This document shows, piece after piece, positions 1 to 64,000 of a stretch of DNA of 64,000 nucleotides. Location of the stretch: IMG/VR virus record IMGVR_UViG_3300021963_000042, positions 1 through 64,000 of that record; one strand, written 5' to 3'. Numbering within the stretch: the first letter of the stretch is position 1; each line of letters begins with the position of its first letter. Under the pieces are notes generated by a model that was not told the origin of the DNA, searched no databases, and saw only the letters and a list, made by a program, of their open reading frames with translations. Both the position numbers and the translations under genes were made by a program. The DNA is from a virus. Its lineage: Duplodnaviria; Heunggongvirae; Uroviricota; Caudoviricetes.

Positions 1-174
1 CAGAGATAGCATAGAACTGGTTTTCGTTGGGATTTAACAACGCTGTGGCGTTGGCGTACCAATCAATAAGGAATTCCTGTCTGGCTTTCCTCTCGGAGCC
101 ATTCATCATTCCCCACTTCTTTTCATTTGGAGGTGGCTGTTCAGCCAACACTCCATCGATGTCATAGGATACAA

Positions 175-1182
175 TCATAAAATTAAGGGATCAACCTTTC
201 CAGTCTTCTCAACAACAGCCTTCTGAAATTTCCAAATCTTCTCACGCATCTCTACAGGTAAAGAGGCAAACTCATCCAGCTTTTCTTTTGTGTCTGCAGG
301 GAAAGCCCAACCCAAACCATCGTTACCTTTAGGTGCGCATACAGGAATACCAGCATAAAGAGCATGGTAAGCACGACCAGTTCTCCAGCCAGTCTTCTTA
401 TGTTTGTCATCATACACAGCCAGACAACCATGGAACTGCTGGTAGAATTTTCTACGATCTCTTTGTTGTGGATTTTCCAAAATCTCCAAAGCATCATAGT
501 CTGACCACTCAGCTTCTTTACCTGCGATTGCAAGACTTCGTGAAGAAGTAAACTCTTTGAAGTATTTGGTTCTGCCACTTGGACGACCAATGTAGATAAC
601 CTTAGGGATGCTACCAGCGTGAAACTCTGCGAACTCCATACCAGAAGCCATCGGCAAGTCGACTACAGTAACTCCGATAGGGCACTTCAAAACTTTATGA
701 ACCTCGTCACAGTTGGTTGCGTTTGCAGCAACAGTCCAACGTGACCAGTCTTCATCAGGCAGCAACTCCCACAGGAATGGAAGATCTGGATCATCGTTCA
801 AGAAGATGATGCGACCTTTGTGCGCTTTGATCATTTCAATAGTCTTGTCCCAATACTTCTGATAAAACTGTAGGTTAGTTCCACCGAACTCGAGCATAAG
901 CACATCACACTGCTGGTACGTATCAAAGGTTTCAAACCCATCGTCTTTAGTTGGGTCGGTTGCTTCTGATAGCGGAATGATTTGGTAACCAAAGTCAAGC
1001 ATGTTCTTGAACAGAGCAACACGTTTCTCAACCCATGCTCCACGAACACCATTCTCTTTATTGGTCAAACCGATCTTACCAGATACTCTGCGGTAACCAA
1101 CTTTACTTCCAGTGTTGGAAGAGTTCTTGGAATAAAACCACTCCAACATTCTTTCCTCACCTAAAAATTCATGTAAAGACAT
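175..1182 (-). CDS. DNA beta-glucosyltransferase-like glycosyltransferase (GT-B fold)
   Basis: 335 aa. By eye the C-terminal half aligns to T4 beta-gt (KVIYIGRPSGR vs DVIYGGSFRSGQR; ALYAGIPV vs AALIIGD). It sits at the T4 beta-gt/42 slot next to uvsX-41. Confidence 0.5.
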   Translation of the reverse strand: MSLHEFLGEERMLEWFYSKNSSNTGSKVGYRRVSGKIGLTNKENGVRGAWVEKRVALFKNMLDFGYQIIPLSEATDPTKDDGFETFDTYQQCDVLMLEFGGTNLQFYQKYWDKTIEMIKAHKGRIIFLNDDPDLPFLWELLPDEDWSRWTVAANATNCDEVHKVLKCPIGVTVVDLPMASGMEFAEFHAGSIPKVIYIGRPSGRTKYFKEFTSSRSLAIAGKEAEWSDYDALEILENPQQRDRRKFYQQFHGCLAVYDDKHKKTGWRTGRAYHALYAGIPVCAPKGNDGLGWAFPADTKEKLDEFASLPVEMREKIWKFQKAVVEKTGKVDPLIL

Positions 1183-1775
1183 TATAACTCCAAATTAGTC
1201 AACTTATTAACATCGCCAAGCGATCCACGATAAAACGAATTAAACGCCAAAGAAACTCTGGCTTCATTATTCTTATTGGTATTGACTCCGTGCAACATAT
1301 GTGATGGGAACAATACAATCATATTTTGTTTAACATTGATAGGCATGTGGTCAAGATTAAACTTAGTCTGCTTAGTTATCTTGGGTTTGATACCGTAAGA
1401 TTTATCCTTAAAGAAAATTATCTGACTCGGATCTTTACTAATATAAACTACTCCGCTGATGATACTATTGTCATGGCAGTGTGTATGATGTGATGTATTT
1501 TTATCGTTAAAGTTTATCCAAGACTGAGTAACCTCAAGAGTAACACCTTCTGCTCCAATGATATTGATTAGATATTCTTGGAGGTGTTTATTAACCTGCG
1601 CCTTCAAAGATGACAATTCAGGTTTATCCAAAACAAAATTATCATTAGATGTTGCATTACCATACACATTCGGGTAGGTTTCAGTTTTAATGCTCTGTAT
1701 ATAAGCAAGCTCGTGAAACTGAAACTCTACCGTTGATTGGTAAAGTGGCGTTGGAAATAAACCGAAGACGTTCAC
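1182..1775 (-). CDS. 2OG-Fe(II) oxygenase (TIGR02466/PF13759-like)
   Basis: 197 aa. HTHCHD...SGVVYI...HMLHGV...RVSLAFN, i.e. HxD/H/RxS double-stranded beta-helix motifs. Paralogue of 7033-7653, 20188-20859 and 57505-58155. Confidence 0.6.
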   Translation of the reverse strand: MNVFGLFPTPLYQSTVEFQFHELAYIQSIKTETYPNVYGNATSNDNFVLDKPELSSLKAQVNKHLQEYLINIIGAEGVTLEVTQSWINFNDKNTSHHTHCHDNSIISGVVYISKDPSQIIFFKDKSYGIKPKITKQTKFNLDHMPINVKQNMIVLFPSHMLHGVNTNKNNEARVSLAFNSFYRGSLGDVNKLTNLEL

Positions 1776-3070
1776 CCGAAGAAATCCTCAAGTGATGTTG
1801 ATTCTGCCTCAGGATGATATTTCAACAATTCACCACGACCAAGTTTTTGTTCGCAATAGTCATACCACTCTTGAGATTCCCACATTCCCTGAGAAACACC
1901 ATTCCACAGTGGACGTTGCTCTGGGTGTTCTTTATTCAGTCTACGAGACTCAACAAAGTCATAACGACAATCTTCATACTCTTTAGAACCCAACTCAAGC
2001 ATCTTCTCACGGAAGTATACCACCAAAGAAATACGCTCAGAACCTTCTTCGCAAACGATAGGAGTGTTACCGTGCATAACTTCGTGGTTGTTAATCAACA
2101 GCAAGTCACCTGGACGTGGGTTAACAGCAACACGATACTCAGGTGCAATCAAATAACCACCACTGTACTTGCCATCATTAGACAGAGTTAGAAGGTTAGA
2201 CAGACCATCATTCAAATCGCCAACGTCATAGTGAGCAGCAGTGCGGAATGTTTTGTTTACAGTAACCGTAGTGAATGGTGTCCCAGGAACCAAGAATCGT
2301 GCATCGATTTTACCAGCAGCTTCCATCTGAGCAGCATAACGCTTAGGTAAGAACTCTTTAAAACCACCAGCCAAAGATTGCAGGAACGGATATGCCATGG
2401 CAAACTTCTCAGGATACTTCGCAGTATAAGAAGTGGCACGACCATAAGGGATGCGAGGATAACGATCAAACCAACCAGCAATACCTGAATGAACAGAGTT
2501 TGCATATGTGGTCAAGCAGATTAAATCTTCAGCAACGTGAACTGCCTCTTGTTTAGCTTGGTCAGCTGGCAACTTACGTGCACGTTCAACCCACTCATCA
2601 AACTTGAAGTTCTCTTTCTTTACACGATCGATAGACCAAACACGTGCACGATTAGAGATCTCTGGTTTCTTACCAGCATACTTCTTGCGAATCTCATCAA
2701 TAGGATCTTCACCGAAAAGGTTTTCAGTTGGCTTCAAGAAGTAGTCAACGATATCATATTCATACTCGGTAACCCATTCACGATTACCCAGCTTCTCACC
2801 ACGTGGTCCTGCAGCAAGTCCACGATTCTGTGTTTCGGTTGCTGCTTCACGAAGACCTGCGTAGGCTTGTTCTTGTTGCTCTTTGCTAAAGTAGTTCTTA
2901 CGAAACTTCAGAACGATCCTATCTTCGCTGATTGGATCTTCGCCAAACTTCGGTGGCATATAAACATCACAATCTTCTTCAATAAGAAAGTCATAGTGAC
3001 TCTCATCAACGAACTGACCCAACAGATGTTGACAGTCATGTTTTCTATCAGCTACAATTACCTTTACCAT
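1772..3070 (-). CDS. 2OG-Fe(II) dioxygenase-domain protein with clamp-binding-like C-terminal tail
   Basis: 432 aa. C-terminal domain has AAHYDVGD (HxD), HEVMHGN (H) and ERISLVVYF (RxS). The last 7 aa SLEDFFG are identical to the gp43 C-terminus. The N-terminal ~260 aa are unassigned. Confidence 0.5.
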   Translation of the reverse strand: MVKVIVADRKHDCQHLLGQFVDESHYDFLIEEDCDVYMPPKFGEDPISEDRIVLKFRKNYFSKEQQEQAYAGLREAATETQNRGLAAGPRGEKLGNREWVTEYEYDIVDYFLKPTENLFGEDPIDEIRKKYAGKKPEISNRARVWSIDRVKKENFKFDEWVERARKLPADQAKQEAVHVAEDLICLTTYANSVHSGIAGWFDRYPRIPYGRATSYTAKYPEKFAMAYPFLQSLAGGFKEFLPKRYAAQMEAAGKIDARFLVPGTPFTTVTVNKTFRTAAHYDVGDLNDGLSNLLTLSNDGKYSGGYLIAPEYRVAVNPRPGDLLLINNHEVMHGNTPIVCEEGSERISLVVYFREKMLELGSKEYEDCRYDFVESRRLNKEHPEQRPLWNGVSQGMWESQEWYDYCEQKLGRGELLKYHPEAESTSLEDFFG

Positions 3071-3079
3071 ACATTTCTC

Positions 3080-4477
3080 CTAAAATTTGAAACCGCTAAA
3101 ACCTTCATCACTATGTATGCGTTTTCCAAAATCACTTTTATCAAACATCGGTCCTTCGTCTTTACTTCCAGAGTCAGCAAGAGTTTGGGCAGATGCTTCA
3201 ACATCATATAGTTTCATTTTAGCTCTGTCAACACCAATAACAAATCGCTTATAATAATTGGGATCATTATAACGATTCTTCAACTGCTTCACGATAATCT
3301 GATTCAGCTGTTCAAGTTCTTCGTTACTCACCAACGCAAACATAAAGTCTGCAGTCGCTGGTAAACCAAAAGATTCAGAAGTATCTTCCAGACCTGGATC
3401 TGAGTTTGTATAACCAGATCGGGTAGTTTGAGTTGCCGACATAATTGGAACATTACACTCAACAGCCAAACCACGAAGTTCTTCAGCGATTGCCTTAATA
3501 TATGTATAAGAGTTTACGCCATGCGTTTGTTTCATTCGAGAAGAAGCACAGATGTTCAGATAGTCAATAAAGATAATATCAGGAACGAACTCTCGCTTCA
3601 TCTTCAACTCTTCCAGCAGGGCACGGAAGTGACCAGCATGAGCAGACGCAGTTGGGTACTCTTTAACAATCAACTTACCTTGTGTCTTCTTAGCAATCTT
3701 TTCAAGACGAGAATCAAAGATGTCACGATCGACAACTTTCAATTCATCCATAGTCAAGTTAAGAAGGTTGGCGTCAATACGTTCAGCGATACGTTCTTCA
3801 GCCATCTCCATGGTGATGTAAAGAACATTCTTACCTTGCATCAGAACAGAAGCACCAACGTGACACATAAACAAAGACTTACCAACACCAGTACCAGCCA
3901 AAGCGATGTTCAAAGTTTTCTTTGATAGTCCACCTTTGGTAATTTTGTTGAACATATCAAGGTCGAAGCTGATCTTTTCTTCGACTCGATGATAAAATTC
4001 ATAACGAGACTCAGCATCCTCGAGATAATCATGGCCAACATGATTATCGAAAGAGACGGCAAGAGCGTCACTAAGGATGCTAGGAATTGCATCTTGCGTT
4101 CTGACTTTATCTCTACCGTCAATGATTTGGATCGAATGTAGAATCGCATTATAAACTGCCTTGTCTTTACAAAACTTTTCAGTGTTCTGAACTAACCACT
4201 CTTCATTACTTTCCTGATTAGTGAGTTGCTTAGCAAACTCTTGCATCTCGGGAACTTCTTTATCGGTAAACCCTTTTAGGTTTCCAATTTCAATCTGAAC
4301 AATCTCAGGACTAGCTGGTTTGTTGTATTGCTCGAAGAACTTAATTAACAAAGAGGCAATTGCTGCCTCTTTGCGATCTGTGAAGTATTCAGTCTTAAGG
4401 TGTGGTACAACCTTGCGACAATATTCTTCATTGTGGATCAGGTTCGATAGGATCGCCTGTTCTATTCTCATCAACAC
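3080..4477 (-). CDS. 41: replicative DNA helicase gp41 (DnaB-like)
   Basis: 465 aa. Walker A motif ALAGTGVGKS and a RecA-like core (IIFIDYL). Synteny uvsX-40-41. Confidence 0.85.
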   Translation of the reverse strand: MLMRIEQAILSNLIHNEEYCRKVVPHLKTEYFTDRKEAAIASLLIKFFEQYNKPASPEIVQIEIGNLKGFTDKEVPEMQEFAKQLTNQESNEEWLVQNTEKFCKDKAVYNAILHSIQIIDGRDKVRTQDAIPSILSDALAVSFDNHVGHDYLEDAESRYEFYHRVEEKISFDLDMFNKITKGGLSKKTLNIALAGTGVGKSLFMCHVGASVLMQGKNVLYITMEMAEERIAERIDANLLNLTMDELKVVDRDIFDSRLEKIAKKTQGKLIVKEYPTASAHAGHFRALLEELKMKREFVPDIIFIDYLNICASSRMKQTHGVNSYTYIKAIAEELRGLAVECNVPIMSATQTTRSGYTNSDPGLEDTSESFGLPATADFMFALVSNEELEQLNQIIVKQLKNRYNDPNYYKRFVIGVDRAKMKLYDVEASAQTLADSGSKDEGPMFDKSDFGKRIHSDEGFSGFKF

Positions 4478-4754
4478 CGCCTGTATATGTTAAACTATTT
4501 TTCTCAATACCTTCATGGATCAATTCAGTAAGAATGTCACCAATATAATTTTCAAAGGGTTTAACATCAGTTAAAACCTTATCGTTGTAGTCAAGGATTT
4601 CATACTCGAAGTGAATACCCAATTTATCATTGGCTTCATCTTCACTGAAAGAAACCTTTCCGTACACATAAATTATACCCGCAAATGGTTCTTCTGTCAA
4701 CTTTATCGCATCGAAGAAACCATTGCGGTGTTCAACAACTACGTAGGGTTTCAT
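4428..4754 (-). CDS. hypothetical protein (gene-40 position)
   Basis: 108-aa ORF between uvsX and 41. No recognisable motifs. Confidence 0.3.
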   Translation of the reverse strand: MKPYVVVEHRNGFFDAIKLTEEPFAGIIYVYGKVSFSEDEANDKLGIHFEYEILDYNDKVLTDVKPFENYIGDILTELIHEGIEKNSLTYTGGVDENRTGDPIEPDPQ

Positions 4755-5818
4755 TCGTAGTCAACTTCTGCAAGTTCTGCACTGATATCTTCATCACTCA
4801 AGATAGAATCAGTAGAAACCATATACTTGTTCTTGATGAAATCGTAGAAAGACTTTTGCGTCAACAAAGGCATCCAGAAATCTTTGCTATCTGTATCTTT
4901 GATACGCCACTTCTTTTCTTCCACAACACCAGTCTCAAGATCTACTTTCGAATACCAACCATTGCTAGGCTTGATAACATGTCCTGATTCGAGTGCAATA
5001 TCAAGTAGACCGCTCCACTTGCTGATACCACCATTAAAAGAAACAGCGACAGGGATTTTAGATTTTTCTTTAACATATCTTGATTTTTCTACGTTGATAA
5101 TGAAGTTATAACCGACTACTTCAGTACCTTCTTTTTCTTGTTGACGACCCAAGATAAAAATATTGTCAGCTGAGTAATAAGAGCCAGTACCACCACCAAC
5201 GATGTCTTTAGGATACAAACCAATTTCTTTGTAGGTGTGGTTAACAACTACCATTGGGATATCCTTCAGAGTCAGGTGAGGTGTGACCATACGGAATAGG
5301 GATTTCATCTGTTTAGCACGAGACATATCGGCAACAGATTTACCATCAAGTGCATCCTCAACTTCTTTCTTAGAAGCAAGGTTACCGATGGAGTCAATAA
5401 CAATCATCACTCGCTCGCCACGTTCAATGTTCTGCAGCTGTTGCATAATATCAAACTTGAGTTGTTCAACGTCTGTGATTGGAGTGTGAAGAACACGATC
5501 CGTATCAATACCGAAGCTATCGAAGTAACTCTGTGGCGTACCAAACTCAGAGTCATAAAATAGCAGAGCAGCATCTGGATACTTGTCCAGATAAGACTTT
5601 GCCATCAGCAAACTGAAAGCAGTCTTAAAGTGCTTTGATGGACCAGCCCACATTGTGAGTCCAGGAACCAAACCACCATCCAAGCGACCACTCAATGCTA
5701 CGTTGATGATAGGGATGCTAGTTGGAATCATATCCTTCTTAGCGAAGAACTTTGACTGCGCAAGAATAGCGGAATCTTTGATCGTGCTATTCTTTTTAAT
5801 TTTATCAAGAATACTCAT
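4751..5818 (-). CDS. uvsX: UvsX RecA-like recombinase
   Basis: 355 aa. GLTMWAGPSKHFKT Walker A motif on a RecA fold. T4-like position. Confidence 0.85.
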   Translation of the reverse strand: MSILDKIKKNSTIKDSAILAQSKFFAKKDMIPTSIPIINVALSGRLDGGLVPGLTMWAGPSKHFKTAFSLLMAKSYLDKYPDAALLFYDSEFGTPQSYFDSFGIDTDRVLHTPITDVEQLKFDIMQQLQNIERGERVMIVIDSIGNLASKKEVEDALDGKSVADMSRAKQMKSLFRMVTPHLTLKDIPMVVVNHTYKEIGLYPKDIVGGGTGSYYSADNIFILGRQQEKEGTEVVGYNFIINVEKSRYVKEKSKIPVAVSFNGGISKWSGLLDIALESGHVIKPSNGWYSKVDLETGVVEEKKWRIKDTDSKDFWMPLLTQKSFYDFIKNKYMVSTDSILSDEDISAELAEVDYE

Positions 5819-5826
5819 AATGTTCC

Positions 5827-6183
5827 TTAAATAGATTTATATAATGCAGATTGTGCAACAAAGTTTTGTTTCCAACCCCACTCGTCAAGAACCAACTGGT
5901 TGAAAATATGTTCTTCGATATCGATGACATCTTCAACAGACAACTCAAGCATACGGATCGCACGATTGTAGTTGTCCTCATATGACTGCGGTGCTTGAGG
6001 CATAGCACGGAACTTAAACAGATTGAGGTCTGCGCTCTTTGCTTTCTTAAGATTCTCTTGTGCGACTTTTAACACAGCACCTTTGTAGTCTTCAACAGAC
6101 TCATTATAATCAATCACATGCTTCTTAGCATTTTCTTTAACAATCTTAAGAAGCTCTTTACGATTCATTTTTACACTGTTCAT
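5827..6183 (-). CDS. hypothetical protein
   Basis: Track ORF 5827-6228 was trimmed to the ATG at 6183, which has an AAGGAA SD and avoids overlap with the thioredoxin gene. Confidence 0.35.
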   Translation of the reverse strand: MNSVKMNRKELLKIVKENAKKHVIDYNESVEDYKGAVLKVAQENLKKAKSADLNLFKFRAMPQAPQSYEDNYNRAIRMLELSVEDVIDIEEHIFNQLVLDEWGWKQNFVAQSALYKSI

Positions 6184-6208
6184 AACATTCCTTTTCAAAT
6201 CAAGCATT

Positions 6209-6460
6209 TCAAACATCCAAAAATTCAAGTAGTTGGGCTTCGTTCATCATACCAACCTTACGATTCTTTTCCGTATTATTTTCGTCAAGAAGAATCATGG
6301 TTGGGACGCCACGAACTCCATATTCCATAGCAACATTGCTATACTGGTCAATATCAATTTCCTCGATAGGAACTGTAATTTTGTCTGATGCGCCTTCAAT
6401 AACTTTAGAAAGCATTTTGCATGGACCACACCAGCTTGCAGAAAACTTTAGAACTTTCAT
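6209..6460 (-). CDS. thioredoxin
   Basis: 83 aa with a WCGPC active site. Confidence 0.75.
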   Translation of the reverse strand: MKVLKFSASWCGPCKMLSKVIEGASDKITVPIEEIDIDQYSNVAMEYGVRGVPTMILLDENNTEKNRKVGMMNEAQLLEFLDV

Positions 6461-6472
6461 TTTATACTCCTA

Positions 6473-7036
6473 TTATACACTATTTTGATTTATCTGTAAA
6501 TTTTTTGTTGGAACATCAAACACAAAAGTAATGCGAACGCAATCACCAATGTTGTCAGTTCCATGTTCAAGTTTATTGTTAAACCAGAGTAACGTCCCTG
6601 GCTCAACATCATAATGTTCATCGCCTACATAATATCTATACCTTCCCTGTATAGACAGATGATAACGATCTCTTGTTTGATAGTAGTCGCCAATATCAAT
6701 GTGTTTGCCAACCTTTCCACCAACAGGAAGTGACAAGAAACCGCAACGAGAAAACTTGCCAAAGTTTCTCTTCATAAACCCAATAACTTCTGTGTGATGT
6801 TTGCAAGCTGGAGTTGGAATGCAAATCTCTGTGTCTCCGACGTATTGATCAAGCGATTCTACGCCACCCATAACAAGTTGTAGAACACCTGCTTCTACTT
6901 CTGGGAAACCACGATCTAACATAGACATCGCACCATCAACCTGTCTCTGTGAACCCCAATCTTCTGGATGTGCTTGTAACTGTTTCAGTATCTTAGAAAC
7001 ATTCAATCCAGTTTTGATGATGCGTATATTCTTCAT
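6473..7036 (-). CDS. cupin / 2OG-Fe(II) oxygenase-like (Asp/Asn beta-hydroxylase-like)
   Basis: 187 aa. GKHIDIGDY (HxD), LEHGTDN (H) and RITFVFDV (R). Confidence 0.45.
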   Translation of the reverse strand: MKNIRIIKTGLNVSKILKQLQAHPEDWGSQRQVDGAMSMLDRGFPEVEAGVLQLVMGGVESLDQYVGDTEICIPTPACKHHTEVIGFMKRNFGKFSRCGFLSLPVGGKVGKHIDIGDYYQTRDRYHLSIQGRYRYYVGDEHYDVEPGTLLWFNNKLEHGTDNIGDCVRITFVFDVPTKNLQINQNSV

Positions 7037-7653
7037 TTAATGTTTACTATTGACATGTCGTTACCAAGTTCACCACGAAGGAACACATTGAAAGACAGCG
7101 AGTATCTGGTTTTATCTGATGTATTCGGTTCGACTTTATGTAGAATATGTGATGGGAAGATCAAAATATCATTATCATATGGGTAGTGTGCCCACGATGG
7201 CGAGTTAAACAAATTTAGGTTTGAATATTCTACACGGATAGCTGGTGGAAAGATATTTGATGGCGAACCAATATCAAACACAATCTCTCCTGTTGTTTCG
7301 TCTGTTTGAATATAAACGACGCCAGACAAAAGAGAATTGTCATGTCTATGTAGTTGAGCAGCATCACCCTTCTCATGTTTCACAACCCAAGAGTTAGTTA
7401 TGTAAAACTCAATGTGAGGTGCTACAGACAACCCATTATAAACATAACGATCGAGGGCAGACTTGATCTTCTGTTTTAAAGAAGCAAAGTCTTCTCTGTC
7501 CAATACAAACTTATCAGCAGAGTACTTCCCATCATATATCAAGGAAGTTACTCTACTCAACTCATCTGATGTGATGGGTTCAATCTTTGATTGATAGATT
7601 GGTGTAGAAAATAATGGGACGATGTTATCCAAAGAAGTCCTCCAGAGATGCAT
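7033..7653 (-). CDS. 2OG-Fe(II) oxygenase (TIGR02466-like paralogue)
   Basis: HRHDNS...SGVVYI...HILHKV...RYSLSFNV. Track ORF extends to 7731. Internal Met start chosen to match the paralogue N-terminus (LFSTPIYQS). Overlaps the 3' end of gene 43. Confidence 0.55.
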   Translation of the reverse strand: MHLWRTSLDNIVPLFSTPIYQSKIEPITSDELSRVTSLIYDGKYSADKFVLDREDFASLKQKIKSALDRYVYNGLSVAPHIEFYITNSWVVKHEKGDAAQLHRHDNSLLSGVVYIQTDETTGEIVFDIGSPSNIFPPAIRVEYSNLNLFNSPSWAHYPYDNDILIFPSHILHKVEPNTSDKTRYSLSFNVFLRGELGNDMSIVNIK

Positions 7654-10111
7654 GTTCTTCCACCTTCCAGCCCAGTGGTTGAATAACAGTTTGAAGCGCA
7701 TCAAGGAAAGTCTTTTCAAACTGCAACTCATAATCTATGTATTCTTCCAAACCAAACTCTTTCGGTAGCACTTGCGGGAATGCAATCACATCTTCATTGA
7801 ATGGGTTTGGCTTCTTCACATACACAAACTTAATCTTCTCACCCTCTTTAATCAGCTGATACTTCTTGTCAAGACCAAGACGTTTAACGTGGTGATTGAA
7901 CAACAAAGAACCACGAACGTGGATAGGTGTACCCTTACCATAGATTGGGGAACCAGCATACTGGCGTAAACCATTTACACCACGAGGGAATGCTATTTCT
8001 TGGACAGGTAACGAGTTGAATTCTGCACGAAACTTTTCAATGAAGGAATGTAGTTTCGCTTGATCTCCCTCGAGAATAACTTCGATCGAACTCTTAAGTT
8101 TGTCACGAATAACAGCAGGTGTACTCGACTTGACCATCTCCAAGCCCATAACTTTGAGTTTAGGTTTCGCATACTGCACTCCCTCAGAATTGTGCACGTT
8201 CAGAATATATCGTTTCTTGGCAGTCCAGATACCCTTGTCAGCCAGAACCTCTCGCTTCATCTGCATCTTCTGAGAATATGCATTCATGTAGTCAGCAAGT
8301 TCTTGATAGCCTTTGTCGATGAAAGGTTGGATAACATCCTCGCAGATTTTATCCATGGTCTTGATCTTCTGTTCAGTAGTCTTACCTTCACAGATCTTCT
8401 CAATCAAAGTTTCAAGAGTCAGATAAATTGAGTCGGTATCGATGGCGATAACGAAGTCTTTACCTTCTGTCTTCAGAGTTTTGTTGAGGAATGCATTCAG
8501 CTTGTTAGCCATCCAACGAATAGACAACTGACCAGAAGTGGTAATACCTTCAGCCATACGGATATCGAAGTAACGGAAGTACTGGTTACCCATCGCACCA
8601 TAAGCAGAGTTTAGCGCAATCTTCATAGCCATCTGCAGGTTGTTCAATCGGCTAATCTCCTTCAGCAAGTGCTTCTGAGACTTGTCGTTCTGATATTCCT
8701 GCTCGACTTTCAACATCTGCTTCTTGAATTTGCTTCGGTCGACATACATCTTTTCCATCAACTCAGGCATAAACCCTTTGATGTCTTTGCGATATGTCCA
8801 ACCATTCGCAGTAACAGTCAAGTCCCTGCGCTTAGCATATGATGTGTCAACTTCTTGGTTCAACAACTTATCGACAGTACAAGAAATCTTTTCGCTGTTC
8901 AAAGTCTCTGGAGAAATGTTATACTGCATAATCAAGTGAGGATACAGACTGTTCAAGTCGAAGGAAGCAACCCACTTGTGTTGACCAATGATCGGGTCTT
9001 TAACAAACGCACCTTCAAATTGTTCGTTCTTGCTGGAGCCACTCTTCATAGGAATAACGATGTTCTTCTTACGCAGGTGGTTATAGATGATAGCATCCCA
9101 CATGCGAACCTGAGAGAACACGTCTTCGTAGTTAATCTTGGCGTTATATGCCATGGTCAGACACAACTCAATCAGTCGCATCTTGTCTTCCAGTTTGTCA
9201 ACCAACTCTACGTCGTGAATGTTATATTCAACGAACTGTTGCCAGTGGTTGGTATAGAAGTCTTTGAAGGTATCTCCAGGATTTTCTTTCTTCGCATCAC
9301 CTAGTTCTTCGCCAGCGATGTAATCGAGACGATATGATTCTTGCTTGGTATAAGTGAACTTCTTATACAAGTCAAGATAGTCTAGTTGTGAGATACCGTG
9401 AATGTCGAAAGAGATTTCTTCATTACCTTGAATGAAGATCTTGCGTTCGTTGATATAACCCCATGGCGAAAGTTTCGTAGCGATGGTTTCACCCAACTCT
9501 CGTTGAATGCGTTTCACCAAATATGGGATATCGAAGAAGCCAATGTTCCAACCTGTGACAACATCTGGATAGTTCTGCGACCACCAGATAATAAACTCTT
9601 TCAGAAGATGTTGTTCGTCTTTACAGTGCATGTAAATGACATCATCACGATTGTGAACAAACGCACGTGAACCGAAAGTGATTACACGTTTAGATTGAAG
9701 ATCTTTAACAGTGATTAGGAGAACCTCTTCGTTCGCCGAACGGATGTCAGGGAAACCAGATTCAGTTGCAGTCTCAATGTCGATGGTGAAGACTTTAATA
9801 TGTTCCATATCCCAGCGAATGTCACTCTCATAAGTGTCGCTAAGATATTGGCAGATATAATTGGTGTTACCGTAGATGTTGAAACCAGACACGTTCTCGT
9901 ATTGCTTAACGAACTCACGTGTCTCTTTAACAGTTCCAGGCTTGACTTCATCAACGCACTGACCATCGAGTGTGCGCCAATTACTTTCCTTCTTAGAGGA
10001 ACAGTAAAGGGTTGGGAAGAAATCTATTTTACGATTGAAGGGTCGTCCATTATCATACCCTCGGACAAACATTTTGTTACCAAAGGGAAAGACGTGGGTG
10101 TAAAATTGCAT
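7625..10111 (-). CDS. 43: DNA polymerase gp43 (family B)
   Basis: 828 aa. Exo motifs, motif A DLNSLYPH and motif C AIDTDS. C-terminus ends SLEDFFG. Confidence 0.9.
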   Translation of the reverse strand: MQFYTHVFPFGNKMFVRGYDNGRPFNRKIDFFPTLYCSSKKESNWRTLDGQCVDEVKPGTVKETREFVKQYENVSGFNIYGNTNYICQYLSDTYESDIRWDMEHIKVFTIDIETATESGFPDIRSANEEVLLITVKDLQSKRVITFGSRAFVHNRDDVIYMHCKDEQHLLKEFIIWWSQNYPDVVTGWNIGFFDIPYLVKRIQRELGETIATKLSPWGYINERKIFIQGNEEISFDIHGISQLDYLDLYKKFTYTKQESYRLDYIAGEELGDAKKENPGDTFKDFYTNHWQQFVEYNIHDVELVDKLEDKMRLIELCLTMAYNAKINYEDVFSQVRMWDAIIYNHLRKKNIVIPMKSGSSKNEQFEGAFVKDPIIGQHKWVASFDLNSLYPHLIMQYNISPETLNSEKISCTVDKLLNQEVDTSYAKRRDLTVTANGWTYRKDIKGFMPELMEKMYVDRSKFKKQMLKVEQEYQNDKSQKHLLKEISRLNNLQMAMKIALNSAYGAMGNQYFRYFDIRMAEGITTSGQLSIRWMANKLNAFLNKTLKTEGKDFVIAIDTDSIYLTLETLIEKICEGKTTEQKIKTMDKICEDVIQPFIDKGYQELADYMNAYSQKMQMKREVLADKGIWTAKKRYILNVHNSEGVQYAKPKLKVMGLEMVKSSTPAVIRDKLKSSIEVILEGDQAKLHSFIEKFRAEFNSLPVQEIAFPRGVNGLRQYAGSPIYGKGTPIHVRGSLLFNHHVKRLGLDKKYQLIKEGEKIKFVYVKKPNPFNEDVIAFPQVLPKEFGLEEYIDYELQFEKTFLDALQTVIQPLGWKVEEHASLEDFFG

Positions 10112-10255
10112 TATTCTTTTCTCTTATAATATACATTGATTCCATCAGAACCAAGACGCTCACAATTATCTATGAGCCACTTAGCCCAAACCCACCAATG
10201 CTCATCATGCCGATATCCATTACAAGCATGCAACGGAACACCATAATCATTAGTC

Positions 10256-10828
10256 TTATTTTCCATACATTAGTTGCATCGCATCCAGCGCACAGTCATG
10301 TACTGGGTGGTGCTTAATAACTTCGTGTCGTTTGAATGTAGGATGCGCAACATCGCAGTATCCATTAGTAGAACCAGTGAAGCAGTCTACTGCTGTTCTC
10401 ACATCCCTCCACATATTATACGTGGTAATTGGATTTTTGCCTACTTTAATACACAGACTGTCTATTGCAACTTGGTCAAGAGAACCACGTGCCCACATAG
10501 TTTGTTTAGCAGGTGTAGGATACTTATTCATATAATCAGTCAGCTGTTCGATAGCATCCTCAGCAAGAAGATCGTTTGGACTCGGATCGAAACTAACCTT
10601 ACGCACATATTCATGTTGCGTTTTCCACCAATCAAGAGTATCTTTGTTGACAGTCCTGCCGAACCTTTCAATCTGATCTTTCGCATTCAGCTTGACGAAG
10701 CAAGCATCGTTCAACAACTTTTGGTAGTCAGGTTGTTCCTCAGGATTGAACCACAACAGTGCTGCTGAAATAACAACAGTTGTAGATTCAATCCCAAGAG
10801 TTTCAATATCAAATACAAACATTACCAA
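10256..10828 (-). CDS. dexA: exonuclease A DexA (DEDDh 3'-5' exonuclease)
   Basis: 190 aa. FVFDIETLG, TLDWWKTQ and HDCALD align to T4 DexA. Confidence 0.75.
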   Translation of the reverse strand: MVMFVFDIETLGIESTTVVISAALLWFNPEEQPDYQKLLNDACFVKLNAKDQIERFGRTVNKDTLDWWKTQHEYVRKVSFDPSPNDLLAEDAIEQLTDYMNKYPTPAKQTMWARGSLDQVAIDSLCIKVGKNPITTYNMWRDVRTAVDCFTGSTNGYCDVAHPTFKRHEVIKHHPVHDCALDAMQLMYGK

Positions 10829-11145
10829 TCCCTTTTATATCCAACTTCAGTCACGAACGCTTTCATCTTTTGTTCATCATCCCAAGATTTGCAATACTCA
10901 TTTTCGGTATCACACATTGGAATAATTTCTTCCTTAGCAATCTCACGGCTGCTAAGAATAGTTTCACCCAACCAGTGTTGAGAAAACTCTTTCATTTCTT
11001 CCAGAGTCACGCTATCTTCTGCCCACTGAATCGCAGTACAACCAAACTGTTCCTCAGTAACATCAGCGTGATTGTCAGGCACTTCAATGATATAACGCAT
11101 ACGATATTGCGAAATAGTATCGACCAAAACATACTTACTCATCAA
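10822..11145 (-). CDS. hypothetical protein
   Basis: 107-aa ORF. Coding-dense minus-strand array. Confidence 0.3.
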   Translation of the reverse strand: MMSKYVLVDTISQYRMRYIIEVPDNHADVTEEQFGCTAIQWAEDSVTLEEMKEFSQHWLGETILSSREIAKEEIIPMCDTENEYCKSWDDEQKMKAFVTEVGYKRDW

Positions 11146-11494
11146 TCATCTCCTTAGTAATAGCAAGTGACTTCTCCAATGCTTTGCCAGCAACACGGAG
11201 ACCATATTCCATTTCACGATTTTTCCACATCAAGATATCTTTTTTCTTTAATGAATCTTGATAGTTATCGTATACTTCAAGCATATCCTTTTCCATTTTA
11301 TTCAGATAGTCCTGACAGTCAATCAGAGTTGCCCAAGATCCGTCCTCGAGTTTCGAGTATCCATTTTTCTCACGCAACTCATCAGTCCAGTTTTTACCAT
11401 GAATATAGGATGGAGCAGGAATAGTGACTACACCAGTCGTCAGCCCACGAATATATTCGATGCGCTCGCTGATTGATTCTCTACCGTAAAACAT
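11135..11494 (-). CDS. hypothetical protein
   Basis: 119-aa ORF. Confidence 0.3.
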   Translation of the reverse strand: MFYGRESISERIEYIRGLTTGVVTIPAPSYIHGKNWTDELREKNGYSKLEDGSWATLIDCQDYLNKMEKDMLEVYDNYQDSLKKKDILMWKNREMEYGLRVAGKALEKSLAITKEMIDE

Positions 11495-12024
11495 TATTCA
11501 TCTCCTTCATCTTCAACTTCTTGTTCACGACCATCCATGTCTGCATGCACTTCGCAAAGCACTTTGTGCCAACCATCAGTATAGCGTTTACCTGGAGCAC
11601 CACACTCTTCACATGTACGATAACTCATACTCTCTGCGAAAGAGATATAGCTGTAGTGTTTATCAGTTGCAGCCTGAACATAGAATCGTAGACCACCAAA
11701 CTTTTCTTTTACCTGAGAAGCAACTGGAACCTTGCTTGCTTCTTCTTCCATGACTTGTTTGCGCAGATCAATTTCGCCCTGTGTGATAACATCACCAGAA
11801 CCACCATACATCTTTTGCCCAACTTTGTCTTTGATAAACTCGTAGCGACTTTTGGCTGAATAGTATTCACTGCACAACTTGCCGCAGAGAACATCGATGA
11901 TGTTATACCAACCATCACCACATTCAAAACCCCAGCACATGGCTGTGTGTTGCATATTCGCATGACGATCTTTAAAGACCAGCGGATACTTTGCACATAG
12001 TGCTTCGTCTAGTTCTTTACGCAT
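11494..12024 (-). CDS. Cys-rich hypothetical protein (putative Zn-binding)
   Basis: CEECGAPGK...CEVHAD plus several CxxC pairs. Start trimmed to the internal Met to remove overlap. Confidence 0.3.
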   Translation of the reverse strand: MRKELDEALCAKYPLVFKDRHANMQHTAMCWGFECGDGWYNIIDVLCGKLCSEYYSAKSRYEFIKDKVGQKMYGGSGDVITQGEIDLRKQVMEEEASKVPVASQVKEKFGGLRFYVQAATDKHYSYISFAESMSYRTCEECGAPGKRYTDGWHKVLCEVHADMDGREQEVEDEGDE

Positions 12025-12026
12025 AA

Positions 12027-12350
12027 TTAACTCCAAGTTCGGTGGGCTTCTGCCACCCATTCAAGACCATCGTACTCTGCGATAGTCCATTCAACATCAT
12101 CAGGAATCTCAACAATCTTGAGTTCAGAAAATCTGTTTGCTGCTTCTCCACCTAACTGCTCAACAACTTGAATCAGAGCAGGATCATCACGAGGGATATC
12201 ATGCACAGACAAATTATCATAAAAGAAATATGACTTGTTGTACTCTCCAAGTTCAATACCCTTTAGTTTTGCGTACAGGTCTTGTGCTTCTTTAGAAAGA
12301 CCAAAACCACCATGACACGCATTAATAACAACTTTCATTTCGAACTCCAA
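12027..12350 (-). CDS. hypothetical protein
   Basis: 107-aa ORF. Confidence 0.3.
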   Translation of the reverse strand: MEFEMKVVINACHGGFGLSKEAQDLYAKLKGIELGEYNKSYFFYDNLSVHDIPRDDPALIQVVEQLGGEAANRFSELKIVEIPDDVEWTIAEYDGLEWVAEAHRTWS

Positions 12351-12562
12351 TGATGACGTCTGTCAAATTTAATATTCAATGCTTTGTGAATCAACTTATC
12401 TTTGATCATATCAGGAATAGTCAGATATGGATACTCAAGGATAAATGGACAACCATCATTACCCCAACTATGTTTCTCAAAAAAATTACGGACAGCCTGA
12501 AGATCTTTCTTCGATGTTTCGTTAAAATAATGTTTCTGACGGATAATAGTTTCAAGAATCAC
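12335..12562 (-). CDS. hypothetical protein
   Basis: 75-aa ORF. Confidence 0.25.
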   Translation of the reverse strand: MILETIIRQKHYFNETSKKDLQAVRNFFEKHSWGNDGCPFILEYPYLTIPDMIKDKLIHKALNIKFDRRHHWSSK

Positions 12563-13140
12563 AGTAATGCCTTTCGCTGTTCTATGTACTTCTGGATCTG
12601 TTCAAGTTGGGCAATGCTTTCAACACGAGCGATAGAATCACACGCACGAATAACTGATGACGCTGGACCACCAGATGCTTCAGCCCAAGCAAACCCTTTA
12701 TCATAACTGTAAGCATGTCGCATAGATGTATGAATCCAATCTTCGATAACATCGAGATTGAGGTCTTCGAAGAACAAGACTCGAATAAAAACATTATCTG
12801 CATCATGCCCCATAAACCTCAAATACCTACCACATTGGTGATGGGTAATCTTCTCGGAGATAGTGCTGGACTTTAGATTATACGCACGATACGGCACATA
12901 ATCACTCTTACCAACATACCCAATATCTTTATCAACAATTCGCTTCGGTTTAGTTAAAGAGACTTGATAGATGCCACGATGGTTATCAACCTGCTTAGGA
13001 GAGAACACATTGTTCCACCAAGTTTTGGTCTTCAACCTTGTGTTATGTTTTTGAGCAGCATTGGGGATTGCAGAAACAGGAATCCAGTCAGTTATATGAC
13101 TAGCCTTGCTTCTGATATCCGCATCAATTTCTTTAATCAC
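12559..13140 (-). CDS. GIY-YIG nuclease-domain protein (Seg-like homing endonuclease candidate)
   Basis: RGIYQVSL...(11 aa)...IGYVGKS matches the GIY-X10-11-YIG motif. Lies next to the ligase gene. Confidence 0.5.
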   Translation of the reverse strand: MIKEIDADIRSKASHITDWIPVSAIPNAAQKHNTRLKTKTWWNNVFSPKQVDNHRGIYQVSLTKPKRIVDKDIGYVGKSDYVPYRAYNLKSSTISEKITHHQCGRYLRFMGHDADNVFIRVLFFEDLNLDVIEDWIHTSMRHAYSYDKGFAWAEASGGPASSVIRACDSIARVESIAQLEQIQKYIEQRKALL

Positions 13141-14495
13141 TTGATGTCCTTACTGTGGTCAGCCACATCTTTATCATCACGAAGTTCAACAAAGATAGGA
13201 AGGAACAAAGATTCCTCACCCAATTTGTTCTTGATACGACTATTATACTTGACTGCGACAATTCTGTCAAGTAATTTTTCAGTGATCAGATTCTTGCGAT
13301 GAGCATCATTGAAACCTGAGCCGACCGAAACCTTTACAACACCATCAGCAGATTCGCAAATAATTGCACCCAGCATACCTTCATACTTGCCAGTACCAGC
13401 CTGTACTCCAACGATACGCAGGTCGCATTCTAGTTCGCCTTTGAATTTGATCTGATGCTTTGCACGTTTATCTTCCCAAACACCACTACCATCTTTAAGG
13501 ATGATACCCTCAAGTCCTTGAGCAAGATATTCTTGGAAGATACCTTGCGCTTCATCTAGCGTTTGAACCATGTCGCTAGAAACGAGCCAAATCTTTTTAC
13601 CACTAGCCTTCTGTTTCTTTACAAGTTGTTGCAGAGAAGAGAATCGTGTTGAGTAGGGGGTTGCGCAACGACCACTAATAAATTGATCATACGGAATCAA
13701 GTCCCACACAGTAGCGTGAACCAACGATGCTTCTTTGGCAGAGATAGTTCCCTTGTTTGCTTTGTTGAGAATACCATTACCAGTCTGACGATCCGCAAAC
13801 TGATGGTCGCCTTCCAGCATTACCAGCAACTCACCATCAAAGACGCAATCAACACCATCAGCAAGAAACAAGAACTCTTGTTCCAAGTTACCGAGCAACT
13901 GAATCTCTTTACCGTTACGGCTACGGAATTCTACCTTACCATTTTTGACGATAGCGTTGAACCGCATCCCATCCATTTTTAGTTGGACGTAGGCTGGATA
14001 CTTTATCTTGTCTACCAGTTTCTGCTCGTACTGGCTGCACAACATTACGGGATATTCGCTCACCAAACCAGTCCACACTGCGTTTGCGGTTGACACTGAT
14101 GCTCCACATTTCAAATCCTTTTCGATAATTCGTTCGATAACCTTAGCGTCGTTAGAGTTAACTGCCTCAAGAATAGCAGTCAGTCGATCAATCGCAGCAT
14201 TACCAGTTACTACACGATTAGATAAGTCTTTGAGTGCAGGTAACATAGAAGCCAGCGAAGCAGCATGATCGCTGGTGTTGGGAGTATACTTTGGAATCTT
14301 GCGTTGATAGAACTGCGTAAAGGGATCGAGAGCCAAGCGGACTACCTCACGCAACACTTCGTTATCGCTGTTCGCATTTAGTTGATCGATTTTGAAGTTG
14401 CGAGAATTGTTTGCCGCAAGGCTCTCGAGAAAACCATTAATGTTCATTGTATCATTTCCTGTATAACAAATTTTGCTTCGGGGACAGAACGGCAC
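13137..14495 (-). CDS. 30: ATP-dependent DNA ligase
   Basis: 452 aa. KMDGMR (KxDG adenylation motif) on a ligase/OB fold. Confidence 0.85.
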   Translation of the reverse strand: MPFCPRSKICYTGNDTMNINGFLESLAANNSRNFKIDQLNANSDNEVLREVVRLALDPFTQFYQRKIPKYTPNTSDHAASLASMLPALKDLSNRVVTGNAAIDRLTAILEAVNSNDAKVIERIIEKDLKCGASVSTANAVWTGLVSEYPVMLCSQYEQKLVDKIKYPAYVQLKMDGMRFNAIVKNGKVEFRSRNGKEIQLLGNLEQEFLFLADGVDCVFDGELLVMLEGDHQFADRQTGNGILNKANKGTISAKEASLVHATVWDLIPYDQFISGRCATPYSTRFSSLQQLVKKQKASGKKIWLVSSDMVQTLDEAQGIFQEYLAQGLEGIILKDGSGVWEDKRAKHQIKFKGELECDLRIVGVQAGTGKYEGMLGAIICESADGVVKVSVGSGFNDAHRKNLITEKLLDRIVAVKYNSRIKNKLGEESLFLPIFVELRDDKDVADHSKDIK

Positions 14496-14671
14496 TTCTC
14501 ACCATTCACAGTTATCATTCGAAAGTGTTTGATGACGACTTTAAAATTTTCAACAGTAAGAGTGACGTCATCAGGGTTTCGTTGCTTCTCAACACGAGAA
14601 CCTGTAGCGAAGAACAAAGTATCCCTAAGTTCGTCAGAAGCAGCCTTACGTTGAAAGTGCACGTTAGCCAT
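14444..14671 (-). CDS. hypothetical protein
   Basis: 75-aa ORF. Confidence 0.25.
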   Translation of the reverse strand: MANVHFQRKAASDELRDTLFFATGSRVEKQRNPDDVTLTVENFKVVIKHFRMITVNGEKCRSVPEAKFVIQEMIQ

Positions 14672-14973
14672 TATGCTGCTTCTTTAAAGATGCTAGACCA
14701 TGTCATCAGTTTATTCATCTTCTCATTCTTAGCAGCCATCACAGTTGCTTCATCGAGCATACCAGAATCAATCAGAAGGTCAATCATACACATCAGGTCA
14801 CCGACTTCTTCTTCAAGATGCTCACGATTTGTTTGCCCTTTGTATGAATCTTCCATACCGAACCGAAATACTTTACTAATAGCCTGAGTAACCTCAGCAC
14901 ATTCTTCTTGAGTGATCAAGAGAATCTCTTTGTGTTTTTCATTAATCTGTTTCATCTTTGCAAATTTATTCAT
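14671..14973 (-). CDS. MazG-like nucleotide pyrophosphohydrolase
   Basis: 100 aa, all-alpha. EECAEV...EEEVGD motifs. Confidence 0.5.
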   Translation of the reverse strand: MNKFAKMKQINEKHKEILLITQEECAEVTQAISKVFRFGMEDSYKGQTNREHLEEEVGDLMCMIDLLIDSGMLDEATVMAAKNEKMNKLMTWSSIFKEAA

Positions 14974-14979
14974 AGTATC

Positions 14980-15195
14980 TCACAGGGAAAAGGTTGTTTT
15001 ACTGGGCATACCTGTAGCGAAGCCAGAGGTGCCAGTTGTAAACCCACGGGAATTCTTACAGGTCATTTTCTGCTTGGGTGCTTTGCGAGACTTCACAATC
15101 TCGATGGAGCCACCAGCCTTCAGAAACTTTTTCAGTTGCTTGTCCATCTCAGCACGGACTTCAGATTTGGTTTGGGTTTTGTAGAGCACGTTCAT
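14980..15195 (-). CDS. hypothetical basic protein
   Basis: 71-aa ORF. Confidence 0.25.
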   Translation of the reverse strand: MNVLYKTQTKSEVRAEMDKQLKKFLKAGGSIEIVKSRKAPKQKMTCKNSRGFTTGTSGFATGMPSKTTFSL

Positions 15196-15212
15196 AATAT
15201 AGATCCTTTCAA

Positions 15213-15455
15213 TTAAGCTACTTCAGACATTTTAGCTTCCATCATTTCAGACAGAATAAACTTTGCGATGTTAATGTTTTTTCGAGCTTGATCGGTTGCT
15301 TGTTCATGACCGAACGACATGAGTTCTTGAGCATCGGAGAGAACACCCATCGCAACCATTTCCAAACCACTCAGGCGAGCAGTCAAGGAATTCATATACT
15401 GGTCACGGATATCTTTAGCGGACATACCGTAGCAGTTCTTTTCAAATTCAGTCAT
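15213..15455 (-). CDS. small early protein
   Basis: 80 aa from the ATG at 15455 with an AAGGAG SD. The track ORF start at 15503 lies inside the promoter. Confidence 0.35.
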   Translation of the reverse strand: MTEFEKNCYGMSAKDIRDQYMNSLTARLSGLEMVAMGVLSDAQELMSFGHEQATDQARKNINIAKFILSEMMEAKMSEVA

Positions 15456-15485
15456 TTCAATCTCCTTTTCGACTAACTTAGAGTT

Positions 15486-15514
15486 ATTATACTCCAAACC
15501 CAATTTATTGTAAA
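15486..15514 (-). promoter_or_regulatory. sigma70-type early promoter (TTTACA-17-TATAAT), copy 1
   Basis: Minus-strand TTTACA (15509-15514) and TATAAT (15486-15491) with a 17-nt spacer. A near-identical unit occurs at 25971 and 28411. Confidence 0.55.
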
Positions 15515-15572
15515 GTATTATTTTAATAACCCTACACCCTGTAGGGGTATCCTAAGTCGTTGATTTTAAAGG

Positions 15573-15598
15573 AAAAAAAAGGCTCCCAGAGGGGAGCC
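15573..15598 (-). terminator. intrinsic terminator
   Basis: mRNA GGCUCCC-CUCU-GGGAGCC followed by U8, downstream of ORF 15621-15926. Confidence 0.6.
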
Positions 15599-15620
15599 AG
15601 AGGAATGTAAACCTTTTGGT

Positions 15621-15926
15621 TTAGTTTTTTAGGCTAGGCATGGCGCCAGCCCCTACGATTTGGATGCCCGAACCGAAGATACGTTTATACTCATTTTCCA
15701 TCTTAACCTCAGGATTTCCTTCGGCTGCGACCGCATGAGCATGAATGTAGATTTTATCAGTAAGGTATGGCATGTAAGGCATCAAGCCCACACCAAGTTG
15801 TCCTTGTTCGTTTTGCTGCATCATCACCACAGCAGGATTTTCAACGAAGTAACCCTTCTCGCTTGTGCTGGTTACCTCAGCAATAATTTCTTCACCACTA
15901 ATCATCTTCATCACTTTTACTGTCAT
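15621..15926 (-). CDS. hypothetical protein
   Basis: 101-aa ORF. Confidence 0.35.
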   Translation of the reverse strand: MTVKVMKMISGEEIIAEVTSTSEKGYFVENPAVVMMQQNEQGQLGVGLMPYMPYLTDKIYIHAHAVAAEGNPEVKMENEYKRIFGSGIQIVGAGAMPSLKN

Positions 15927-16129
15927 ATATCACTCTCCGCTAAGTATTCTATAAATTGGGCAGCTTCTTCATGATCTGTAAAATGTTTTACAATAACATT
16001 CGCATTGTCATAATAATGCTGTGCAACGATTAACACATCTCTGGCTCTAAAGACAGAGATTTTCATAACCCAGTCGCCACGACGGATCGTTTGAAAGGAT
16101 ACGAGGTTGTGTGTTATTTTTGATTTCAT
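15923..16129 (-). CDS. hypothetical protein
   Basis: 68-aa ORF. Confidence 0.3.
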   Translation of the reverse strand: MKSKITHNLVSFQTIRRGDWVMKISVFRARDVLIVAQHYYDNANVIVKHFTDHEEAAQFIEYLAESDI

Positions 16130-16173
16130 ACAAACTATTTAGGGGAACCGAAGTCCCCCTAACGAATGTATGA

Positions 16174-16305
16174 TTAAATAATTTCGTATTCGTCTTTGCC
16201 TACACCACACTCAGGGCATAGAAAGTCAGCTGGAAGTTCTTCCCACTTACCTTCAATTTCCTCATCGTGGATGTGACCACAAACTACACATACATGTTCC
16301 ATCAT
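16174..16305 (-). CDS. rubredoxin
   Basis: 43 aa, MMEHVCVVCGHIHD...CPECGVGKDEYEII, with two CxxCG knuckles. Its start overlaps the rubrerythrin stop as ATGA. Not in the ORF track (<60 aa). Confidence 0.7.
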   Translation of the reverse strand: MMEHVCVVCGHIHDEEIEGKWEELPADFLCPECGVGKDEYEII

Positions 16306-16751
16306 AGACCTCCCAAAACTTGTTTATATGCATTAGCATGGCGCTCTTCAACTTTCTTCAAAGCTGCAAAACGCTTTTCTGCTTTTGCAAGAACTGCTTT
16401 GAATTGTTGAGCATGTTCGTTTGATTCACGTCCTTGCTCATTGAATTCTTTAACAGCTTCAATGTTTTGTTCAATCTTTGCTTGGCGTTCAAACTGAGGA
16501 TACATTGTAGTAAACTCATAGGTCTCACCTTCGATCGCTTTCTCCAAGCATTCCTTAGTGGATGGCTTGCCGATTAGCAATTCTAGATGACCCCATGCGT
16601 GCTTGATTTCTTGGTCAGCTGTATGCTCAAAGTGTTGAGCAACTTCCTCGAAACCTTCTTCACGTGCGATCTTAGCGAAGTAACGATACTTGATATGAGC
16701 CATTGACTCGCCAGCCAATGCACCCTCAAGATTTTCTAATGTTATAGACAT
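16302..16751 (-). CDS. rubrerythrin/ferritin-like diiron protein
   Basis: 149 aa. Four-helix E / ExxH / E / ExxH pattern (ESMAHIKY, EIKHAWGH, EGETYEF, ESNEHAQ). Confidence 0.6.
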   Translation of the reverse strand: MSITLENLEGALAGESMAHIKYRYFAKIAREEGFEEVAQHFEHTADQEIKHAWGHLELLIGKPSTKECLEKAIEGETYEFTTMYPQFERQAKIEQNIEAVKEFNEQGRESNEHAQQFKAVLAKAEKRFAALKKVEERHANAYKQVLGGL

Positions 16752-17053
16752 ATGGTCTCACTTTGTTTTGTTATGTGGATTTGGTGGCACTTTGCCGTTT
16801 ACCCAATCCCAGTCTTCGTCCGTCATTGGAATCCAGTTGTTCATAATGTATAACCCCTTCTTTGAGAATAATTTCTAGACCAGTGTTCTACATCTGCTGC
16901 AGATTGTGGATTCTTAGAAAGTATATACAACTCAAGTTGGGATTTTTGCTCAAATAACTTGGACAGTTTTTTGAGCAAGTTCATCATTTTACTTTACCTA
17001 CCTTGTAGGTTTTGTATTTCTGGATGCCCTCAGAGATGCCAAGAATAATTTCT

Positions 17054-17563
17054 TTACAGGCGTTCAGCAGCTTCATCATAGCCATCCTCCTGTAAAAATT
17101 GCTTGCTTCCCTTAGTCTTCACTGGGACTTTCTTTGCTTTCTTTTCTTCTGGGATTAGACGCTCAAGAACAATCTTAAGCATACCATTGAAAAGTTCAGC
17201 GTCTTTAACTTCGATCTTGTCATCGACAGCGAAAGTACGAGTGAACGCACGAGTAGCGATACCTTTGAACAGGTAGTCGTTATCGTCAGCTGCGTTTTGG
17301 ACATTACCCTTAACGACAAGTTTACCACCATCAATCTCGATGTCGATTTCGTTTTGTGCGAAACCTGCTACAGCGATCTCGATCGTGTAAGTAGTATCAC
17401 CAGTCTTACGGATGTTGAAGGGAGGATAGTTGGGAATGTTCTTTGTCAAATCATCATGCAGTGTTTGCATGCGTTTGAATTGGTCGTCAAAACCAACAAA
17501 GAATTTGTCAAGGTCTTTGAATGCATCTTGTGAAAAGAATGCAGGAATGAATTGTTTATTCAT
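17054..17563 (-). CDS. small heat-shock protein (Hsp20/alpha-crystallin)
   Basis: 169 aa. YPPFNIRKTGDTTYTIEIAVAGF...LVVKG...NGMLKIVLER is IbpA-like. Confidence 0.75.
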   Translation of the reverse strand: MNKQFIPAFFSQDAFKDLDKFFVGFDDQFKRMQTLHDDLTKNIPNYPPFNIRKTGDTTYTIEIAVAGFAQNEIDIEIDGGKLVVKGNVQNAADDNDYLFKGIATRAFTRTFAVDDKIEVKDAELFNGMLKIVLERLIPEEKKAKKVPVKTKGSKQFLQEDGYDEAAERL

Positions 17564-17725
17564 AGTTTTCTCCTATTAAGCGAGTTAGTTAAATTGTAAT
17601 GATACCCCGAAGGCATATCGATCCTGCTTACTGTAGTACAGGGACACCTTATCGTAGTGCCAGCCTTAAGACGCTCCTAAGGTAGTAGAGTCTTTACGTT
17701 CCCATCCCGAGGGATGCAAATTTAT

Positions 17726-17905
17726 TTAGGCAGCAGGTTGTTCTGCTTGAGCAGCCTGCGCAGCTTTCACAAGTTCATCGACTTGTGGATCGCCTTGTTG
17801 TTTAATCTTACTTACCAAAGCAACAACTTCTTCAAAAGGATGCTTACCCAAAGTACGAAGAATCATATTTACTTCATCAATAGTCAATTCAAGTTTAATC
17901 ATTTC
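17726..17905 (-). CDS. small hypothetical protein
   Basis: Internal Met of track ORF 17726-18013 was chosen to avoid the regA overlap. Confidence 0.25.
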   Translation of the reverse strand, partial: EMIKLELTIDEVNMILRTLGKHPFEEVVALVSKIKQQGDPQVDELVKAAQAAQAEQPAA

Positions 17906-18320
17906 GTTTTTTCCCGATATTATATTTAGGTACAAGTTCCCACTGGTCTTTCTCTTTGTAGGAAACCACTTTAATTTGAGATAGCGATGCTTTCTGTTCT
18001 GCTTTTGTTGCAACCAGAATCTTCAAGAGTTCCCAGTCTTGCAACAATGCAGCGATTGCATTGCGTCTCTCAATATCACCAGAAGTGATATTCGATTCTT
18101 TACCGTCCAAAGCAAATAGTTCTTTGAAGTGAACGATAAAGTACCTACCTTGCTTATGTAAAATATGGCAAGATTGGTAAAGTTTCTTTTCTTTTCTGGA
18201 AGCGATTCCGATGCGAGTAAGTGTCTCACGAACCTTCAGAAAGTTATCTGGTTCTGGTAGTGTCACTTCAAGCATGGACTCTGGTGTCCAGTCGTAGTAA
18301 ATCATTTCAACGCTCATCAT
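17895..18320 (-). CDS. regA: translational repressor RegA
   Basis: 141 aa. FLKVRETLTRIGIA...LYQSCHILHKQGRYFIVHFKEL...WELVPKYNIG aligns to T4 RegA. Confidence 0.8.
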   Translation of the reverse strand: MMSVEMIYYDWTPESMLEVTLPEPDNFLKVRETLTRIGIASRKEKKLYQSCHILHKQGRYFIVHFKELFALDGKESNITSGDIERRNAIAALLQDWELLKILVATKAEQKASLSQIKVVSYKEKDQWELVPKYNIGKKRND

Positions 18321-18694
18321 TTTCCACCTTTATATAGTTTTTCTTTTATCAGGTCAAGCTGGACATCAGACAAAACGCCTAGTGCCTGTTTTGCCTTCTC
18401 CATAGAATAACCATAGTATTCCATCACAAAAGATAATGAGTCAGTCTTAGCATCTTTCTTAGCCCATTTACTGAATCTTTTCTTACGTGGTATACTATTT
18501 AGCAAAAAGAAAAATTGCCACTCTTTAGGTATAGAATAATGACGATTCATTTCGTTCGCATACATCACAGTGTCTGGGAACTGAGATAAACCTTTATTCA
18601 CCATCCAAGGCTCGTAGTCTTTGTTAGCCTGTGGATCTTGAAATAGATTCTCCTTGGTATCGTTGATTGCATTAATAAAATCGAATGGGCTCAT
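18317..18694 (-). CDS. 62: clamp-loader subunit gp62 (short form)
   Basis: 125 aa. NKGLSQFPDT and IPRKKRFSKWAKK match T4 gp62 (ALSQFPEC, VPRGKRYGKWAKL). Confidence 0.55.
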   Translation of the reverse strand: MSPFDFINAINDTKENLFQDPQANKDYEPWMVNKGLSQFPDTVMYANEMNRHYSIPKEWQFFFLLNSIPRKKRFSKWAKKDAKTDSLSFVMEYYGYSMEKAKQALGVLSDVQLDLIKEKLYKGGK

Positions 18695-18857
18695 TTTTTA
18701 AGCACCCAATCTTCTGCAGCGTCTTCGGCATGTTCAAGTGTGTCGTAAGATTTTGCAAAATCTTCTTGAGTATTTCCATCCCAGAAAACAACCATGTATC
18801 TACCATTGGCGGTTTTATATACTCTGGCGTTTAACATACCTTCAGTGTAATCACTAA

Positions 18858-19208
18858 TCATACATCAAACCCCACTTCCTTCAAATTTTCTGGTGTAGCT
18901 GCATATCGCTTACCTGGAAATCGTTTCTCTAAATTTGCTTCAAGTTCTTGACGTGTAGTACCTTGTGCAATAAAAGTATTTTCTGGCAGCGAGTAAACGA
19001 AGTAACCATGATCATGCTTTTCAATCTTGATCGGCTGGTACTTCTTTTTCATTTCCTGAAGTTCGTCATCCAAACTTTCTTCTTCAGACAGATACTGTTG
19101 TACTACTCGCTTAGCGTGACGTTCTCTGGCATTCCAACCAGCCACTGCACCCATTAACCAAGCTACTGCTAAGAAGAATATGAAGACAATAAAGTCTAAT
19201 AGTTCCAT
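18858..19208 (-). CDS. membrane protein
   Basis: 116 aa with an N-terminal TM helix (LLDFIVFIFFLAVAWLMGAVAGW). Confidence 0.35.
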   Translation of the reverse strand: MELLDFIVFIFFLAVAWLMGAVAGWNARERHAKRVVQQYLSEEESLDDELQEMKKKYQPIKIEKHDHGYFVYSLPENTFIAQGTTRQELEANLEKRFPGKRYAATPENLKEVGFDV

Positions 19209-19215
19209 ACATCCC

Positions 19216-20169
19216 TCACTTAAATTTGCAGTTTGCCATAATCTCAGTCAAAGCTGCCATGATATTTATCTCTTGGTCAGCCACGAATGCTGCTTTATAT
19301 TGATAGTCTGCAAGAATAAGAACCATCTGAGGGATGCTTGCTGGTTCCATATTTGTAGTTGCATTATCATACAACTCACGGAACAATGGAGCAGTACCCA
19401 ACTCTGAGTTCTTAGCAACCCATGAGCGCACTTCCTTGAAGTTCTTTTCCTTCAAGTCACGTACAAGTTGCTTGTAAGATTCTTGGCTGGTGTTAACCAG
19501 AATGCCAGAATCAATCTTACCCGAGACAGAATAACGCTGCAGTTCGTTCAGAACACGACGATAGTCAGGGAAGTGTTTGATGATGAGTTCTGAAACTACC
19601 TTGGGATCAAACTCAACATTTTCGTTCTTGAGAATTTGCATAGCACGTTTCATAAACGTACCAGCAATTTCCTGCTTGTCTTTAGTATCAATCTTAAACT
19701 CTACAACAGCGCATCGGCTATGCAGAGGCTCAATGATTCGATTCTTGAAGTTACAAGTAAAGATAAAACGACAGTTATTGGAGAACTGCTCAATCATAGA
19801 ACGCAACGCTGGTTGCACAGAATCAGCATTCATATAATCTGCCTCATCAATAATGATGATCTTTGGAGCATCACTTAGAGAAACAGTAGAAGCAAAGTTC
19901 TTTACGGTAGTTCGAAGAGTGTCGATGTGACGACCTTCGTCCGATCCGTTAATCATAATGTAGTCAGCACCAACTTCGTTACATAGTGCTTTAGCAACAG
20001 TAGTCTTACCTACACCAGCTGTTCCGCAAAACAGAAATGTAGGCAACTCACCTTTAGCGATATACTCTTTAAATGTGTTCTTCAAAGACTCAGGCAGAAC
20101 ACATTCATCAATAGTCTGTGGGCGATACTTCTCGACCCACAGAAACTGCTCATCACGAGATTCAATCAT
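19216..20169 (-). CDS. 44: clamp-loader ATPase gp44 (AAA+)
   Basis: 317 aa. GTAGVGKTT, IIIIDEAD and an SRC motif. Confidence 0.85.
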   Translation of the reverse strand: MIESRDEQFLWVEKYRPQTIDECVLPESLKNTFKEYIAKGELPTFLFCGTAGVGKTTVAKALCNEVGADYIMINGSDEGRHIDTLRTTVKNFASTVSLSDAPKIIIIDEADYMNADSVQPALRSMIEQFSNNCRFIFTCNFKNRIIEPLHSRCAVVEFKIDTKDKQEIAGTFMKRAMQILKNENVEFDPKVVSELIIKHFPDYRRVLNELQRYSVSGKIDSGILVNTSQESYKQLVRDLKEKNFKEVRSWVAKNSELGTAPLFRELYDNATTNMEPASIPQMVLILADYQYKAAFVADQEINIMAALTEIMANCKFK

Positions 20170-20187
20170 AATATAACTCCGAGTAAT

Positions 20188-20859
20188 TTACGTCTTATTA
20201 AAATTCTTATTATTTGGGAACAATGTGGTAGTGTCTTTAATTGCAAAATTAAAAGTCATACACATTCTATCTTCCTGAGACAGATTCTTTGTGACAAAAT
20301 GCATCAAGCTCCCTGGGAAAATCAACATCAAATTTTCTTTAGCATCAATTTGATGGAATACCTCAGTGAACCTGTTACGATCAACAAAGTATTTTGGGGC
20401 ATAGTTCCAGCATCTTGTATTATCGCCATGCTGGAAAACAATGTTACCAGAATCAGGTGGAACCTTAAAATAATATACAGCTACAATCGTGGTGCCAGGA
20501 TGCACATGTGAGAACACGACATCGTCTGGTCCATTAATGTTATACCAGCAGCCATTCAAAACTAAGCTACAAGATTCTTTAGCTCCAAGTTCTCGAATGC
20601 ATTGGCTGGCATTTTCTGTAGCAAGCGCAACAATCTTTTCTAATGCAGAATTAGATTTAATCTGCGCTTTAGACAGTAAGTAGCTAATCCACTTTAGACC
20701 AGCAGACCTAGCCTCACCAATATAATTGTTTGGGTTTCGGTTTGCTGTGTCAATTTCATACAGGGAGTTTGCATGATCAACCAGTCTGGCAGTATCGACA
20801 TCATCAATATCGAAAGACCAAACTGGTGTGACAAACAAGTCAACCCTGTTCATAATCAA
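20188..20859 (-). CDS. 2OG-Fe(II) oxygenase-like (TIGR02466-like paralogue)
   Basis: 223 aa. LFVTPVWSF N-terminus as in the paralogues. HVHPG...VAVYYF...LMHFV...RMCMTFNF. Confidence 0.5.
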   Translation of the reverse strand: MIMNRVDLFVTPVWSFDIDDVDTARLVDHANSLYEIDTANRNPNNYIGEARSAGLKWISYLLSKAQIKSNSALEKIVALATENASQCIRELGAKESCSLVLNGCWYNINGPDDVVFSHVHPGTTIVAVYYFKVPPDSGNIVFQHGDNTRCWNYAPKYFVDRNRFTEVFHQIDAKENLMLIFPGSLMHFVTKNLSQEDRMCMTFNFAIKDTTTLFPNNKNFNKT

Positions 20860-21515
20860 CCTTCGAAGGTTGAGTCAGCTTCTACTGCGACGTAATAAAC
20901 CAAATCGCCAGTGCCTTTGAAACGAGAGATTTTCTTAGAAGAAATGCTAACGTCATAATCGCCAGGAAGCATCTTCAGGTTTTCAACTTTCAAATTGATC
21001 TTGAAAGTTTTATCGGTAGTACCGACAGCTTCACGGAACACGTTAGCCGTGGTGTTCTTCTTGTCACCAACAACAGCAGTGATAGAAGAACCATCGCCAA
21101 CGATAGACAAGTCTTCAGAACGAAGAACGCCAGCAGTCTTACGGATCATGTCCAACTGATCGCTGGACAGTTTGAATTCAATCTCATGCGCTGGGAATGT
21201 GATTGCTTTTTGCGGTGCGACCAAAACTTCAGGTGCTGCAGCGAAGTATTTGATGCTGCGACCACCACTCTTAATGGTGACGTACTTGTCGTTAAATTCC
21301 AACTCGGGATCGTCAAACAGAGACATCGCACCCAAAAATTCATTCAGGTCATAGATACCAAAGTCTGCAGGGAAAGTTTCCCCAACGACAGTGTCAGCCA
21401 TCACGTTCTTTTGTGAAGAGATGGTTGCGAGTTTGTTACCTTGTTTCAAAAGCAAATTGCTGTTGATGCCAGCAAAGTTCTTAATAACGGTAACTGTTTC
21501 TTTAGATAGTTTCAT
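20856..21515 (-). CDS. 45: sliding clamp gp45
   Basis: 219 aa. MKLSKETVTVIKNFAGINS... aligns along its length to T4 gp45. Confidence 0.9.
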   Translation of the reverse strand: MKLSKETVTVIKNFAGINSNLLLKQGNKLATISSQKNVMADTVVGETFPADFGIYDLNEFLGAMSLFDDPELEFNDKYVTIKSGGRSIKYFAAAPEVLVAPQKAITFPAHEIEFKLSSDQLDMIRKTAGVLRSEDLSIVGDGSSITAVVGDKKNTTANVFREAVGTTDKTFKINLKVENLKMLPGDYDVSISSKKISRFKGTGDLVYYVAVEADSTFEG

Positions 21516-21583
21516 ATGTTCTCCTTCAAAGTATCATAACTATGTATAAATGATTATACGCTTGGTGGGTAAAAATGTAAAAT

Positions 21584-21985
21584 TTATTCAGATGCTTTAG
21601 CAATTTCTTTGTATCCAGCCAATGATGGGTGCACATTATCTGGTTGCATCCTCTCTGTTTTTAAAACAGTATCGTGATATTCATTGGCAATCTTCCAGAC
21701 TGCTGCCTGTGCTTTCGGAAACTTGTTGCTCGGCATTACCCAAAACACTCTCTGAGCATCTGTCAGTTTACGAATGGTGCGAAGTTCTTCTTCGGTGTTC
21801 TTTACGTATGCATCATTTGATCCAAGAGAAATAATAACATGCTTGGCAACCAGTGGTGTGTTTTTGATGTTAGCATCCAACCACTGCTTCGAGTTTATTC
21901 CACCCTTAGCATAAGCGACGCATTCTTTGCGTACGTTAGCTACACCAACTGCTATTGAATCTCCTGCGATCAAACAGTCTATCAT
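21584..21985 (-). CDS. SGNH/GDSL hydrolase
   Basis: 133 aa with GDSIA (block I), GSNDA (block III) and DNVHPS (block V). Confidence 0.5.
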   Translation of the reverse strand: MIDCLIAGDSIAVGVANVRKECVAYAKGGINSKQWLDANIKNTPLVAKHVIISLGSNDAYVKNTEEELRTIRKLTDAQRVFWVMPSNKFPKAQAAVWKIANEYHDTVLKTERMQPDNVHPSLAGYKEIAKASE

Positions 21986-22783
21986 TTATTTTCCAATCAT
22001 CAGACCAGTCATGTTGCTAGGAACAACAATAGTCTGAACCTTGCCATTCTTAATACCCTCAGAGATGTTCAGTGCAGCTTGAGCATTCATAAAGGCGATA
22101 GAACTGGCAGAGTTATTAGCCAATGCAGCCATACGTTCTGCTTCTTTGCGAGCAGTGGCAACCTCAACTTCTTTCTGCTTGTATTCATTCTTAGCACGAA
22201 CGAGAGCATTAGCAGATTCAACAACAGAATCAGCAGGAACAATGTTACGAATTAGAACCTGTCCGATAACTAGACTACCATCAAGTTTCTCATCAGCAAG
22301 ACTCTTTTGAATTTGTTCACGGATAGCCTGTTCCATTTGCTGACGATTGTCTGCCATATCCAGTGCTTCGTACTTACGTGCTTCCTTGTAGATAGCATTA
22401 CGTGCAGCTTGAACAATATAGTTATACATCAGATAGATGTCGCCATTATGTTTAGCGTGAAAGGCTTGGCTCTTTTGGCTATACAATTCAGCGACTTGGG
22501 TTTGATTGATGTTATAAATCACCACAGCATCAAAGTCTTTCATAGTGCTGTTATCCTTGGCGACAGGGGTCATGTCATCCAATTTCACGTTGACATCTTT
22601 CACTGGGAATGTCAGAACGTCACCAATCAACACTTGGTTAAAAGATCCAGGCAGCAACTCTCCAGGTTTGACTTGTTTATCAAAACCAACACGGACACCC
22701 ACTTCACCAGTTTCAATGCGAGTGCAACCAGTAGCCAGTGCCATAGCTGCAACGATAGCAGAAATCTTCAAAACTTTTTTCAT
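21986..22783 (-). CDS. SPFH/band-7 domain lipoprotein
   Basis: Signal peptide plus lipobox (ALATGC). Stomatin/HflC-like core and an Ala/Glu-rich coiled coil. The track start is a TTG; the ATG at 22783 is used here. Confidence 0.6.
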   Translation of the reverse strand: MKKVLKISAIVAAMALATGCTRIETGEVGVRVGFDKQVKPGELLPGSFNQVLIGDVLTFPVKDVNVKLDDMTPVAKDNSTMKDFDAVVIYNINQTQVAELYSQKSQAFHAKHNGDIYLMYNYIVQAARNAIYKEARKYEALDMADNRQQMEQAIREQIQKSLADEKLDGSLVIGQVLIRNIVPADSVVESANALVRAKNEYKQKEVEVATARKEAERMAALANNSASSIAFMNAQAALNISEGIKNGKVQTIVVPSNMTGLMIGK

Positions 22784-22792
22784 AATCAATCC

Positions 22793-22969
22793 TTAAAATA
22801 AAACAACAAACACTGTGAGAAAAACCATAGCCAATGTAGCACACAAGATGCTATACGCAGTAATCTTGACGAAACTCCACTTGTCCTTTAGCGTGAGTTC
22901 TCTGTAACCTTTGATACCAAACCAACAGATGGCAAAGGATACTAAGAATGCTAAAACAATTTTAATCAT
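22793..22969 (-). CDS. small membrane protein
   Basis: 58 aa with two TM segments. ATGA overlap with the upstream ORF. Not in the track. Confidence 0.3.
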   Translation of the reverse strand: MIKIVLAFLVSFAICWFGIKGYRELTLKDKWSFVKITAYSILCATLAMVFLTVFVVLF

Positions 22970-23340
22970 TTCTTCTTTCCTTTGTACTTGTTGAATTCGG
23001 CAACCAACTCCTCATGTTTTTCTGCGGAACAATACAACGACCATTCACGAACAATTTCTTTCTCAGTCACACGCTCGACACCCTCACCAGAAGTAGTTAC
23101 CATTGGTTCTGACAACATATATCCAATGATGGTTTTGGGCAAACCATTTTCCCACATACGTTCAATTGAGAACGCTTTCATTGTATCCCAATCAATAGAG
23201 AATGATGCTTTAGACATTTCTGACTCAAGACGTTTCCTGTATACATCATTTGCATATTTGAGATCTTTATTTTCTCGCTTCAACTCTTCCAGTTCAACTT
23301 TCAAATTTGAAAAGGTAAGTCTATCAATACCAAACATCAT
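22966..23340 (-). CDS. hypothetical coiled-coil protein
   Basis: 124-aa ORF. Confidence 0.3.
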   Translation of the reverse strand: MMFGIDRLTFSNLKVELEELKRENKDLKYANDVYRKRLESEMSKASFSIDWDTMKAFSIERMWENGLPKTIIGYMLSEPMVTTSGEGVERVTEKEIVREWSLYCSAEKHEELVAEFNKYKGKKK

Positions 23341-23342
23341 AA

Positions 23343-23687
23343 TTATTCCTTCGAGTATTTCACATCATGTTCATAAAGAAACATCAGGCAACACATTGCA
23401 TGCGCCAGATGGTGGATACCAGATTCTGGATCCATCTCTTCACCTGCTTTGTATGCCCACAGGTGTCGTTGAAGGGCATCAAAATAACGACGCTTGGAAT
23501 CGGGCACTTGTTTCCAATTGTCTGGTTCGTATTTCTCTGCGCCAAAAGTCAGAACCTTTACGGTCTCTGCCAGTGCCAAGGGTGGAAGTAAACCATACTG
23601 TAGTTTACCACCATCAAATTTTCTACCACCAGTTGTAGCTAGTTGGGATGCTTTTACTTGTTCAGGTGTCACCATACTTATCTCCAA
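23343..23687 (-). CDS. hypothetical protein
   Basis: 114-aa ORF. Confidence 0.3.
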   Translation of the reverse strand: MEISMVTPEQVKASQLATTGGRKFDGGKLQYGLLPPLALAETVKVLTFGAEKYEPDNWKQVPDSKRRYFDALQRHLWAYKAGEEMDPESGIHHLAHAMCCLMFLYEHDVKYSKE

Positions 23688-23739
23688 TGAAAATCACAAA
23701 TGGACACTCCCGAAGAAATGTCCATTTATAAACCACTAA

Positions 23740-24000
23740 TTAAGCACGAGTGAATGCATCAGCACCCAATACAGCATTAGCGACACGAACCATACGTTTG
23801 CTTGGTTTGCCGATACGGTACTTAGTAGTAACAGTACCATCAGACAACTTAGCAGTGTTTGAATAAATGCAATTACCTTGCTCACGCAGTGAGTGGATAG
23901 CACGATGAGGGTTTTTCAAACCAAAAGAACCAGAGATCTGTTTAGCGGTGACTTGAGCACCAGATTCCAGATAGTTAAGCAGCTTTGCTTGACGTGACAT
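23740..24000 (-). CDS. small HTH-like protein
   Basis: 86 aa from the ATG at 24000 with a GGAG SD. The track start at 24165 overlaps the upstream ORF. Confidence 0.3.
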   Translation of the reverse strand: MSRQAKLLNYLESGAQVTAKQISGSFGLKNPHRAIHSLREQGNCIYSNTAKLSDGTVTTKYRIGKPSKRMVRVANAVLGADAFTRA

Positions 24001-24076
24001 ATAATATCTCCATATTGAAAACCATCTATAAAAAAGTGGGAGGGGCGATGGCAAAACCCCTACCCACACAGAAAGG

Positions 24077-24508
24077 TTATACTTGAATACCGTTTTCTGC
24101 GAGAATCTTGTTAAAGTCTTCAACGTCCTGATCGTGGACAGGCGAAGTCTCAACAATTTTCTCAAGGCGAGTTTTAGCAGCAGCTTTAGCAGTTGCAGCC
24201 TTGCTCGCCTTAACTTTCGGTTGCTTCACAGCCTTCGGAGCATTCTTGGTAGCGTTGTACTCAGCCAATTCTTTGGCAGATGGCCAAGGCATTTGGTAAG
24301 TACCACGACCAACGATCTGAGTCTTCTGGAGCCACATCGGGAAACCCAACTTCTCACCAGTAGAATCACGTTGCTCTTTCAGCAGAAAATAACCAGCCAG
24401 CAATTGCTTCCACGTCAGATTTTTCTCAGACGCATACTCAGGGCATACGTCAAGGATACGGACACAGAATGCTTTTTGGGCTTTCGAAAGATCAGCAAAA
24501 GTTTTCAT
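24077..24508 (-). CDS. hypothetical protein
   Basis: 143 aa with a Lys/Ala-rich middle. Confidence 0.3.
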   Translation of the reverse strand: MKTFADLSKAQKAFCVRILDVCPEYASEKNLTWKQLLAGYFLLKEQRDSTGEKLGFPMWLQKTQIVGRGTYQMPWPSAKELAEYNATKNAPKAVKQPKVKASKAATAKAAAKTRLEKIVETSPVHDQDVEDFNKILAENGIQV

Positions 24509-24567
24509 AATAAATTTCCTCTCAAAGTTAAGAACTAATTATACACTTAAACAAGTTAAATGTCAAA

Positions 24568-25728
24568 TCAAAATGGGATTTCTTCAGTTTGTTGCACTGC
24601 AACTTCAGGAGCAGGGGTAACCACTTCTACAGCTGGAGCACAAACTTTCTCGAAGAGATCCAAGAATGCAGTCTTCGTTGCGACATCGAAACGATTGCAG
24701 CAAAGTTCTACTGCTTTCTTTTCGTTCTTGAAGATTGCAAAGGCACGGACAATGTGAGTCATACGACGAGTCGTAATCGTTTCGTCCACACCACCATCCT
24801 CGAAAGTGCGACGAATTGCTTCAGCCCACTTTACAAGGTTCTCTGAAAACTCGATATTGGAGCAACCATACGAGTCCATCAGATTCTGAATAATCTTCAG
24901 TTCTACCTTTGCATTAGGATATTCCTGATCAAAGGTAACAGCGAATCGTTCCAAGAATGCTTCGTTCAGCACGTTGGTACCGATGTAACGACCATCATCA
25001 CTACCCTTACCCTTAGTGTTTGCAGTTGCAATCACGTTGAAACCAGCAGCAGGGGTAATCATCTCATTCTTGAGTTTGAAGTAATAAGGTTTACCCTCAA
25101 GAATCGGCTGCAAGCACAGCAAGGTGTTAGCGCCACCAGCGTCAATTTCGTCAAGCAACAGCGTGGTACCAGCACGCATTGCAATCAGTACTGGACCCTC
25201 AACAATTTGCACGTTACCATCCTCCAAGGTTTTGGAGCCGATAAGTTGTTCTTCGTCAGTCATCAAGTTCAAGTTAACACGAATCAGAGGACGTTTGTGT
25301 TTAGCACAAATCTGTTCAATCATCGTTGACTTACCATTACCAGTTGGACCACTAACATAAGCAGGATAGAAAATCTTTGCTTTGATAATGTTTTCCAAAT
25401 CAGCGTAGTTACCGAATGGAACAAAATTTGGATCCTTAGCTGGAATGAGCGAATCCACATTGCTGAAGTCAATAGTCATACTAACACTTTCTTTTACAAC
25501 AGCAACTGGAGTATCGACTTTCTTAACAGCGTTACCTTCAATCGCATACAAACCACGAGCACGAACATCTTGCATCAACCACAAAGGGTGATAGTCGATA
25601 TTATATTTCTCACGAACCTCAAGCAGTTGCTTGCGACTCACAAGACGATCAGACTGCACGTCAGGAAACATCTCAAAGAGTTTCTCTTCAAAAAATGCCT
25701 TTTGGGCTTCAGTAATTTTAGCCATCAC
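24568..25728 (-). CDS. MoxR-type AAA+ ATPase (CobS-like)
   Basis: 386 aa. SGPTGNGKST (Walker A) and LLLDEID (Walker B), AAA_5 architecture. Paired with the downstream vWA gene. Confidence 0.6.
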   Translation of the reverse strand: MMAKITEAQKAFFEEKLFEMFPDVQSDRLVSRKQLLEVREKYNIDYHPLWLMQDVRARGLYAIEGNAVKKVDTPVAVVKESVSMTIDFSNVDSLIPAKDPNFVPFGNYADLENIIKAKIFYPAYVSGPTGNGKSTMIEQICAKHKRPLIRVNLNLMTDEEQLIGSKTLEDGNVQIVEGPVLIAMRAGTTLLLDEIDAGGANTLLCLQPILEGKPYYFKLKNEMITPAAGFNVIATANTKGKGSDDGRYIGTNVLNEAFLERFAVTFDQEYPNAKVELKIIQNLMDSYGCSNIEFSENLVKWAEAIRRTFEDGGVDETITTRRMTHIVRAFAIFKNEKKAVELCCNRFDVATKTAFLDLFEKVCAPAVEVVTPAPEVAVQQTEEIPF

Positions 25729-25759
25729 AAACTCACTTTCTTCATAACAAAATAAAAAT

Positions 25760-25939
25760 TCAGAACCGATTCACTTTAGTCGAGTTACCTTTACGGAGAC
25801 CACGACCAGGTAGACCAACGTAGTTAAACGTATGCCCCACTTCAGACTTCCAAGTCTTTTCAGACTTTTTAGGTTTTCGGTATTCACAGATAGTGACTTT
25901 CACACCATCAAGAACCAAGGTAACATCAGCGTACTTCAT
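25760..25939 (-). CDS. small basic protein
   Basis: 59 aa, not in the track. Begins at the AAGGAA SD downstream of early-promoter copy 2. Confidence 0.3.
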   Translation of the reverse strand: MKYADVTLVLDGVKVTICEYRKPKKSEKTWKSEVGHTFNYVGLPGRGLRKGNSTKVNRF

Positions 25940-25970
25940 AACAAGTTCCTTTTTCGACTAACTTAGAGTT

Positions 25971-25999
25971 ATTATACTCCAAACCTGAATTATTGTAAA
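25971..25999 (-). promoter_or_regulatory. sigma70-type early promoter, copy 2
   Basis: TTTACA (25994-25999), 17-nt spacer, TATAAT (25971-25976). Sequence nearly identical to copy 1. Confidence 0.5.
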
Positions 26000-26070
26000 C
26001 CCCCTGGAGATCCTCTATTCCAGAGGGTTTGCAAAACCCTACAGCCTGCAGGGTTATTTCAGGGTAGTTT

Positions 26071-28221
26071 TTAGGCTACGTAGTCGATAAATTTGTTCAG
26101 CAAAACACGGCTGGTGCGACGACCACCCATAACCTTACTGAAGTTCCGAGCGATCTGTTTTGCAGATTGATCCTCTTTAACTTTCATCTCATCTTGTTCG
26201 ATAGCAAGTTTATTGATAGGAACAATAAACAGATCATCACGACCACTATTCTTCAGAGAAGCAAAGCCATTATCACGAAACTCTCTGCGCATCTTTTCAA
26301 TCATGTTATACGTGTCACCATTAAATGCTGGCAAGTTCGCAGTGATAGCTTGATGCAACACACGACGACTGTTAGAGCAGATAAAGAAACCCACCGAGTT
26401 GACGCCATAACGATCTTTGATCATACGGAGAATCGCTTCGGTATGAGTGCTACCATTCTGGCTAATCTCATACGTTTTCTTAGTCACAGGATCGCTGATA
26501 AAGTGTTTGTGTTTGATACTTTTATATTCAGAGTCATAGCCAGTACTACGCAAGTTACCTTGACTTGGGTACAGTTGACCACCTTCACCATCAGTAAGGG
26601 TGATGAATGACATTTTCTCAATAGAATTTTTCTTAACAAACTCAGGAATGAATTTCAGCATATAAGACAGAGATTCATTTAGTGGCGTGCCACCAGTACT
26701 GTAAGAACCATTCTTAGATTGTCTGATTGAATTGTACGCTAACACACGACGAACCATAGTGTTAAATTCACTAGTGCTCATTTTGTTATTGAAGAATTCC
26801 AACAACATAAAGTTAGTACCAGCGTTACTCAACTTATCGTTTTCGACTTTGTTCATATACTTTTGACGATAGTTAGCTTGTACTTGTCTTTCTGACAATT
26901 CGTCTCTATCGTACTGAGTAGTAAATGCAAACACATGGTAAGGGATCTGAGCACGTTGGCAGAACATAGCAAGGTTGATAACCTGCTTCAGCGTATCTTC
27001 CAAGTAGTAGTCCATAGAACCAGACCAGTCAAGCAAGAACACCATACCGTGATTCTTACCCTTCGGGAAAGTAGTAACACGTTTGAACAAATCGTCATTC
27101 AGTTTGTAAGCCCAAACCTTACCCATGTCCAAAGAACCACTCTTCGCTTGCTGAGCACGTTTGAACATTGTAGCAGACTTCTTCATCTCAAATTCTTTGA
27201 TGAGGTAATTCACCACACGTGTAGAATCAAGTTTGAATGCATCATACTCTTGACGATTTTTCTCAGTGTGAGTTTCCTCAGATTCTTTAGTTTCTTCTAG
27301 AATCGTTTTGTAACCAACAATCGGGTTGTGGACGAAGTCCTCATCAATGGTGTAGTAGTTGTATTGAGTTTTGTCATCAGCCAACTCTTCTAGTTTCTGG
27401 CTAAAGGCAGCATCAGTCTTAGACTCAAGTTCTTTCTCAACTTGTTCTTCGGTTTTTTCTTCTTTCTTTTCACCACGACCACGCATTTTCTTGGTCTCTT
27501 TTGCTTTGTCGTCTTCCTCAACATCAGCGTCAGAGTCTTCAGTTTCGCTATCGTTGAATACATCAAAGTCTTCATCAATTTCGTCTAGGTCATCAGCGTC
27601 AAAGATATCTTCGTCGTCTTCAACCAAAGAGTCGCCATTCTGAAGTGCCTCACGCATGCGTTCTTCGGCATTAGTTTTAGAGTAGTCATAAATTTCTTTA
27701 GCAAGAGCAACTACTTCTTCGACACGTTCTGTGTTCTCAGCACGAGCCACGAACAACTTTTCTTGAATAGAAAACTTAACACCAGCACTCAGACCAACTT
27801 TGTAATAAAGGTTGATTCGATCAATAAGGTTTAGTGCGTCAACATCAGTTTGTTTGACACCAAAGAAGTCACGATCGTTCAGTTGCTTGTAACCTTCATT
27901 CATCGTTTTACGGATGCCTGGATACCTACGCTTCATCAACTTTTCGACACGAATGTCTTCGAGCACGTTCAGATAACCTTGCAGGTTGCGGTTATCAGCC
28001 AATGGCTCCATATATTCTTCGGTTGTGAAAAGTGCGTGACCAACTTCGTGACCATTGAGCATACCCTCGATCTCGGGTGTCATATCTTTCCACATAGGCA
28101 AAGTCAACACACGGGATTTGATATCAAAGGATGCGGTGCGTGCCCGAGCACGACGCACACTGATATTTTCGTTAGCCAACAACTTGGCTGACAAGTCTGA
28201 AGCATTCAATTTTTGTTGCAT
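26071..28221 (-). CDS. CobT-like vWA-domain protein with N-terminal HEXXH motif
   Basis: 716 aa. HEVGH near the N-terminus, a long poly-acidic tract and a vWA MIDAS motif (LDWSGSM). Confidence 0.55.
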   Translation of the reverse strand: MQQKLNASDLSAKLLANENISVRRARARTASFDIKSRVLTLPMWKDMTPEIEGMLNGHEVGHALFTTEEYMEPLADNRNLQGYLNVLEDIRVEKLMKRRYPGIRKTMNEGYKQLNDRDFFGVKQTDVDALNLIDRINLYYKVGLSAGVKFSIQEKLFVARAENTERVEEVVALAKEIYDYSKTNAEERMREALQNGDSLVEDDEDIFDADDLDEIDEDFDVFNDSETEDSDADVEEDDKAKETKKMRGRGEKKEEKTEEQVEKELESKTDAAFSQKLEELADDKTQYNYYTIDEDFVHNPIVGYKTILEETKESEETHTEKNRQEYDAFKLDSTRVVNYLIKEFEMKKSATMFKRAQQAKSGSLDMGKVWAYKLNDDLFKRVTTFPKGKNHGMVFLLDWSGSMDYYLEDTLKQVINLAMFCQRAQIPYHVFAFTTQYDRDELSERQVQANYRQKYMNKVENDKLSNAGTNFMLLEFFNNKMSTSEFNTMVRRVLAYNSIRQSKNGSYSTGGTPLNESLSYMLKFIPEFVKKNSIEKMSFITLTDGEGGQLYPSQGNLRSTGYDSEYKSIKHKHFISDPVTKKTYEISQNGSTHTEAILRMIKDRYGVNSVGFFICSNSRRVLHQAITANLPAFNGDTYNMIEKMRREFRDNGFASLKNSGRDDLFIVPINKLAIEQDEMKVKEDQSAKQIARNFSKVMGGRRTSRVLLNKFIDYVA

Positions 28222-28223
28222 AA

Positions 28224-28379
28224 TTATTCTCCGTATGCCAAGTTGTGTTCAAACTCAGTCAGATACATTTCAACGTCGGCTCGGTTAATCAAACGTGAGC
28301 CCAACATAACGCATTCGCATTCAATTCCATACTCAAAGCACAGGCTATAGAGTTCGGTGTCAGTGAATTCATCCCACAT
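28224..28379 (-). CDS. small protein
   Basis: 51 aa, MWDEFTDTELYSLCFEYGIECECVMLG.... AAGGA SD downstream of promoter copy 3. Not in the track. Confidence 0.3.
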   Translation of the reverse strand: MWDEFTDTELYSLCFEYGIECECVMLGSRLINRADVEMYLTEFEHNLAYGE

Positions 28380-28410
28380 AATATAATCCTTTTCAACTTT
28401 CCAGGACTAA

Positions 28411-28439
28411 ATTATACACTAAACCTGAATTATTGTAAA
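28411..28439 (-). promoter_or_regulatory. sigma70-type early promoter, copy 3
   Basis: TTTACA (28434-28439), 17-nt spacer, TATAAT (28411-28416). Confidence 0.5.
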
Positions 28440-28466
28440 GGGGTATGCTAAGTCGTTGATTTTAAA

Positions 28467-28497
28467 GGAAAAAATAACCCTACAGAGCGTAGGGTTA
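28467..28497 (-). terminator. intrinsic terminator
   Basis: mRNA AACCCUAC-GCUCU-GUAGGGUU followed by AUUUUUU, after the gene 46 stop. A related ACCCUAC hairpin is present at all three cassettes. Confidence 0.5.
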
Positions 28498-28519
28498 TTC
28501 TGAATGTAAACCTTTCGGT

Positions 28520-30232
28520 TTACACTATGACGGAGAAGTCGTTGCGCTTCTCGAATTTGATGACTGACCTAAACTTATCAAACAGCTGGTCGCCTTTGTG
28601 ACTGATAACAAAAATGTTCGACTTATCTCCAAACTGATTCATCAGGTTTAGGAAGTAGTCTGTTCCTGCAGTGTCAAGTGACGAATCAAAAATTTCATCA
28701 AGCAACAACAGGTTGGTGTTTACTGAGTTCTTCATCTTAGCAATTTGTCGCCAAGTAAACAGGATAGACAAGTCGATACGCATCTTCTCACCTTCAGAGA
28801 AACTTGCGTAAGTGAAGTCATCACGATAACGTGATTTTACAATCTCATTGAAAGACTCATCTAACTCAAAGTGAATGTAAGCATCCATTGCTTGAAGATA
28901 TTTGTTAATCAACTTATTCATAACAGGCAGGTATTCACGAATGATTGCTGTCTTGATACCTGTATCCTTTAACAATAAACTGGCAACTTCTTCTAGCTGG
29001 CGCTGGTTTAATAAAGAGTTCTTAATCTTGATGTTCTCCATTGCTTCTTGAGCAAGTTCTTTCAGTTTAGTCTTCTCTTCATCGATGTTAGTTGTGTCAG
29101 ATTCAACGCTTTGGGTTTCAGCTTCAAGACCTTTCGTCTGTTTGTTGAGTAAGGTGATTGTACTGTTTCTTGTAGATAACTCAATGTTCTTGTCGGTAAT
29201 TTGCTCAACCACTTCGTTAATGCGAGTGAGTTTTTCATTAAGCGATGTGAGTATAGATTCGAGTTCACCAATCTTTGTGTTGTTGTCCAACATTTTCTCA
29301 TTAAGATCTTTGATAATGTTCTCTTTGTATTGCTCAGCGATATCTTGGTTACAGCTTGGACATACATCATGTTCGCTAAAAAACTCTGTGTGGTGTTCAC
29401 AAGTTTCAACTTTCTGGAGTAACTTGGATTTGAGAGACTTGGCTTTCTCGATATCTCCAGTAATAGTGTCTTTATCTTTGATGCTTGTTTTAAGTGCGTT
29501 GATCTCCGAAACGATTTGCTCAATCTCGCTCTCTGTCTGTAAAATCTCAGCATTGTTAGCAGCGATCTTTGCTTGAATGCTTTCGATAGCTGTGGCTTTC
29601 GCTTCAGTAATTGTCTTGATGATGGCTTGCTGAGACTCAACCTTATCTTTTGCGCTCTTGATTTCATTCTCTGTTCTGATAATGGCATCTTTAGTCTCCT
29701 GCGCTTTCTCTTTTAAAATTTGGTTCATCGTAGAGAAAATCTTGATATCAAGAATGTCCTCAATAACTTCTCTACGCTGTCCAGGTGGTAACTGCATAAA
29801 AGGAACGAACGATGCTGAACCAAGAATAACAACTTGCGTGAATGTCTTGTAGTTCAGACGTAGGATTTGTTGCTCAAGAACCTTCTGATAGTCTCTTGAT
29901 GCGGCATCCTGATTCATCAGTTCACCATCGCACCAAATCTCAAAGATGTTTGGTTTGATACCACGGATAATCTTGTAAGACTTTCTTCCAATATCAAACT
30001 CGATGGTGACTAGACATTTCTTTCCATTGATGCTGTTAATCAACTGGTTCTTATTGATGTTACGGAAAGGTTTACCGAACAGCGAAAAGCAGAGTGCATC
30101 AAGGATCGTGGACTTACCCTCACCATTCTTACCGATGATAAGAGTAGTGGGAGACTTGTCTAGTAAAACTTTATTTGCTGAGTTGCCTGTGGACAGAAAG
30201 TTAGCCCACTCTATACTTTTGAAAACAATCAT
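28520..30232 (-). CDS. 46: recombination nuclease subunit gp46 (Rad50/SbcC-like)
   Basis: 570 aa. GKNGEGKSTILDA, long coiled coils, CPSC zinc hook, LLLDEIFD. Confidence 0.8.
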   Translation of the reverse strand: MIVFKSIEWANFLSTGNSANKVLLDKSPTTLIIGKNGEGKSTILDALCFSLFGKPFRNINKNQLINSINGKKCLVTIEFDIGRKSYKIIRGIKPNIFEIWCDGELMNQDAASRDYQKVLEQQILRLNYKTFTQVVILGSASFVPFMQLPPGQRREVIEDILDIKIFSTMNQILKEKAQETKDAIIRTENEIKSAKDKVESQQAIIKTITEAKATAIESIQAKIAANNAEILQTESEIEQIVSEINALKTSIKDKDTITGDIEKAKSLKSKLLQKVETCEHHTEFFSEHDVCPSCNQDIAEQYKENIIKDLNEKMLDNNTKIGELESILTSLNEKLTRINEVVEQITDKNIELSTRNSTITLLNKQTKGLEAETQSVESDTTNIDEEKTKLKELAQEAMENIKIKNSLLNQRQLEEVASLLLKDTGIKTAIIREYLPVMNKLINKYLQAMDAYIHFELDESFNEIVKSRYRDDFTYASFSEGEKMRIDLSILFTWRQIAKMKNSVNTNLLLLDEIFDSSLDTAGTDYFLNLMNQFGDKSNIFVISHKGDQLFDKFRSVIKFEKRNDFSVIV

Positions 30233-30543
30233 TCACTCTTCCATTTCATACCTAATGTTTTGTAGATAAACTTCTTAACAAAATTAGGTTTCTTTTTAGA
30301 CACAATAGTAATTGGGGTTTGGTCAACATTAATAGTAAAAGATGGGTTACCCAAGTTGTTGGAAAGAGTAACTGTTCCACCATTAAATGCCCACAATGCC
30401 TGCCCTGCTGATATAGTGACAGAGTTCTTCATGTATTCTTCTTGTCGCTTCTTAGAATATTCTTCACATGGTGTAAAATCTAAGTCAAGTTGAATCTGTT
30501 CAGTCAGCGGAAAGAAATACTGAATCTCAAGTTGTTGCATCAT
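30229..30543 (-). CDS. hypothetical protein
   Basis: 104-aa ORF between genes 46 and 47. Confidence 0.3.
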   Translation of the reverse strand: MMQQLEIQYFFPLTEQIQLDLDFTPCEEYSKKRQEEYMKNSVTISAGQALWAFNGGTVTLSNNLGNPSFTINVDQTPITIVSKKKPNFVKKFIYKTLGMKWKSE

Positions 30544-31595
30544 ACTACCTCTATATTTACTGCCTCAGTGTAAAGAGACTTCATAAATGTTTTGATGTTA
30601 TCTTTGTTAACATCAGTCTGAACAGAATCAATATAATTGGAAAGAACATTCAAAGTATCTTCGAGGTTGATCTCTTCACCAACTTCACCATCTTCAAATT
30701 CAGACATATCTTCCACGATTTTTATTTCGTGCGAACCTTTATTATACAACTTCTGAATAAATTTGTCAAACTTATAATAATCAGTTTTGTTGACTACTAC
30801 TAACTTGACATATTTGTCTTTGAGGTCTAGAGAGTCGAGTTCGATCGGCTCGGAATCTTTATCGTTATATTCGATTCTCGCAAACATTGTATAAGGATTT
30901 GGTACGAATTGAAGTCGTCTTTCTCCTGTGTCAAACAGATGGAATCCCCTCGTATCGTTGAAATCTTGCCAAGTAAGTTCGTAGGGATTGCCGAGGTAAT
31001 AAATGTGACCATCATCACTGCGGTGGTGATAGTGCCCACTAAAAACGAGATCAAACTTACTAAAAGTGTCTTTGCTGAAACCTTCATGACTTTCCATTCC
31101 TCTATACATTGAGAAGCCAGCGATTTCAAAATGCCCCATACAAATTTCAGCTTTGGTGTCTGTGATAGTATCAAGTGAGTCTTGATAGTTCTCTGGACAA
31201 ATCCAAGGCATCATACAGATGGGAGTGTCATCAACATAGATTGTGGCTGGGTGATCAATCACGTTGATGTTGTTGTACTCACGCAGAAGTAAATCTGGTG
31301 AGTTAACATCGTTGGTGTTCTTGTAGTAAGTATCGTGGTTACCTGCCAACATGTGAACAGTGATACCACGATTAGCTAACTTATCAAAGAACATTTCCTT
31401 AGCACGTTGTAAGGAATAGAAGTTCACATACTTACGCCTATCGAAAGTATCACCGAGAATAAGCACAGTAGTGATGTTGTTTTCATCGAGCGTAGGAAAG
31501 AACGTGTTATCATAGAATTTCTGATAGAAGTCTAAGAATGCCACGCTGTCATTACGTGCGCCAAAATGCTGGTCGGTTATGATTGCTACTTTCAA
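30540..31595 (-). CDS. 47: recombination nuclease subunit gp47 (Mre11/SbcD-like)
   Basis: 351 aa. DQHFG, GDTFD and GNHD phosphoesterase motifs. The track start codon is TTG. Confidence 0.85.
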   Translation of the reverse strand: MKVAIITDQHFGARNDSVAFLDFYQKFYDNTFFPTLDENNITTVLILGDTFDRRKYVNFYSLQRAKEMFFDKLANRGITVHMLAGNHDTYYKNTNDVNSPDLLLREYNNINVIDHPATIYVDDTPICMMPWICPENYQDSLDTITDTKAEICMGHFEIAGFSMYRGMESHEGFSKDTFSKFDLVFSGHYHHRSDDGHIYYLGNPYELTWQDFNDTRGFHLFDTGERRLQFVPNPYTMFARIEYNDKDSEPIELDSLDLKDKYVKLVVVNKTDYYKFDKFIQKLYNKGSHEIKIVEDMSEFEDGEVGEEINLEDTLNVLSNYIDSVQTDVNKDNIKTFMKSLYTEAVNIEVV

Positions 31596-31715
31596 TATCT
31601 ATCTCCAATATTGTAACAGTTTCGTTATGTTCTCTAATAAAGTCTGTAACTTTATCTATGTCTTCAAAGTCTAAGTCAGAAACTTGTCCGTCTAGAAATG
31701 TGACACGAACGGCTA

Positions 31716-32942
31716 TCATACAAAACCCATTTTCCTAGAAGTAGGTTTCGTATTTGTCTGAGTGTTAAAGATTTCAGCGATAGAAAATTCAACAACATTT
31801 CCTGCTTGAACATTTGGCACTTCAGCACCATCAAGTTTATCAGCCAGTTTCTGGGCATCAAACAATGACAGTGGTTTGAATTCAATGATATCAAAACAAC
31901 GACCTGGACGAATCAAAGCAGAGTCGATATCACGAATGCTTGGAAGGTTGGTAGAGAAGATCATCTTCTTACCTTTGGTAGTCACAAGACCATCACCTAC
32001 GTTTAGGAATCGGTGCATCATTGTGTTACCATCACTGCGAGACTTCAAGAAAGCATCGCTATCTTCCAGAACCATCACGCTGGCATCATCTTCAATAAAG
32101 CGAGCGAAGAAGCCATCTTTATCAAGAATGTTTGCATCGTATGAAACGATTGCGGATGAATTGGTGTGTGCAAGCAGACCACGAATGAAAGTGGTCTTAC
32201 CAGTTCCAGGAGGTCCAATCAACAACAGAATGTTTGCTGAAGATTCCATGTATCGTTCGTAGTAAGACTCAAGAGTCTCGCCTTTGAGAAACGGATACAT
32301 CTCTGCGATAGGTAGACGATCACGATTCAAAGGTACGTTGACAGAACCACCATCGCTGGAATAAACCCACTCGATGTAAGAGGTTACGATTGAAAACTTC
32401 TCTTCAACTTTGTTGATGATGGATTCAGTGAATTGAATATCTCCGAATGCACGAACTGTGGTGGAGTTGCTGTTTACATCATATTTGATGTAGTTGTTGG
32501 TTTCTTTTTGGATCATGAAACCATTTGACGAGTTACCTTGCGTGAACAGGTATTCATCATTATTGAATGATTCTTCAGCCCATGCTGCCCAGCGTTCTCT
32601 GTTGCAGAGAACAGTGGTCTCACGATGAACAGTAGTTAGTCCAGCCTCAACACGTTTCTGTAAAATTGCTGAGATGATCAAATCATCAAAGTCTGAAACG
32701 CCAAGGAAAATATTGTTGTCAGTTTGTTCGTTCATAATCTTGTTCAATTGAAATTTATTATCTGTTGCATCCCACGCAAACTTTTTAATGGTTCTGTTGG
32801 ATCTACGTCTTGCTCGAATTGCTCTAGAGGATCTTACTACTCTCGATGCTCTTACTGGGCGATAAGTTCCATTAGCTAAACTAGTCAGAAGACTGTGGAT
32901 CGATTGGTGGTTGCTCATGTATATCGCTTTCAATAAAATCAT
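31716..32942 (-). CDS. AAA+ ATPase (classical AAA family)
   Basis: LLIGPPGTGKTT, MVLEDSD and RPGRCFD. The start is uncertain because the Arg-rich N-terminus overlaps gene 55. Confidence 0.5.
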   Translation of the reverse strand: MILLKAIYMSNHQSIHSLLTSLANGTYRPVRASRVVRSSRAIRARRRSNRTIKKFAWDATDNKFQLNKIMNEQTDNNIFLGVSDFDDLIISAILQKRVEAGLTTVHRETTVLCNRERWAAWAEESFNNDEYLFTQGNSSNGFMIQKETNNYIKYDVNSNSTTVRAFGDIQFTESIINKVEEKFSIVTSYIEWVYSSDGGSVNVPLNRDRLPIAEMYPFLKGETLESYYERYMESSANILLLIGPPGTGKTTFIRGLLAHTNSSAIVSYDANILDKDGFFARFIEDDASVMVLEDSDAFLKSRSDGNTMMHRFLNVGDGLVTTKGKKMIFSTNLPSIRDIDSALIRPGRCFDIIEFKPLSLFDAQKLADKLDGAEVPNVQAGNVVEFSIAEIFNTQTNTKPTSRKMGFV

Positions 32943-33453
32943 CTAGAGTTTGTTGCTCTTTCTTTTTCTTCTTTTCTTTTTTCTTATCAATGAAAGAAGT
33001 ATCGAAAGTGCTATTCGCTTGCATGAAGTCCATGTAGGCATTTTTAAAATGACCATCGTCATCTTGATCCTGCAAGTCAAACATATCAAAGGGCATATCT
33101 TGAATTAGCTTGTTCTTGATATACGAGTGTTTCTTTTCTTTGCCAATTCTTCGAAGGAATGCGAAGTAAATAATTTGTGTGAAATATGCAAAGGGATTCT
33201 TGGATTTGTCTGGATCGAAATTGTCAAAGTAATTAATGCAATTTTCAATACCGTCGAGAATCATATCATCACGATATGAGTAGTTGATGAAGTTAGGTTT
33301 GTAAGAAAGGTGTGTTGCAATTTTAAGAATGCACTCGCCAAGGTATCTGGGGATAACAGGTTTTTCTCGACCCTCCTCCGCAGCCTTCTTACAGTCAGCT
33401 TTATATTCAATAATAGCTGCTAAAAAATCTTTGTTGTTTACGTACTCTGCCAC
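32881..33453 (-). CDS. 55: late sigma factor gp55
   Basis: 190 aa. YVNNKDFLAAIIEYK and NPFAYFTQIIYFAFLRRI align to T4 gp55. Confidence 0.8.
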   Translation of the reverse strand: MAEYVNNKDFLAAIIEYKADCKKAAEEGREKPVIPRYLGECILKIATHLSYKPNFINYSYRDDMILDGIENCINYFDNFDPDKSKNPFAYFTQIIYFAFLRRIGKEKKHSYIKNKLIQDMPFDMFDLQDQDDDGHFKNAYMDFMQANSTFDTSFIDKKKEKKKKKEQQTLDDFIESDIHEQPPIDPQSSD

Positions 33454-33490
33454 ATTTGAACCCTTTATAGTTGTTTTTCACACTGTAATA

Positions 33491-33519
33491 ATTCTACCGC
33501 AAACAGGGTTAATAGTAAA
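33491..33519 (-). promoter_or_regulatory. candidate sigma70-like promoter upstream of gene 55
   Basis: TTTACT, 17-nt spacer, TAGAAT on the minus strand. Confidence 0.3.
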
Positions 33520-33602
33520 GTTTATTTGTGCAATAAAAATATATTTGAAATTTATTTTGAAAACAGGTATACTAACAGTGTTAGGGTTGATCGAAAAAGA
33601 GT

Positions 33603-34118
33603 TTAATGACTTGTATCGTTTCCTTGGATAAAGTAACGGTAGTTTGCTTCTTCCTCTTCCTTCTCTTCCTTGGTCTTTAGACCTGCAATTGCTTCCAACA
33701 TGGCGATACGTTTCTTTATCTCATCGTCGGAGAGTTGCTCAATTTCTTCTAACGTCTCATCATCCCAATTCAGTTCCTCTGTACGAGAGACATTTCCCTC
33801 GGAGTCTTTACGCACCAAAACTTGGTTCTCGGCTTCATTGACCAAATGCATATAATGTGGGATTAGTATGTGGTGCAACTTCTTAATGAAAATAATGTTC
33901 TGTTTGAAGATTGTTAGACTGGAGTCTGCTGCAAATTTGCAGTATGGTGTTGCAGTTACATGCTCATGACTAGATTGTTCATTTATGATTGGGAACAGTC
34001 TCAACAACATTGGATAGTTGATGATAACGCTATCTTGCGTTTCGTGCTCTAATACAGCCATAACTTGTTCACCAGTAATAAGTTTCACAATAACATAATG
34101 TTCGTTGCCTGTTAGCAC
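33603..34118 (-). CDS. hypothetical protein with acidic C-terminus
   Basis: 171-aa ORF. Confidence 0.3.
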   Translation of the reverse strand: MLTGNEHYVIVKLITGEQVMAVLEHETQDSVIINYPMLLRLFPIINEQSSHEHVTATPYCKFAADSSLTIFKQNIIFIKKLHHILIPHYMHLVNEAENQVLVRKDSEGNVSRTEELNWDDETLEEIEQLSDDEIKKRIAMLEAIAGLKTKEEKEEEEANYRYFIQGNDTSH

Positions 34119-35581
34119 AGTTCTACCTCTACAAGTTTAATATCAAATTGCTCTTCTGCGTAAGTCTTATATCTTTCTGCAGCATGATTTAGTGTATGAT
34201 TCTTCCAAGACTTCCAATGTAAGTCATCAGCAAGATCATAAAGATTGCACTCACTCTTACCGTTCTTCAAACGAAGACCTCTACCTATGCTTTGTAGATT
34301 ACGGATTTTACTTTTCGATGGCGACGCAAAAATAACATTCTCAATCGAAGGTATATTAATACCAGTGGAAAAAGTCCCATACGATGCAATAATGATAGCA
34401 TCCGACTCTCCCTCTGTGATATGCCTAATTGCCTCACGATCGCTGGTCTCAGTTCCCCCATAGACGAAAAATACTTTTCTCGTGTCGTGCGCTTTTTGTT
34501 GAATAAGGTCATACAACACCTTTCCATGTTTTTCAACATATTGGAAAAGAACAAGGGTATTACCAGTAGACTTGATTGCTAAGTTGCGGATAAACTTGTT
34601 TCTCTCTGGGCAACTGACGATCCAATCCATTTCTTCCTGATAAGTGTTGTTCTTTCTTGTTTTACGAGTTTCTTCTTTATACTTTAGAACCACACACGTG
34701 ATATTTAGTTTAGCCAGCTTCTGATTATCCATCAACGCTTTAGTCGTGGTAACTCTATGAACTGGACCGAACATACCCTCAAGAACTAACTTATGAACTT
34801 TCTTATTATCAAGAGTTCCTGTAGTTCCGATGCGATAACGGATGTTATCCATTCTTTCCATAACAGTGGTCAAAGACTTCGCTTTAAATTGGTGAGCCTC
34901 GTCACCGAAGATAACATTGAATTGTTTAAACCAAGCCTTAGGTTGTAAGTAAACAGATTGCCATGTTGTAATCAAAACATTTTTAGTGAAGTCTTTGGTG
35001 AAACCACTATACAGTTTCTGGCAATTATCTTTTACGCTCCAACCATTTACGCTTGAGTAGTCTTCGAAGTCAGAGTATAATTGCTCAACGAGAGAAGTAG
35101 TAGGTACGATGATAATACACTTGCGCTGAGCCATAACATGCCAGCGAAGGACAGAATAGATGATGAACGATTTACCAGATGCGGTAGGTGAAAGAAGCAG
35201 AGTTCTTTCTTTGTCGAGAGCAGTTGTTATTGCTTCTATTTGATAATCACGAATCTCGATCTTCTCTGGAAGATCTAACGCTTTAACGTAAGTCTCTACG
35301 GACTCAGCGCCTATTTGTGTTTTTCTTATTGGGATGTTATTAGTGACTGGATAATTATTTCGTTGACAGAATTCTTCAACGTAACCAGCTAACCCAAGAT
35401 ATAATGTCTTTCTTACTTGATCATACAGGCGAACCTTACCATCCCACAATCTCGCTCTATACTGTGGTGTAAACCTAGCGCCTGGATATTCATATGTGAA
35501 GAAGTCAGATAGTTCTTGTTCGATACTTGGATCGGAGAAAACTCTAACATATACTTCATCAAGTTTTTCAATAGTTACCAT
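34112..35581 (-). CDS. uvsW: UvsW SF2 DNA helicase
   Basis: N-terminus aligns to T4 UvsW (VRVFSD...ELSDFFTYEYPGARF...WDGKVRLYD). SPTASGKS and GDEAH motifs. Start set at the Met overlapping the uvsY stop. Confidence 0.8.
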   Translation of the reverse strand: MVTIEKLDEVYVRVFSDPSIEQELSDFFTYEYPGARFTPQYRARLWDGKVRLYDQVRKTLYLGLAGYVEEFCQRNNYPVTNNIPIRKTQIGAESVETYVKALDLPEKIEIRDYQIEAITTALDKERTLLLSPTASGKSFIIYSVLRWHVMAQRKCIIIVPTTSLVEQLYSDFEDYSSVNGWSVKDNCQKLYSGFTKDFTKNVLITTWQSVYLQPKAWFKQFNVIFGDEAHQFKAKSLTTVMERMDNIRYRIGTTGTLDNKKVHKLVLEGMFGPVHRVTTTKALMDNQKLAKLNITCVVLKYKEETRKTRKNNTYQEEMDWIVSCPERNKFIRNLAIKSTGNTLVLFQYVEKHGKVLYDLIQQKAHDTRKVFFVYGGTETSDREAIRHITEGESDAIIIASYGTFSTGINIPSIENVIFASPSKSKIRNLQSIGRGLRLKNGKSECNLYDLADDLHWKSWKNHTLNHAAERYKTYAEEQFDIKLVEVELC

Positions 35582-36030
35582 TACATTCCTGCTAAAAACC
35601 TCTTCCATTCTACAGCAGTCTTGATTTGCCAATCACGTGCTTTGATCTGTTGTAGTACAGACTCGAGAAAATAAATCATGGTTTCAAGATATTCAATCTT
35701 CACCTTCATTGTATTTAGATCGTTGTCGCCAGTGAGAAATTCATCCATCTCATTCTTCAATGGCTTTACGCCTTGCCACTGTGGCCATCCAAGATCAGTC
35801 AACTCATCACGTGATAGTTCTCCACGATAGTAGCGAAATTTATTCTTACGTAGGATGTTATAATCTGAACTCAACTTAGTGTGTTTGAGTTTCACGTTGA
35901 CCAGATGTCTAACGTATTTGGCGTGGAGTTTGGGGGTTGCTGTAGAATTCTCACCAAGATAGTTATCGTCTATCTCGCAATCGGTGTCCCACAGAGTTTG
36001 TAGTTCTTCAAGTGTCATAATATACCTCAA
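35581..36030 (-). CDS. uvsY: UvsY recombination mediator
   Basis: 149 aa. LEELQ N-terminus and ARDWQIKTAVEWKRFLAG C-terminus match T4 UvsY. Confidence 0.65.
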   Translation of the reverse strand: MRYIMTLEELQTLWDTDCEIDDNYLGENSTATPKLHAKYVRHLVNVKLKHTKLSSDYNILRKNKFRYYRGELSRDELTDLGWPQWQGVKPLKNEMDEFLTGDNDLNTMKVKIEYLETMIYFLESVLQQIKARDWQIKTAVEWKRFLAGM

Positions 36031-36073
36031 GTTATCGTAGCTACATTATACTACGATTTTACAATATTGTCAA

Positions 36074-36631
36074 TTAAGATTGTGCGAACGTATAATAACC
36101 GTAACGGAATGTTGCATTGCCAACGAGATACTGCACGTCTTGATTAGTTGACATGAATGACAAAGAGTCAATACTTACAGGAAATAAATCGTGGAATGTG
36201 ATTGTTTGCACTTGCAAATTATTTGCGCCTAAGATAACCAAACTTGCGTCAGAGTAGTTCTTTGCAAGTTCTCCAAGATTAGCATATTGATTGCTGTCAA
36301 TAAAATTGACATACTGCTGATAACCCTCAGGGAATCCTAATGCAATAAGCCAGTTGTAGATGGCTTTATAGTTGGTCATATTTTCGTCAACCAAGAATTG
36401 CACTTGCAGAGTATCATACGTCAACGTATCGCCAGGAAGTGGCGCTACGTTAAATGGGTTTCCAAATTCTGGAGCACCCAAAGTGATTCCTGGAAGATTA
36501 ACTGTTTGACAGAAGAATTCTATCTCAGGAAGTTTATATACGCTGAACATGAACCCATTAGGCGACAGTGGGCTAATGTTACTTGGGATTGGGCAGGAAA
36601 TAGTATTGTTCATATTAGTATTTATAAACAA
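36074..36631 (-). CDS. hypothetical (possible structural) protein
   Basis: 185 aa downstream of gp23. The start is ambiguous because a late promoter lies at its 5' end. Confidence 0.3.
   Translation of the reverse strand: MFINTNMNNTISCPIPSNISPLSPNGFMFSVYKLPEIEFFCQTVNLPGITLGAPEFGNPFNVAPLPGDTLTYDTLQVQFLVDENMTNYKAIYNWLIALGFPEGYQQYVNFIDSNQYANLGELAKNYSDASLVILGANNLQVQTITFHDLFPVSIDSLSFMSTNQDVQYLVGNATFRYGYYTFAQS
36619..36626 (-). promoter_or_regulatory. T4-type late promoter TATAAATA
   Basis: Exact TATAAATA on the minus strand immediately after the gp23 terminator. Confidence 0.4.
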
Positions 36632-36657
36632 AAAAAGGGAGCCGAAGCTCCCTTTTT
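36630..36657 (-). terminator. intrinsic terminator after gene 23 (bidirectional hairpin)
   Basis: AAAAAAA-GGGAGC-CGAA-GCTCCC-TTTTT, giving U-tracts on both strands. Confidence 0.6.
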
Positions 36658-36694
36658 AAACACCTATCTTGTTGTAGGTTTGATACCTGATGGA

Positions 36695-37969
36695 TTACAT
36701 CAAGTTCTGAACTTTAACTTTACGGTAGTAAATGTTAGTGCCAGAAGTCAAGCTAGTGAATGGGTTTGCAACCATACCGTAGCGAGTCTTGAAACCAATC
36801 TTTGGTTGGAAAGTGTTTGGATCAATTGCTTGAACCTTTTGTAGTGGAACGTATGGGCAGTAGAACAAGCCAGCATCGAACGCAGAAGTACCCTTGTAAC
36901 CAACAACGAAGAACTGGTCAGCAGATTGGTTAGCAGAATATGGATCGATATAAACTTTGTACTTGCCGTTCAATACACCAGCGAAAGTAGTAGATGCTTC
37001 ATCGATGTTCAATGCGCTGTTGCCTTGGATTGCTGGAGCGTAGTCAAGTACGCCAGCCATTGCCAATGCAGAAGCAACGTCAGAAGAACAGATGATGAAG
37101 TTACCACGACCACGACGTGTAGTCTGGGCGATAGCGTTTGCTTCACGTTCGATTTGGAACATCAAGCCTTTGAATTTCTCAACAGACCAACGACCATTAG
37201 AGTCAACGTCCAAGTCGAAAGCACCAGCAGTAGCAGTACCAACTTCGGCACCAACCTTAGCAGAAGTGTATACAGTACGTACAACTTCACGGTTAATTTC
37301 AGCAGTGATTTCCATAGAAAGGATGTTGCTCAATTCGCCTTCAGCAGACAAGCCATGAACAGCTTGCAAGTCTTGAGCCAATTCAACAGTGTATTCTGCT
37401 TTCAAAGCACGAGTTTGTGCAGTAACAGAAGTCTTCTCGATAGAGAAAGCCATTTGACCGAAAGCATTAGCGCCACCTAGATCTTCAGCGTTAGCTGTAG
37501 TGATGCCACCACCAGTAGTATAAGTACCAGTTACTGGGTTAGAACCAGCGTGAGTGCCAGAACCAGAGAAGTCAGTATCTGCTTCGTTGAACAACGCTTC
37601 AGCGCCATTCTGAGTAGCGTAGCGAGACTTCATTGCGAAGATCAAGCCAGTTGGTTGAGTCATTGGCTGAACACCAGCGATATCATAAGCGATAAGCTGA
37701 GGAGCTGCACGACGAACCAAAGCGATAAGAACTGGATCGTAGCCAGCCATTTGGGCGTTAGTACCAGCACCACCCATAGAAACGCCAGTGCCACCGAAGT
37801 TAGCTGGTACAGTTTCGAATAGAGCTTGTTGCTGTTTAGCCATCTCACGTTCTTGGTTTTCCAAAAGAACAGCAGTAACTTCTTTACGATACTGGTCTTT
37901 GATTGGAGCAGCAGATTCAGCGTTTAGAACTGGTGCCCATTTTTCGATAAGTTGTTGACGTGTAGTCAT
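36695..37969 (-). CDS. 23: major capsid protein gp23
   Basis: 424 aa. ELAQDLQAVHGL, FAGVLNGKYKVYIDPY, FVVGYKG and FQPKIGFKTRYG align to T4 gp23. Confidence 0.9.
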   Translation of the reverse strand: MTTRQQLIEKWAPVLNAESAAPIKDQYRKEVTAVLLENQEREMAKQQQALFETVPANFGGTGVSMGGAGTNAQMAGYDPVLIALVRRAAPQLIAYDIAGVQPMTQPTGLIFAMKSRYATQNGAEALFNEADTDFSGSGTHAGSNPVTGTYTTGGGITTANAEDLGGANAFGQMAFSIEKTSVTAQTRALKAEYTVELAQDLQAVHGLSAEGELSNILSMEITAEINREVVRTVYTSAKVGAEVGTATAGAFDLDVDSNGRWSVEKFKGLMFQIEREANAIAQTTRRGRGNFIICSSDVASALAMAGVLDYAPAIQGNSALNIDEASTTFAGVLNGKYKVYIDPYSANQSADQFFVVGYKGTSAFDAGLFYCPYVPLQKVQAIDPNTFQPKIGFKTRYGMVANPFTSLTSGTNIYYRKVKVQNLM

Positions 37970-37987
37970 TTTATTTCCTTTGTTAGA

Positions 37988-38956
37988 TTACTTGTTAAAG
38001 TTAAGTGCGGATAGGTACTTTGCCATTGTAGGATCAATTTTCTTGTCCTCAGTCAAAGTCTCTACTGGTGCATCAGTAACTACAGATTTAACATCTGCTT
38101 GTGCCTTAGTAGTGAAGTAGTTTTCACGAATAGTTTGTACTTTAGATTTGAAAGTATCAACATCTTCGTAAGAAAGTTCTTCGGCTAGACCCTTTAGTTT
38201 TTCAACTTCAGTGTCGCTCAAACCTTCACATGCTTCATCGATTACTTGACCACGCTTCATTTCGTTGATGGATTTCGCCATTTCAACATTAGAAGCAAGT
38301 TGTTCATCTAGTTTAGCTTGAAGTTCAGCAACTTGGTTTTCCATAGACTCAACTACATCGAATTTTTCTTCTGGAATATCGATATAGTGTTCTTCGAAAA
38401 GACCTTTAAGTCCGTTAACGAAACCTTCAACGATTTCAGACTTCATACCATGCTCAAGGGCAATTTCATTTTGTGCAATCCACTGCTCGACAACGTAGTC
38501 GAGATATCCATCAACTTTTTCAACAAGACCCTCTTGATTCTTCGCTACAGCTTCTTCTAGCTTAGCATTGAATTCTTCTTCGATACGTGCAACTTCTTCG
38601 TTAACACGTGTCATGACAGCAGCTTCAAAAATAGTGGTAGCTTTAGTACGGAACTCTTCAGAGAGTTCTTCACCATTCATAAGTGCGTCGATATCTTCTT
38701 TAATTTTACCAGCGATGTGAGATGCTTCTGGAGCTTCTTCATCTTGGTTTACTTTGTTCTTTGTCTTAGATGTACCACCTTCAGCAGCTTTGGAAGTAAC
38801 AGCATTGTTACGATCAGAGTCTGGATTCATTGGTGCATTTGTTGGCTTAACTGCTTCTTCAGCAATTTCGTCCTCAACGATTTCTTCTACTTGCTCAGAT
38901 AATTGAGCAGCTTTAGATTCGGCGAGAAGTTCTGCGATTTTTTGTTCGATTGACAT
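37988..38956 (-). CDS. 22: prohead core scaffold protein gp22
   Basis: 322 aa, Glu/Ala/Lys-rich coiled coil. Synteny 21-22-23. Confidence 0.65.
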   Translation of the reverse strand: MSIEQKIAELLAESKAAQLSEQVEEIVEDEIAEEAVKPTNAPMNPDSDRNNAVTSKAAEGGTSKTKNKVNQDEEAPEASHIAGKIKEDIDALMNGEELSEEFRTKATTIFEAAVMTRVNEEVARIEEEFNAKLEEAVAKNQEGLVEKVDGYLDYVVEQWIAQNEIALEHGMKSEIVEGFVNGLKGLFEEHYIDIPEEKFDVVESMENQVAELQAKLDEQLASNVEMAKSINEMKRGQVIDEACEGLSDTEVEKLKGLAEELSYEDVDTFKSKVQTIRENYFTTKAQADVKSVVTDAPVETLTEDKKIDPTMAKYLSALNFNK

Positions 38957-38999
38957 CGGGTTCTCCTAACTGGAATAGTTCTATGTAATTATTTATTAT

Positions 39000-39656
39000 T
39001 TATCTGATTTTACTCAGGAAATTTTGGAAAGCGACTAATTTCGCTTCTTGTAAATGCTTTGAAGGAGCTTTTCTAATAATAGCTTTAGCTTCTTCAATAT
39101 GTTTTTCCACAAACTTTCCATCGACAAATACCCATTCTTTATTCTCCATAATCCCACGAACGTAGGCATCTGGAGCAGAAGGGTCGGCAACGATGTCAGC
39201 TGCAGTAGACAGCATAAAATCGTCTTGAACAATTTGGACGCCTTCTTTATTCATCTGAAGAGATCCAAGTGCTCGACTAGAAACACCAAGGTTTGCGCCA
39301 CCGTCTAATAGACCACGTGCAATATTACCCATTGGAGTTTCAAGAATTTTTGCCTTACCAATATAATTTGTACCTTCTTTGCGAAGGTCAACGATAAGAT
39401 GAGAAACACGATCTAAGTTAATAGAAGGTGTATCTGGATGACCAAGTTCACCGTAAGCACGATTCTGCTTAACGTATGATTCCATGTAACGACCGACTTC
39501 CTTGTCCATGATACTTTCTTTGTACATGCGGTTGTTGCGGTTTGTAATTTCTGATTGAAGGAAGATACCTTCAATAAAATATTGTTTACCCTTACCTAGT
39601 TTATCTTCAACGATGAACTTGGTTTCGTGGGTTAAGTCTTCTCTAATGAGTTTCAT
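39000..39656 (-). CDS. 21: prohead core protease gp21
   Basis: 218 aa with GELGHPDTP and Ser motifs. Located between 20 and 22. Confidence 0.7.
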   Translation of the reverse strand: MKLIREDLTHETKFIVEDKLGKGKQYFIEGIFLQSEITNRNNRMYKESIMDKEVGRYMESYVKQNRAYGELGHPDTPSINLDRVSHLIVDLRKEGTNYIGKAKILETPMGNIARGLLDGGANLGVSSRALGSLQMNKEGVQIVQDDFMLSTAADIVADPSAPDAYVRGIMENKEWVFVDGKFVEKHIEEAKAIIRKAPSKHLQEAKLVAFQNFLSKIR

Positions 39657-39659
39657 TGA

Positions 39660-40085
39660 TTAGCTCCCTACTGCAGATGTATTATCATAAGAACCAAACT
39701 GAGCACTCTCAACTTTAGTTGCATAACCAGAAACTTTACGAAGAATTAAAATGATATGACCTTCAGCGCCAGCAATACCTACAACAATGTCTTTATCATT
39801 TTGAGTGCTATCTCTAAATCCTTGACCTTCAAAATCGAAGATCGCACTGTTTTCACCAGCAAAAGCCCATACTGGAACAGAGTTGCGAACAACAGTGATT
39901 GCAGAAGTTAATAGACCAGAAGTCACACAGCAAGTAATGTCAACCTTCTGAGTAGCGCCATCCAATGCTTGAGTAGCAGCTAAACAATCAGTTGCTAGAG
40001 AAATTGTAGCAGTGCCAGCAGTACCAGAAACCTTAACGATAGTTTCTTGGTTGGTGTTCTTTAAAATAGTTTTAGTAACAGCCAT
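39660..40085 (-). CDS. hypothetical head-module protein
   Basis: 141 aa between the gp68-like ORF and gp21. Confidence 0.3.
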   Translation of the reverse strand: MAVTKTILKNTNQETIVKVSGTAGTATISLATDCLAATQALDGATQKVDITCCVTSGLLTSAITVVRNSVPVWAFAGENSAIFDFEGQGFRDSTQNDKDIVVGIAGAEGHIILILRKVSGYATKVESAQFGSYDNTSAVGS

Positions 40086-40087
40086 CT

Positions 40088-40519
40088 TTATTCCTTAATT
40101 TTATTAAGCACATGAAAGAAATTGCTCTTGCTTTCTCTCATATACTCAACTATTTCTTTTTGGTTTGCCAATAAATTATTTAGTTGCTGCTGGGTTGCCT
40201 CATTAATCGCAACAATAGTATCATCGTTAAGACGATAGTGTATTTTGTTCTCGACGATCGAATCTAGTTTGTTTAGTTTTCTGATTTCTTGTGCAACTGG
40301 ATCTATATTGAAAATATTAGATGACGCTAACTCTTTATATGACTCGATTAATGTATTAGTAACTTTGATGTCTTCGTGGTATTCTTTAATGATACTTGCG
40401 ATTCGACCGTCTTCTATTGCATTATACGTATCTTTAATAATTTCTTCAAGTGTATTACTCTCAGCTAGATTGGTGCTAGCTGGAAAGTTAATAGTCTTGA
40501 CGAACTCTTTATACTTCAT
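40088..40519 (-). CDS. prohead core protein (gp68-like)
   Basis: 143 aa. Position only. Confidence 0.35.
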   Translation of the reverse strand: MKYKEFVKTINFPASTNLAESNTLEEIIKDTYNAIEDGRIASIIKEYHEDIKVTNTLIESYKELASSNIFNIDPVAQEIRKLNKLDSIVENKIHYRLNDDTIVAINEATQQQLNNLLANQKEIVEYMRESKSNFFHVLNKIKE

Positions 40520-40700
40520 CTGTAGCAGCTTCTTGTGTTTCTACTTGTGGCGTTTTAAACATATTCTGCGCAACGTCTTGACGCATTGCTTCAAGTCTAG
40601 CAGAAACCTTCTCTGCCATCGCAGCGTTAAAAGAACTATCAATCTCTACGGCATCACCCTTTACGATTGACCCAACTAATGCTTGTACTGTTTCACTCAT
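40509..40700 (-). CDS. small prohead core protein (gp67-like)
   Basis: 63 aa immediately after the portal gene. Position only. Confidence 0.35.
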   Translation of the reverse strand: MSETVQALVGSIVKGDAVEIDSSFNAAMAEKVSARLEAMRQDVAQNMFKTPQVETQEAATDEV

Positions 40701-40709
40701 AATATCTCC

Positions 40710-42281
40710 TTATTTTTCCTGATTTGGTGATTCTTCATCACCGCCAAAACCATTATCTGATAGGTGCTGTTGCTGAGCAACTTGTGTAACACCTGCTAAG
40801 TAACCTTGATTAGCAGCAAGTTCAGCTGCTTTATCTTTATCTGATTCCATCTGTTCATCCATCGTCTCAATGTCTTCATCAGTTTGACGAAGGATGTTTC
40901 TGCGAACCCAATTGCTAGAGTAATACTTACCAACGAACGGATCAACCTGCTGTAATGCTGCCAATCTCTGCAACATTAATTCGTTTTCTTTTAACTCAGC
41001 AAAGTTATTGTCTTGCTGGAAGTCATAATCGATGTATTGTTCAAGTAAGTCCCACTCTTCTGGTTTAATAATATTCTTGGCAATAAGTTGAATGCGAAGA
41101 GCACCATTAAACAGACTACAGAATTTATTGCGTAGACGCTGAATAAATTTGTTAAACTTAATTTCATCACGAGAAATTTCAGTAGAACGTCCAAGGGCAA
41201 ACCCTGTAGATGCCTCTAAGCGAGACATTGGAACATTCAATGACTGATATAACTTACGTTGGAAATATTGAATATCAGCAATATCTCCCAAATTCTGACC
41301 ACCTGGAAGTGTAGTAATTTCAGTACCCTTACCACCTTCACGACGAGGCATCCAAAAATCTTCCATCATTGAAAGATGTTTGCGATCGTCACGAGTCTCG
41401 CCAGTAGTTGCATCATAAACAATCTTATTACGGAACTTGTTCATGATATCATTGACGTACTGCTCAGCCTTCAACTTAGGAAGGTTACCAACGTCAACGT
41501 AGAACACTCTACGTTCTGGAGCACGTGAAATGCGGTAGATAACTACCGCATCTTCGATCATCTTTAACTGGTTAGTTGGCTTAATTGCTTTGTGCAAATA
41601 AGACATCATCATGCCAGTATTATGATCAACTAAACCAGAAGGAACATAAACTACAGAGTCAAGTGAAAGTTTAACACCTTGAGTCTGTGCTTCAGTAATA
41701 CCTTTGTCGTTGTAGAGATAATATTCTTCTTGATTTACAACAACATCAATACCAGCTGGCGATCTCTTCTTTTCAACATTCTTAATCTTGCGAATCTTTC
41801 TTGGATCGATATAACGCAATTCTTGAATACCCGACTTCATGTTCGCTGGGTCAATAAGAATATTGTAATAACAACGACCATCGATATACCACTGACGGAA
41901 GATATCATGACCCTTGCTATTGAAATTCAATAAACGAACTATTTCGTCAAACTCAGCACTAATTTTTTTCTTGATTGGATCAGAAAGTTTCAACTTATCT
42001 AAATCAATCTTAACTACTGGGTCATCGCTCTCAGCAATAATAGCTTCGTTTACAATGTCTTCAATTGCAGCATCGCAATCCGCATATAATGCAGTCTCAC
42101 GATAGCGACGAATTAAGTCGTTTTCATTTTTAACAATCGTGTCCAAATCCATAACCATTCCATAATAGGAAGTGGCATTCGTGGATACGACTGTAGAACC
42201 ATCGTCGGAGATCGGGGATACAACAGCCCCGATCTCTTTCTGTGGCTCTTTACGTTTAATTTCAAAACCAAACAAATTCAT
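40710..42281 (-). CDS. 20: portal vertex protein gp20
   Basis: 523 aa. Synteny 19-20-21. Confidence 0.85.
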   Translation of the reverse strand: MNLFGFEIKRKEPQKEIGAVVSPISDDGSTVVSTNATSYYGMVMDLDTIVKNENDLIRRYRETALYADCDAAIEDIVNEAIIAESDDPVVKIDLDKLKLSDPIKKKISAEFDEIVRLLNFNSKGHDIFRQWYIDGRCYYNILIDPANMKSGIQELRYIDPRKIRKIKNVEKKRSPAGIDVVVNQEEYYLYNDKGITEAQTQGVKLSLDSVVYVPSGLVDHNTGMMMSYLHKAIKPTNQLKMIEDAVVIYRISRAPERRVFYVDVGNLPKLKAEQYVNDIMNKFRNKIVYDATTGETRDDRKHLSMMEDFWMPRREGGKGTEITTLPGGQNLGDIADIQYFQRKLYQSLNVPMSRLEASTGFALGRSTEISRDEIKFNKFIQRLRNKFCSLFNGALRIQLIAKNIIKPEEWDLLEQYIDYDFQQDNNFAELKENELMLQRLAALQQVDPFVGKYYSSNWVRRNILRQTDEDIETMDEQMESDKDKAAELAANQGYLAGVTQVAQQQHLSDNGFGGDEESPNQEK

Positions 42282-42301
42282 AATAAGATTTTAACCTAAG
42301 T

Positions 42302-42898
42302 TTAAACTGCGATTGGGAATGAACCTAATCCTGGAACCGATACGCCAACATTAACTGTAGGACCAGTAGCATTAATAACATCAGATGTGAAGAAGTTGTA
42401 TTGGAACTCTACATCAAACTGTTCAATAGCGTTCTGTTGGTCATAGTCAAGAGCGATTGGACCGATTGTAGTTGGGAATGCATCAATGAATTTATAAGAC
42501 TTGATAACAGCGCCAGAACGATCTAGCTGATGTACGGACATATCGATTTGATAGTCACGTGGGTTAACTTTACCATCAGTAGTGTTATAGCTCTGGATAC
42601 CTGCTTGCCATTGTTCAAAGGCATTGCGGATACCGAAAGTAGTATCGTTATAGATGGAAATTGTCCAAGGTTGGAAAGTGCGCTCACCAGCAAAGTTTAC
42701 TGGACGACCCTTGTAAAGAACTTGAATGTTCTCGATGCTAGAGCCTGGAAGTTGAGCAGACTTACACAAAAATTGAGCACGTTGACCAGCTACGATACCA
42801 AGAGTAACGTATGATGGGAATGATAGTTCGACACGGAATTGATTAGGACGTGCACCGCCCCCAATCATTTGTGCTTTGAAGTCAGCAATATTTGCCAT
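42302..42898 (-). CDS. 19: tail tube protein gp19
   Basis: 198 aa. ARPNQFRVE and RTFQPWT match T4 gp19. Confidence 0.85.
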   Translation of the reverse strand: MANIADFKAQMIGGGARPNQFRVELSFPSYVTLGIVAGQRAQFLCKSAQLPGSSIENIQVLYKGRPVNFAGERTFQPWTISIYNDTTFGIRNAFEQWQAGIQSYNTTDGKVNPRDYQIDMSVHQLDRSGAVIKSYKFIDAFPTTIGPIALDYDQQNAIEQFDVEFQYNFFTSDVINATGPTVNVGVSVPGLGSFPIAV

Positions 42899-42931
42899 TT
42901 AAATCTCCTTATGTTCTTCTTTATTTAGCTA

Positions 42932-45109
42932 TTACGCACCGATTTCGCTGAAGTTAATACCAGAGCGAGCAGCAACGAAGTTAAGGCTAATAAAGTTAAT
43001 AGAACGTGCTGGTTTAACATAGATGTCTGCAACAAACTCGTTACGATCAATTACTTCGCCAGTGTTGTTAGAAGTATCGCACTTAACAACGAACTCAGTA
43101 ATACCACGACGACCCTGAACATCACGTAGGAATGGCTCAACTAGGTTCTTGAACTGAGCACGAGTAAAGCTGTCGTTGAATTCGAACAACTGATATTTAG
43201 CAGCAGTAGCGATAGCTTTCTCAAGAACGATGAACAGACGACGCACGTTGATGCGATCAAATGCGCTTGGCTTGCTCAATAGAGTCTTGTCACCGTAAAG
43301 AACAGTGCCTTCACCTGGGAATGTAACAACTGGGTTAACACCAGCTTTGTAGATTGTGTCACGTTCAGATCTGTCAAGAGAAACAGCAAGTTTAACTACG
43401 TTCTTGATTTGACCACGATTCAAACCACCTGGAGACCACCATGGATCGTTAGTGTTGTCAGTACGAGCGCATAGACCAGCTACGTCGCCGTTCAATGGAA
43501 CCCAACGATACTTGTCGTTGTAGCGGTCGTATTGATATTTGTAACCAGAGTCAAGAACAGCGTAAGAAGTGCTAGACAATGCATTACGGTAAGCAACGAT
43601 TTTATCGATCGCAGTAGTTTCGTTATTGTTGTTGCTAATCATGTCGCCAGTAGTTACGTCTTGTGGAGAGATGAATACAACGCAATCTTTGCGAGTTTCT
43701 GCCAATGCGATAACAGAAAGAGCAGTAGCAGCAGATGCTTTACCTAGTGGTAATAGAGAGATGTCATACAAAGACTCATCAGAGTAGATAGCCCATGCAG
43801 TTTGCAACTGACCATCAGTTACAGCGTAGTCATCAACACCACCAGTTAGGCTGTAAGTTTGGAAACCTGCAGTAGTGAATGTCTTACCAGAAGCAGTAGT
43901 ACCCCAGTTAGTGCCAGCATCTGGATGGTCAGCCCACCAGATATACTGTGAACGAGAGTTAATTACATCTTTGTAATAGTTGTTAGTTCCGTCTGGTTTC
44001 TTAGCATCAGATGCTTTAGAAACGAAAGCGAAAGTTTCTAGAGTAGAACCTGGAACACCAGTCCAAGTACCGTCTCTGTCGATAACTACAATGTGCATTT
44101 CATCGTTAGAGCCAGAAACACCAGCAGCGTAAGTAGAAGTGCTTGGAGCAGCATCAAACAAACCTTTGTAGTCCCAAGTTGCGAAGTTTAAAGAGTCGCA
44201 ATAAGAAACAGTTAGGGCATTACCCATAGATCCTGGGAACTTAGCGATCCATTCGCCAGCAACACCTTGACCATTAGCCCAGTTTAGAGTATAGTCAGAA
44301 GGGTTGTTAACGATAACACCACCGATAGTAATCGCAGCAGTTGCAGTAGCAGTAGTACCGCCAGAACCAGTTGGGTTAGCGATAGTTAGAGCTGGAGCAG
44401 AAGTGTAACCAGAACCAGCGTTAACGATAGTTAATGCAGCGATTGTAGAAGCAGTAATTGTAACAGTACCAGCAGTCGCACCAGAACCAGTTGTAGAACC
44501 GATGGTCATAGTTGGAGCAGTAGTATAGCCAGAACCAGCATTAACGATAGTTACGCCAGTAACAACGCCACCAACAATATTTGCTGTACCAGTAGCAGTA
44601 ACGCCACCTGGACGCTGAGGAGCAGAGAATGTTACAGTAGCTGCAACATAACCAGTACCGCCAGAGTTAATAGTAGCAGCAGAAACGCTACCACCAGAAA
44701 GAACTGCAGCAACTACTGCCTGAACACCACCAGCGACTTGAGGTGCGCCAACTGTAATTGTAGGAGTAGTAAGATAACCAGTACCTGCGTTAGTGATAGA
44801 AACGCCAGTAATAGAACCAGAAGTTCTAGAAACAGCATTACGTTGAGCAGATGTTGCAGCACGAGTGACCAATAGATTATTGGTATAAGATAGGAAGTTT
44901 GCTGCAGTGAAGAAAGATTGAGCAGTAGCGTCATTTGGTTTTCCGAAACGCTTAACCAATTCATTTTCAGAACTAATAGCTACTGGGGACAAAACTGGAC
45001 CCCACTGGAAAACACCAGCAAAAGCACCTGCTGTGCTAGATACTGCTGGAACGATGGAAGTTAAATCTTTTTCTGTGACTGCAACGCCAGGGCTAAGTTG
45101 GAAAGGCAT
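42932..45109 (-). CDS. 18: tail sheath protein gp18
   Basis: 725 aa. The C-terminal 300 aa align to T4 gp18 (QYDKYNDKYRWVPL...GLCARTDN, RINVRRLF, IDRNEFVADIYVKPARSINFISLNFVA). An internal domain carries four NAGSGYT..APT.TI repeats. Confidence 0.9.
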   Translation of the reverse strand: MPFQLSPGVAVTEKDLTSIVPAVSSTAGAFAGVFQWGPVLSPVAISSENELVKRFGKPNDATAQSFFTAANFLSYTNNLLVTRAATSAQRNAVSRTSGSITGVSITNAGTGYLTTPTITVGAPQVAGGVQAVVAAVLSGGSVSAATINSGGTGYVAATVTFSAPQRPGGVTATGTANIVGGVVTGVTIVNAGSGYTTAPTMTIGSTTGSGATAGTVTITASTIAALTIVNAGSGYTSAPALTIANPTGSGGTTATATAAITIGGVIVNNPSDYTLNWANGQGVAGEWIAKFPGSMGNALTVSYCDSLNFATWDYKGLFDAAPSTSTYAAGVSGSNDEMHIVVIDRDGTWTGVPGSTLETFAFVSKASDAKKPDGTNNYYKDVINSRSQYIWWADHPDAGTNWGTTASGKTFTTAGFQTYSLTGGVDDYAVTDGQLQTAWAIYSDESLYDISLLPLGKASAATALSVIALAETRKDCVVFISPQDVTTGDMISNNNNETTAIDKIVAYRNALSSTSYAVLDSGYKYQYDRYNDKYRWVPLNGDVAGLCARTDNTNDPWWSPGGLNRGQIKNVVKLAVSLDRSERDTIYKAGVNPVVTFPGEGTVLYGDKTLLSKPSAFDRINVRRLFIVLEKAIATAAKYQLFEFNDSFTRAQFKNLVEPFLRDVQGRRGITEFVVKCDTSNNTGEVIDRNEFVADIYVKPARSINFISLNFVAARSGINFSEIGA

Positions 45110-45194
45110 TGTTATTCTCCTTAATTACATGTTATTCTGTGTTTTGCTTCGAGGAGCAATTGAAAGCACTAAATTATTTATTGAAAACACGATT

Positions 45195-46775
45195 TCAAAA
45201 ATTCAAAAGTGGTTTCTCTCTTGTATCTCCATTATCAAAAAAGCCAAATGGAGTCAATTCTTCCTCCATAGCCTGTATCTTTTTCTCATACATAATCTGT
45301 CTTAGGTTCACATTATTTAGGTCTTTAAAATAGCTGGTACTTGTCATCCAACTAAACAGAACCAAAGACATGACTAAGTCATCATGATACCCTTCATCAG
45401 CCTGATAAGAAGTTCTCTTTTCAATAAAGGTAGAGATCTCGGAGATTATATCGGCATCTTGAATAATATATTTGTTCTCTTCTACGAGAGATTTAAAATT
45501 GTGACATCCAGTACGCTTGACTTTCTTATCAGTATTAACCCCAAGTTGGGTTTGTCCTCCACCAAAGCCACCTGTAATAGTTTGCATACCAGTACTTCTA
45601 TTTACAAAAACCAAGTTTTCATACTCTAGTTCATGGTGTAAAATGTATGGTACTTGTTCGCTGGAATTTATCTCAACTAGAACAAATGCCTCATTAAATT
45701 TCATTGCAACCTGATGAATTACGTTCGGGTATAGAAGTGGGCTAATATCATTCTTGCGATACTTACCGACCAATTTATATGGAATCTCAGTGATATCTGT
45801 AATGGTAAACGCTGAGTAGTCGCCACCAACACCCTTTGCAGTATCCGCAACAAGAACATAAGTATGTCCCTTAATTGGATGCTCATAAATGTCCAAGCCA
45901 TCTTTGCTAAACACTGGAACTGCAACGGACATCTTGGCAATAACATCAGCGTTAATCAGAGTCAAGCTGGAGCCAAGGAATTTACATAGAACCTCTTGGT
46001 TATACTTCAGTTCGCCGAGCATCGCTTTCTGTTCAGCAGCCCATTTCTCATCACGACCAGGAATTTCCCAGTAAGGGATAAAGCAGTTTACGAAACCATT
46101 ACGTCCATTCTCAGCATCATTCCAGAATTTCCAGAAGTGGTTATAGCCTAGCGGAGTTGAACTTAACAGAATCTTGGTTGTTTCACCAGCAGAAATAGTT
46201 GGGTAGACAGAAGTGAAGAATTCTTCGGCTACGTTGTTTGGAATAATCGCAGCTTCGTCAACATACAATAAGTTAACAGACTTACCACGAATACCAGACT
46301 TACCAGTCGCAGCAGTAAAAACTTTAGAGCCGTTCTCTAATTCGATGTCACCCTTGTTCCAAGTAGTAACACCTTGCTGCATCCACTGAGGAAGCATTTC
46401 ATACATGGTTTGGTAACGATCCAAAACTTCACGAGCAGCTGTCGCTTTGTTAGCTAGAATGGCTACGGTTTTATTAGATTGGAATAAGGTATACCAAAGA
46501 ATATAAGCTGCGGAAGTGGTCGTCTTACCCTGCTGACGACCTTCCATCAAAATAACCCTGCGGTTCTCGTGGATGATTTTTAGCTTTTTCTTCTGGCAAT
46601 CATACAGTTTAAATAACTGAAGACCATTATCTAGCGTAACGATTTGGCAATAATTCTCAACAAAGTAAATATAGTCTTCAGAACATCTAACATATTCTTG
46701 AATTTGCTCTGGAGTGAACTGGACGCTAACTCCAGCTGCCTTTAAATTCGCATTAGCATTATATACTTGTGCCAT
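45195..46775 (-). CDS. 17: terminase large subunit gp17
   Basis: 526 aa with Walker A GRQQGKT and nuclease-domain Asp residues. Confidence 0.9.
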   Translation of the reverse strand: MAQVYNANANLKAAGVSVQFTPEQIQEYVRCSEDYIYFVENYCQIVTLDNGLQLFKLYDCQKKKLKIIHENRRVILMEGRQQGKTTTSAAYILWYTLFQSNKTVAILANKATAAREVLDRYQTMYEMLPQWMQQGVTTWNKGDIELENGSKVFTAATGKSGIRGKSVNLLYVDEAAIIPNNVAEEFFTSVYPTISAGETTKILLSSTPLGYNHFWKFWNDAENGRNGFVNCFIPYWEIPGRDEKWAAEQKAMLGELKYNQEVLCKFLGSSLTLINADVIAKMSVAVPVFSKDGLDIYEHPIKGHTYVLVADTAKGVGGDYSAFTITDITEIPYKLVGKYRKNDISPLLYPNVIHQVAMKFNEAFVLVEINSSEQVPYILHHELEYENLVFVNRSTGMQTITGGFGGGQTQLGVNTDKKVKRTGCHNFKSLVEENKYIIQDADIISEISTFIEKRTSYQADEGYHDDLVMSLVLFSWMTSTSYFKDLNNVNLRQIMYEKKIQAMEEELTPFGFFDNGDTREKPLLNF

Positions 46776-46777
46776 AA

Positions 46778-47524
46778 TTAGAAATCAAATTCCCAGTTTT
46801 CTGAGTTTACTGTTGATGTAGTTACATCGCCCTCAGCTGTATAAATTCTATTCGGGTTGCTGAAGTCTTCATTCTGACCAACATTAACACCAACTTGTTT
46901 AATAATATTCTGACCACTAACTGGTCCAAACAACTGAGTCTTTAGGGTGAAGTTTAATGTGTGAGTAACAAATCTTCTTGTTTGAAAATCACCATCATAA
47001 TCATCTTGAACAGAGACGCTATTCAAAATTACTGGAACATCTACGACGATATTCATATCGTCTACAACTTTAAGTTGTATAGTATATTCAGGTGTAAATG
47101 TTGGCAGAATTTGTTCTAAGATTTGTAGTCCGTCTTCTTGAGTCTTAGATAGAATATACAGAGATATGTCTACGTTGTATGGAACTGGAGTATAAACAAA
47201 TGACATACTGTCAGAGCCTGAACCACAAGTCAACTTCTGCATTCTATTTACTTTTCTTGCAGGATCATAAGAATAGCTTGTAATCTCAAATGACATTCTT
47301 GGAAGAGAAACGTATGTGTGTCCTTCCAATGTTGGGTCAGAGTCAATTCTAACTAACCACTTTTCTTTTGGTGCGTATGCAAGAGGAACTTGCAATCTTT
47401 GTATGGTTTCCCCATTAACAGAATCGCCTTGCTTACGGTCAATATAAATGCTGCTGAACAGACGACCGAAACCTACAATCGTTTTTCTGATTATACCATG
47501 ATAATAAACATTACTGTCAAGCAT
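46778..47524 (-). CDS. 15: tail sheath stabiliser/completion protein gp15
   Basis: 248 aa. YVSLPRMSFEITSYSYDPARK and ILEQILPTFTPEY match T4 gp15. Confidence 0.7.
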   Translation of the reverse strand: MLDSNVYYHGIIRKTIVGFGRLFSSIYIDRKQGDSVNGETIQRLQVPLAYAPKEKWLVRIDSDPTLEGHTYVSLPRMSFEITSYSYDPARKVNRMQKLTCGSGSDSMSFVYTPVPYNVDISLYILSKTQEDGLQILEQILPTFTPEYTIQLKVVDDMNIVVDVPVILNSVSVQDDYDGDFQTRRFVTHTLNFTLKTQLFGPVSGQNIIKQVGVNVGQNEDFSNPNRIYTAEGDVTTSTVNSENWEFDF

Positions 47525-48423
47525 TATTTGACCTCACCGAATGGGTTGTTGTCATTAAAGAAAAAGTCTTGGCTCTCTTCTTTAAATTTATTGTTATCGC
47601 CGAATGAATCTGGTTTATCAATATTAGGTTGAACAACTGCAACTGCTTGTGCACCAGTTCCACCGCCACCACTAATAGTGACTGTTGGAGCGATTTGATA
47701 TCCTTGACCACTCTCAGTAACATCGATAGAAACGACTTGTCCGTTGGAAACTACTGCAGTAGCAGAAGCACCGAAACCTTGCGACGCTAAGAATGTTACA
47801 TCAGGTACGCTGGTATAACCAGAACCACGATGAGTTACTTCAATAGAAACAACACTTCCTGGATTGCGAGTAGTATTTGTATTGAATGTTTTAAGTGTTT
47901 CGAACGCATCTATTTCAGCGTGTCCAGTATCAATTGCTTCAGAAGCATACTGGAACAATTCAACTTGTAGTTTGTAAACATACAGTTTACCCAGCTGATA
48001 GAATGGGTCTTGGTGTTGAACGAATTTAATCTCGAACAACCCTTTAGATAGTGGGAAGTAGATTAAGTCGCCTTCGTTTGGTCTTGTAGGAATTGTTGTA
48101 ACCCCAAAGCGACCAACGAACTGTTCCCAACGTCTGCGAGCAACTACTAGAGTTGCAGACTGCTCCATCATCAAACCAAACTTCTGAATGAACGCACCCT
48201 GTCCAGCAAAGTTATCTACGTTCTCGAAGTACATCTCGATAGGGAAGGCAGACTTAAATTGTGATAGACGATCCTCACCAAGAATCTCGTCTTTGGAAAC
48301 TAATGTTCTTGGGATATACATAACCTCTTGTCCATACATACGTAGAGACTCGATGATTAGGTCTTCAATTAGGTACTGTTCATTTCGTGTACCATTAGAA
48401 AAATATACATTAGTTGTTGTCAT
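47524..48423 (-). CDS. 14: neck protein gp14-like with C-terminal repeat domain
   Basis: Position between 13 and 15. The C-terminus has two GSGYTSVPDVTF / GQGYQIAPTVTI repeats like those in gp18. Confidence 0.5.
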   Translation of the reverse strand: MTTTNVYFSNGTRNEQYLIEDLIIESLRMYGQEVMYIPRTLVSKDEILGEDRLSQFKSAFPIEMYFENVDNFAGQGAFIQKFGLMMEQSATLVVARRRWEQFVGRFGVTTIPTRPNEGDLIYFPLSKGLFEIKFVQHQDPFYQLGKLYVYKLQVELFQYASEAIDTGHAEIDAFETLKTFNTNTTRNPGSVVSIEVTHRGSGYTSVPDVTFLASQGFGASATAVVSNGQVVSIDVTESGQGYQIAPTVTISGGGGTGAQAVAVVQPNIDKPDSFGDNNKFKEESQDFFFNDNNPFGEVK

Positions 48424-48425
48424 GC

Positions 48426-49163
48426 TTATCCTAGGAAGAATTCAAGTGGAGCAGATTTAGTCATTAACTCATCTTCCAACTCTTTGATTTCTCCTGTAGC
48501 TTCGTCATACAATTTATCACCATCCAAAGTGACACCACCTGGAAGTTGAATGCCTGAAAACTTTTTAATGTTTGTTGCCCATTGACGTTTAAATAGCGCA
48601 GTTACATAGTGTTTTAACCATGCTTCGTTATACACTTTAGTGAACTCTTGTGGATCGAGAACACGATAAGCCTCAACAACAACTAAACTTCCCAATGGAA
48701 GATCTTGAGACCAGTTACAGTCGATATACAAACGATCTTGCATTCTGTTGAATCTGAACAGCTGTGGACCATTCAATTCAAAATCGAGCAAAGAGATATG
48801 GTTCATAACCATCTGATAGTAGATGATTGATGTAGAAGTTAAGTCATACAGATCGTGCAGACGCAATTGATATTGCATGTCAAACAAATTCTTTGTAGAA
48901 GATGCTTGAGTTACTGGGATAACTCTTGTGATGCCGTAAACCAGAGAGTTGATTGGGATATACTTGTTGTCAATATCAGTTTGAGTGATAGCGTGTTTTA
49001 AGTAAACACGCTCGACACCTTCATAGTGATACTGTCTCCAATATTCAAGAGCTTCGTCTATACGATCTTCTAATTGATCCTCATCTACGTTGATCTCAAC
49101 TACAGGTGCGCCCAGCGATCTAAGCGCATACTGTTTTAATCCTTCTCTTGAGCTGACTGCCAT
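48426..49163 (-). CDS. 13: neck protein gp13-like
   Basis: 245 aa. Position upstream of 14. Confidence 0.5.
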   Translation of the reverse strand: MAVSSREGLKQYALRSLGAPVVEINVDEDQLEDRIDEALEYWRQYHYEGVERVYLKHAITQTDIDNKYIPINSLVYGITRVIPVTQASSTKNLFDMQYQLRLHDLYDLTSTSIIYYQMVMNHISLLDFELNGPQLFRFNRMQDRLYIDCNWSQDLPLGSLVVVEAYRVLDPQEFTKVYNEAWLKHYVTALFKRQWATNIKKFSGIQLPGGVTLDGDKLYDEATGEIKELEDELMTKSAPLEFFLG

Positions 49164-49166
49164 TTA

Positions 49167-52100
49167 TTATTCTCCAAGTTTTGCTTTAAGAGCATTAACT
49201 TCAGCGCTAAGTTCTTGAACTGCCTTAATTAGAACAGAAACCATCTGAGCATAGTTAACTGACTTAGTACCTTCTTCATCTGGGCTAGTATGAACGAACT
49301 CAGGAATAATCTTCTCAACTTCTTGAGCAATCAAACCAATTTCGTGTTTGCCGTTATTCTTCATATCATACTCTACAGAGCGTAACTGAAGAACTGTATC
49401 TAAACCATATTTAGAGTCAACAATGTTGTCTTTTAAGCGAACGTCAGATACTTGTTGGAAGTTATTTGCTAGGATACCAGCAGAGTTATAAGTTTGAACC
49501 CAACCTGATTGAGTAGCGTAAATACCGACAGCGTATGTTGCGCTATACCAACCAGCATTACCGTTAGAACGGAACCAACCATCAGTGCCGTTAGTGTAAG
49601 CATCAGCACCTTGCAGGTACTTAGAGTAGTAAGTAGATGGTGTATAACCAAGAGCAGTAGTAACGTCACCAGAAGTCAACGTAACAGCGTTGGCACGTCC
49701 GTTGAACGTAGTAACCATTGCGTTACCAAGATATGACCACTGAACGTCAGTACCATTGGTTGTAAGAACATAACCAGATTGTCCCGCAGATTGAGAAGGT
49801 AAAAGATTAGTTCTTGCACCCTGTGCAGTAGTAGCACCAGTACCACCATTACCGATAGCAAGAGTGCCAGTAACACCTGGAGAAATATCGGCAGATCCGT
49901 TGAACGAAGCAGCGGAATTGCTTCCAAGGTTAGTAGTAATATTACGTGCAGTCTGTAGAGTAGTAGCAGTAGAAGCATTACCACTCAATGCTGCAGTAAC
50001 AGTACCTGCAGAGAAGTTACCAGAAGCATCACGGAATACAATAGTAGAACCAGTGTTAGCGCTAGTTGCGTTGCTAGTTACTGTGAAGGTTGCTGCACCA
50101 GATCCGTTGTAAGTAGTAGAACCACTTAAACCATTACCAGATGTATTTGTAGTAAATGTAGCAAGAGTACTACCAAGAGCAACACCAGAAATTGTGTTGT
50201 TTGACAATGCGCTGTTTGGGATATTGGTGAATGTATTGCTCGCACCAGACATTGTCTTGTTAGTCAATGTATCTGTTGTAGCACGACCAACCAACTGGTC
50301 AGTTGCAGCTGGTAGAGTTAAAGTACCAGAAGCTGCAGCTGTAGAAACGATTGTTGTAGCACCACTTGTAGAACCATTCAAAATCAAGTTCGTACCGAAT
50401 GTCGCTGCGCCAGTAACACCCAAAGTGCTAGAAAGAGTAGTCGCTCCAGTAACACCTAGAGTACCACCAACAGTAGTGTTTCCAGTGATAGCGCCAGTAC
50501 CAGCAACATATAGAGGCTTGTTTAGTTCCCAACGATCGCCACTAGAAGCATAAATGATAGTAGCGTTAGCGCCTGCAACAGTTAAACCAGCACCATTGGC
50601 TGCTGCAGCAGTTGCAGCGTTCTTAGCAACAGTAATGTTCAAGTCAGCAACATCAAGAGTTGTAGCGTTAACTGTAAAGGTTGTGCCAGATACTGTCAGG
50701 TTACCAGAAATAGCTAGGTTGTTATTAACAGTTGTAGTGCCAGTAGAAGCACCAAGACTCAGAGTAGTGGCAGCTCCACCGATGTTTAGAGTAGTCGCAG
50801 TAGCGTTAACCAAGTTAAATGTAGTTTGAGTAGTAGTCAAGCTACCACCATTAACTGCTACGTTGCCACCAACTGTAGTCGCTCCAGTAACACCCAGAGT
50901 GCTAGAAAGAGTCGTTGCACCAGTAACACCTAGAGTACCACCAACAGTAGCATTGTTTGTGATAGAAGCAGAAGCTGATGTTAAACCACCATTGTGAGTT
51001 GTGGCACCTGTGAAAGTAGAAGTGCCAGTTACTGCAAGGGTAGAGCTTAGTGTAGTCGCTCCAGTAACACCTAATGTTCCTGCGATAGCAGTATTACCAG
51101 AAGCAGCAGTTACGTTGAATTTGTTAGTGTTAACAGCTAGATCGCCAGTAACACCTAGAGTGCTGGAAAGAGTAGTCGCTCCAGTAACACCCACTGTTCC
51201 AGAGAATGTAGCGTTACCTGTGTGGCTAGAAGTGCCAGTCACAGATAGGTTGTTATTAACAGTTGTAGTGCCAGTAGAAGCACCAAGACTTAGAGTAGTA
51301 GCTGCGCCAGCAAAGTTAACTGTAGTGGCAACAGTGTTAAACAAGTTCTGTGTGGTATTAGAACCGACAACAGTTCCTGGACGTAGCGTCAGAGTAGCTG
51401 CAGTAGCATTACCCAGAGTAAGAGTAGTTGCTGCGCCGAATGCGTTAACAGTAGTAGCAACTGTATCGAAAACAGACTGTGTAGTATTAACACCGACAAC
51501 AGTTCCTGGACGAACAGTAACTGTAGCTGCAGTAGCATTACCCAAGTTAATAGCAGTAGCAGCGCCACCAATGTTTAACGTAGTAGCAACTGTGTTGTAT
51601 AAGTTCTGAGTTGTCTGAGTACCGACAACAGTTGGGTTACCGATAGTAAGAATACCAGAGTTAGCGCCCAAGTTAATTGTTGACGCTGCACCTAACAAGT
51701 TGGCAGTAGTAGCAGTAGTATTGAATACTGTTACGTTAGTCTGGTTGGTTAGAATATCACCACCATTAACGGAGATGTCACCAAAGATAGAGAATGTTCC
51801 GTCACAGACAATATTCTTAACAACGCTGATACCACCAGCAAAACGAACGGATCCGTTAGCAGAAGTAGTTGCGTCTGTGGTATTGGTATACGTTACGATA
51901 CCGTTATCGAATGTTACGTTAGGGTTGCTAATGGTTAACAATCCACCAGCAGTAGAGCCAATGTTTACGTTAGTTGTAGAACCTGTTAGACCACCAGTAC
52001 CTAAGTTTAACGTCTTAGTTGTTGCAGTGGCAGTAGCGCCAGTTGCAATATTTGTAGTTTGAGCTGCAGTAACACCAGTACCAATATTCAGAGTAGTCGC

Positions 52101-53414
52101 AGCACCGAATGCATTGACAGTAGATGCTACAGTATTAAATAGAGCTTGTGTGGTATTAGCGCCAACGATAGTTGGGTTGTTGACTGTTAGAGTACCAGTG
52201 CTTGCGCCTAAAGAGATAGCAGTGGCAGATCCACCAACTGTAATAGATGTTTGGGATGCGTCGTTCAGAACAGCAGTAGAAGTTAATACTGGTACGTTAT
52301 TGATCTTGAATGTTTTACCAGTAGCTAAGTTCCAGTTTTCTGAAGAAGTCCAGTTAGTATTAGTTTGATCCCAGATGATTGTTTTATCCGTAGCACCCTT
52401 AAGAGTGATACCACCACCATCGGCTGTAGCGTTAGTTGGAGTTGCTACAGAACCCAACTCAATATTTTTATCATCAACAGAAACAGTTACTGCATTAATC
52501 GTTTCAGTAGTTCCGTTTACAGTGAATGTTCCAGTAACAACCAAGTCGTTACGTACTGTAGTAGTGCCAGTAAGAGCACCGATAGAAACTGAAGTAGCAG
52601 CGTTACCAATGTTTAGCGTAGTGGCGTTAGTGTTGAATAGAGTAGCAGTCGTTGCTGTAGTAGTAACGTCACCACCATTAACTGCGATATCGGTAGCTAG
52701 GGTTGCATTGTTTGCTGAGAAGTCACCGTTGGCATCACGTGCCATAATAGCGCTGGCAGTATTGTTTGGTGTAGAGTTAACAGAAACTAATGGATTGCCA
52801 GAAACGCCATCTCCGTTGGAGACGGAAATACCTTGACCAGAAACAGTAACAGCACGACCAGTGTAAGTACCTTTAGCAGTACGAGTCACCAAACCAGAAA
52901 CTGTATTTTGTGCAACACCACGACTCTCAACACCAAGCCATTTTTCAAATGTAATAGCGTGGAGGTCTATAGTAGTAGGTTGTGAAGTTAGTTTCCAAAC
53001 AGTTTCGTTGTGAGTAGAACCCTCAGCAACGTATATAAACATACCAAGTTTAATATTTAATATTTTATCGAAGTCGAATGCACGAGTCCAAACAGCTGGA
53101 AGATCTTGAACAACGTAAATACCATTCTTGGAAGAGTCACTTTGCCCCGCAACCAGAATGCGATCACCAGCTACAACAGAAACTCCATCAATAGTTTGAG
53201 TTCCAGATAAAGTTATATTTGATGTAGTAACAACTCTAACAGGATTAGATTTATATTGTGTACTGCCAGTAACTTGTTCTAAACCACCAGGAGTCGCACC
53301 ATCATGGATGCGCATTACTTTATTAGTGGTATCAAAGGTTGGTTCTGCATTAGCACCAGTAAACGTCTGGTGCTGAGTGTAAGTACCTCTTCTTAATTGT
53401 ATTTGTGTTGGCAT
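49167..53414 (-). CDS. large fibre protein with C-terminal intramolecular chaperone (peptidase S74-type)
   Basis: 1415 aa. Fibre-type N-terminus (IQLRRGT...GEP...RIHDG). Extensive Thr/Gly/Ala/Val/Asn repeats. C-terminus DVRLKDNI...IGLIAQEVEKIIPEFV... Confidence 0.6.
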   Translation of the reverse strand: MPTQIQLRRGTYTQHQTFTGANAEPTFDTTNKVMRIHDGATPGGLEQVTGSTQYKSNPVRVVTTSNITLSGTQTIDGVSVVAGDRILVAGQSDSSKNGIYVVQDLPAVWTRAFDFDKILNIKLGMFIYVAEGSTHNETVWKLTSQPTTIDLHAITFEKWLGVESRGVAQNTVSGLVTRTAKGTYTGRAVTVSGQGISVSNGDGVSGNPLVSVNSTPNNTASAIMARDANGDFSANNATLATDIAVNGGDVTTTATTATLFNTNATTLNIGNAATSVSIGALTGTTTVRNDLVVTGTFTVNGTTETINAVTVSVDDKNIELGSVATPTNATADGGGITLKGATDKTIIWDQTNTNWTSSENWNLATGKTFKINNVPVLTSTAVLNDASQTSITVGGSATAISLGASTGTLTVNNPTIVGANTTQALFNTVASTVNAFGAATTLNIGTGVTAAQTTNIATGATATATTKTLNLGTGGLTGSTTNVNIGSTAGGLLTISNPNVTFDNGIVTYTNTTDATTSANGSVRFAGGISVVKNIVCDGTFSIFGDISVNGGDILTNQTNVTVFNTTATTANLLGAASTINLGANSGILTIGNPTVVGTQTTQNLYNTVATTLNIGGAATAINLGNATAATVTVRPGTVVGVNTTQSVFDTVATTVNAFGAATTLTLGNATAATLTLRPGTVVGSNTTQNLFNTVATTVNFAGAATTLSLGASTGTTTVNNNLSVTGTSSHTGNATFSGTVGVTGATTLSSTLGVTGDLAVNTNKFNVTAASGNTAIAGTLGVTGATTLSSTLAVTGTSTFTGATTHNGGLTSASASITNNATVGGTLGVTGATTLSSTLGVTGATTVGGNVAVNGGSLTTTQTTFNLVNATATTLNIGGAATTLSLGASTGTTTVNNNLAISGNLTVSGTTFTVNATTLDVADLNITVAKNAATAAAANGAGLTVAGANATIIYASSGDRWELNKPLYVAGTGAITGNTTVGGTLGVTGATTLSSTLGVTGAATFGTNLILNGSTSGATTIVSTAAASGTLTLPAATDQLVGRATTDTLTNKTMSGASNTFTNIPNSALSNNTISGVALGSTLATFTTNTSGNGLSGSTTYNGSGAATFTVTSNATSANTGSTIVFRDASGNFSAGTVTAALSGNASTATTLQTARNITTNLGSNSAASFNGSADISPGVTGTLAIGNGGTGATTAQGARTNLLPSQSAGQSGYVLTTNGTDVQWSYLGNAMVTTFNGRANAVTLTSGDVTTALGYTPSTYYSKYLQGADAYTNGTDGWFRSNGNAGWYSATYAVGIYATQSGWVQTYNSAGILANNFQQVSDVRLKDNIVDSKYGLDTVLQLRSVEYDMKNNGKHEIGLIAQEVEKIIPEFVHTSPDEEGTKSVNYAQMVSVLIKAVQELSAEVNALKAKLGE

Positions 53415-53424
53415 CTTTTATTCC

Positions 53425-53955
53425 TTAAGCAAGTGCTCCAAAATCTACAGTATTGAATACTCCATCTGGACCCATGTTATCGTATGTAATAATTGCAATA
53501 ATTGGGACACCGAAAGCATCATATGCAGCTGCTGAAACGATGTCGCCATAATCGCCTTTAGGATAACCAGAAGCTGATGCAGTACCGTCTGCATATGCTT
53601 TGTTTGCAGCATCTGTATTTCCAATTGGGGCTGATAATCCAGTAATAACATTGCCGTTCATTGACAGAGGAACATCGAATGTTACCTGTCCGCCACCGAA
53701 CCTAGCGATTGTTAATCCACCGACCTGGATGTTTAGAATAGAGTTGTTAGATGCGTCTTTTGTAAAAGTTACCGCACTATTTGTCGATGGCTGAGTGAAA
53801 CCACGTGAAGCAAATGCTTCGATCTCATTATTTGAATTTTTAAAGTAGAGATATCCATCCGCATAGTTTAGCGCAACCTCACCAAATTCGAGGTCGGTTA
53901 ATTGCGGAACTTTCGTCGTTACTGACGATTTTTTAAGAATAATCTTATTCGACAT
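53425..53955 (-). CDS. fibre-associated protein with conserved fibre N-terminal motif
   Basis: 176 aa. KKSSVTTKVPQLTDLEFGEVALNYADGYLYFK. Confidence 0.4.
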   Translation of the reverse strand: MSNKIILKKSSVTTKVPQLTDLEFGEVALNYADGYLYFKNSNNEIEAFASRGFTQPSTNSAVTFTKDASNNSILNIQVGGLTIARFGGGQVTFDVPLSMNGNVITGLSAPIGNTDAANKAYADGTASASGYPKGDYGDIVSAAAYDAFGVPIIAIITYDNMGPDGVFNTVDFGALA

Positions 53956-54040
53956 TATATCTCTATTCTAAAAAGAATGACGGAAGCAGTAAAAACTGCT
54001 GGGTGGAGTTTCAACCACCCTTGTTATTTAGTTGTCAATT

Positions 54041-56812
54041 TTAATATGTTCCACCATCGATGTTGAAACCATCAATAGTAGAAGTTGCAGCACCAGCACC
54101 AGTAATATTAGTACCAACATACATTGCTTTAGCAACGGATAGACCACCTGAAAGAACAACACCAGCAGTACCAAGCGCAGTGGCGTCAGTAGTACCAGTG
54201 AAAGTAACTGCACCAGAAGCAGACAGAGTTGTAGCAGCTACAGAACCTGCGAAGCTAGAAGCAGTAATTGTCTTATTACTTAACGATTCAGCGCCAGCCA
54301 GAGTAGCCAAAGTACCAGTAGTTGGTAGTGTGACGTTAGTTGCAGCAGTAGAAGTAAGAGTAGTACTGAACGCACCAGCAGTTGCAAGAGTACCGCCAGA
54401 AACAATAGTCAACGTACCAGTTGTACTAGTGATTGTTAATCCGTTAACAGTCTTGTTAGTTAATGCTTCAGTTCCAGCTAAAGTAGCAAGAGTACCAGTA
54501 ACAGGTAGTGTTAATGTAGTATTAGCAGTAGCAGTTAAAGTTGTAGAGAACGCACCTGAAGTAGTAAGGTTACCACCAAGAGTGATAGTCTTACCGCTGT
54601 TGTTAACGCCAGTACCACCATATTGACCAGCAACAATAGTGCCTTGCCAAGTACCACTAGAAATAGTACCAAGAGTGGTGATAGAAGTTTGACCAACATA
54701 AGTGGCAGCAATATCAATTGCATCTGCAGAGATAGAAATGCGGTTTGCGGTACCAACTGCGTTTAGCGTATTACCAGTCTTAGTTAAACCATCGCCAGCG
54801 ATAATCTGACCAGCACCAGAGAACTGAACCCAGTTGATGTTGCTAGTACCAATAGTGATAGTACCAGTTGAAGTACAAACAAATCCGTTATTAGCGTTTT
54901 GTGTACCTTCTTCAACGAAAGTGAAAGCACCTGGAGTAACTTCAGGTTGTTGGTCAGCGTCAACAGAGCGAGTCAATACCCAGTTTGTAGAGGCAGTACC
55001 AACTGTAGTAACAGTATAGATACCGTTCTGAAGAGCGGATGCTTGGTCTTTAACAAGAACACGATCGCCAAGGACAGCAACAATAGAGTCAACTGTAAAG
55101 GCAGCTTGAGTACCAGCGTTAGTAAGAGTAGCACCAACACCAGAAGATCCGTTAGCATAAGTTGCAGTTAATGCAGTAGTTGTTGCGATGCGAACTGAAT
55201 CTTTAGGGTCTAGACCAGTCTTAACAGCATCAACGTAGTTCTTAGTAGCAGCATCAGTTGCTTGAGTAGGTTCAGCAACAGAAGTGATACGCTTGTTAGC
55301 GACGTCAACAGTACCAGTACCAGTTGGCACCAAGTTAACGCTGTTGTTGCCAGCAGCGCCTGCAAGAGTCAAGCTACCAGAAGTAGCAGTGATACTAGTT
55401 GCAAGAGCAGCGCCAAGAGTTGGTGTTACCAATGTTGGGCTAGTTGCAAACACTAGAGAACCAGTGCCAGTCTCATCAGAGATAACCCCTGCCAATTCAG
55501 CAGAAGTAGTTGAAGCGAATACGTTTAGTTTGTTTGCTACATAAGCAACAGTACCGCCACCACCAAACGCTACAGTAGAAGTATCAGTACCAGTAAATGT
55601 TAATGTATTGCTTGCAGTAAGAGTTTTACCGTCAGCGATAGTTAATGTAGAACCAGTCGCAGGAGCAGTAATCGCTACTTTGTTAATAGATGTAGCAGAA
55701 GCAACACCCAATGTAGGTGTCACTAAAGTTGGGCTAGTATTGAATACTAATAGACCAGAACCTGTCTCATCTGTCATTGAAGCCAGAAGTTGAGCAGAAG
55801 TAGCAACTAATGTGTTATTTGCTAAGTTGATGGTCTTGTTTGTAAGAGTATCAGTTGTAGCACGACCAACCAACTGGTCAGTTGCAGCTGGTAGAGTTAA
55901 AGTATTTGAACCCGCAACTGCTGCAGCAGCAACAGTAATTGTACCAGAAGTAGAACCATTAAATGTAGCGCCAGCAGATCCAATAGTTGGAGTGTTTAAT
56001 AGTGCGCTAGTTAATGTCTTGTTGGTAAGGGTTTGTGTGCCAGTTAATGTAACAACAGTAGAATCAATATTAAATGTTACATTATTCAGTGCTGAGTTGA
56101 TTACAGAATCAATACCAGTACCACCAACGAATGTCAGAGTATCTGTCGCAAGAGCGATAGTATCTGCTCCAGTATCAGCAGCAATACTTAAAGATGTTGT
56201 AATACCAACAGTACCAGCAGCAGTTAATTGACCTTGCGCATTAACAGTGAATGTTGGGATCGCTGTTGCAGAACCATATGTTCCAGCAGTAACACCAGTG
56301 TTAGTGATAGACAGAGTAGTTGTATTACCAGCATCGCTTACCGTAGAAGTGATACCTGTACCATTAACAATAGTACCGCCAACTAAGTCATAGATGTACT
56401 CAGCTAGTGTATCTGTTGTACCATTGATGTATGGGTTATTAAGGACTAACTTGCCAGTGCCGTTTGGAGTGATGTTAATATCACCATTGGCATTGGTAGA
56501 AGATAGTGTGCTTGATGTTAACTGTAAGTTACCAACTAGCCACTTGTCAATACTTCCTGTTGCGGAAAGAACTGGGATTGAAGATGCGCTCGTTGTTAAA
56601 GTTCCTGCAACGGATGCATCAATTAAGCCAGTATAGTAAGTACCACCAATAACCAAGTGGTTAGCAGCGTTACCCGAAGTTTCTACGCCCATACCAATGT
56701 ATAAGCGATTGCCCCCAGCGCCATTTAAGGCTGAGTATGCTAATTCGCCTGCAGCTAGGGTAGTTGGATTACCAGCTGTAGACGAGCGTTTAATTCTAAT
56801 AATAGAAGCCAT
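54041..56812 (-). CDS. tail fibre protein
   Basis: 923 aa. IRIKRSSTAGNPTTLAAGELAY N-terminal motif. Thr/Gly/Ala/Ser-rich beta-repeats with recurring TLTNKT. Confidence 0.55.
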   Translation of the reverse strand: MASIIRIKRSSTAGNPTTLAAGELAYSALNGAGGNRLYIGMGVETSGNAANHLVIGGTYYTGLIDASVAGTLTTSASSIPVLSATGSIDKWLVGNLQLTSSTLSSTNANGDINITPNGTGKLVLNNPYINGTTDTLAEYIYDLVGGTIVNGTGITSTVSDAGNTTTLSITNTGVTAGTYGSATAIPTFTVNAQGQLTAAGTVGITTSLSIAADTGADTIALATDTLTFVGGTGIDSVINSALNNVTFNIDSTVVTLTGTQTLTNKTLTSALLNTPTIGSAGATFNGSTSGTITVAAAAVAGSNTLTLPAATDQLVGRATTDTLTNKTINLANNTLVATSAQLLASMTDETGSGLLVFNTSPTLVTPTLGVASATSINKVAITAPATGSTLTIADGKTLTASNTLTFTGTDTSTVAFGGGGTVAYVANKLNVFASTTSAELAGVISDETGTGSLVFATSPTLVTPTLGAALATSITATSGSLTLAGAAGNNSVNLVPTGTGTVDVANKRITSVAEPTQATDAATKNYVDAVKTGLDPKDSVRIATTTALTATYANGSSGVGATLTNAGTQAAFTVDSIVAVLGDRVLVKDQASALQNGIYTVTTVGTASTNWVLTRSVDADQQPEVTPGAFTFVEEGTQNANNGFVCTSTGTITIGTSNINWVQFSGAGQIIAGDGLTKTGNTLNAVGTANRISISADAIDIAATYVGQTSITTLGTISSGTWQGTIVAGQYGGTGVNNSGKTITLGGNLTTSGAFSTTLTATANTTLTLPVTGTLATLAGTEALTNKTVNGLTITSTTGTLTIVSGGTLATAGAFSTTLTSTAATNVTLPTTGTLATLAGAESLSNKTITASSFAGSVAATTLSASGAVTFTGTTDATALGTAGVVLSGGLSVAKAMYVGTNITGAGAATSTIDGFNIDGGTY

Positions 56813-56824
56813 CTATGTTCTCCG

Positions 56825-57070
56825 TTAAAATTCGCCACCTTCCATGTCCTGTGCATCTAGCACAGTGGAAGCTGTCCATCTATTTGTTGTTGTTTTGTAA
56901 ATTAAAATTGACCCATCGATTTTATTAGTTGTATCAACATCAGCAATTGCTGACATAGATTCTACTACTGCTGGGTTGGACACGTTTGATGAAGAAAGTG
57001 TAAGAACACCTTCAGAGACTGCCACCTGAAGAGCTTCATCTGCTTGTACAATAGCGATTGTATCTGCCAT
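56825..57070 (-). CDS. hypothetical fibre-module protein
   Basis: 81-aa ORF. Confidence 0.3.
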   Translation of the reverse strand: MADTIAIVQADEALQVAVSEGVLTLSSSNVSNPAVVESMSAIADVDTTNKIDGSILIYKTTTNRWTASTVLDAQDMEGGEF

Positions 57071-57072
57071 AG

Positions 57073-57408
57073 TTATGATTGCGTTATTTGAGGTATTACT
57101 GTAACCACACCTTCTACAACTCGAGTTTTGGATCCAGATGGGGATGTAATTTCCACATCATACAACCATCTTCCTGCTGGAATTGCTTCGGACTGTTGTG
57201 GGGATAACTGTAAACGAATTTTGCCTGTATCTGCATTAAATACACTGGCAGTAAAATTATATGCTGTGCTTGAACTGTACGATTTTCTCATTTGAGACGC
57301 AACCGTATACCCAGTCAAATTTAATGGTTGGCCATTAGCTGCACTGACTGTAATTATATTGCTATAATTTGCACCAGCGTCAACAAAAAGGTTACTGATA
57401 GTCGCCAT
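57073..57408 (-). CDS. hypothetical (possible Ig-like) protein
   Basis: 111-aa ORF. Confidence 0.3.
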   Translation of the reverse strand: MATISNLFVDAGANYSNIITVSAANGQPLNLTGYTVASQMRKSYSSSTAYNFTASVFNADTGKIRLQLSPQQSEAIPAGRWLYDVEITSPSGSKTRVVEGVVTVIPQITQS

Positions 57409-57504
57409 GAATTCCCCAAAATTGTATTTCTCAACAGTTATTTATGTTATTTCAGATCGCTAAATATAACAGCTGCGAAGCGAATTTAACCTTATGGAGA
57501 TAAT

Positions 57505-58155
57505 ATGGAAGATCAAAATCAAACCAACTTACCTTCGCCATTAGTCGGCGATGCACCAACAGAAGACTATAACTTCGAATATTCACCAGTCGAAGAAACT
57601 TTTCAAAGACGTCTTTTCCCAACAATTTTCGCAAGCTATAAATTTGCAGATTGGGAAAAAATTGCCCAACCTCTGATCAATCTATCGAATGGATGGAATG
57701 TTCCAGATGAAGATCATGGCAAAGATATTATGGAATTAGATCATCCTGCAGTCAATAGACTGAAAGAAATCGTCTATGAGATCTGCGAAGGTCTTGAGTT
57801 ATCAAAAGACGACAATGGTAGAACACCAGTTATTGTAGGTTCAAATACATTGTTCCAACAAAAGGGCGAACACATTCCACCACATAACTACGAGTTCTCT
57901 ACTTTAGTATTCTCGTTCGTGGCGAATGTTGGGGAAAATGGTCCAATGACATACTTCCCAGATCCACGTGGTGGCGTACAAGCCTTGCGTAAAATTGTTT
58001 CTCAAAATCTAGTTAGCACAAGTTTCGGCATTAAGAGTCGCATTGGAGAAATCTATGTAACTCCAGGTTATGCTCAGCGTTACATCGAAACTAACTTAGA
58101 ATCAGAAACCCACGTAATCGTAAACGTCCGTGTTAACTTTGTTATGATTAGTTAA
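57505..58155 (+). CDS. divergent 2OG-Fe(II) oxygenase-like protein (TIGR02466-like)
   Basis: The only plus-strand gene, with a GGAG SD. RLFPTIFAS resembles the paralogue N-terminus. HIPPHNYEFSTLVFSFV and VNVRVNF fall at equivalent motif positions. Confidence 0.4.
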   Translation: MEDQNQTNLPSPLVGDAPTEDYNFEYSPVEETFQRRLFPTIFASYKFADWEKIAQPLINLSNGWNVPDEDHGKDIMELDHPAVNRLKEIVYEICEGLELSKDDNGRTPVIVGSNTLFQQKGEHIPPHNYEFSTLVFSFVANVGENGPMTYFPDPRGGVQALRKIVSQNLVSTSFGIKSRIGEIYVTPGYAQRYIETNLESETHVIVNVRVNFVMIS

Positions 58156-59205
58156 TATTTTCTTATTAACATAGAAGACTGAATAGTCTTCCAACAAAAA
58201 CAGCCAAGGTGCAATGGGATTTCCTAACGAGGAAATCCCTTTTGGCTTGTTCCACGCATAATAGCTATCCCCACTATATTCCTCAATTAGTTCTCGCATA
58301 ACCCATCTGTGGGTTAGTGGTTTACCCACATCTTTAGTGAATGGCTCTTTAGTCGTTAAAACATATTTCTGAAAGTCGTCAGTATTAAAGAAATGGTACT
58401 GATTGTTTTGTTGTTTGGTTGCAATTCTGGTAGAATACTCAGCTGTATACCAATCGAAATTAAAGATTAACCACCAACGCAAATCCCTAAGTGTCTCGAT
58501 TTTCTTTGGGCTGGCTTTAATAGAAGGCAGCAGGAATTCGTGCAACTCATCGTTTATGCATTTGGTGTAATCAATTAATGGGTCGTCATTATTAAATTGG
58601 TGATGGAAAAACGAAACCTCAGTTTTAACCTTTCCAGTAGTAAAATCGTCTACTGGACCAAATAACTGGTTTCCAAAAAACCCTGTTACAAAAATACTAT
58701 TAGAGTCACCATCATCAAAATCTCTAGTAGAAGAAACTTTAAATTTATACTTCACGCCTGAGTTTTTAATGCAATTATCAAATAGAGAACCCGATTCTAA
58801 AATAGAACTATATGTTCCATAAACTGTAATTTGACTGGGGTCGTCTACTTGTTGCATTAGAGAGAATAACGCCAGAGTGCTGTCAATACCACCACTCCAC
58901 ACTACAGTTATGGGTTTATCTAATTCTACCAATTCTTTCGTTCTTTCCTCAACACACTGTCTGAACGACTTATTAAAAGTAGAATCTATCAGTGGTATTT
59001 GCAAAAGACCAGGCTTAATATTCAAATAGTGTGGAGTCTGTCCAGTTCTATCGTAAACTGAATTCAAATTGAGTTTATGCTTATCGAAGAATGCATAAAG
59101 TTCTTTATGATTTGGAGCAAGATATTCATCTATATTTTCTTGCCTTTTGTTGATCAAGTCCAATGATTTAATCAAATTGATATTGTAGTATAATAACTGT
59201 TTCAT
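58102..59205 (-). CDS. PP-loop ATP pyrophosphatase (AsnB/ExsB-like)
   Basis: 367 aa. VVWSGGIDSTLALFSL (SGGxDS) at about residue 100. The 3' end overlaps the convergent plus-strand gene. Confidence 0.55.
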   Translation of the reverse strand: MKQLLYYNINLIKSLDLINKRQENIDEYLAPNHKELYAFFDKHKLNLNSVYDRTGQTPHYLNIKPGLLQIPLIDSTFNKSFRQCVEERTKELVELDKPITVVWSGGIDSTLALFSLMQQVDDPSQITVYGTYSSILESGSLFDNCIKNSGVKYKFKVSSTRDFDDGDSNSIFVTGFFGNQLFGPVDDFTTGKVKTEVSFFHHQFNNDDPLIDYTKCINDELHEFLLPSIKASPKKIETLRDLRWWLIFNFDWYTAEYSTRIATKQQNNQYHFFNTDDFQKYVLTTKEPFTKDVGKPLTHRWVMRELIEEYSGDSYYAWNKPKGISSLGNPIAPWLFLLEDYSVFYVNKKILTNHNKVNTDVYDYVGF

Positions 59206-59213
59206 AATTTCCT

Positions 59214-59242
59214 CAAAAACAAAAAAGGGAGCCTGAGCTCCC
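59214..59242 (-). terminator. intrinsic terminator (bidirectional hairpin)
   Basis: AAAAAA-GGGAGC-CTGA-GCTCCC-TTTTATTT. Near-copy of the gp23 terminator hairpin. Confidence 0.5.
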
Positions 59243-59266
59243 TTTTATTTAGACACTAAAATTTAA

Positions 59267-60214
59267 TTAGTGTAACTGAATCTTCTGAACCAAACCTGGA
59301 GTGAAGTAGTCAGCAAACTTCTCATATACTTTAGAAGTAACAGCTTTGAACTTGCTTTCTTCTTCAGCAGACATCTTAACAACTTCAACACCCTTTGCTT
59401 CACACTCAGCCAAAATCTCTGGAATGTTAGCAACAGATTCACGACGCTCTTTGCGAGCAGCGTTGAAAGCAGCAGTAGCCATGATCTCTTGAGTTTCAGC
59501 GTCAAACTGTTTCATGAAGTCTTGGTTAACGATGATAGAAGTCAAGAACAAGCTATGAGCAGTGTCGTTAACAACTTTGAAAGATTCGTTCTGGTTTAGT
59601 GGGAAAATACGTACGTATGTAGATTCACCAGCAGAGATAACACCAGCGTCAGCTGCTTCGTTCATTTCTTCAAGAGCGATGTCCTTGTTTGGAACTGCGC
59701 CAAGAAGTTTGAAAGTCTCAACAGCAACTGGGCTGCGAGAAGTGCGAACAGATTGACCTTCCCAAGCTGCAACAGTGTCAGCACGGAAGTTTGCTGGAAC
59801 TACACGGTAGCCACCAGAGTAAGTGAAAGACATAGCCTTGATATTGCTATTCTTAGAAACGCCAGCTAGCAACTCAGTACCAATCTCGCCTTCTAGAACA
59901 CGATCAGCATGGGCGTGATCTTGGAACAAGAAAGGAAGGTCTAGAGCGTGTAGGTCTTGATTATAGTCAGCCAACCAAGTAGTATAGATGTGGCTCATTT
60001 CGATAGCACCAGAATCAACCAACTGCATTAGTTCATTCTTAGTGATTTTCTTACCATCATTATACTTTGCAGAGTAGTCAGACAAAGAAAGAACTTCGAT
60101 GTCGAACATACCACCAGTTTGCTCATTTACTTCTTTAGAGAAGGACTCGGCTACTTTCAAAAATAGACCGATAGGCTCGTGGGCAATAACCCATTTAACA
60201 TGCTTCTTTTGCAT
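59267..60214 (-). CDS. DctP-type (TRAP) solute-binding protein homologue, no signal peptide
   Basis: 315 aa. KWVIAHEP, LDLPFLFQDHAHADRVLEGEIGTELL, YSGGYRV (conserved Arg) and GQSVRTSRSPVAVETFKLLGAVP align to DctP/SiaP. Confidence 0.7.
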   Translation of the reverse strand: MQKKHVKWVIAHEPIGLFLKVAESFSKEVNEQTGGMFDIEVLSLSDYSAKYNDGKKITKNELMQLVDSGAIEMSHIYTTWLADYNQDLHALDLPFLFQDHAHADRVLEGEIGTELLAGVSKNSNIKAMSFTYSGGYRVVPANFRADTVAAWEGQSVRTSRSPVAVETFKLLGAVPNKDIALEEMNEAADAGVISAGESTYVRIFPLNQNESFKVVNDTAHSLFLTSIIVNQDFMKQFDAETQEIMATAAFNAARKERRESVANIPEILAECEAKGVEVVKMSAEEESKFKAVTSKVYEKFADYFTPGLVQKIQLH

Positions 60215-60227
60215 TTATATCTCCTTG

Positions 60228-60554
60228 TTATTTTCTTAAATACTTAAGATGTTCAGCGCATCTAAGATCTAGTTTCCATTTTTCACCTTCAGCCGTAACC
60301 TCTAATACAATAATTGGTAGGTTCAGTCTGATGATTCTTTCCTTATATTTATAAACGAATTCTTTCTCTTCTTGCGATGCCTCGATTATAAAGTCGGGAA
60401 TCTGTATACTGAAGTTGTTATTCTGGAATTTGTTTTCTAAAGAATTGTGATAGAAAATATCAGCTAGTGTTCTTCGATTATAATTTGATACTGCAGTTCC
60501 ATATCTTGGATACCTATTGATATTCCATATGTTGCAGTCTAAAAATCCACTCAT
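60228..60554 (-). CDS. hypothetical protein
   Basis: 108-aa ORF within the cassette. Confidence 0.3.
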   Translation of the reverse strand: MSGFLDCNIWNINRYPRYGTAVSNYNRRTLADIFYHNSLENKFQNNNFSIQIPDFIIEASQEEKEFVYKYKERIIRLNLPIIVLEVTAEGEKWKLDLRCAEHLKYLRK

Positions 60555-60555
60555 T

Positions 60556-62019
60556 TTATTTAGGTTCTACTGGAACTTGGACTACTGGAATATTCAAAGG
60601 TTTGCGGACTTTCCAACTCTTTTTTCCAGTCTTCATATATTCGTTGTCGATTACCTGAATGCTAGTAACACCATCGAAACGAATTCGATCACCTTTAATC
60701 TCTGTCAAAACCAGACCATCAGTCATCTTGAATAGAGCAGCGCTCAACATCGCTAGGTTATACCAGAATAGGTTTTCGCAAGCCTGCTCCCAGTATTGAT
60801 CTTCTAAGAACAAACAAGCACCCTGACATAACTGTACAACTGGACAAGAAGGGCATTCTTTACGAGTAGACCAATGATAAGAGTTCGTTAGACGAATGTT
60901 ATCAAAATCTTCGATGTTTCCAATATTATGCTTGGTTAAGGAAGAAGTATTCTGACACGTAGTAACATTACCCTTCATATCGATGGCAATATTGTCTTCC
61001 TTATCCATACCACACTTTTGACCAACAGCTTCAGCTGGACGACCATAGACGATAGACTCAAAGAATGACTTGACCTTCTGATAGATAGTCCAACTAAATT
61101 GGTTCTTATTATCGATGGTTTCTTCAAATAAAGTATGAAGGATTTCTTTCTTCTCGTCTGTGGTTTGGAGAGAGTGAGTCATACCAGAGTCATCATATGG
61201 CAACATTAATTCTTCTGTAGTAACTTGAATTTCACGCTGGTCGACTCCAGGATTTTCAAATCCGACGTGTTTCTTATTGAGTTTATCCATAATAAAATTA
61301 CGGACAGAAGGAATAGAAACATTCTCACGTGTAAGAACACAGTTGAAAGTGAAACGTGTCAACCCCATAGTTTTCATAGCATAAACAACAGCGTCTTTTG
61401 CTACAGGTTCATCTAATGGATCTGGTCCACGATTCTGCGCATGCAGTGGTCCATCATGAGACATACCGATAGAAAACCCCATACGATTAAACCAATCAAC
61501 TTTTTCTCTAGTTAAAAGAGAACCATTGGTAACCATCATGAAACTAGCATTAGGGTAAACCTTCTTGATCTTTTCAGCAAGAGGTTTCAGTGTTTTCCAG
61601 TAAACCATCGGCTCACCACCCCAAAACTCAAGACGGAATTTATCATATGTTCCAAAGTTGAAATTCTCTTTCATCTTTTGGATCAATTCTTCCGCATCTT
61701 CTGGACCACCTACTGGGTCGTGTGGTTGGTGCGCTTGGTTACAGTAAGAGCATGCGTAGTTACACTTAAGACCCATCGTGATCTTAAGCGTAGTTGGCTT
61801 ACGGGATTTCTTACCGTGGAGTGCAGGATCGTGTGGGTTTGTAATATTTGCAGGTTCCCACACCTTTGCATTCATTTGATATTGAAGACCCTTACTCACA
61901 TGCTCGAGCGAGGGTCTTTCGTGCGTTTCTTCCCAATACATTTCAGATGTCATTGGGTCGTAAACCATATTAACTTTCACATCATTAGCCCCTTGTAGGA
62001 CTAGCGTAAATTTGCTCAT
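60556..62019 (-). CDS. radical SAM enzyme with C-terminal SPASM domain
   Basis: 487 aa. CNYACSYC (CX3CX2C) and C-terminal CPSCPVVQLCQGAC (CX2CX5CX3C). Confidence 0.7.
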   Translation of the reverse strand: MSKFTLVLQGANDVKVNMVYDPMTSEMYWEETHERPSLEHVSKGLQYQMNAKVWEPANITNPHDPALHGKKSRKPTTLKITMGLKCNYACSYCNQAHQPHDPVGGPEDAEELIQKMKENFNFGTYDKFRLEFWGGEPMVYWKTLKPLAEKIKKVYPNASFMMVTNGSLLTREKVDWFNRMGFSIGMSHDGPLHAQNRGPDPLDEPVAKDAVVYAMKTMGLTRFTFNCVLTRENVSIPSVRNFIMDKLNKKHVGFENPGVDQREIQVTTEELMLPYDDSGMTHSLQTTDEKKEILHTLFEETIDNKNQFSWTIYQKVKSFFESIVYGRPAEAVGQKCGMDKEDNIAIDMKGNVTTCQNTSSLTKHNIGNIEDFDNIRLTNSYHWSTRKECPSCPVVQLCQGACLFLEDQYWEQACENLFWYNLAMLSAALFKMTDGLVLTEIKGDRIRFDGVTSIQVIDNEYMKTGKKSWKVRKPLNIPVVQVPVEPK

Positions 62020-62057
62020 TAAAAATCCTTATAATATAGAACGGATAATATATTTAG

Positions 62058-63212
62058 TTACGCAATTTCAACCCAAAGTTCTGCCCAAGAAACGAATTTA
62101 CCAATGTTTAACTTAACCTTAAAGTAATCGCCAGTAGTTAAGCCGACAGTAGAAATTAATAGATTCTCACAGCCAGAATGTAATGTTGTCAATCTGTCTG
62201 TAGGATAGTTATGTGTATCTAGAAATTCTTGGGTAGCAGCATTAGGAGCTTCTGGATCGTATATATTAGAAACACGTGTCTTATTTGAAATACAGTTGAT
62301 GCATTCTACATCAAAGGTAGCAGCTGCTCTGGAACCAAGTATTGTATGCAATCTACTTCCGAAAATAACCTTAACATTATATGTATCAGAAGCTGGCAAT
62401 GTTACTTTAAATCTATTGCCAGAAGTAGGAGCAGCAGTTGCAGGTAAACCAAGTGAAGTGTCAATACCTTCAACAACTATTTCTTTTTGCTGTTGTAGTT
62501 CGACATATCCTGTAGATTTTGAAGTAGGTTTTACAAACTGCGTTAGAGCAGAAGTTAAGACTTTACCTTCAGAATCTAAAACTTCAAACGTCGCCAAAGT
62601 TTTCACATAAAAATTACACCAAATTTCATACTCTCTTTGAGTAACTTCAGTAACTTCAGCTGGAGTATTTTCAATAATACTGTCTAATACATTCACTTGC
62701 AAATCTTCAATGAAGAACATCAAAGTAGAACCAGTGAAACCAGAAAGTTCTTTATAGAAAGAATCTAAAACGAACAATGGTGTTTTCGTTGAATTAGACT
62801 GATAGCGATATTTGTTTAGATTGTAAAATAATTTTACATGAGAATCACTACCATTGATGTATTCTGTAGCAATATCATAAACATCGATTGGGTCGCTAAT
62901 AGTTCCTGTCTCTGAGTCGAACTCAACGATCCACTTGTAGTTATCCGTTTTCATTCTGAAGTCATCAGCAGTGAACGCACGTTCAGCTACAATACGAAAA
63001 TCAGCTGTTTCATGAACATCACGTTTTTCGTCAGGTGTATCTTCAGGTTTTGCTTCGTCTAGATCTGGATTTGCAGGAACAACTTCTTCCATTTTAACAT
63101 GGATAGTTTGTGTAGCAGCATCAAAGCGCATTGTGGCTCTGTGTTTGCTATCTCTTTCATAGACTTCTGTACCTTCGTTTGGTCTAATTACAGTTTTGAA
63201 AATTTTTAACAT
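62058..63212 (-). CDS. hypothetical protein
   Basis: 384-aa ORF between the Cys-repeat gene and the rSAM gene. Confidence 0.3.
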   Translation of the reverse strand: MLKIFKTVIRPNEGTEVYERDSKHRATMRFDAATQTIHVKMEEVVPANPDLDEAKPEDTPDEKRDVHETADFRIVAERAFTADDFRMKTDNYKWIVEFDSETGTISDPIDVYDIATEYINGSDSHVKLFYNLNKYRYQSNSTKTPLFVLDSFYKELSGFTGSTLMFFIEDLQVNVLDSIIENTPAEVTEVTQREYEIWCNFYVKTLATFEVLDSEGKVLTSALTQFVKPTSKSTGYVELQQQKEIVVEGIDTSLGLPATAAPTSGNRFKVTLPASDTYNVKVIFGSRLHTILGSRAAATFDVECINCISNKTRVSNIYDPEAPNAATQEFLDTHNYPTDRLTTLHSGCENLLISTVGLTTGDYFKVKLNIGKFVSWAELWVEIA

Positions 63213-63225
63213 TATGGTTCCTCAA

Positions 63226-63600
63226 TTAGCAGTTGCAAGCGCAGTTACAGTTACAGTTGCAAGCACAGTTACAGTTGCAATTAGATCTGTACCACTGGAA
63301 ACCGCCCATCGTATTATCTTGGTTGTCGTGACGGATACCATCAGTAGAAGCGTTAATAGCTCCACCAACAGAAGTGTTACGGAAAATATTGATACGTCTG
63401 TCAGTAGTAACACCGAAACCTAAGTCACCAGCATCACAGTTACCGCAGTTACAGTTAGCTCCGTTACATGCGCAGTTCCATGCGCAGTTAGCGTTTGGCT
63501 CTGTATAGGTTCTGTTGCCTGCGTCATAATAATTCCAAAATAAGTCTACAACGTCTGTGCCATCAGCACGTCTGTGTCCTGTTGCTCCGTGATAAGCCAT
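63226..63600 (-). CDS. Cys/Asn-repeat protein (RiPP-precursor-like or metal-binding fibre accessory)
   Basis: 124 aa, 15 Cys. NANCAWNCACNGANCNCGNCD internally and the C-terminal tail NCNCNCACNCNCNCACNC-stop. Lies 3 nt downstream of a fibre gene. Confidence 0.5.
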   Translation of the reverse strand: MAYHGATGHRRADGTDVVDLFWNYYDAGNRTYTEPNANCAWNCACNGANCNCGNCDAGDLGFGVTTDRRINIFRNTSVGGAINASTDGIRHDNQDNTMGGFQWYRSNCNCNCACNCNCNCACNC

Positions 63601-63602
63601 GT

Positions 63603-64000
63603 TTATTTCTCCAATTTCTCTAAACGAGTAGTTAATTCTTTAATAGTTTGTTGCTGTTCTTTAACTGCTTCGATAAGTAAACCGACAAGGTTTCCGTAAG
63701 CAACAGACTTAAACCCGTCTTGGTTCGTTTCAACAACTTGTGGAACAAAATCTTCGACTTCCTGGGCGATAACACCGATTCTAGGTTTTCCGTCTTGAGT
63801 ATAAGATACACCACGTAAATTACAAACTGTATTGACTGGACTATTTAGTGTTTGAATGTTCTGTTTCAAGCGCATATCAGACGCTTGAGTGAATGTTGTT
63901 GCAACGATAGCGTTAAAAGTATTTGTAGTTCCAGCCCAAGTGTTATTCGCTGCTAAAGAAGGTACGTCTGTACCGCAATCTAAAGTTGGGTTTCCGTCCT
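63603..64000 (-). CDS. tail fibre protein, C-terminal part (continues beyond the window)
   Basis: The frame stays open to the window edge. C-terminal S74-type chaperone LKQNIQTL...IGVIAQEVEDFVPQVV resembles the end of 49167-53414. Confidence 0.6.
   Translation of the reverse strand, partial: DGNPTLDCGTDVPSLAANNTWAGTTNTFNAIVATTFTQASDMRLKQNIQTLNSPVNTVCNLRGVSYTQDGKPRIGVIAQEVEDFVPQVVETNQDGFKSVAYGNLVGLLIEAVKEQQQTIKELTTRLEKLEK

Follow-up and report, generated by a model that had tools for sequence, protein, structure and literature searches.

In T4, hydroxymethylcytosine (hmC) is made at the nucleotide level before replication by the dCMP hydroxymethylase of gene 42 and is glucosylated by alpha- and beta-glucosyltransferases. 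In the base J pathway of kinetoplastids, thymine is oxidized to 5-hydroxymethyluracil (5hmU) in DNA by JBP1 and JBP2, and 5hmU is then O-glycosylated by the glycosyltransferase JGT. The post-replicative combination of a TET/JBP dioxygenase with a glycosyltransferase has already been described in phages in recent work, and clusters of 5-methylpyrimidine dioxygenases (5mYOX) and glycosyltransferases have been characterized experimentally (PMC8256090; bioRxiv 10.1101/2023.12.21.572611; PMC13229309). In the clade A and B clusters of Burke et al. (2021), the dioxygenase adjoins a co-evolving C5-methyltransferase and acts on 5mC. Phage enzymes without such a neighbour are T-dioxygenases, which have associated glycosyltransferases and fall into ParB-dependent and ParB-independent subclasses, and oxidation of T by the ParB-associated short 5mYOX has been shown experimentally (O'Toole et al. 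2026; PMC13229309). Surveys have also found gp45 or clamp genes near some 5mYOX clusters and no methyltransferase on most 5mYOX contigs (PMC8256090; bioRxiv 10.1101/2023.12.21.572611), and for some phage TET/JBP clades, tests in E. coli revealed activity neither on T nor on 5mC (PMC8256090). The rationale of post-replicative modification has been called 'a mystery' (PMC13229309). Here we describe a locus of this type in a T4-like, Kyanoviridae-related phage, in which the new part is a dioxygenase with a polymerase-like, candidate clamp-binding tail.

The window, that is, the whole stretch of DNA analysed, comprises 64,000 nucleotides; about 74 kb of sequence was inspected in all, and the whole genome is probably larger than 150 kb. 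The features discussed are listed in Table 1; the sliding clamp gp45 and the clamp loader genes (gp44 and gp62-like) are all encoded within the window.

Table 1. Features of the modification locus and of the replication genes referred to in the text
Feature	Position	Strand	Basis or remark
TET/JBP-family (5mYOX) Fe(II)/2OG dioxygenase, 432 aa	1772..3070	-	Pfam Tet_JBP PF12851
Candidate gp45 clamp-interaction heptapeptide SLEDFFG, dioxygenase C-terminus	1775..1795	-	Identical to polymerase C-terminus
Small 2OG-Fe(II) oxygenase, 197 aa	1182..1775	-	PF13759 / TIGR02466
Putative DNA 5-hydroxymethylpyrimidine glycosyltransferase, GT-B, 335 aa	175..1182	-	Fold nearest T4 DNA beta-glucosyltransferase
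149-aa ORF (MIVSYDIDGVLAEQPPP...), first 59 codons	1..178	-	ORF map; leaves window at left edge
gp43 DNA polymerase, tail ...ASLEDFFG	7625..10111	-	tblastn with T4 gp43, E=8e-144
gp45 sliding clamp, proposed tail docking partner	20856..21515	-	T4 gp45 tblastn E=1.6e-24, 31% identity, full length
gp41 replicative helicase	3080..4477	-	DNA 71-77% identical to gp41 genes of cyanophages
gp44	19216-20169		Identified by position and translation only
gp62-like clamp-loader subunit	18317-18694		Pfam

The three minus-strand genes that the sequence-only reading had delimited at 175-3070 are present, including the Tet_JBP and PF13759 members, but the module continues to the left of 175 with a fourth coupled ORF. 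The dioxygenase gene directly follows gene 41, as that reading had it, with an AGGAG in the 9-nt gap before its ATG. Because the four genes abut or overlap (junctions GTGA, TAATG and ATGA, the last joining the transferase stop to the start of the 149-aa ORF), the dioxygenase, the small oxygenase, the transferase and the 149-aa ORF appear to be translationally coupled. The module is probably co-transcribed with the gp41 gene. A perfect TTGACA-17-TATAAT stands on the minus strand at 4700-4672, and promoter-like sites overall are not above chance.

The T4 gene order 43-imm-42-beta-gt-uvsX-40-41 had been quoted correctly, and no gene 42 homologue is found in the window (best tblastn E=3.2). However, the idea that the module replaces the T4 beta-gt/42 slot does not hold as to position, as in T4 this slot lies between 43 and uvsX, whereas the module is found downstream, past gene 41. 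The interval from 43 to uvsX here contains a further PF13759 oxygenase together with a cupin and a thioredoxin, and the site after gene 41 holds MazG in S-PM2.

The 432-aa protein belongs to the TET/JBP family by sequence and fold, and its catalytic residues are intact. It matches PF12851 over residues 224-355 (E=1.1e-23; bit score 83.7, gathering threshold 34.9), and it is built from an N-terminal domain of ~190 aa, a DSBH core whose fold is nearer to TET-type than to AlkB- or P4H-type oxygenases, a C-terminal helical extension and a flexible tail. The predicted ligands H279-x-D281, H332 and R345 are invariant in alignments of 30 and 38 sequences with 32-86% identity. The clusters of Burke et al. 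(2021) and of the bioRxiv study likewise consist of a TET/JBP dioxygenase followed by a GT-B enzyme with a T4 BGT-like model, for post-replicative hydroxylation and then glycosylation. In contrast to theirs, the dioxygenase here is long (~430 aa) and has both an additional N-terminal domain and the polymerase-like tail, neither of which is mentioned in PMC8256090 or bioRxiv 10.1101/2023.12.21.572611. Compared by architecture, it also differs in its N-terminal domain and C-terminal extension from the enzymes of O'Toole et al. (2026), which have ~270-300 aa.

The clamp-like tail that had been noticed on the dioxygenase proved to be real. Among all window ORFs of at least 50 aa, only the dioxygenase (...STSLEDFFG) and the gp43 polymerase (...HASLEDFFG) end in SLEDFFG; T4 gp43 ends in ...ASLDFLFG. 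The C-terminal peptide of gp43 is an established gp45-binding element in T4 and RB69, and T4 gp33 and gp55 also carry C-terminal gp45-binding peptides. Like these, the dioxygenase tail is a short peptide of acidic and hydrophobic character, (S/T)L(D/E)xFF(G/A), placed at the very end of the protein; the known carriers are polymerase and transcription factors, whereas the candidate carrier here is a base-modifying dioxygenase. A C-terminus of the form L-[ED]-x-F-F-(G/A/V) occurs in 117 of 120 close dioxygenase homologues and in most full-length representatives of the 50% clusters, and the tail is conserved across relatives of 40-100% identity. In the related loci, 109 of 2,942 ORFs end in the motif (66 TET, 27 polymerases, a single spurious antisense ORF that occurs 13 times, and 3 further ORFs), so that a TET or a polymerase accounts for 93 of the 96 non-spurious cases.

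Among relatives, the dioxygenase tail co-varies with that of the cognate gp43. The TET and polymerase tails are SLESFFG and SLESFFA in locus L027, SLEAFF and SLENFF in L039, where the final G is missing in both, and ATLGDFFV and ATLDSFFA in DLP6. Because five of the seven codons of the heptapeptide differ synonymously between the dioxygenase and polymerase copies, the shared tail is a product of selection and not of recent copying. In the predicted structure of the dioxygenase, pLDDT drops to 50-61 across the last ~20 residues. The tail is absent from the short TETs of non-T4-like contigs, from a few homologues (Cr30, L068 and L056) and from the 335-aa transferase. The conservation of the motif and its co-variation with the tail of the polymerase point to the dioxygenase being tethered on the gp45 clamp, an arrangement that we found described in no paper and to which the PIP-box tethering of DNMT1 to PCNA would be a conceptual parallel.

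The 335-aa transferase is a GT-B enzyme of a previously unnamed sequence family. Its two-Rossmann fold is most similar to T4 BGT (CAZy GT63), the best structural match by 5 Z-units over any other GT-B; the next neighbours are Gtf3/GtfC and PimA, which glycosylate proteins and lipids. The description of the enzyme as T4 beta-gt-like is borne out in structure but not in sequence, as the likeness is at the fold level only: a profile of 42 sequences shows no detectable homology to the T4 b-gt sequence (hhalign probability 5%), T4 b-gt gives E=6.7 by tblastn on the window, and no glycosyltransferase-family Pfam match is obtained at E<=0.1. By eye and global alignment, the invariant D130-D131-P-D133 loop, which follows strand 124-129, lies alongside T4 'LFTD100IRLPF', 'VIYIGRPSGR' resembles T4 'VIYGGSFRSGQR', and R270 falls at T4 R269; we propose that the loop may be the equivalent of T4 BGT Asp100. 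No cultured phage was found to carry the transferase, which has no tblastn match among 50,697 phage records. We regard it as a putative DNA 5-hydroxymethylpyrimidine glycosyltransferase, although it might act on an acceptor other than DNA.

The transferase is closely linked to TET/JBP genes. In 77 of 80 related metagenomic (IMG/VR) loci, a TET/JBP gene lies within ~2 kb of it; in 71 of these loci, in two T4-like genomic contexts, the TET gene is directly upstream, and in the other six the cassette reads ParB / transferase / 148-aa / short-Tet_JBP. The TET/JBP genes that the transferase adjoins belong to two subfamilies that differ greatly, and the adjacency occurs in three genomic contexts. 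In other T4-like relatives the TET-transferase pair stands between gp46 and gp45, and the pair behaves as a movable cassette. The 149-aa ORF, of which a complete copy is present in an identical ENA contig (L090, 11005-11454), is a constant partner of the transferase, a difference from the clusters of Burke et al. (2021) and the bioRxiv study. It lies directly downstream in ~73 related loci, a figure that corresponds to 73 tblastn matches with the ORF and includes the window and loci L004 and L005. Searches with its sequence in Pfam, NCBIfam and the PDB gave no match, and it may carry a HAD-like DxDGV motif. Sugar chemistry repeatedly accompanies the dioxygenase, because in C48C1 the tailed enzyme is followed by a 344-aa unknown ORF and a UDP-galactopyranose mutase, and a GT-A-like gene lies in its vicinity in DLP6 and Cr30.

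Neither in the window nor in the T4-like loci does the module have a ParB-like ORF beside it. Genes that resemble ParB_N, with a weak Pfam match (E=0.015), are confined to the non-T4-like cassettes L055, L058, L059, L062 and L067; in L078 and L079, still weaker ParB-like matches lie upstream of the short TETs. As the pair of transferase and 148- or 149-aa ORF is common to both versions, the gp45-tail and ParB versions suggest that a single targeting problem can be solved by either of two DNA clamps, one interchangeable with the other. Both dioxygenases would rely on a DNA-encircling accessory factor, and the covalent gp43-like peptide that is present here instead of a ParB gene would imply the use of gp45.

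The 197-aa oxygenase (PF13759, E=1.6e-18; TIGR02466, 62.6 bits) had been counted as part of the module, which the comparison does not bear out. Because it stands between TET and transferase in only 3 of 71 loci (L007-L009, the closest relatives), it is probably a lineage-specific insertion or passenger. Two paralogues are encoded elsewhere in the window, at 7033-7731 (34% identity) and 20188-20859 (23% identity).

The substrate base had been left as thymine or 5mC, and the gene content favours thymine, converted to 5hmU and glycosyl-5hmU, over 5mC. As far as the search extended, it found neither a gene 42 homologue nor a gene for a C5-methyltransferase or an enzyme of the thymidylate synthase family: the Pfam scan of 26 further window ORFs contained no thymidylate synthase or DNA methylase, precomputed Pfam matches of the genes up to 10 kb past the left edge contained neither family, and no Dcm-like or gp42/ThyA-like gene was detected in 1.05 Mb (the window and 85 loci; tblastn E<=0.1, phmmer E<=0.01) with single seeds, E. 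coli Dcm and T4 gp42, which may miss divergent enzymes. A C5-methyltransferase, dCMP methylase or hydroxymethylase could be encoded elsewhere in the genome. A dCMP deaminase and a dUTPase lie nearby in the relative L004, indicating a normal dTTP supply. Thymine is further favoured because the transferase family also occurs with the ParB-associated short 5mYOX, the class that oxidizes T.

Because the architecture is that of the characterized phage clusters of 5mYOX and glycosyltransferase, hydroxylation followed by glycosylation on replicated DNA, as the sequence-only reading suggested, is the best reading of this conserved pair, the chemistry being predicted. What we infer of the substrate base, clamp binding, sugar and biological role would fit together as follows. 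With Fe(II), 2-oxoglutarate and O2, the 432-aa dioxygenase would add a hydroxyl to the thymine 5-methyl group in phage DNA to give 5hmU. SLEDFFG would mimic the gp45-binding tail of the polymerase and bring the enzyme to its substrate by docking on clamps that are loaded at phage replication forks or remain behind them, so that modification would be coupled to replication and would select phage DNA. In the next step, the GT-B enzyme, together with its 149-aa partner, would transfer a sugar from a nucleotide sugar, with UDP-glucose as the default guess, to the new hydroxyl, and the base-J-like glycosyl-5hmU might act as a shield against host nucleases. The proposed chemistry equals that of base J, but JGT is GT-A-like, and targeting there depends on the J-binding domain of JBP1 and the SNF2 domain of JBP2 instead of a clamp-binding peptide. 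T4 shares the replication module and a final GT-B enzyme of the BGT fold; unlike in T4, hydroxylation would take place on the polymer. We lean somewhat towards this post-replicative cassette, with a clamp-tethered thymine oxidase, a sugar-adding transferase and the small oxygenase as a passenger. That tethering to gp45 by a polymerase-mimicking peptide constitutes a third mode of steering 5-methylpyrimidine dioxygenases, beside the stand-alone and ParB-activated modes, and couples modification to replication on phage DNA only, we consider an evenly balanced proposition.

Other explanations bear on separate parts of this scheme. The tail might serve as a signal for degradation or localization, or be left over from recombination with the polymerase gene, and the dioxygenase might find DNA by itself. 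Phage T-dioxygenases of the stand-alone kind are known (PMC13229309), and the motif is missing from a few homologues. We consider this explanation unlikely, as the motif sits at the extreme C-terminus like that of T4 gp43, persists from 40 to 100% identity including the 50%-cluster representatives, follows the cognate polymerase tail with different codons, is essentially limited to polymerase and TET among the ORFs surveyed and is not present in the TETs of non-T4-like contigs. The base might instead be cytosine, if a C5-methyltransferase or a 5-methyl-dCTP pathway elsewhere in the genome provided 5mC, which the dioxygenase would convert to 5hmC and the transferase to glycosyl-5hmC, as in phage TET clades A and B. 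In the known systems, however, the C5-methyltransferase lies beside the TET gene, and none was detected in the window, in the 10 kb beyond it or around 85 copies of the module; nor was a dCMP-modifying gene of the thymidylate synthase family found in the window or these loci, and the ParB-type enzymes that share the transferase family are T-dioxygenases (PMC13229309). The cytosine route therefore seems quite unlikely.

The dioxygenase could also be a replisome-associated enzyme that yields no glycosylated base, with 5hmU or 5fU as the end product or with a role in repair or regulation, and the GT-B enzyme and its partner could act on proteins, components of the cell envelope or small molecules. 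The transferase has no more than its fold in common with T4 BGT, its next structural neighbours act on proteins and lipids, it lacks a clamp tail, and its partner matches no Pfam, NCBIfam or PDB entry, all of which would suit such an acceptor. Yet the transferase almost always adjoins, and appears translationally coupled to, TET/JBP genes of two subfamilies in three contexts; T4 BGT has a clear lead among its structural matches; and sugar genes recur near the dioxygenase in C48C1, DLP6 and Cr30. This alternative therefore seems quite unlikely.

How a dioxygenase finds and covers phage DNA would, for T4-like phages, have a concrete and testable answer in the clamp-binding tail, and, if the proposal is true, the tethered dioxygenase would be the viral equivalent of DNMT1 bound to PCNA. 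The new sequence family with the T4 BGT fold, together with its obligate 149-aa partner, provides candidate tools for labelling 5hmU or 5hmC. The dioxygenase family comprises 2,757 metagenomic homologues at 90% clustering and about 25-30 full-length clusters at 50%, and it is missing from nearly all cultured phages; because of this imbalance, a widespread DNA modification may go unnoticed, and if so, sequencing, restriction mapping and studies of defence evasion could be affected. The homologues in DLP6 and Cr30 bear the label 'SNF2 DNA repair protein', which looks like a carry-over from JBP2 annotation.

The window, in which almost every gene lies on the minus strand, is part of a T4-like phage genome, and the best match available for gene 41 is to copies in marine Synechococcus myoviruses (71-77% DNA identity). 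The local order runs from gp43 through a PF13759 2OG oxygenase, a cupin, a thioredoxin and a 133-aa ORF to UvsX, a 108-aa ORF and gp41, and on to the 432-aa TET/JBP (5mYOX) dioxygenase, a small PF13759 oxygenase and the 335-aa GT-B transferase. At the module junctions, AGGAG and a gap of 9 nt are followed by overlaps of GTGA, TAATG and ATGA; therefore, the module genes appear to be translationally coupled. The final overlap (ATGA) belongs to a fourth ORF, which starts at 178 and leaves the window at its left edge. Promoter and terminator scans gave counts no higher than chance, and no T4 late-promoter motif (TATAAATA) was found near the module. A perfect sigma-70 consensus (TTGACA, 17 nt, TATAAT) lies within the 108-aa ORF. 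It may serve gp41 and the module as an early promoter, the total of promoter-like sites being no higher than chance.

Coordinates of the module, its neighbours and related features (window positions unless a locus is named; L numbers are related loci, L090 being an ENA contig identical to this phage)
Feature	Position	Strand	Remark
149-aa partner (MIVSYDIDGVLAEQPPP...)	1-178 (partial); L090:11005-11454 (full)	- (window)	coupled to transferase stop
Transferase	175-1182	-	
Small PF13759 oxygenase	1182-1775	-	
Dioxygenase	1772-3070	-	
gp41	3080-4477	-	directly upstream of dioxygenase
Sigma-70 consensus	4672-4700	-	upstream of gp41
UvsX	4751-5818	-	adjoined by 108-aa ORF, gp41 next
Thioredoxin	6209-6460	-	43-uvsX interval
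Cupin/Asp-Arg-hydroxylase-like protein	6473-7036	-	43-uvsX interval
PF13759 2OG oxygenase	7033-7731	-	43-uvsX interval
gp43 polymerase	7625-10111	-	
PF13759 2OG oxygenase	20188-20859	-	between gp45 and gp44; assigned by similarity to 7033-7731 copy
DctP-type protein	59267-60214	-	
Radical-SAM protein	60556-62019	-	
124-aa ORF	63226-63600	-	
233-aa HExxH protein	L090:11464-12165		
177-aa form of partner	L021:4189-4722		
ParB-type cassette (example)	L059:856-3629		
GT-A-like/DNMK sites	L004:11505-13018; L001:8562-9368; L002:5-730		
C48C1 dioxygenase region	L003 (OQ984149):5938-9385		

The sequence-only reading had described these genes correctly and had interpreted them as a module for hydroxylation followed by glycosylation of DNA, which our analysis supports in part, with thymine as the favoured base. 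Its proposal that the module replaces the T4 42/beta-gt slot fails on position, as the module follows gene 41 here and lies elsewhere in other relatives. In T4, imm, 42 and beta-gt lie between 43 and uvsX, whereas that interval is filled here by other genes, the PF13759 oxygenase, the cupin and the thioredoxin; the position after gene 41 is occupied by MazG in S-PM2 but by the dioxygenase and transferase in this phage.

The dioxygenase scored 83.7 bits against Pfam Tet_JBP (cutoff 34.9), and its H279-x-D281, H332 and R345 are invariant in homologues as distant as 32% identity. Its family forms 2,757 clusters at 90% identity (1,621 at 50%) in metagenomes; among 50,697 deposited phage genomes, the long form was found in DLP6, Cr30, C48C1 and S-CBWM1 only, under the probably mistaken label 'SNF2 DNA repair protein'. 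In some long forms (for example, P0175, P0192, P0205, L004, L026 and L054), the N-terminal domain is interrupted by a Cys-rich stretch (C..C....C..C) at columns ~60-90 of alignment A2; this insertion is missing from the window dioxygenase and may be a zinc-binding module. Three homologues of ~1,050-1,150 aa (P0276, P0288 and P0334) combine an N-terminal region homologous to dioxygenase residues ~55-410 with ~700 further residues.

The dioxygenase and gp43 are the sole ORFs in the window that end in SLEDFFG, where T4 gp43 ends in SLDFLFG. The C-terminal peptide of the T4 and RB69 polymerases is an established clamp-binding element, which occupies an interdomain pocket of gp45. The motif ends 117 of 120 close dioxygenase homologues and most full-length representatives of the 50% clusters, and is missing where phages of other types encode TETs of ~300 aa. 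It also follows the cognate polymerase, as seen in L027 (TET SLESFFG, polymerase SLESFFA), L039 (SLEAFF, SLENFF) and DLP6 (ATLGDFFV, ATLDSFFA); no polymerase tail was found in the Cr30 region searched. Across the related loci, 109 of 2,942 ORFs bear the motif, including 93 TETs or polymerases and 13 copies of one antisense artefact. The tail might have been a recent DNA copy of the polymerase 3' end, but this is ruled out by the tail codons of the two window genes, five of seven of which differ synonymously; therefore, the identity of SLEDFFG has been kept at the protein level. Confidence in the dioxygenase model falls across the last ~20 residues, as expected of a flexible tail, and clamp machinery is present in the window (gp45 and a gp62-like subunit confirmed, gp44 assigned by position and translation). 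On the simplest reading of these sequences, the dioxygenase would dock on gp45 via its tail, and we found no published description of gp45 docking by such a dioxygenase. The thioredoxin C-terminus (..LLEFLDV) was rejected as another clamp tail, being the ordinary C-terminal helix of thioredoxins.

The transferase had no match in Pfam, PHROGs or NCBIfam, nor by tblastn in the 50,697 phage genomes, and hhalign of a profile of 42 homologues against the T4 beta-glucosyltransferase (BGT) sequence gave no alignment (match probability 5%). Its AF2 model has a GT-B fold (pLDDT 93.6), and T4 BGT ranked first in both of the structural comparisons made with it (in Foldseek, E=4e-9 and TM 0.69, versus 0.52 for the next family). 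Therefore, the earlier description of a T4 BGT-like enzyme holds for the fold and not for the sequence, and the transferase is tied to T4 BGT by structure only. In a pairwise alignment, its invariant DDPD loop falls on the segment of the T4 catalytic Asp100, and an Arg-rich Gly loop and R270 fall on UDP-binding residues; this mapping is suggestive but not proven.

Among 80 IMG/VR loci encoding a transferase relative, 71 have a long TET/JBP gene ending a few bases upstream of it, in two unrelated T4-like contexts: pol-UvsX-gp41-TET-GT, as in the window, and gp47-gp46-...-TET-GT-...-gp45-gp44. The small PF13759 oxygenase, which had been read as a second enzyme of the module, is interposed in just 3 of these 71 loci, the three closest relatives, and two paralogues of it lie at other positions in the window; it is thus rejected as a pathway step and is probably a passenger. 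Six further loci, which are not T4-like, carry a cassette of a ParB_N-like gene, the transferase, a 148-aa ORF and a short Tet_JBP protein; of the remaining three, two end at the relevant edge and one is without a dioxygenase. The cassette as observed in L055, L058, L059, L062 and L067, where the ParB_N-like gene encodes 200 aa and the short Tet_JBP protein has 268 aa (Pfam E=4e-8), resembles the published ParB-dependent class of thymine dioxygenases.

The 148/149-aa ORF downstream of the transferase is its constant partner in ~73 related loci. Profile searches of Pfam, NCBIfam and PDB placed it in no known family, and a DxDGV motif is the sole basis for a tentative 'HAD-like' label. In L021, the partner is lengthened to 177 aa and ends in a clamp-tail-like ...GGTLSDFF, a single case that hints that it may also act at the clamp. 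Just past the left edge of the window, the partner is followed by a protein of 233 aa that contains HExxH (as MHELIH), an arrangement found in 23 loci, all of the gp41 context. In the gp46/47-gp45 context, the module is accompanied by a GT-A-like protein of 281 aa, which matches Anp1 weakly, and in four loci its gene comes with a dNMP kinase (DNMK); DLP6 and Cr30 have the GT-A-like gene near the dioxygenase and are both without the GT-B enzyme. The main text of the DLP6 paper makes no mention of a methyltransferase or hydroxymethylase. In the Kyanoviridae phage C48C1, a tailed dioxygenase (...SLEEFFV) is followed by an ORF of 344 aa and then by one for UDP-galactopyranose mutase (E=6e-52 to Pfam GLF), which suggests a galactofuranose-type DNA modification.

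As to the base, published 5mC-type phage TETs adjoin their C5-methyltransferase and those without one are thymine dioxygenases (PMC8256090; PMC13229309). As the sequence-only reading had stated, the window has no gene 42 homologue (best tblastn E=3.2), and neither thymidylate synthase nor ThyX nor a DNA methylase came up when 26 further window ORFs were scanned with Pfam. A screen with single seeds, E. coli Dcm for C5-methyltransferases and T4 gp42 for the thymidylate-synthase family, gave zero matches in 1.05 Mb (the window and 85 related neighbourhoods), and no such gene was among the precomputed Pfam matches recorded for called genes in the 10 kb past the left edge. Moreover, the transferase family also occurs with ParB-type short 5mYOX enzymes, for which thymine oxidation has been demonstrated experimentally (PMC13229309). 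Therefore, within the 74 kb of this genome searched (the 64-kb window plus 10 kb) and by a single-seed screen, conversion of thymine to 5hmU and then to glycosyl-5hmU is the favoured route. We place the complete model, clamp-tethered thymine oxidation followed by glycosylation, at a little better than even; we are more confident of a DNA hydroxylation and glycosylation module and of clamp binding, and less so of which base and which sugar are involved.

The module belongs to an already described type of pathway, in which a phage 5mYOX acts with a GT-B or GT-A glycosyltransferase on probable 5hmU substrates. Compared with published reports, the new elements would be a subfamily of long, putatively clamp-tailed dioxygenases that is typical of T4-like phages, a family of transferases that share the predicted fold of T4 BGT and no sequence similarity with it, the obligate 149-aa partner, and the occurrence of the transferase and partner pair in both gp45-tail and ParB contexts.

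Elsewhere in the window, the phage genes have among them one for a solute-binding protein of a DctP-type TRAP transporter (Pfam E=8.5e-42). Near the gene for a radical-SAM protein, which matches Pfam Radical_SAM and Fer4_12, is an ORF of 124 aa that ends in a Cys/Asn repeat (...CNCNCNCACNCNCNCACNC), and the two could be a phage peptide-maturation pair.

What the first reader, a model, noticed from the sequence alone, without database searches (positions are those of the whole stretch)
1772..3070. 2OG-Fe(II) dioxygenase carrying the same C-terminal heptapeptide as DNA polymerase
The 432-aa dioxygenase ends ...EAESTSLEDFFG and gp43 ends ...EEHASLEDFFG. The identical SLEDFFG is encoded by different codons, so it is selected at the peptide level and is not a DNA duplication. 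The C-terminal tail of T4/RB69 gp43 is the sliding-clamp-binding peptide. A dioxygenase (HxD...H...RxS) with a polymerase-type clamp tail would ride gp45 (20856-21515) on replicating DNA. That is the property expected of a TET/JBP/AlkB-like enzyme acting on bases in DNA, not on nucleotides.
Basis: partly seen in the sequence, partly recalled or inferred. Interest (0 to 1): 0.85.

Follow-up and report, generated by a model that had tools for sequence, protein, structure and literature searches.

The report
Clamp-tethered TET/JBP DNA dioxygenase in phage
A T4-like marine phage encodes a TET/JBP-type DNA base dioxygenase whose last seven residues copy the sliding-clamp-binding tail of the phage's own DNA polymerase, which suggests that this phage group modifies its DNA from the replication clamp, at the fork.

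Summary
ORF 1772-3070 (minus strand, 432 aa) and gp43 (7625-10111) both end in SLEDFFG. Five of the seven codons differ, all synonymously. Chance expectation is about 2e-7.

The protein is a Tet_JBP dioxygenase (Pfam E=1e-23) with the HxD/H/R residues invariant. T4 gp43 ends in SLDFLFG, the experimentally defined gp45-binding motif. In the window's six-frame translation the motif hits real genes three times: gp43, TET and gp55, and T4 gp55 is a known clamp binder.

The tail is kept in all 120 close homologues and in 81/81 related loci, with six different Leu codons. It follows lineage-specific gp43 variants (Cr30: gp43 DLSSLFD, glycosyltransferase DLSKLF, TET ATLF). It is absent from TET homologues of phages without gp45.

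The same tail sits on neighbouring hypermodification enzymes in relatives: TAGT, GT1, GNAT, amino-acid:DNA transferase and a Dam methylase. The gene two positions downstream in the window folds like T4 beta-glucosyltransferase.

The orthologues' neighbours are thymidine-hypermodification genes and no C5-methyltransferase was found. The likeliest function is therefore thymine to 5hmU on nascent DNA, followed by glycosylation. Clamp binding itself is inferred, not shown. I found no report of this tail in the literature searched.

The parts
1772..3070 (-). TET/JBP-family (5-methylpyrimidine) DNA dioxygenase, 432 aa
   Evidence: ORF found. Pfam PF12851 Tet_JBP E=1.1e-23 over residues 224-355. phrog_24024 matches full length. 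A profile of the family hits human TET2 in the PDB.
1775..1795 (-). C-terminal heptapeptide SLEDFFG, the putative gp45 clamp-binding tail; the stop codon is 1772-1774
   Evidence: The tail is conserved in 120/120 close homologues and 81/81 loci. Leu is encoded by six different codons across those loci. F430 and F431 are invariant, L427 is conserved in 90% or more, and the six residues between P420 and L427 are neither.
2006..2401 (-). Catalytic core (residues 224-355) with Fe(II) ligands H280, D282, H333; the 2OG-binding R346 lies within it
   Evidence: Pfam match. Invariant columns. Alignment to TET2 AHRD / LHATTP / RISLVFY.
2516..3070 (-). N-terminal about 185 aa domain of unknown fold, specific to this subfamily
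   Evidence: No Pfam hit and no PDB sequence hit. Present in the full-length 430-480 aa representatives and absent from the roughly 300 aa phage TET/JBP proteins. The AlphaFold model was poor.
7625..10111 (-). gp43 family-B DNA polymerase ending in the same SLEDFFG (tail codons 7628-7648)
   Evidence: 41/41 gp43 orthologues in related loci end in the motif.
20856..21515 (-). gp45 sliding clamp, the presumed docking platform
   Evidence: Pfam gp45-slide_C. tblastn with T4 gp45 gives 31% identity at E=1.6e-24.
32881..33453 (-). gp55 late sigma factor carrying a third copy of the motif (TLDDFI at 32932-32949, 16 aa from the C-terminus)
   Evidence: 41% identity to T4 gp55. Sequence. The motif scan finds three hits in real genes: gp43, TET and gp55.
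175..1182 (-). T4 beta-glucosyltransferase-like GT-B glycosyltransferase, 335 aa, in the same gene string
   Evidence: No Pfam or PHROG hit. AlphaFold2 pLDDT 94.9. Best PDB fold matches are T4 BGT 1c3j/1j39/1bgt at E=4e-9, TM 0.69. A homologue lies directly after TET or within about 1 kb in 14 of 80 related loci.
1182..1775 (-). PF13759 2OG-Fe(II) oxygenase between TET and the glycosyltransferase; its start and stop overlap the neighbouring genes. Its role in the pathway is unknown
   Evidence: Pfam E=1.6e-18. phrog_81. Coordinates overlap by 4 nt with the TET end and by 1 nt with the glycosyltransferase start.
3080..4477 (-). gp41 replicative helicase immediately upstream; the order gp41 then TET is conserved
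   Evidence: DnaB_C. gp41 lies directly upstream of TET in every related locus that extends far enough.

Best explanation
The 432-aa protein is a TET/JBP-family Fe(II)/2-oxoglutarate dioxygenase that hydroxylates the 5-methyl group of a pyrimidine in phage DNA. The substrate is most likely thymine, giving 5-hydroxymethyluracil. A short variable linker joins the enzyme to a C-terminal peptide, [ST]-L-[ED]-x-F-F-[GA]. This is the same peptide that the phage's own DNA polymerase gp43 uses, by homology with T4 and RB69, to dock on the gp45 sliding clamp.

I infer that the peptide docks the dioxygenase on gp45 rings at or behind the replication fork, so that nascent duplex DNA is oxidised as it is made. 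A T4-beta-glucosyltransferase-like enzyme encoded two genes downstream (175-1182) would then glycosylate the new hydroxymethyl group, giving a base-J-like hypermodified base that protects the genome from host nucleases.

In related phages the glycosyltransferase is replaced by TAGT or GT1 glycosyltransferases, GNAT acetyltransferases or an amino-acid:DNA transferase. These enzymes carry the same tail, so the clamp would act as a tool-belt for a whole hypermodification pathway.

Shown by sequence analysis: family membership, catalytic residues, tail identity, conservation, co-variation and gene context. Inferred: clamp binding, the substrate base and the final product.
For: Family and catalytic residues: Pfam Tet_JBP E=1e-23; a TET2 match with aligned HxD, H and R; these residues are invariant.

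The tail matches the clamp motif. T4 gp43 ends EEKASLDFLFG and T4 gp55 has SLDFLY. The literature defines these as interchangeable gp45-binding motifs and gives a crystal structure of the LDFLF peptide on gp45 (PMC2988020; PMC6212786).

Specificity within the window: [ST][LI][DE]xF[FILY] occurs four times in the six-frame translation. Three are gp43, TET and gp55; the fourth is a spurious antisense ORF.

Selection: 120/120 homologues, 81/81 loci, 27 distinct 15-nt encodings, and six Leu codons. The linker is variable while F430 and F431 are invariant.

Co-variation with gp43:
- DLP6: gp43 ATLDSFFA, TET ATLGDFFV, TAGT DLSSFFN.
- Cr30: gp43 ADLSSLFD, TAGT-like SDLSKLF, TET GATLF.
- L025/L035: gp43 SLESFFA, TET SLESFFG.
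- Melnitz: gp43 TLEDFFG, and a distant TET clade ends NLNDFLGE.

Negative controls: TET homologues in HTVC112P and P12024L (complete genomes, no gp45) and in S-CBWM1 (family-A polymerase) lack the tail. The roughly 300-aa representatives lack it too.

Unbiased family scan of the related loci: 6 of 40 gene families carry the tail. They are gp43, TET, TAGT, GT1, GNAT and ADDT (Pfam).

Substrate: orthologues are followed by GATase, amidoligase, ADDT (PF18724, E=2e-23) and a P-loop nucleotide kinase 3. These are the thymidine-hypermodification genes (PMC8989533; PMC13229309). No C5-methyltransferase homologue was found in the window, 80 loci or the complete Cr30 genome.

Glycosyltransferase: AlphaFold2 pLDDT 95 and a T4 BGT top fold hit.

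Precedent: T4 alpha-glucosyltransferase co-purifies with gp45 (PMC13216743).

DLP6 carries a 51%-identical tailed TET plus a tailed TAGT, and its DNA is listed as restriction-enzyme resistant (PMC8228603).
Against: No binding experiment or complex model was possible; clamp binding rests on motif homology and co-variation.

The AlphaFold model of the dioxygenase itself was poor (mean pLDDT 51), so the fold and the N-terminal domain are unverified.

The window covers only 64 kb of a probably 150-190 kb genome, so a C5-methyltransferase elsewhere in this phage cannot be excluded. A distant TET clade with a similar tail (Melnitz) does sit next to a C5-methyltransferase.

The window's own glycosyltransferase ends in VDPLIL, which does not fit the motif. 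AlphaFold places that tail confidently rather than leaving it low-confidence like a free peptide.

For T4 alpha-GT, the 2026 study concluded that the gp45 interaction is not the main determinant of modification level. Tethering may therefore be helpful rather than essential.
Confidence: 0.75

Rival explanations
1. Same clamp-tethered enzyme, but a true TET: it oxidises 5-methylcytosine made by a phage C5-methyltransferase encoded outside the window, giving 5hmC that is then glycosylated (the Burke 2021 clade A/B pathway).
For: Phage TETs that oxidise 5mC exist, and some lie just after DNA polymerase and a C5-methyltransferase (PMC8256090). The T4-like phage Melnitz has the order pol, HhaI-like C5-MT, TET-like, and that TET-like protein ends in NLNDFLGE. 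Only 64 kb of the genome is visible.
Against: No C5-methyltransferase motif or homologue was found in the window, in 80 related loci with up to 10 kb flanks, in the 47-kb source contig, or in the complete Cr30 genome. Close orthologues (70-85% identity) are followed by ADDT, a P-loop kinase and GATase, which act on 5hmU. The Melnitz protein shares only 32% identity over 22% of the query. Published surveys conclude that most phage TET/JBP enzymes without a neighbouring C5-methyltransferase make 5hmU.
Confidence: 0.18
2. The tail is functional but does not bind gp45. It could bind another replisome or host partner (for example the host beta clamp or the clamp loader), or act as a stability or degradation signal shared with gp43.
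For: Binding was not tested. The marine form LE[DE]FF differs from T4 LDFLF. T4 alpha-GT binds gp45 without such a C-terminal motif (its tail is ...EQFDIITK), so clamp partners need not use it.
Against: The motif is positionally and chemically equivalent to the T4 and RB69 gp43 tail, for which clamp binding is established. It is also present near the C-terminus of gp55, the other classical gp45 ligand. It is found only in phages that encode gp45. It tracks the gp43 variant of each lineage.
Confidence: 0.06
3. The shared heptapeptide is coincidence, or a recent DNA transfer between the two genes, with no function.
For: None beyond the short length of the match.
Against: Expected frequency is 2e-7, and no other pair among 3321 shares more than 2 terminal residues. 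Five of seven codons differ. The tail is conserved across homologues down to about 40% identity and encoded in 27 different ways.
Confidence: 0.01

Closest known systems
Phage 5-methylpyrimidine dioxygenases (5mYOX/TET-JBP): 5mC-dioxygenase clades A/B (Burke 2021, PMC8256090) and the ParB-independent and ParB-dependent T-dioxygenases (O'Toole 2026, PMC13229309)
   Same: Same Pfam family (PF12851). Post-replicative oxidation of a 5-methylpyrimidine in phage DNA. Neighbourhoods contain glycosyltransferases, ADDT, P-loop kinase and GATase. No adjacent C5-methyltransferase, as in the T-dioxygenase clades.
   Different: The characterised T-dioxygenases are about 290-300 aa, or carry a ParB-linked C-terminal extension. 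This protein is 432 aa with an extra N-terminal domain of about 185 aa and a C-terminal extension that ends in the polymerase's clamp-binding peptide. There is no ParB gene nearby. The partner suggested here is the replicative clamp gp45, not a ParB CTPase clamp. Neither paper mentions such a tail.
T4 gp45 ligands that use the hydrophobic-acidic motif: gp43 (SLDFLFG), gp55, gp33 and the DNA ligase loop (GLDFLFD)
   Same: A short acidic-hydrophobic peptide, [S/T]-L-[D/E]-x-[F/L]-F, usually at the extreme C-terminus after a flexible linker. The motifs are interchangeable between proteins in T4.
   Different: The known ligands are replication and transcription proteins. Here the carrier is a base-modifying dioxygenase, and in relatives also glycosyl-, acetyl-, amino-acid- and methyl-transferases. 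The marine lineage uses LE[DE]FF rather than LDFLF.
T4 alpha-glucosyltransferase interaction with gp45 (Sommer 2004; confirmed in PMC13216743)
   Same: A DNA-modifying enzyme of a T4-type phage that physically associates with the sliding clamp, with modification proposed to be coupled to replication.
   Different: The alpha-GT C-terminus (...EQFDIITK) has no gp43-like tail and its binding site is undefined. Its substrate 5hmC is made before replication, at the nucleotide level. Here the hydroxymethyl group itself would be made on DNA by the tethered enzyme.
Kinetoplastid base J pathway (JBP1/2 thymidine hydroxylases plus the JGT glucosyltransferase, a TAGT-family enzyme)
   Same: A TET/JBP dioxygenase converts T to 5hmU in DNA and a glycosyltransferase then converts it to glucosyl-5hmU. 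Relatives of this phage use TAGT (PF20691), the family Pfam names TET-associated glycosyltransferase (JGT membership is from my own knowledge).
   Different: JBP1 targets DNA through a J-binding domain and JBP2 through a SWI2/SNF2 domain, not through a clamp. The window's glycosyltransferase is a T4-BGT-like GT-B fold, not TAGT.
Eukaryotic DNMT1 PIP-box binding to PCNA (established knowledge, not tested here)
   Same: An epigenetic DNA-modifying enzyme recruited to the replication clamp through a short peptide of the same type that replication proteins use.
   Different: A methyltransferase in eukaryotes, serving maintenance of a mark rather than genome-wide protective hypermodification. The origin is independent.

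Membership tests
TET/JBP (Pfam PF12851; 5mYOX) dioxygenases | Profile match above the curated threshold | tested here: met
   83.7 bits against a 34.9 cut-off, E=1.1e-23, residues 224-355. All 120 homologues carry PF12851.
TET/JBP (Pfam PF12851; 5mYOX) dioxygenases | HxD...H iron triad and a 2OG-binding Arg in register with characterised members | tested here: met
   H280, D282, H333 and R346 are invariant. They align to TET2 AHRD, LHATTP and RISLVFY.
TET/JBP (Pfam PF12851; 5mYOX) dioxygenases | Double-stranded beta-helix fold | tested here: inconclusive
   AlphaFold2 with a shallow 38-sequence alignment gave mean pLDDT 50.9, and the core was below 50. No fold search was attempted on this model.
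TET/JBP (Pfam PF12851; 5mYOX) dioxygenases | Oxidation of T or 5mC in DNA | not testable with these tools
   Needs an enzyme assay or LC-MS of virion DNA.
T4-type gp45 sliding-clamp ligands (gp43/gp55/gp33-type motif) | Acidic-hydrophobic motif at or near the C-terminus after a variable linker, matching the cognate gp43 tail | tested here: met
   7/7 identity with gp43. T4 gp43 has SLDFLFG and gp55 has SLDFLY. The linker is variable and the FF is invariant.
T4-type gp45 sliding-clamp ligands (gp43/gp55/gp33-type motif) | A cognate gp45 clamp is encoded, and the motif is absent where there is no gp45 | tested here: met
   gp45 at 20856-21515. The tail is absent in HTVC112P, P12024L and S-CBWM1.
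T4-type gp45 sliding-clamp ligands (gp43/gp55/gp33-type motif) | Co-variation of the motif with the cognate polymerase tail across lineages | tested here: met
   Cr30 uses LF in gp43, the TAGT-like protein and TET. See also DLP6, L025/L035 and C48C1.
T4-type gp45 sliding-clamp ligands (gp43/gp55/gp33-type motif) | Physical binding to gp45 | not testable with these tools
   No multimer prediction or experiment was available.
Phage T-dioxygenase subclasses of O'Toole 2026 (ParB-independent clade C2; ParB-dependent clade C1) | No neighbouring C5-methyltransferase; orthologues linked to T-hypermodification genes | tested here: met
   No C5-methyltransferase found. ADDT, Ploopntkinase3, GATase and amidoligase lie downstream of orthologues.
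Phage T-dioxygenase subclasses of O'Toole 2026 (ParB-independent clade C2; ParB-dependent clade C1) | About 290-300 aa stand-alone architecture, or an adjacent ParB activator | tested here: not met
   The protein is 432 aa with an extra N-terminal domain. No ParB-family hit among the called genes within 10 kb on either side. Clade placement could not be tested because the papers' sequences are not held.
T4 beta-glucosyltransferase-like DNA glycosyltransferases (for ORF 175-1182) | GT-B fold most similar to T4 BGT | tested here: met
   Foldseek top hits are 1c3j, 1j39 and 1bgt, E=4e-9, TM 0.69, 13-16% identity, on a pLDDT 95 model.
T4 beta-glucosyltransferase-like DNA glycosyltransferases (for ORF 175-1182) | Sequence-profile membership (Pfam family of T4 BGT) | tested here: not met
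   No Pfam or PHROG family at E<=1 apart from a spurious 2EXR hit. The protein resembles BGT in fold only.

The most novel reading that the evidence does not exclude
In a large, globally distributed group of T4-like phages (marine and freshwater relatives of the cyanophages, plus soil phages such as DLP6 and Cr30), an entire DNA hypermodification pathway is organised on the gp45 sliding clamp through polymerase-mimicking C-terminal tails. The pathway comprises the TET/JBP oxidase and whichever transferase follows it: TAGT, GT1, GNAT, amino-acid:DNA transferase, or even a Dam methylase.

This would make 'post-replicative' modification effectively co-replicative. It would define a third, gp45-dependent activation mode of phage 5-methylpyrimidine dioxygenases alongside the stand-alone and ParB-dependent modes. 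It could also explain why some phage TET/JBP clades were inactive when expressed alone in E. coli.
Probability: 0.6. Interest if true: 0.8.

Novelty: new variant of a known kind. Interest (0 to 1): 0.72.

Why it matters
Phage TET/JBP enzymes are currently described as post-replicative. The evolutionary rationale for modifying DNA after rather than before replication is called a mystery in the 2026 PNAS paper.

A polymerase-type clamp tail on the oxidase and on its partner transferases offers a simple, testable answer. The enzymes would ride the clamp and modify DNA within seconds of synthesis, closing the window in which host nucleases see unmodified DNA.

It gives an immediate experimental handle: tail peptide plus gp45, and assays with clamp and clamp loader. 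It suggests that heterologous screens of these enzymes should include the cognate clamp. It also provides a sequence signature, a C-terminal [ST]L[DE]xFF, for finding new DNA-modifying enzymes in T4-like genomes. The tail is a prokaryotic-virus parallel to DNMT1-PCNA coupling in eukaryotes.

Tried and rejected
- AlphaFold2 of the dioxygenase with 38 close homologues gave mean pLDDT 51.
- The N-terminal domain of about 185 aa was searched as a 16-sequence profile against PDB sequences and member by member against Pfam. Nothing consistent appeared.
- I looked for the published 5mYOX sequences to place the protein in clades A to D. No supplementary files are held.
- I searched for a C5-cytosine methyltransferase by motif and by tblastn with the Melnitz HhaI-like enzyme over 1.2 Mb of fetched sequence. 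None was found.
- I looked for a T4-ligase-type internal clamp loop in the window's ligase (13137-14447). None was found.
- Is the glycosyltransferase tail VDPLIL a clamp motif? It does not fit the motif, and AlphaFold places it confidently rather than as a low-confidence free peptide. I left this open.
- A relaxed motif also flagged the thioredoxin tail LLEFLDV (6209-6460). By my reading this resembles the normal C-terminal helix of thioredoxins, so I treated it as a false positive.
- The neck protein tail PLEFFLG (48426-49163) was treated as chance.
- The P-loop kinase tails (FLExHL-type) were judged too weak to claim.
- A recent DNA duplication is rejected by the codon differences.
Full report
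**Observation**

The ORF at 1772-3070 lies on the minus strand, encodes 432 aa and ends ...HPEAESTSLEDFFG. The family-B DNA polymerase gp43 (7625-10111, minus strand, 828 aa; Pfam DNA_pol_B and DNA_pol_B_exo1) ends ...WKVEEHASLEDFFG.

The seven shared residues are encoded as TCA CTT GAG GAT TTC TTC GGG and TCT CTG GAG GAC TTC TTT GGA. Five of the seven codons differ, all synonymously.

Among 3321 pairs of the window's 82 minus-strand genes, no other pair shares more than two C-terminal residues. The composition-based expectation for this match is about 2e-7.

**What the protein is**

Pfam assigns residues 224-355 to Tet_JBP (PF12851), E=1.1e-23, 83.7 bits against a cut-off of 34.9. A profile of 38 homologues finds human TET2 as the best solved relative. 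The alignment places H280-x-D282, H333 and R346 on the TET2 iron and 2-oxoglutarate ligands. These residues are invariant in the family.

PHROGs has a full-length family of unknown function, phrog_24024. GenBank records of cultured relatives call the protein 'SNF2 DNA repair protein', which is a misannotation.

The N-terminal 185 aa or so has no Pfam or PDB relative. It is specific to the 430-480 aa subfamily. My AlphaFold model of the whole protein was poor (pLDDT 51), so the fold is supported only by profile evidence.

**Is the tail the clamp motif?**

- T4 gp43 ends EEKASLDFLFG, and T4 gp55 carries SLDFLY four residues from its end.
- The literature describes these, with gp33, as highly similar, interchangeable hydrophobic-acidic gp45-binding motifs (PMC2988020).
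- A crystal structure shows the LDFLF peptide of T4 ligase in the gp45 pocket (PMC6212786).
- The window encodes gp45 (20856-21515) and gp55 (32881-33453, 41% identical to T4 gp55). Its gp55 carries TLDDFI 16 residues from the end, after a lysine-rich stretch.
- In the six-frame translation of all 64 kb, the pattern [ST][LI][DE]xF[FILY] occurs four times. Three are gp43, the dioxygenase and gp55; the fourth is a spurious antisense ORF.

**Conservation**

- All 120 closest homologues (72-99% identity) end in [ST][LI][DE]xFF with or without a final G or A.
- So do nearly all full-length representatives at 40-58% identity. The 5-8 residues before the tail vary freely.
- In 81 related loci the Leu is encoded by six different codons and both Phe positions use both codons, giving 27 distinct 15-nt versions. 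Selection therefore acts on the peptide.

**Co-variation and controls**

All 41 viral contigs from IMG/VR that hold both genes have the motif on both.

| Phage or locus | gp43 tail | TET tail | Other tailed enzyme |
|---|---|---|---|
| L025 / L035 | SLESFFA | SLESFFG | none seen |
| DLP6 | ATLDSFFA | ATLGDFFV | TAGT glycosyltransferase DLSSFFN |
| Cr30 | ADLSSLFD | GATLF | TAGT-like protein SDLSKLF |
| C48C1 | ATLEDFFG | SLEEFFV | Dam-type N6-adenine methyltransferase STLDAFFG |
| Melnitz | TLEDFFG | NLNDFLGE (a distant TET clade, next to a C5-methyltransferase) | none seen |

In Cr30 the FF has become LF in all three proteins.

The negative controls agree. TET homologues lack the tail in HTVC112P (ParB-adjacent) and P12024L, whose complete genomes have no gp45 homologue, and in S-CBWM1, whose annotated polymerase is family A.

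**The tail marks a whole pathway**

I clustered all 994 ORFs of the 81 loci into families, 40 of which have four or more members.

| Family | Members with the tail |
|---|---|
| TET | 81/81 (strict motif) |
| gp43 | 41/41 (strict) |
| TAGT (PF20691) | 5/5 (strict) |
| Group-1 glycosyltransferase | 4/4 (strict) |
| GNAT acetyltransferase | 20/23 (strict) |
| Amino-acid:DNA transferase (ADDT, PF18724) | 7/34 strict; 32/34 with the one-residue-shorter form GLExF[AG] |
| The other 34 families | none (strict) |

**Gene context and substrate**

TET always follows the helicase gene gp41 directly. In the window the string gp41, TET, 2OG-oxygenase (PF13759) and a 335-aa protein has touching or overlapping start and stop codons.

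The 335-aa protein has no sequence family. It gives an excellent model (pLDDT 95), and its best PDB matches are T4 beta-glucosyltransferase (E=4e-9, TM 0.69).

In most relatives this slot is instead occupied by GATase, amidoligase, GNAT, ADDT and a P-loop nucleotide kinase 3. This is the enzyme set of thymidine hypermodification, which acts on 5hmU (PMC8989533; PMC13229309).

No C5-cytosine methyltransferase was detected in the window, the loci, the 47-kb source contig or the complete Cr30 genome. Published surveys conclude that phage TET/JBP enzymes without a neighbouring C5-methyltransferase are thymine dioxygenases.

I therefore favour T to 5hmU followed by glycosylation, a base-J-like product, at about 0.7 to 0.8 against 5mC to 5hmC. 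DLP6 DNA is listed as restriction-enzyme resistant (PMC8228603), which fits hypermodification in a cultured relative.

**Mechanism proposed**

The short tail docks the dioxygenase on gp45 trimers at the fork or left on DNA behind it. This raises its local concentration on nascent duplex DNA. The partner transferase, itself tailed in many relatives, follows on the same tool-belt.

This step is inferred. The precedents are T4 alpha-glucosyltransferase co-purifying with gp45 and the ligase loop. A caution applies: for T4 alpha-GT, promoter strength mattered more than clamp binding for modification level.

**Novelty**

The following are already known:
- phage TET/JBP enzymes, including their link with thymidine-hypermodification genes;
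- the gp45 motif;
- the alpha-GT-gp45 contact.

The full-text searches I ran found no report of a polymerase-type clamp tail on a TET/JBP enzyme or on its partner transferases. The two key papers describe only stand-alone and ParB-dependent modes.

I rate this a new variant of a known kind, with interest about 0.72. It is directly testable, it bears on why modification is 'post-replicative', and it may explain inactive clades in heterologous screens.

Noticed in passing
window 1182-1775, about 7033-7625, 20188-20853 (all minus strand): Three paralogous PF13759 (2OG-FeII_Oxy_5, phrog_81) oxygenases sit among the replisome genes: directly after TET, directly after gp43 and directly before gp45. 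None has a clamp-type tail. Their function is unknown.
   Followed up: partly
window 175-1182 (minus): A 335-aa protein with no Pfam or PHROG family folds like T4 beta-glucosyltransferase (pLDDT 95; 1c3j at E=4e-9). Its family of 165 metagenomic proteins keeps a different conserved C-terminus, [VI]D[PL][IL]xL, of unknown meaning.
   Followed up: partly
related loci, for example L028:3385-4185 (TAGT, TLDEFFG), L017:2685-4031 (GT1, DLESFFG), L073:5956-7101 (GNAT, SLEEFLV), L010:13391-14410 (ADDT, GLEIFA); L084:3835-4719 (phage C48C1 Dam-type methyltransferase, STLDAFFG): Several unrelated DNA-modifying enzyme families in related T4-like phages end in the same gp43-like tail. 34 of 40 other gene families in the same loci never do.
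   Followed up: yes
L082 and L090 (Caulobacter phage Cr30): A lineage-specific tail variant. gp43 ends ADLSSLFD, the TAGT-like protein ends SDLSKLF and TET ends GATLF, with LF in place of FF. This is a clean case of co-variation in a cultured phage.
   Followed up: yes
GenBank records KU682439 (DLP6), KF301602 (Cr30), MG450654 (S-CBWM1), MN698246 (HTVC112P): TET/JBP homologues are annotated as 'SNF2 DNA repair protein'. This is a misannotation that hides the DNA-modification pathway in these cultured phages.
   Followed up: yes
L092:6973-8507 (Pelagibacter phage HTVC112P): A ParB-like gene lies immediately upstream of a 302-aa TET/JBP gene in a cultured pelagiphage. This looks like an example of the ParB-dependent T-dioxygenase subclass described in 2026. 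It has no clamp tail.
   Followed up: partly
window 63226-63600 (minus): A 124-aa Cys/Asn-rich ORF in the tail-fibre region ends in NCNCNCACNCNCNCACNC. It was not characterised.
   Followed up: no
window 48426-49163 (minus): A neck/head-tail adaptor protein (phrog_211) ends in PLEFFLG, which resembles the clamp motif. This is probably coincidence in a structural protein. Conservation was not checked.
   Followed up: no
window 6209-6460 (minus): An 83-aa thioredoxin ends in QLLEFLDV (LLEFLKG in 40 relatives). By my reading this resembles the normal thioredoxin C-terminal helix. It is a warning that relaxed versions of the motif give false positives.
   Followed up: yes
window 6473-7036 (minus): A cupin / Asp-Arg-hydroxylase-like protein (PF05118, weak hit; phrog_32420) lies between the thioredoxin gene and gp43. 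It is another oxygenase-type gene in the replication module.
   Followed up: no

What the first reader, a model, noticed from the sequence alone, without database searches (positions are those of the whole stretch)
16174..16751. Translationally coupled rubrerythrin plus rubredoxin pair
A ferritin-like diiron protein with the rubrerythrin E/ExxH pattern is followed, through an ATGA overlap, by a 43-aa rubredoxin with two CxxCG knuckles. The rubredoxin is below the ORF-track cutoff. A UUCG-capped hairpin follows at 16141-16160. This is a peroxide-detoxifying redox couple typical of anaerobes, microaerophiles or cyanobacteria. It is a plausible host-protection auxiliary gene pair and a clue to host physiology.
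Basis: seen in the sequence. Interest (0 to 1): 0.55.

Follow-up and report, generated by a model that had tools for sequence, protein, structure and literature searches.

The report
Phage rubrerythrin–rubredoxin peroxide-defence gene pair
An uncultured T4-like phage carries a tightly coupled two-gene module, acquired long ago from proteobacteria, that most likely destroys hydrogen peroxide inside the infected cell; the genes are real, conserved and widespread, but the enzyme system itself is a known kind.

Summary
On the minus strand, 16302-16751 encodes a 149-aa rubrerythrin-family diiron protein and 16174-16305 a 42/43-aa rubredoxin. Their stop and start codons overlap, a GGAGG site lies inside the upstream gene, and a stable UUCG hairpin follows.

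The window is an uncultured T4-like myovirus. The pair sits in its replication module, downstream of hsp20.

The pair is not a one-off. 538 IMG/VR contigs encode a relative, and 82 of 83 loci examined have rubredoxin directly downstream. Both genes are under strong purifying selection (dN/dS about 0.1) and match the phage's base composition.

The phage proteins form one clade. The closest cellular relatives (52-74% identity) are in freshwater Beta- and Gammaproteobacteria. There the operon is rubrerythrin, rubredoxin and a NorW-like rubredoxin reductase, often beside an OxyR-like regulator. The phage kept the first two genes, lost the spacer and shortened the rubredoxin.

Most likely mechanism, inferred: NADH, then a host reductase, then phage rubredoxin, then phage rubrerythrin, which reduces H2O2 to water.

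One structural oddity is unresolved. This subfamily has a 25-residue duplication in helix D, so it has two invariant Glu/His pairs.

Verdict: a new member of a known kind, of moderate interest.

The parts
16302..16751 (-). rbr: 149-aa one-domain rubrerythrin (erythrin) of the group-5 proteobacterial type. Candidate ligands are E15, E48/H51, E76/E79, E135/H138, plus a second invariant pair E109/H113 in a 25-aa duplicated stretch of helix D.
   Evidence: Pfam PF02915 65.5 bits. PDB sequence hits to sulerythrin and Burkholderia pseudomallei Rbr at E about 1e-20. AF2 pLDDT 96.3 with helices 3-31, 35-60, 65-93 and 97-148. Foldseek TM 0.75-0.80 to sulerythrin, Pyrococcus furiosus Rbr and Clostridioides difficile Rbr. 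Ligand invariance in 84 phage and 79 bacterial sequences. dN/dS 0.10.
16174..16305 (-). rd: mini-rubredoxin, 43 aa from the first ATG or 42 aa from the conserved ATG at 16302. Cys6/9/30/33 form the FeS4 site. It is 9 residues shorter than the solved rubredoxin it aligns with best, and the two core Tyr are replaced by His.
   Evidence: Pfam PF00301 37.1 bits. Best PDB hit is Pseudomonas aeruginosa rubredoxin 2 (2v3b_B) at E 3.6e-11, with a 9-residue gap. The four Cys are present in every complete rubredoxin read in 82 loci. dN/dS 0.115. Its 90% cluster has 1214 members.
16300..16314 (-). Coupling junction: GGGAGG (16314-16309) inside the rbr 3' end, ATGA overlap (16305-16302) and TGATG overlap (16304-16300).
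   Evidence: Read directly from the sequence. Overlapping start and stop (-1 or -4) in 73 of 78 phage loci. In the proteobacterial loci the two genes are usually separated by tens of nt or more (ORF coordinates).
16139..16162 (-). UUCG-capped 10-bp hairpin 12 nt after the rd stop. It is a likely transcript end or mRNA-stabilising element. An outer stem (UCAUACA / UGUAUGA, about 16173-16126) includes the start codon of the next gene at 16129.
   Evidence: dG -24 kcal/mol, z -6.6. Of 80 phage loci folded, 24 have a UUCG loop, and the stem sequence differs between loci while pairing is kept.
16758..16844 (-). Conserved 28-aa Trp-rich small ORF (MNNWIPMTDEDWDWVNGKVPPNPHNKTK). It overlaps the stop of orf48 through ATGA and ends 6 nt before the rbr ATG. 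It links rbr-rd into a densely packed gene string.
   Evidence: Sequence. tblastn finds it in 26 loci, and the twelve best matches are 89-100% identical.
17054..17563 (-). hsp20 small heat-shock protein, upstream on the same strand. It is a conserved neighbour and possibly in the same transcription unit (inferred).
   Evidence: Pfam PF00011 59.3 bits and PHROG 432. hsp20 lies in the retrieved flanks (up to about 3 kb) of rbr-rd in 61 of 84 phage loci.

Best explanation
A T4-like phage of an uncultured lineage carries a two-gene subset of a proteobacterial peroxide-stress operon.

Proposed mechanism:
- The 149-aa protein is a one-domain rubrerythrin whose diiron centre reduces H2O2 to water.
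- The 42/43-aa protein is its dedicated one-electron carrier, a rubredoxin with an FeCys4 site.
- The two are probably made in a fixed ratio by translational coupling, from one mRNA closed by a UUCG hairpin.
- Electrons are expected to flow from NADH to a host flavoprotein reductase, then to phage rubredoxin, then to phage rubrerythrin, then to H2O2. The reductase would be the NorW-like rubredoxin reductase that completes the bacterial operon, or another host reductase.
- The benefit would be to keep peroxide low during infection, when the host may no longer be able to induce its own OxyR regulon. This would protect DNA and the phage's iron enzymes, including four Fe(II)/2-oxoglutarate-type oxygenases in this window.

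Shown: the protein identities, the fold, ligand conservation, the gene coupling, phage residence, wide distribution, purifying selection, a single phage clade with proteobacterial relatives, and the bacterial operon context.

Inferred: peroxidase activity, electron flow from rubredoxin to rubrerythrin, dependence on a host reductase, and the benefit to the phage.
For: Identity:
- Pfam hits for both proteins are well above threshold.
- PDB sequence hits are to sulerythrin and rubrerythrins and to rubredoxins.
- The AF2 model (pLDDT 96.3) matches sulerythrin, Pyrococcus furiosus Rbr and Clostridioides difficile Rbr chains with TM 0.75-0.80.

Phage context:
- RegA, gp62, gp44, hsp20, DNA ligase, gp43, UvsX, gp41 and gp23 surround the pair.
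- The same arrangement occurs on contigs of up to 99 kb and beyond.

Conservation:
- 538 IMG/VR contigs encode a relative.
- 82 of 83 loci have rd directly downstream.
- Start and stop overlap in 73 of 78 loci.
- Ligand residues are invariant.
- dN/dS is 0.10 for rbr and 0.115 for rd.
- GC is 41%, against 40.4% for the window and 45-69% for nine bacterial homologue loci checked.

Origin:
- The phage sequences form a single clade in an NJ tree, and identity to bacterial sequences is 52-74%.
- Cellular homologues are in freshwater Beta- and Gammaproteobacteria.

Functional linkage:
- In the bacterial loci, rbr is followed by rd in 72 of 79.
- A NorW-like NADH:rubredoxin reductase follows in 70 of 79.
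- An OxyR-like LysR gene is adjacent in 33 of 79.
- The related protein P0170, whose sequence features match the cyanobacterial form described in PMC5114695, has the same long-form rubrerythrin fused to a long-spaced rubredoxin domain.
- PMC5114695 defines this 'group 5'.
- Its characterised member, Anabaena RbrA, is an NADPH/FNR-dependent peroxidase (PMC6616624, citing Zhao et al. 2007).
Against: - No biochemical data exist for the proteobacterial or phage clade.
- No reductase gene was found in the 64-kb window, in the retrieved flanks (up to about 3 kb) of 84 loci, or by a low-sensitivity scan of IMG/VR. The electron source is therefore assumed.
- The rest of the roughly 165-170 kb genome was not seen.
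- On the AF2 model, the residue at the canonical bridging-Glu position of helix D is Ser110. The canonical ExxH (E135/H138) lies on a protruding extension, so the exact metal site is uncertain.
- Both proteins score below NCBIfam equivalog cut-offs: 69.5 against 200, and 37.7 against 90.
- Rubrerythrins also show ferroxidase and metal-binding behaviour in vitro.
- Expression timing and the host are unknown.
Confidence: 0.72

Rival explanations
1. The pair handles iron or oxygen rather than peroxide. The rubrerythrin would act as a ferroxidase or small iron or metal store, or as a rubredoxin:O2 oxidoreductase. It would supply or buffer Fe for the phage's many iron enzymes (2OG oxygenases, ribonucleotide reductase) or lower O2.
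For: - The fold belongs to the ferritin-like superfamily, with a weak Pfam Ferritin hit of 22.5 bits.
- Burkholderia pseudomallei rubrerythrin binds several metals promiscuously (bioRxiv 10.1101/2025.06.01.657255, abstract seen).
- The window holds four Fe(II)-dependent oxygenase-type genes.
- The extra invariant Glu/His pair could be a second metal site.
Against: - The bacterial operon sits next to an OxyR-like regulator and includes an NADH-dependent reductase. That fits catalytic peroxide reduction, not storage.
- A 149-aa erythrin chain that resembles dimeric sulerythrin and rubrerythrin chains offers no sign of a ferritin-like storage cage.
- The characterised group-5 member is a peroxidase (PMC6616624).
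Confidence: 0.12
2. The rubredoxin's main client is something else in the phage or host, and the rubrerythrin only protects that system. Candidate clients are re-reduction of Fe(III) in 2OG/TET-type oxygenases, activation of ribonucleotide reductase, or a host hydroxylase.
For: - Rubredoxins serve several acceptors, such as alkane hydroxylases and flavorubredoxin. The best PDB match is the AlkG-type Pseudomonas aeruginosa Rd2.
- Several oxygenases are encoded nearby.
Against: - rd is glued to rbr in 82 of 83 phage loci and follows it in 72 of 79 bacterial loci.
- It is fused to rbr in the cyanobacterial-type relative.
- The oxygenases are about 9-15 kb away, and no linkage to the pair was seen in the related loci examined.
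Confidence: 0.08
3. The genes are not a working phage feature. They would be a recent passenger from a bacterium, an assembly chimera, or a decaying remnant.
For: - The closest cellular homologues are bacterial.
- One 77%-identical copy (L085) is filed in a bacterial MAG.
Against: - The same pair sits between the same T4-like genes on many independent contigs.
- Composition is fully phage-like.
- dN/dS is about 0.1.
- Ligands are invariant.
- The phage sequences form a single clade.
- L085 has the phage-type 42-aa rd and falls inside the phage clade, so it is more likely a mis-binned phage contig.
Confidence: 0.02

Closest known systems
Proteobacterial one-domain clade of 'group 5 / cyanobacterial-type' rubrerythrins (Cardenas et al. 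2016, PMC5114695), as in the rbr-rd-reductase operons of Polynucleobacter, Aquabacterium, Undibacterium, Aromatoleum and Gallionella
   Same: - 52-74% identity.
- Same length class, with the same 25-aa duplication in helix D and the same invariant residues E15, E48, H51, E76, E79, E109, S110, H113, E135, H138.
- Rubredoxin gene directly downstream.
   Different: - The phage copy lacks the NorW-like reductase and the OxyR-like regulator.
- The intergenic spacer has collapsed to a 1- or 4-nt overlap.
- Rubredoxin is 42-46 aa instead of about 54-60 aa.
- The composition has shifted to that of the phage.
Anabaena sp. PCC 7120 RbrA (Alr1174), the characterised group-5 rubrerythrin
   Same: - It belongs to the same sequence group as defined in PMC5114695.
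- It is a peroxidase that removes H2O2 with NAD(P)H-derived electrons (PMC6616624).
- The cyanobacterial-type fusion protein P0170 keeps both the D1 and D2 motifs.
   Different: - RbrA carries a fused long-spaced rubredoxin domain and uses FNR.
- The D1-to-D2 spacing is 21 rather than 25 residues in the cyanobacterial-type sequences.
- The RbrA sequence itself was not aligned here.
Aerobic-type erythrins: sulerythrin (1J30), ferriperoxin and Burkholderia pseudomallei rubrerythrin (4DI0)
   Same: - They are the best matches among solved structures: E about 1e-20, about 38% identity, TM 0.75-0.80.
- They have no rubredoxin domain.
- The AF2 model fits the sulerythrin, Pyrococcus furiosus Rbr, Clostridioides difficile Rbr and Burkholderia pseudomallei Rbr chains closely (rmsd 1.2-2.4 A) and the Desulfovibrio vulgaris rubrerythrin chain poorly (rmsd about 14-15 A). 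I read this as the open, domain-swapped chain conformation (own knowledge).
   Different: - They have no 25-aa helix-D duplication.
- Their typical neighbours are DUF3501 and an Fe-S oxidoreductase (PMC5114695), not rubredoxin and a reductase. None of those neighbours was seen here.
Classical rubrerythrin / rubredoxin / NADH:rubredoxin oxidoreductase system of anaerobes (Desulfovibrio vulgaris, Pyrococcus furiosus, Clostridioides difficile)
   Same: The same proposed electron path (reductase to Rd to diiron site to H2O2) and the same ligand pattern.
   Different: - Classical Rbr has a C-terminal short-spaced FeCys4 domain, which is absent here.
- NCBIfam rubrerythrin equivalog score is 69.5 against a cut-off of 200.
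- The Desulfovibrio vulgaris rubrerythrin chain superposes poorly on the model, with rmsd about 14-15 A.
Pelagibacter phage Mosig EXVC030M 'putative rubrerythrin' (MT647606.1), the only isolated phage with a hit
   Same: A T4-like aquatic myovirus (Kyanoviridae) carrying a one-domain erythrin.
   Different: - Only 42% identical.
- It lacks the 25-residue helix-D insertion.
- No rubredoxin gene is annotated beside it, and the next gene is the ssDNA-binding protein.
- It sits in a different genomic position, so it is probably an independent acquisition.
Short rubredoxins such as the 45-aa Desulfovibrio desulfuricans protein (6RXN)
   Same: A very short rubredoxin (45-46 aa) that aligns with the phage protein over nearly its full length. 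Both CxxCG knuckles are kept. The loop deletion in 6RXN is stated from own knowledge.
   Different: - The phage form is shorter still (42-43 aa, and about 40 aa in one sub-lineage).
- It has His at the two conserved core Tyr positions (CGHIHD against CGFIYD).

Membership tests
Rubrerythrin family (Pfam PF02915, ferritin-like diiron four-helix proteins) | Profile match above the curated threshold | tested here: met
   65.5 bits against 22.8, E 8.3e-18
Rubrerythrin family (Pfam PF02915, ferritin-like diiron four-helix proteins) | Two antiparallel helix pairs of the ferritin-like fold | tested here: met
   AF2 pLDDT 96.3 with helices 3-31, 35-60, 65-93 and 97-148. TM 0.75-0.80 to sulerythrin and rubrerythrin chains.
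Rubrerythrin family (Pfam PF02915, ferritin-like diiron four-helix proteins) | Ligand set E (helix A), ExxH (B), ExxE (C), ExxH (D) | tested here: inconclusive
   All seven are present and invariant by family alignment: E15, E48/H51, E76/E79, E135/H138. However, the structure model and pairwise alignments put E109-S110-x-x-H113 at the helix-D ligand level, with Ser where the bridging Glu should be. A profile test favours E135/H138 as the orthologous motif by about 10 bits.
Rubrerythrin family (Pfam PF02915, ferritin-like diiron four-helix proteins) | Binds two Fe and reduces H2O2 | not testable with these tools
   Needs purified protein.
Classical rubrerythrin (NCBIfam NF045767 equivalog, with a C-terminal FeCys4 domain) | C-terminal short-spaced CxxC...CxxC rubredoxin-like domain, and a score above the equivalog cut-off | tested here: not met
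   The protein ends at residue 149 and has a single Cys (Cys68), which is not in a CxxC motif. It scores 69.5 bits against a cut-off of 200.
Group 5 'cyanobacterial-type' rubrerythrins, proteobacterial one-domain clade (PMC5114695) | One-domain protein whose closest relatives are alpha-, beta- or gammaproteobacterial, and which is sister to cyanobacterial proteins fused to a long-spaced rubredoxin | tested here: met
   52-74% identity to 78 unique Beta- and Gammaproteobacterial sequences. It shares the 25-aa insertion and the D1/D2 motifs with them and with the fusion protein P0170. The original paper's own sequence set was not available for a joint tree.
Aerobic-type erythrin (sulerythrin / ferriperoxin lineage, PMC5114695) | Co-localised DUF3501 and Fe-S oxidoreductase (RFO) genes, and a canonical-length helix D | tested here: not met
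   The neighbours are phage genes here, and rubredoxin plus a reductase in the bacterial homologues. Helix D carries a 25-aa insertion relative to the Mosig protein and other canonical-length relatives.
Rubredoxin (Pfam PF00301) | Two CxxCG knuckles that supply four Cys to one Fe, and a profile match above threshold | tested here: met
   C6/C9 and C30/C33. 37.1 bits against 23. The Cys are present in every complete rubredoxin read in 82 loci.
Rubredoxin (NCBIfam NF045768 equivalog) | Full-length rubredoxin of about 52-54 aa scoring above the equivalog cut-off | tested here: not met
   37.7 bits against a cut-off of 90, with a 9-residue gap in the alignment. The adjacent bacterial rubredoxin also scores below it (75.6 bits).
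NADH:rubredoxin reductase - rubredoxin - rubrerythrin peroxidase system | All three components encoded together | tested here: not met
   A reductase is present in 70 of 79 bacterial loci. It is absent from the window, from 84 phage loci and from a pattern-limited IMG/VR scan. The phage module has two genes.
Phage auxiliary (host-derived) gene | Flanked by phage hallmark genes on both sides, cellular homologues exist, composition adapted to the phage, and under selection in phages | tested here: met
Translationally coupled gene pair | Overlapping stop and start with a ribosome-binding site inside the upstream gene, conserved among relatives | tested here: met
   ATGA and TGATG overlaps plus GGGAGG. 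Overlap of -1 or -4 in 73 of 78 loci. Coupling itself, meaning dependence of rd translation on rbr translation, is not testable here.

The most novel reading that the evidence does not exclude
The rubrerythrin of this phage, and the whole 'group 5' subfamily it belongs to, may not be a plain four-helix diiron protein.

A 25-residue tandem duplication inside helix D creates one 52-residue helix that carries two invariant Glu/His pairs on the same face. These are E109-S-x-x-H113 at the canonical level and E135-x-x-H138 about 37 A away.

The second pair could do one of three things:
- form an extra metal site between subunits;
- complete the diiron site of a neighbouring chain;
- form the docking and electron-entry site for the free rubredoxin.

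Any of these would be an undescribed architecture in the ferritin-like superfamily, preserved from cyanobacteria to phages.
Probability: 0.25. Interest if true: 0.6.

Novelty: new member of a known kind. Interest (0 to 1): 0.42.

Why it matters
Possible significance:
- If the inferred function holds, a widespread uncultured lineage of T4-like phages brings its own peroxide-scavenging enzyme and electron carrier into the cell. That would make H2O2 a selective force on phage replication in its hosts' habitats. It would also add an antioxidant module to the list of phage auxiliary genes. No PHROG family matches convincingly, and no similar rbr-rd pair was found in the 50,697 deposited phage records.
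- The proteobacterial origin gives a concrete host lead, freshwater Burkholderiales-like bacteria, for a phage group with no cultured member.
- The stripped-down design, a 42-aa rubredoxin with no reductase and overlapping genes, is a natural minimal version of the system. It could be used for biochemical work.
- The duplicated ligand helix flags an unstudied structural question in a rubrerythrin subfamily that also includes the cyanobacterial enzyme RbrA.

Tried and rejected
1. DNA-level search of the 2.1-kb region against deposited phages found no match. The lineage has no close sequenced isolate. gp43 is at most about 57% identical.

2. PHROGs gave no family for either protein beyond a chance-level hit.

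3. I first took the window for a marine pelagiphage or cyanophage, because RegA is closest to phages Melnitz and HTVC008M and Mosig has a rubrerythrin. I dropped this. The Mosig protein lacks the helix-D insertion and has no rubredoxin. The cellular relatives of this pair are freshwater Beta- and Gammaproteobacteria.

4. I suspected a lost ligand (Ser110) from the HMMER alignment. The family alignment then showed a canonical ExxH further downstream.

5. I then assumed that the C-terminal ExxH simply is helix D. AF2 and Foldseek contradict that geometry. The question stays open.

6. The short-insert relatives (P0161, P0186, P0187, P0196) looked like proof that the first motif is dispensable. 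Several of them have lost other ligands or may be truncated or chimeric predictions, so they carry little weight.

The afdb50 library was unavailable.

8. A genome-contig scan with the broad alignment failed for lack of conserved stretches. It worked with a narrower alignment.

9. A search for a phage-encoded rubredoxin reductase found none. The IMG/VR scan used only two peptide patterns.

10. There is no late-promoter TATAAATA near the pair. The sigma-70-like matches are at chance level. There is no Rfam match and no tRNA.

11. Ten literature searches found no description of a T4-like phage rubrerythrin-rubredoxin pair (among them). Rubrerythrin appears only as a listed auxiliary gene in anaerobic digesters (PMC13644194). 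The library covers open-access papers only.
Full report
**What is there**

On the minus strand, 16302..16751 is a 149-aa ORF and 16174..16305 a 43-aa ORF. Pfam assigns them to Rubrerythrin (PF02915, 65.5 bits, E 8.3e-18) and Rubredoxin (PF00301, 37.1 bits, E 3.2e-09). Both scores are well above the curated thresholds.

The rbr stop TGA (16304-16302) overlaps a first rd ATG (16305-16303, ATGA) and a second ATG (16302-16300, TGATG). A GGGAGG ribosome-binding site (16314-16309) lies in the last rbr codons.

Twelve nucleotides after the rd stop there is a 10-bp hairpin with a UUCG loop at 16162-16139. The 56-nt context folds at -24 kcal/mol, z = -6.6. The only refinement is that the conserved rubredoxin start is the second ATG, which gives 42 aa.

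**Genomic setting**

The window is a T4-like myovirus. Around the pair are:
- RegA (17895-18320), clamp-loader gp62 and gp44, and hsp20 (17054-17563);
- a MazG-like pyrophosphatase, DNA ligase (13137-14495) and DNA polymerase gp43 (7625-10111);
- UvsX, the gp41 helicase and the gp23 capsid protein.

Almost all genes run on the minus strand. No deposited phage is close. The region has no DNA match and gp43 is at most about 57% identical to any record. RegA is closest to Methylophilales phage Melnitz and Pelagibacter phage HTVC008M, at about 73%.

Between hsp20 and rbr lie three tiny ORFs. One is a 28-aa Trp-rich ORF (16758-16844) found in 26 related loci, whose twelve best matches are 89-100% identical. 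The whole string is packed with overlaps and ends at the hairpin, so hsp20 to rd may be one transcription unit. That is an inference. No convincing promoter was found.

**Is it a real, maintained phage feature?**

Yes.
- The exact protein occurs on other metagenome contigs, and close relatives lie on contigs of 95-171 kb.
- In those contigs the order gp45, gp44, gp62, regA, hsp20, small ORFs, rbr, rd, ligase, gp43 is the same.
- A scan of IMG/VR found 538 contigs that encode a relative.
- In 83 loci that hold rbr, 82 have rubredoxin directly downstream. The exception runs off the contig end.
- The start/stop distance is -1 in 53 loci, -4 in 20, +1 in 3 and 142 in 2, out of 78.
- hsp20 lies in the retrieved flanks (up to about 3 kb) in 61 of 84 loci.
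- Median dN/dS is 0.10 for rbr and 0.115 for rd.
- The GC content of the pair (41%) equals that of the window (40.4%), whereas nine bacterial homologue loci checked have 45-69%.
- Among 50,697 deposited phage records, only Pelagibacter phage Mosig and some unannotated faecal contigs have any rubrerythrin hit. No similar rbr-rd pair was found in them.
- PHROGs has no convincing family for either protein, and BFVD has no significant structural match.

**Where it came from**

A scan of one genome per prokaryotic species returned 580 relatives. The best 79 cellular ones are 59-68% identical by tblastn best segment. They are nearly all freshwater or soil Beta- and Gammaproteobacteria, including Polynucleobacter, Aquabacterium, Undibacterium, Limnobacter, Rhodoferax, Gallionella and Aromatoleum.

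A 77%-identical copy filed under an Aquiluna MAG (L085) has the phage-type 42-aa rubredoxin, falls inside the phage clade and has phage-like neighbours. It is probably mis-binned.

In a neighbour-joining tree, all 68 distinct phage sequences form one clade with no bacterial sequence inside. Phage-phage identity is 66-99% and phage-bacterium identity 52-74%. This argues for one old acquisition followed by spread within phages.

**What the bacterial context says about function**

- In the bacterial loci, rbr is followed by a full-length rubredoxin of about 54-60 aa in 72 of 79.
- Next comes a protein of about 390 aa that matches NorW-type NADH:(flavo)rubredoxin reductases in 70 of 79. It scores 298-315 bits, below the NorW equivalog cut-off, so it is a family-level assignment.
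- In 33 of 79 loci an OxyR-like LysR regulator is adjacent. In Polynucleobacter it is divergent and scores 227 bits to OxyR, below the cut-off.

This is the layout expected of a peroxide-inducible NADH peroxidase system.

Cardenas et al. (PMC5114695) classified exactly this set as 'group 5'. It comprises a proteobacterial clade of one-domain rubrerythrins and a cyanobacterial clade in which the protein is fused to a long-spaced rubredoxin domain. One such fusion, P0170, turned up here and shares the family's special motifs. The characterised member, Anabaena RbrA, is a peroxidase driven by NADPH through FNR (PMC6616624, citing Zhao et al. 2007). Gene fusion, conserved adjacency and overlap in the phage all point to rubredoxin as the rubrerythrin's electron donor.

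**What the phage changed**

- It kept two of the three enzyme genes. No reductase or OxyR homologue is found in the window, in 84 phage loci, or in a low-sensitivity pattern scan of IMG/VR.
- It removed the spacer.
- It shortened rubredoxin by nine residues relative to its best solved match. The two core Tyr were replaced by His (CGHIHD against CGFIYD). One sub-lineage has an even shorter form of about 40 aa.
- In another sub-lineage an unrelated 42-aa ORF is wedged between rbr and rd, again with 1-nt overlaps.

**Most likely mechanism** (inferred, confidence about 0.7)

NADH reduces a host flavoprotein, either the host's own rubredoxin reductase or another reductase. That enzyme reduces phage rubredoxin. 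Rubredoxin passes single electrons to the diiron site of phage rubrerythrin, which reduces H2O2 to water without Fenton chemistry.

A plausible reason for carrying it is that T4-like infection shuts down host transcription, so the OxyR response cannot be induced. Meanwhile the phage depends on peroxide-sensitive iron enzymes. The window alone has a Tet/JBP-type oxygenase (1772-3070), two 2OG-Fe(II) oxygenases (1182-1775, 7033-7731) and a cupin hydroxylase (6473-7036). The host-shutoff argument and the sensitivity of mononuclear iron enzymes to H2O2 rest on general knowledge, not on tests made here.

**An unresolved structural oddity**

Relative to canonical erythrins, this subfamily has 25 extra residues in helix D. 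AF2 predicts helices 3-31, 35-60 and 65-93, then a single 52-residue helix 97-148 (pLDDT 96.3).

The model superposes on the sulerythrin, Pyrococcus furiosus, Clostridioides difficile and Burkholderia pseudomallei rubrerythrin chains with TM 0.75-0.80 over 126-135 columns. It superposes poorly on the Desulfovibrio vulgaris rubrerythrin chain. I read this as the open, domain-swapped conformation (own knowledge).

That alignment length, together with the HMMER alignment, places residues 97-123 in the canonical helix-D position. There H113 matches the ligand His, but Ser110 sits where the bridging Glu (Glu126 of sulerythrin) should be, with Glu109 one residue earlier. The canonical ExxH (E135/H138) lies on the protruding second half.

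The sequence says the opposite. Against a profile of 15 canonical erythrins, deleting residues 106-130 (which keeps E135/H138) scores 149.3 bits. Deleting 120-144 (which keeps E109/H113) scores 139.6, and truncating at 124 scores 137.6.

The other observations are these:
- The two halves resemble each other, consistent with a tandem duplication.
- E109, S110, H113, E135 and H138 are all invariant in 84 phage and 79 bacterial sequences, while E112 varies.
- The His-to-His spacing is 25 residues in proteobacteria and phages and 21 in the cyanobacterial-type sequences. Both are close to whole helical turns, so the two pairs face the same side.
- AF2 of the cyanobacterial-type fusion gives the same long helix, with lower confidence in the second half.

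Which pair binds iron, and what the other does, cannot be settled with single-chain models. A dimer model was not possible.

**Comparison with known systems and verdict**

The pair works like the classical rubredoxin/rubrerythrin peroxidase system, but it is not a classical rubrerythrin. It has no FeCys4 domain and falls below the NCBIfam equivalog cut-off. It is also not an aerobic-type erythrin of the sulerythrin lineage, because its neighbours differ and it has the helix-D insertion. It is a member of the proteobacterial group-5 clade, carried by a phage as a reduced two-gene module.

The only isolated phage with a rubrerythrin, Mosig, has a different type without rubredoxin. No paper in the searchable library describes this phage module (among the searches).

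I rate it a new member of a known kind. It is solidly real and ecologically suggestive, with a useful host lead and a side question about protein architecture. It is not a new mechanism.

Noticed in passing
window 16758-16844 (-): A 28-aa Trp-rich small ORF (MNNWIPMTDEDWDWVNGKVPPNPHNKTK). It overlaps the stop of the 48-aa ORF (16841-16987) through ATGA and ends 6 nt before rbr. tblastn finds it in 26 related loci, and the twelve best matches are 89-100% identical. It probably explains the 157-aa mis-called rubrerythrin starts in some databases.
   Followed up: partly
window 1772-3070 (-), with 1182-1775, 6473-7036, 7033-7731 (-): A 432-aa Tet/JBP-family 2OG-Fe(II) oxygenase (PF12851, 83.7 bits) sits next to a second 2OG-Fe(II) oxygenase. 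Two more oxygenase or cupin genes lie near gp43. This may be a DNA base-hypermodification module.
   Followed up: no
window about 16126-16173 (-): An outer stem (UCAUACA / UGUAUGA) around the UUCG hairpin pairs with the start codon of the next gene (orf68, ATG at 16129). An inner-plus-outer stem of this kind recurs in many of the 80 related loci folded, with different stem sequences. This might occlude translation start of the downstream gene.
   Followed up: partly
window about 17603-17621 (-): A second UUCG-capped hairpin (GAUAUGCCUUCGGGGUAUC) lies in the 160-nt gap upstream of hsp20, next to another small GC hairpin. There is no Rfam match.
   Followed up: no
L166 1997-2125, also L167 and L168: In one sub-lineage an unrelated 42-aa ORF (MFKVTFKTPSQSVNFFKWFKNEQHAKTFAFALDDRFIKMEKL) is inserted between rbr and rd, with 1-nt overlaps on both sides.
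   Followed up: partly
L009, L016, L020, L033, L046, L051, L057, L075, L076, L078, L081: A second, even shorter rubredoxin type of about 40 aa (CGH.LSE.D..SLPD.V.CPECGVSK) follows rbr in some phage lineages. Eleven loci have this shorter Cys-to-Cys core of 26 rather than 29 residues.
   Followed up: no
L085 (CAZKLA010000025.1, 'uncultured Aquiluna sp.' MAG): This 20-kb contig carries the phage-type rbr plus a 42-aa rd. It falls inside the phage clade and has ATP-grasp, collagen-repeat and DUF2828/DUF7788 neighbours. It is probably a phage contig binned into an actinobacterial MAG, or a weak host hint.
   Followed up: partly
L018, L057, L058, L066, L080, L082: In several phage loci the sequence just after rd looks like a tRNA gene (for example GGAGTAGCTCAGGAGTAGAGCGCCGGACTCATAATCCGG). 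The pair therefore sits in more than one genomic context. No tRNA search was run on these loci.
   Followed up: no
proteins P0136 (1957 aa), P0137 (983 aa), P0138 (1338 aa): Very long proteins made of 6-8 tandem rubrerythrin repeats topped the representative-library search. Their origin is unknown.
   Followed up: no
window 15621-15926 (-): A 101-aa protein with a weak Sm-like Pfam hit matches PHROG 527 (unknown function) at E 4e-17. It lies two genes downstream of rd and is present in 26 related loci.
   Followed up: no
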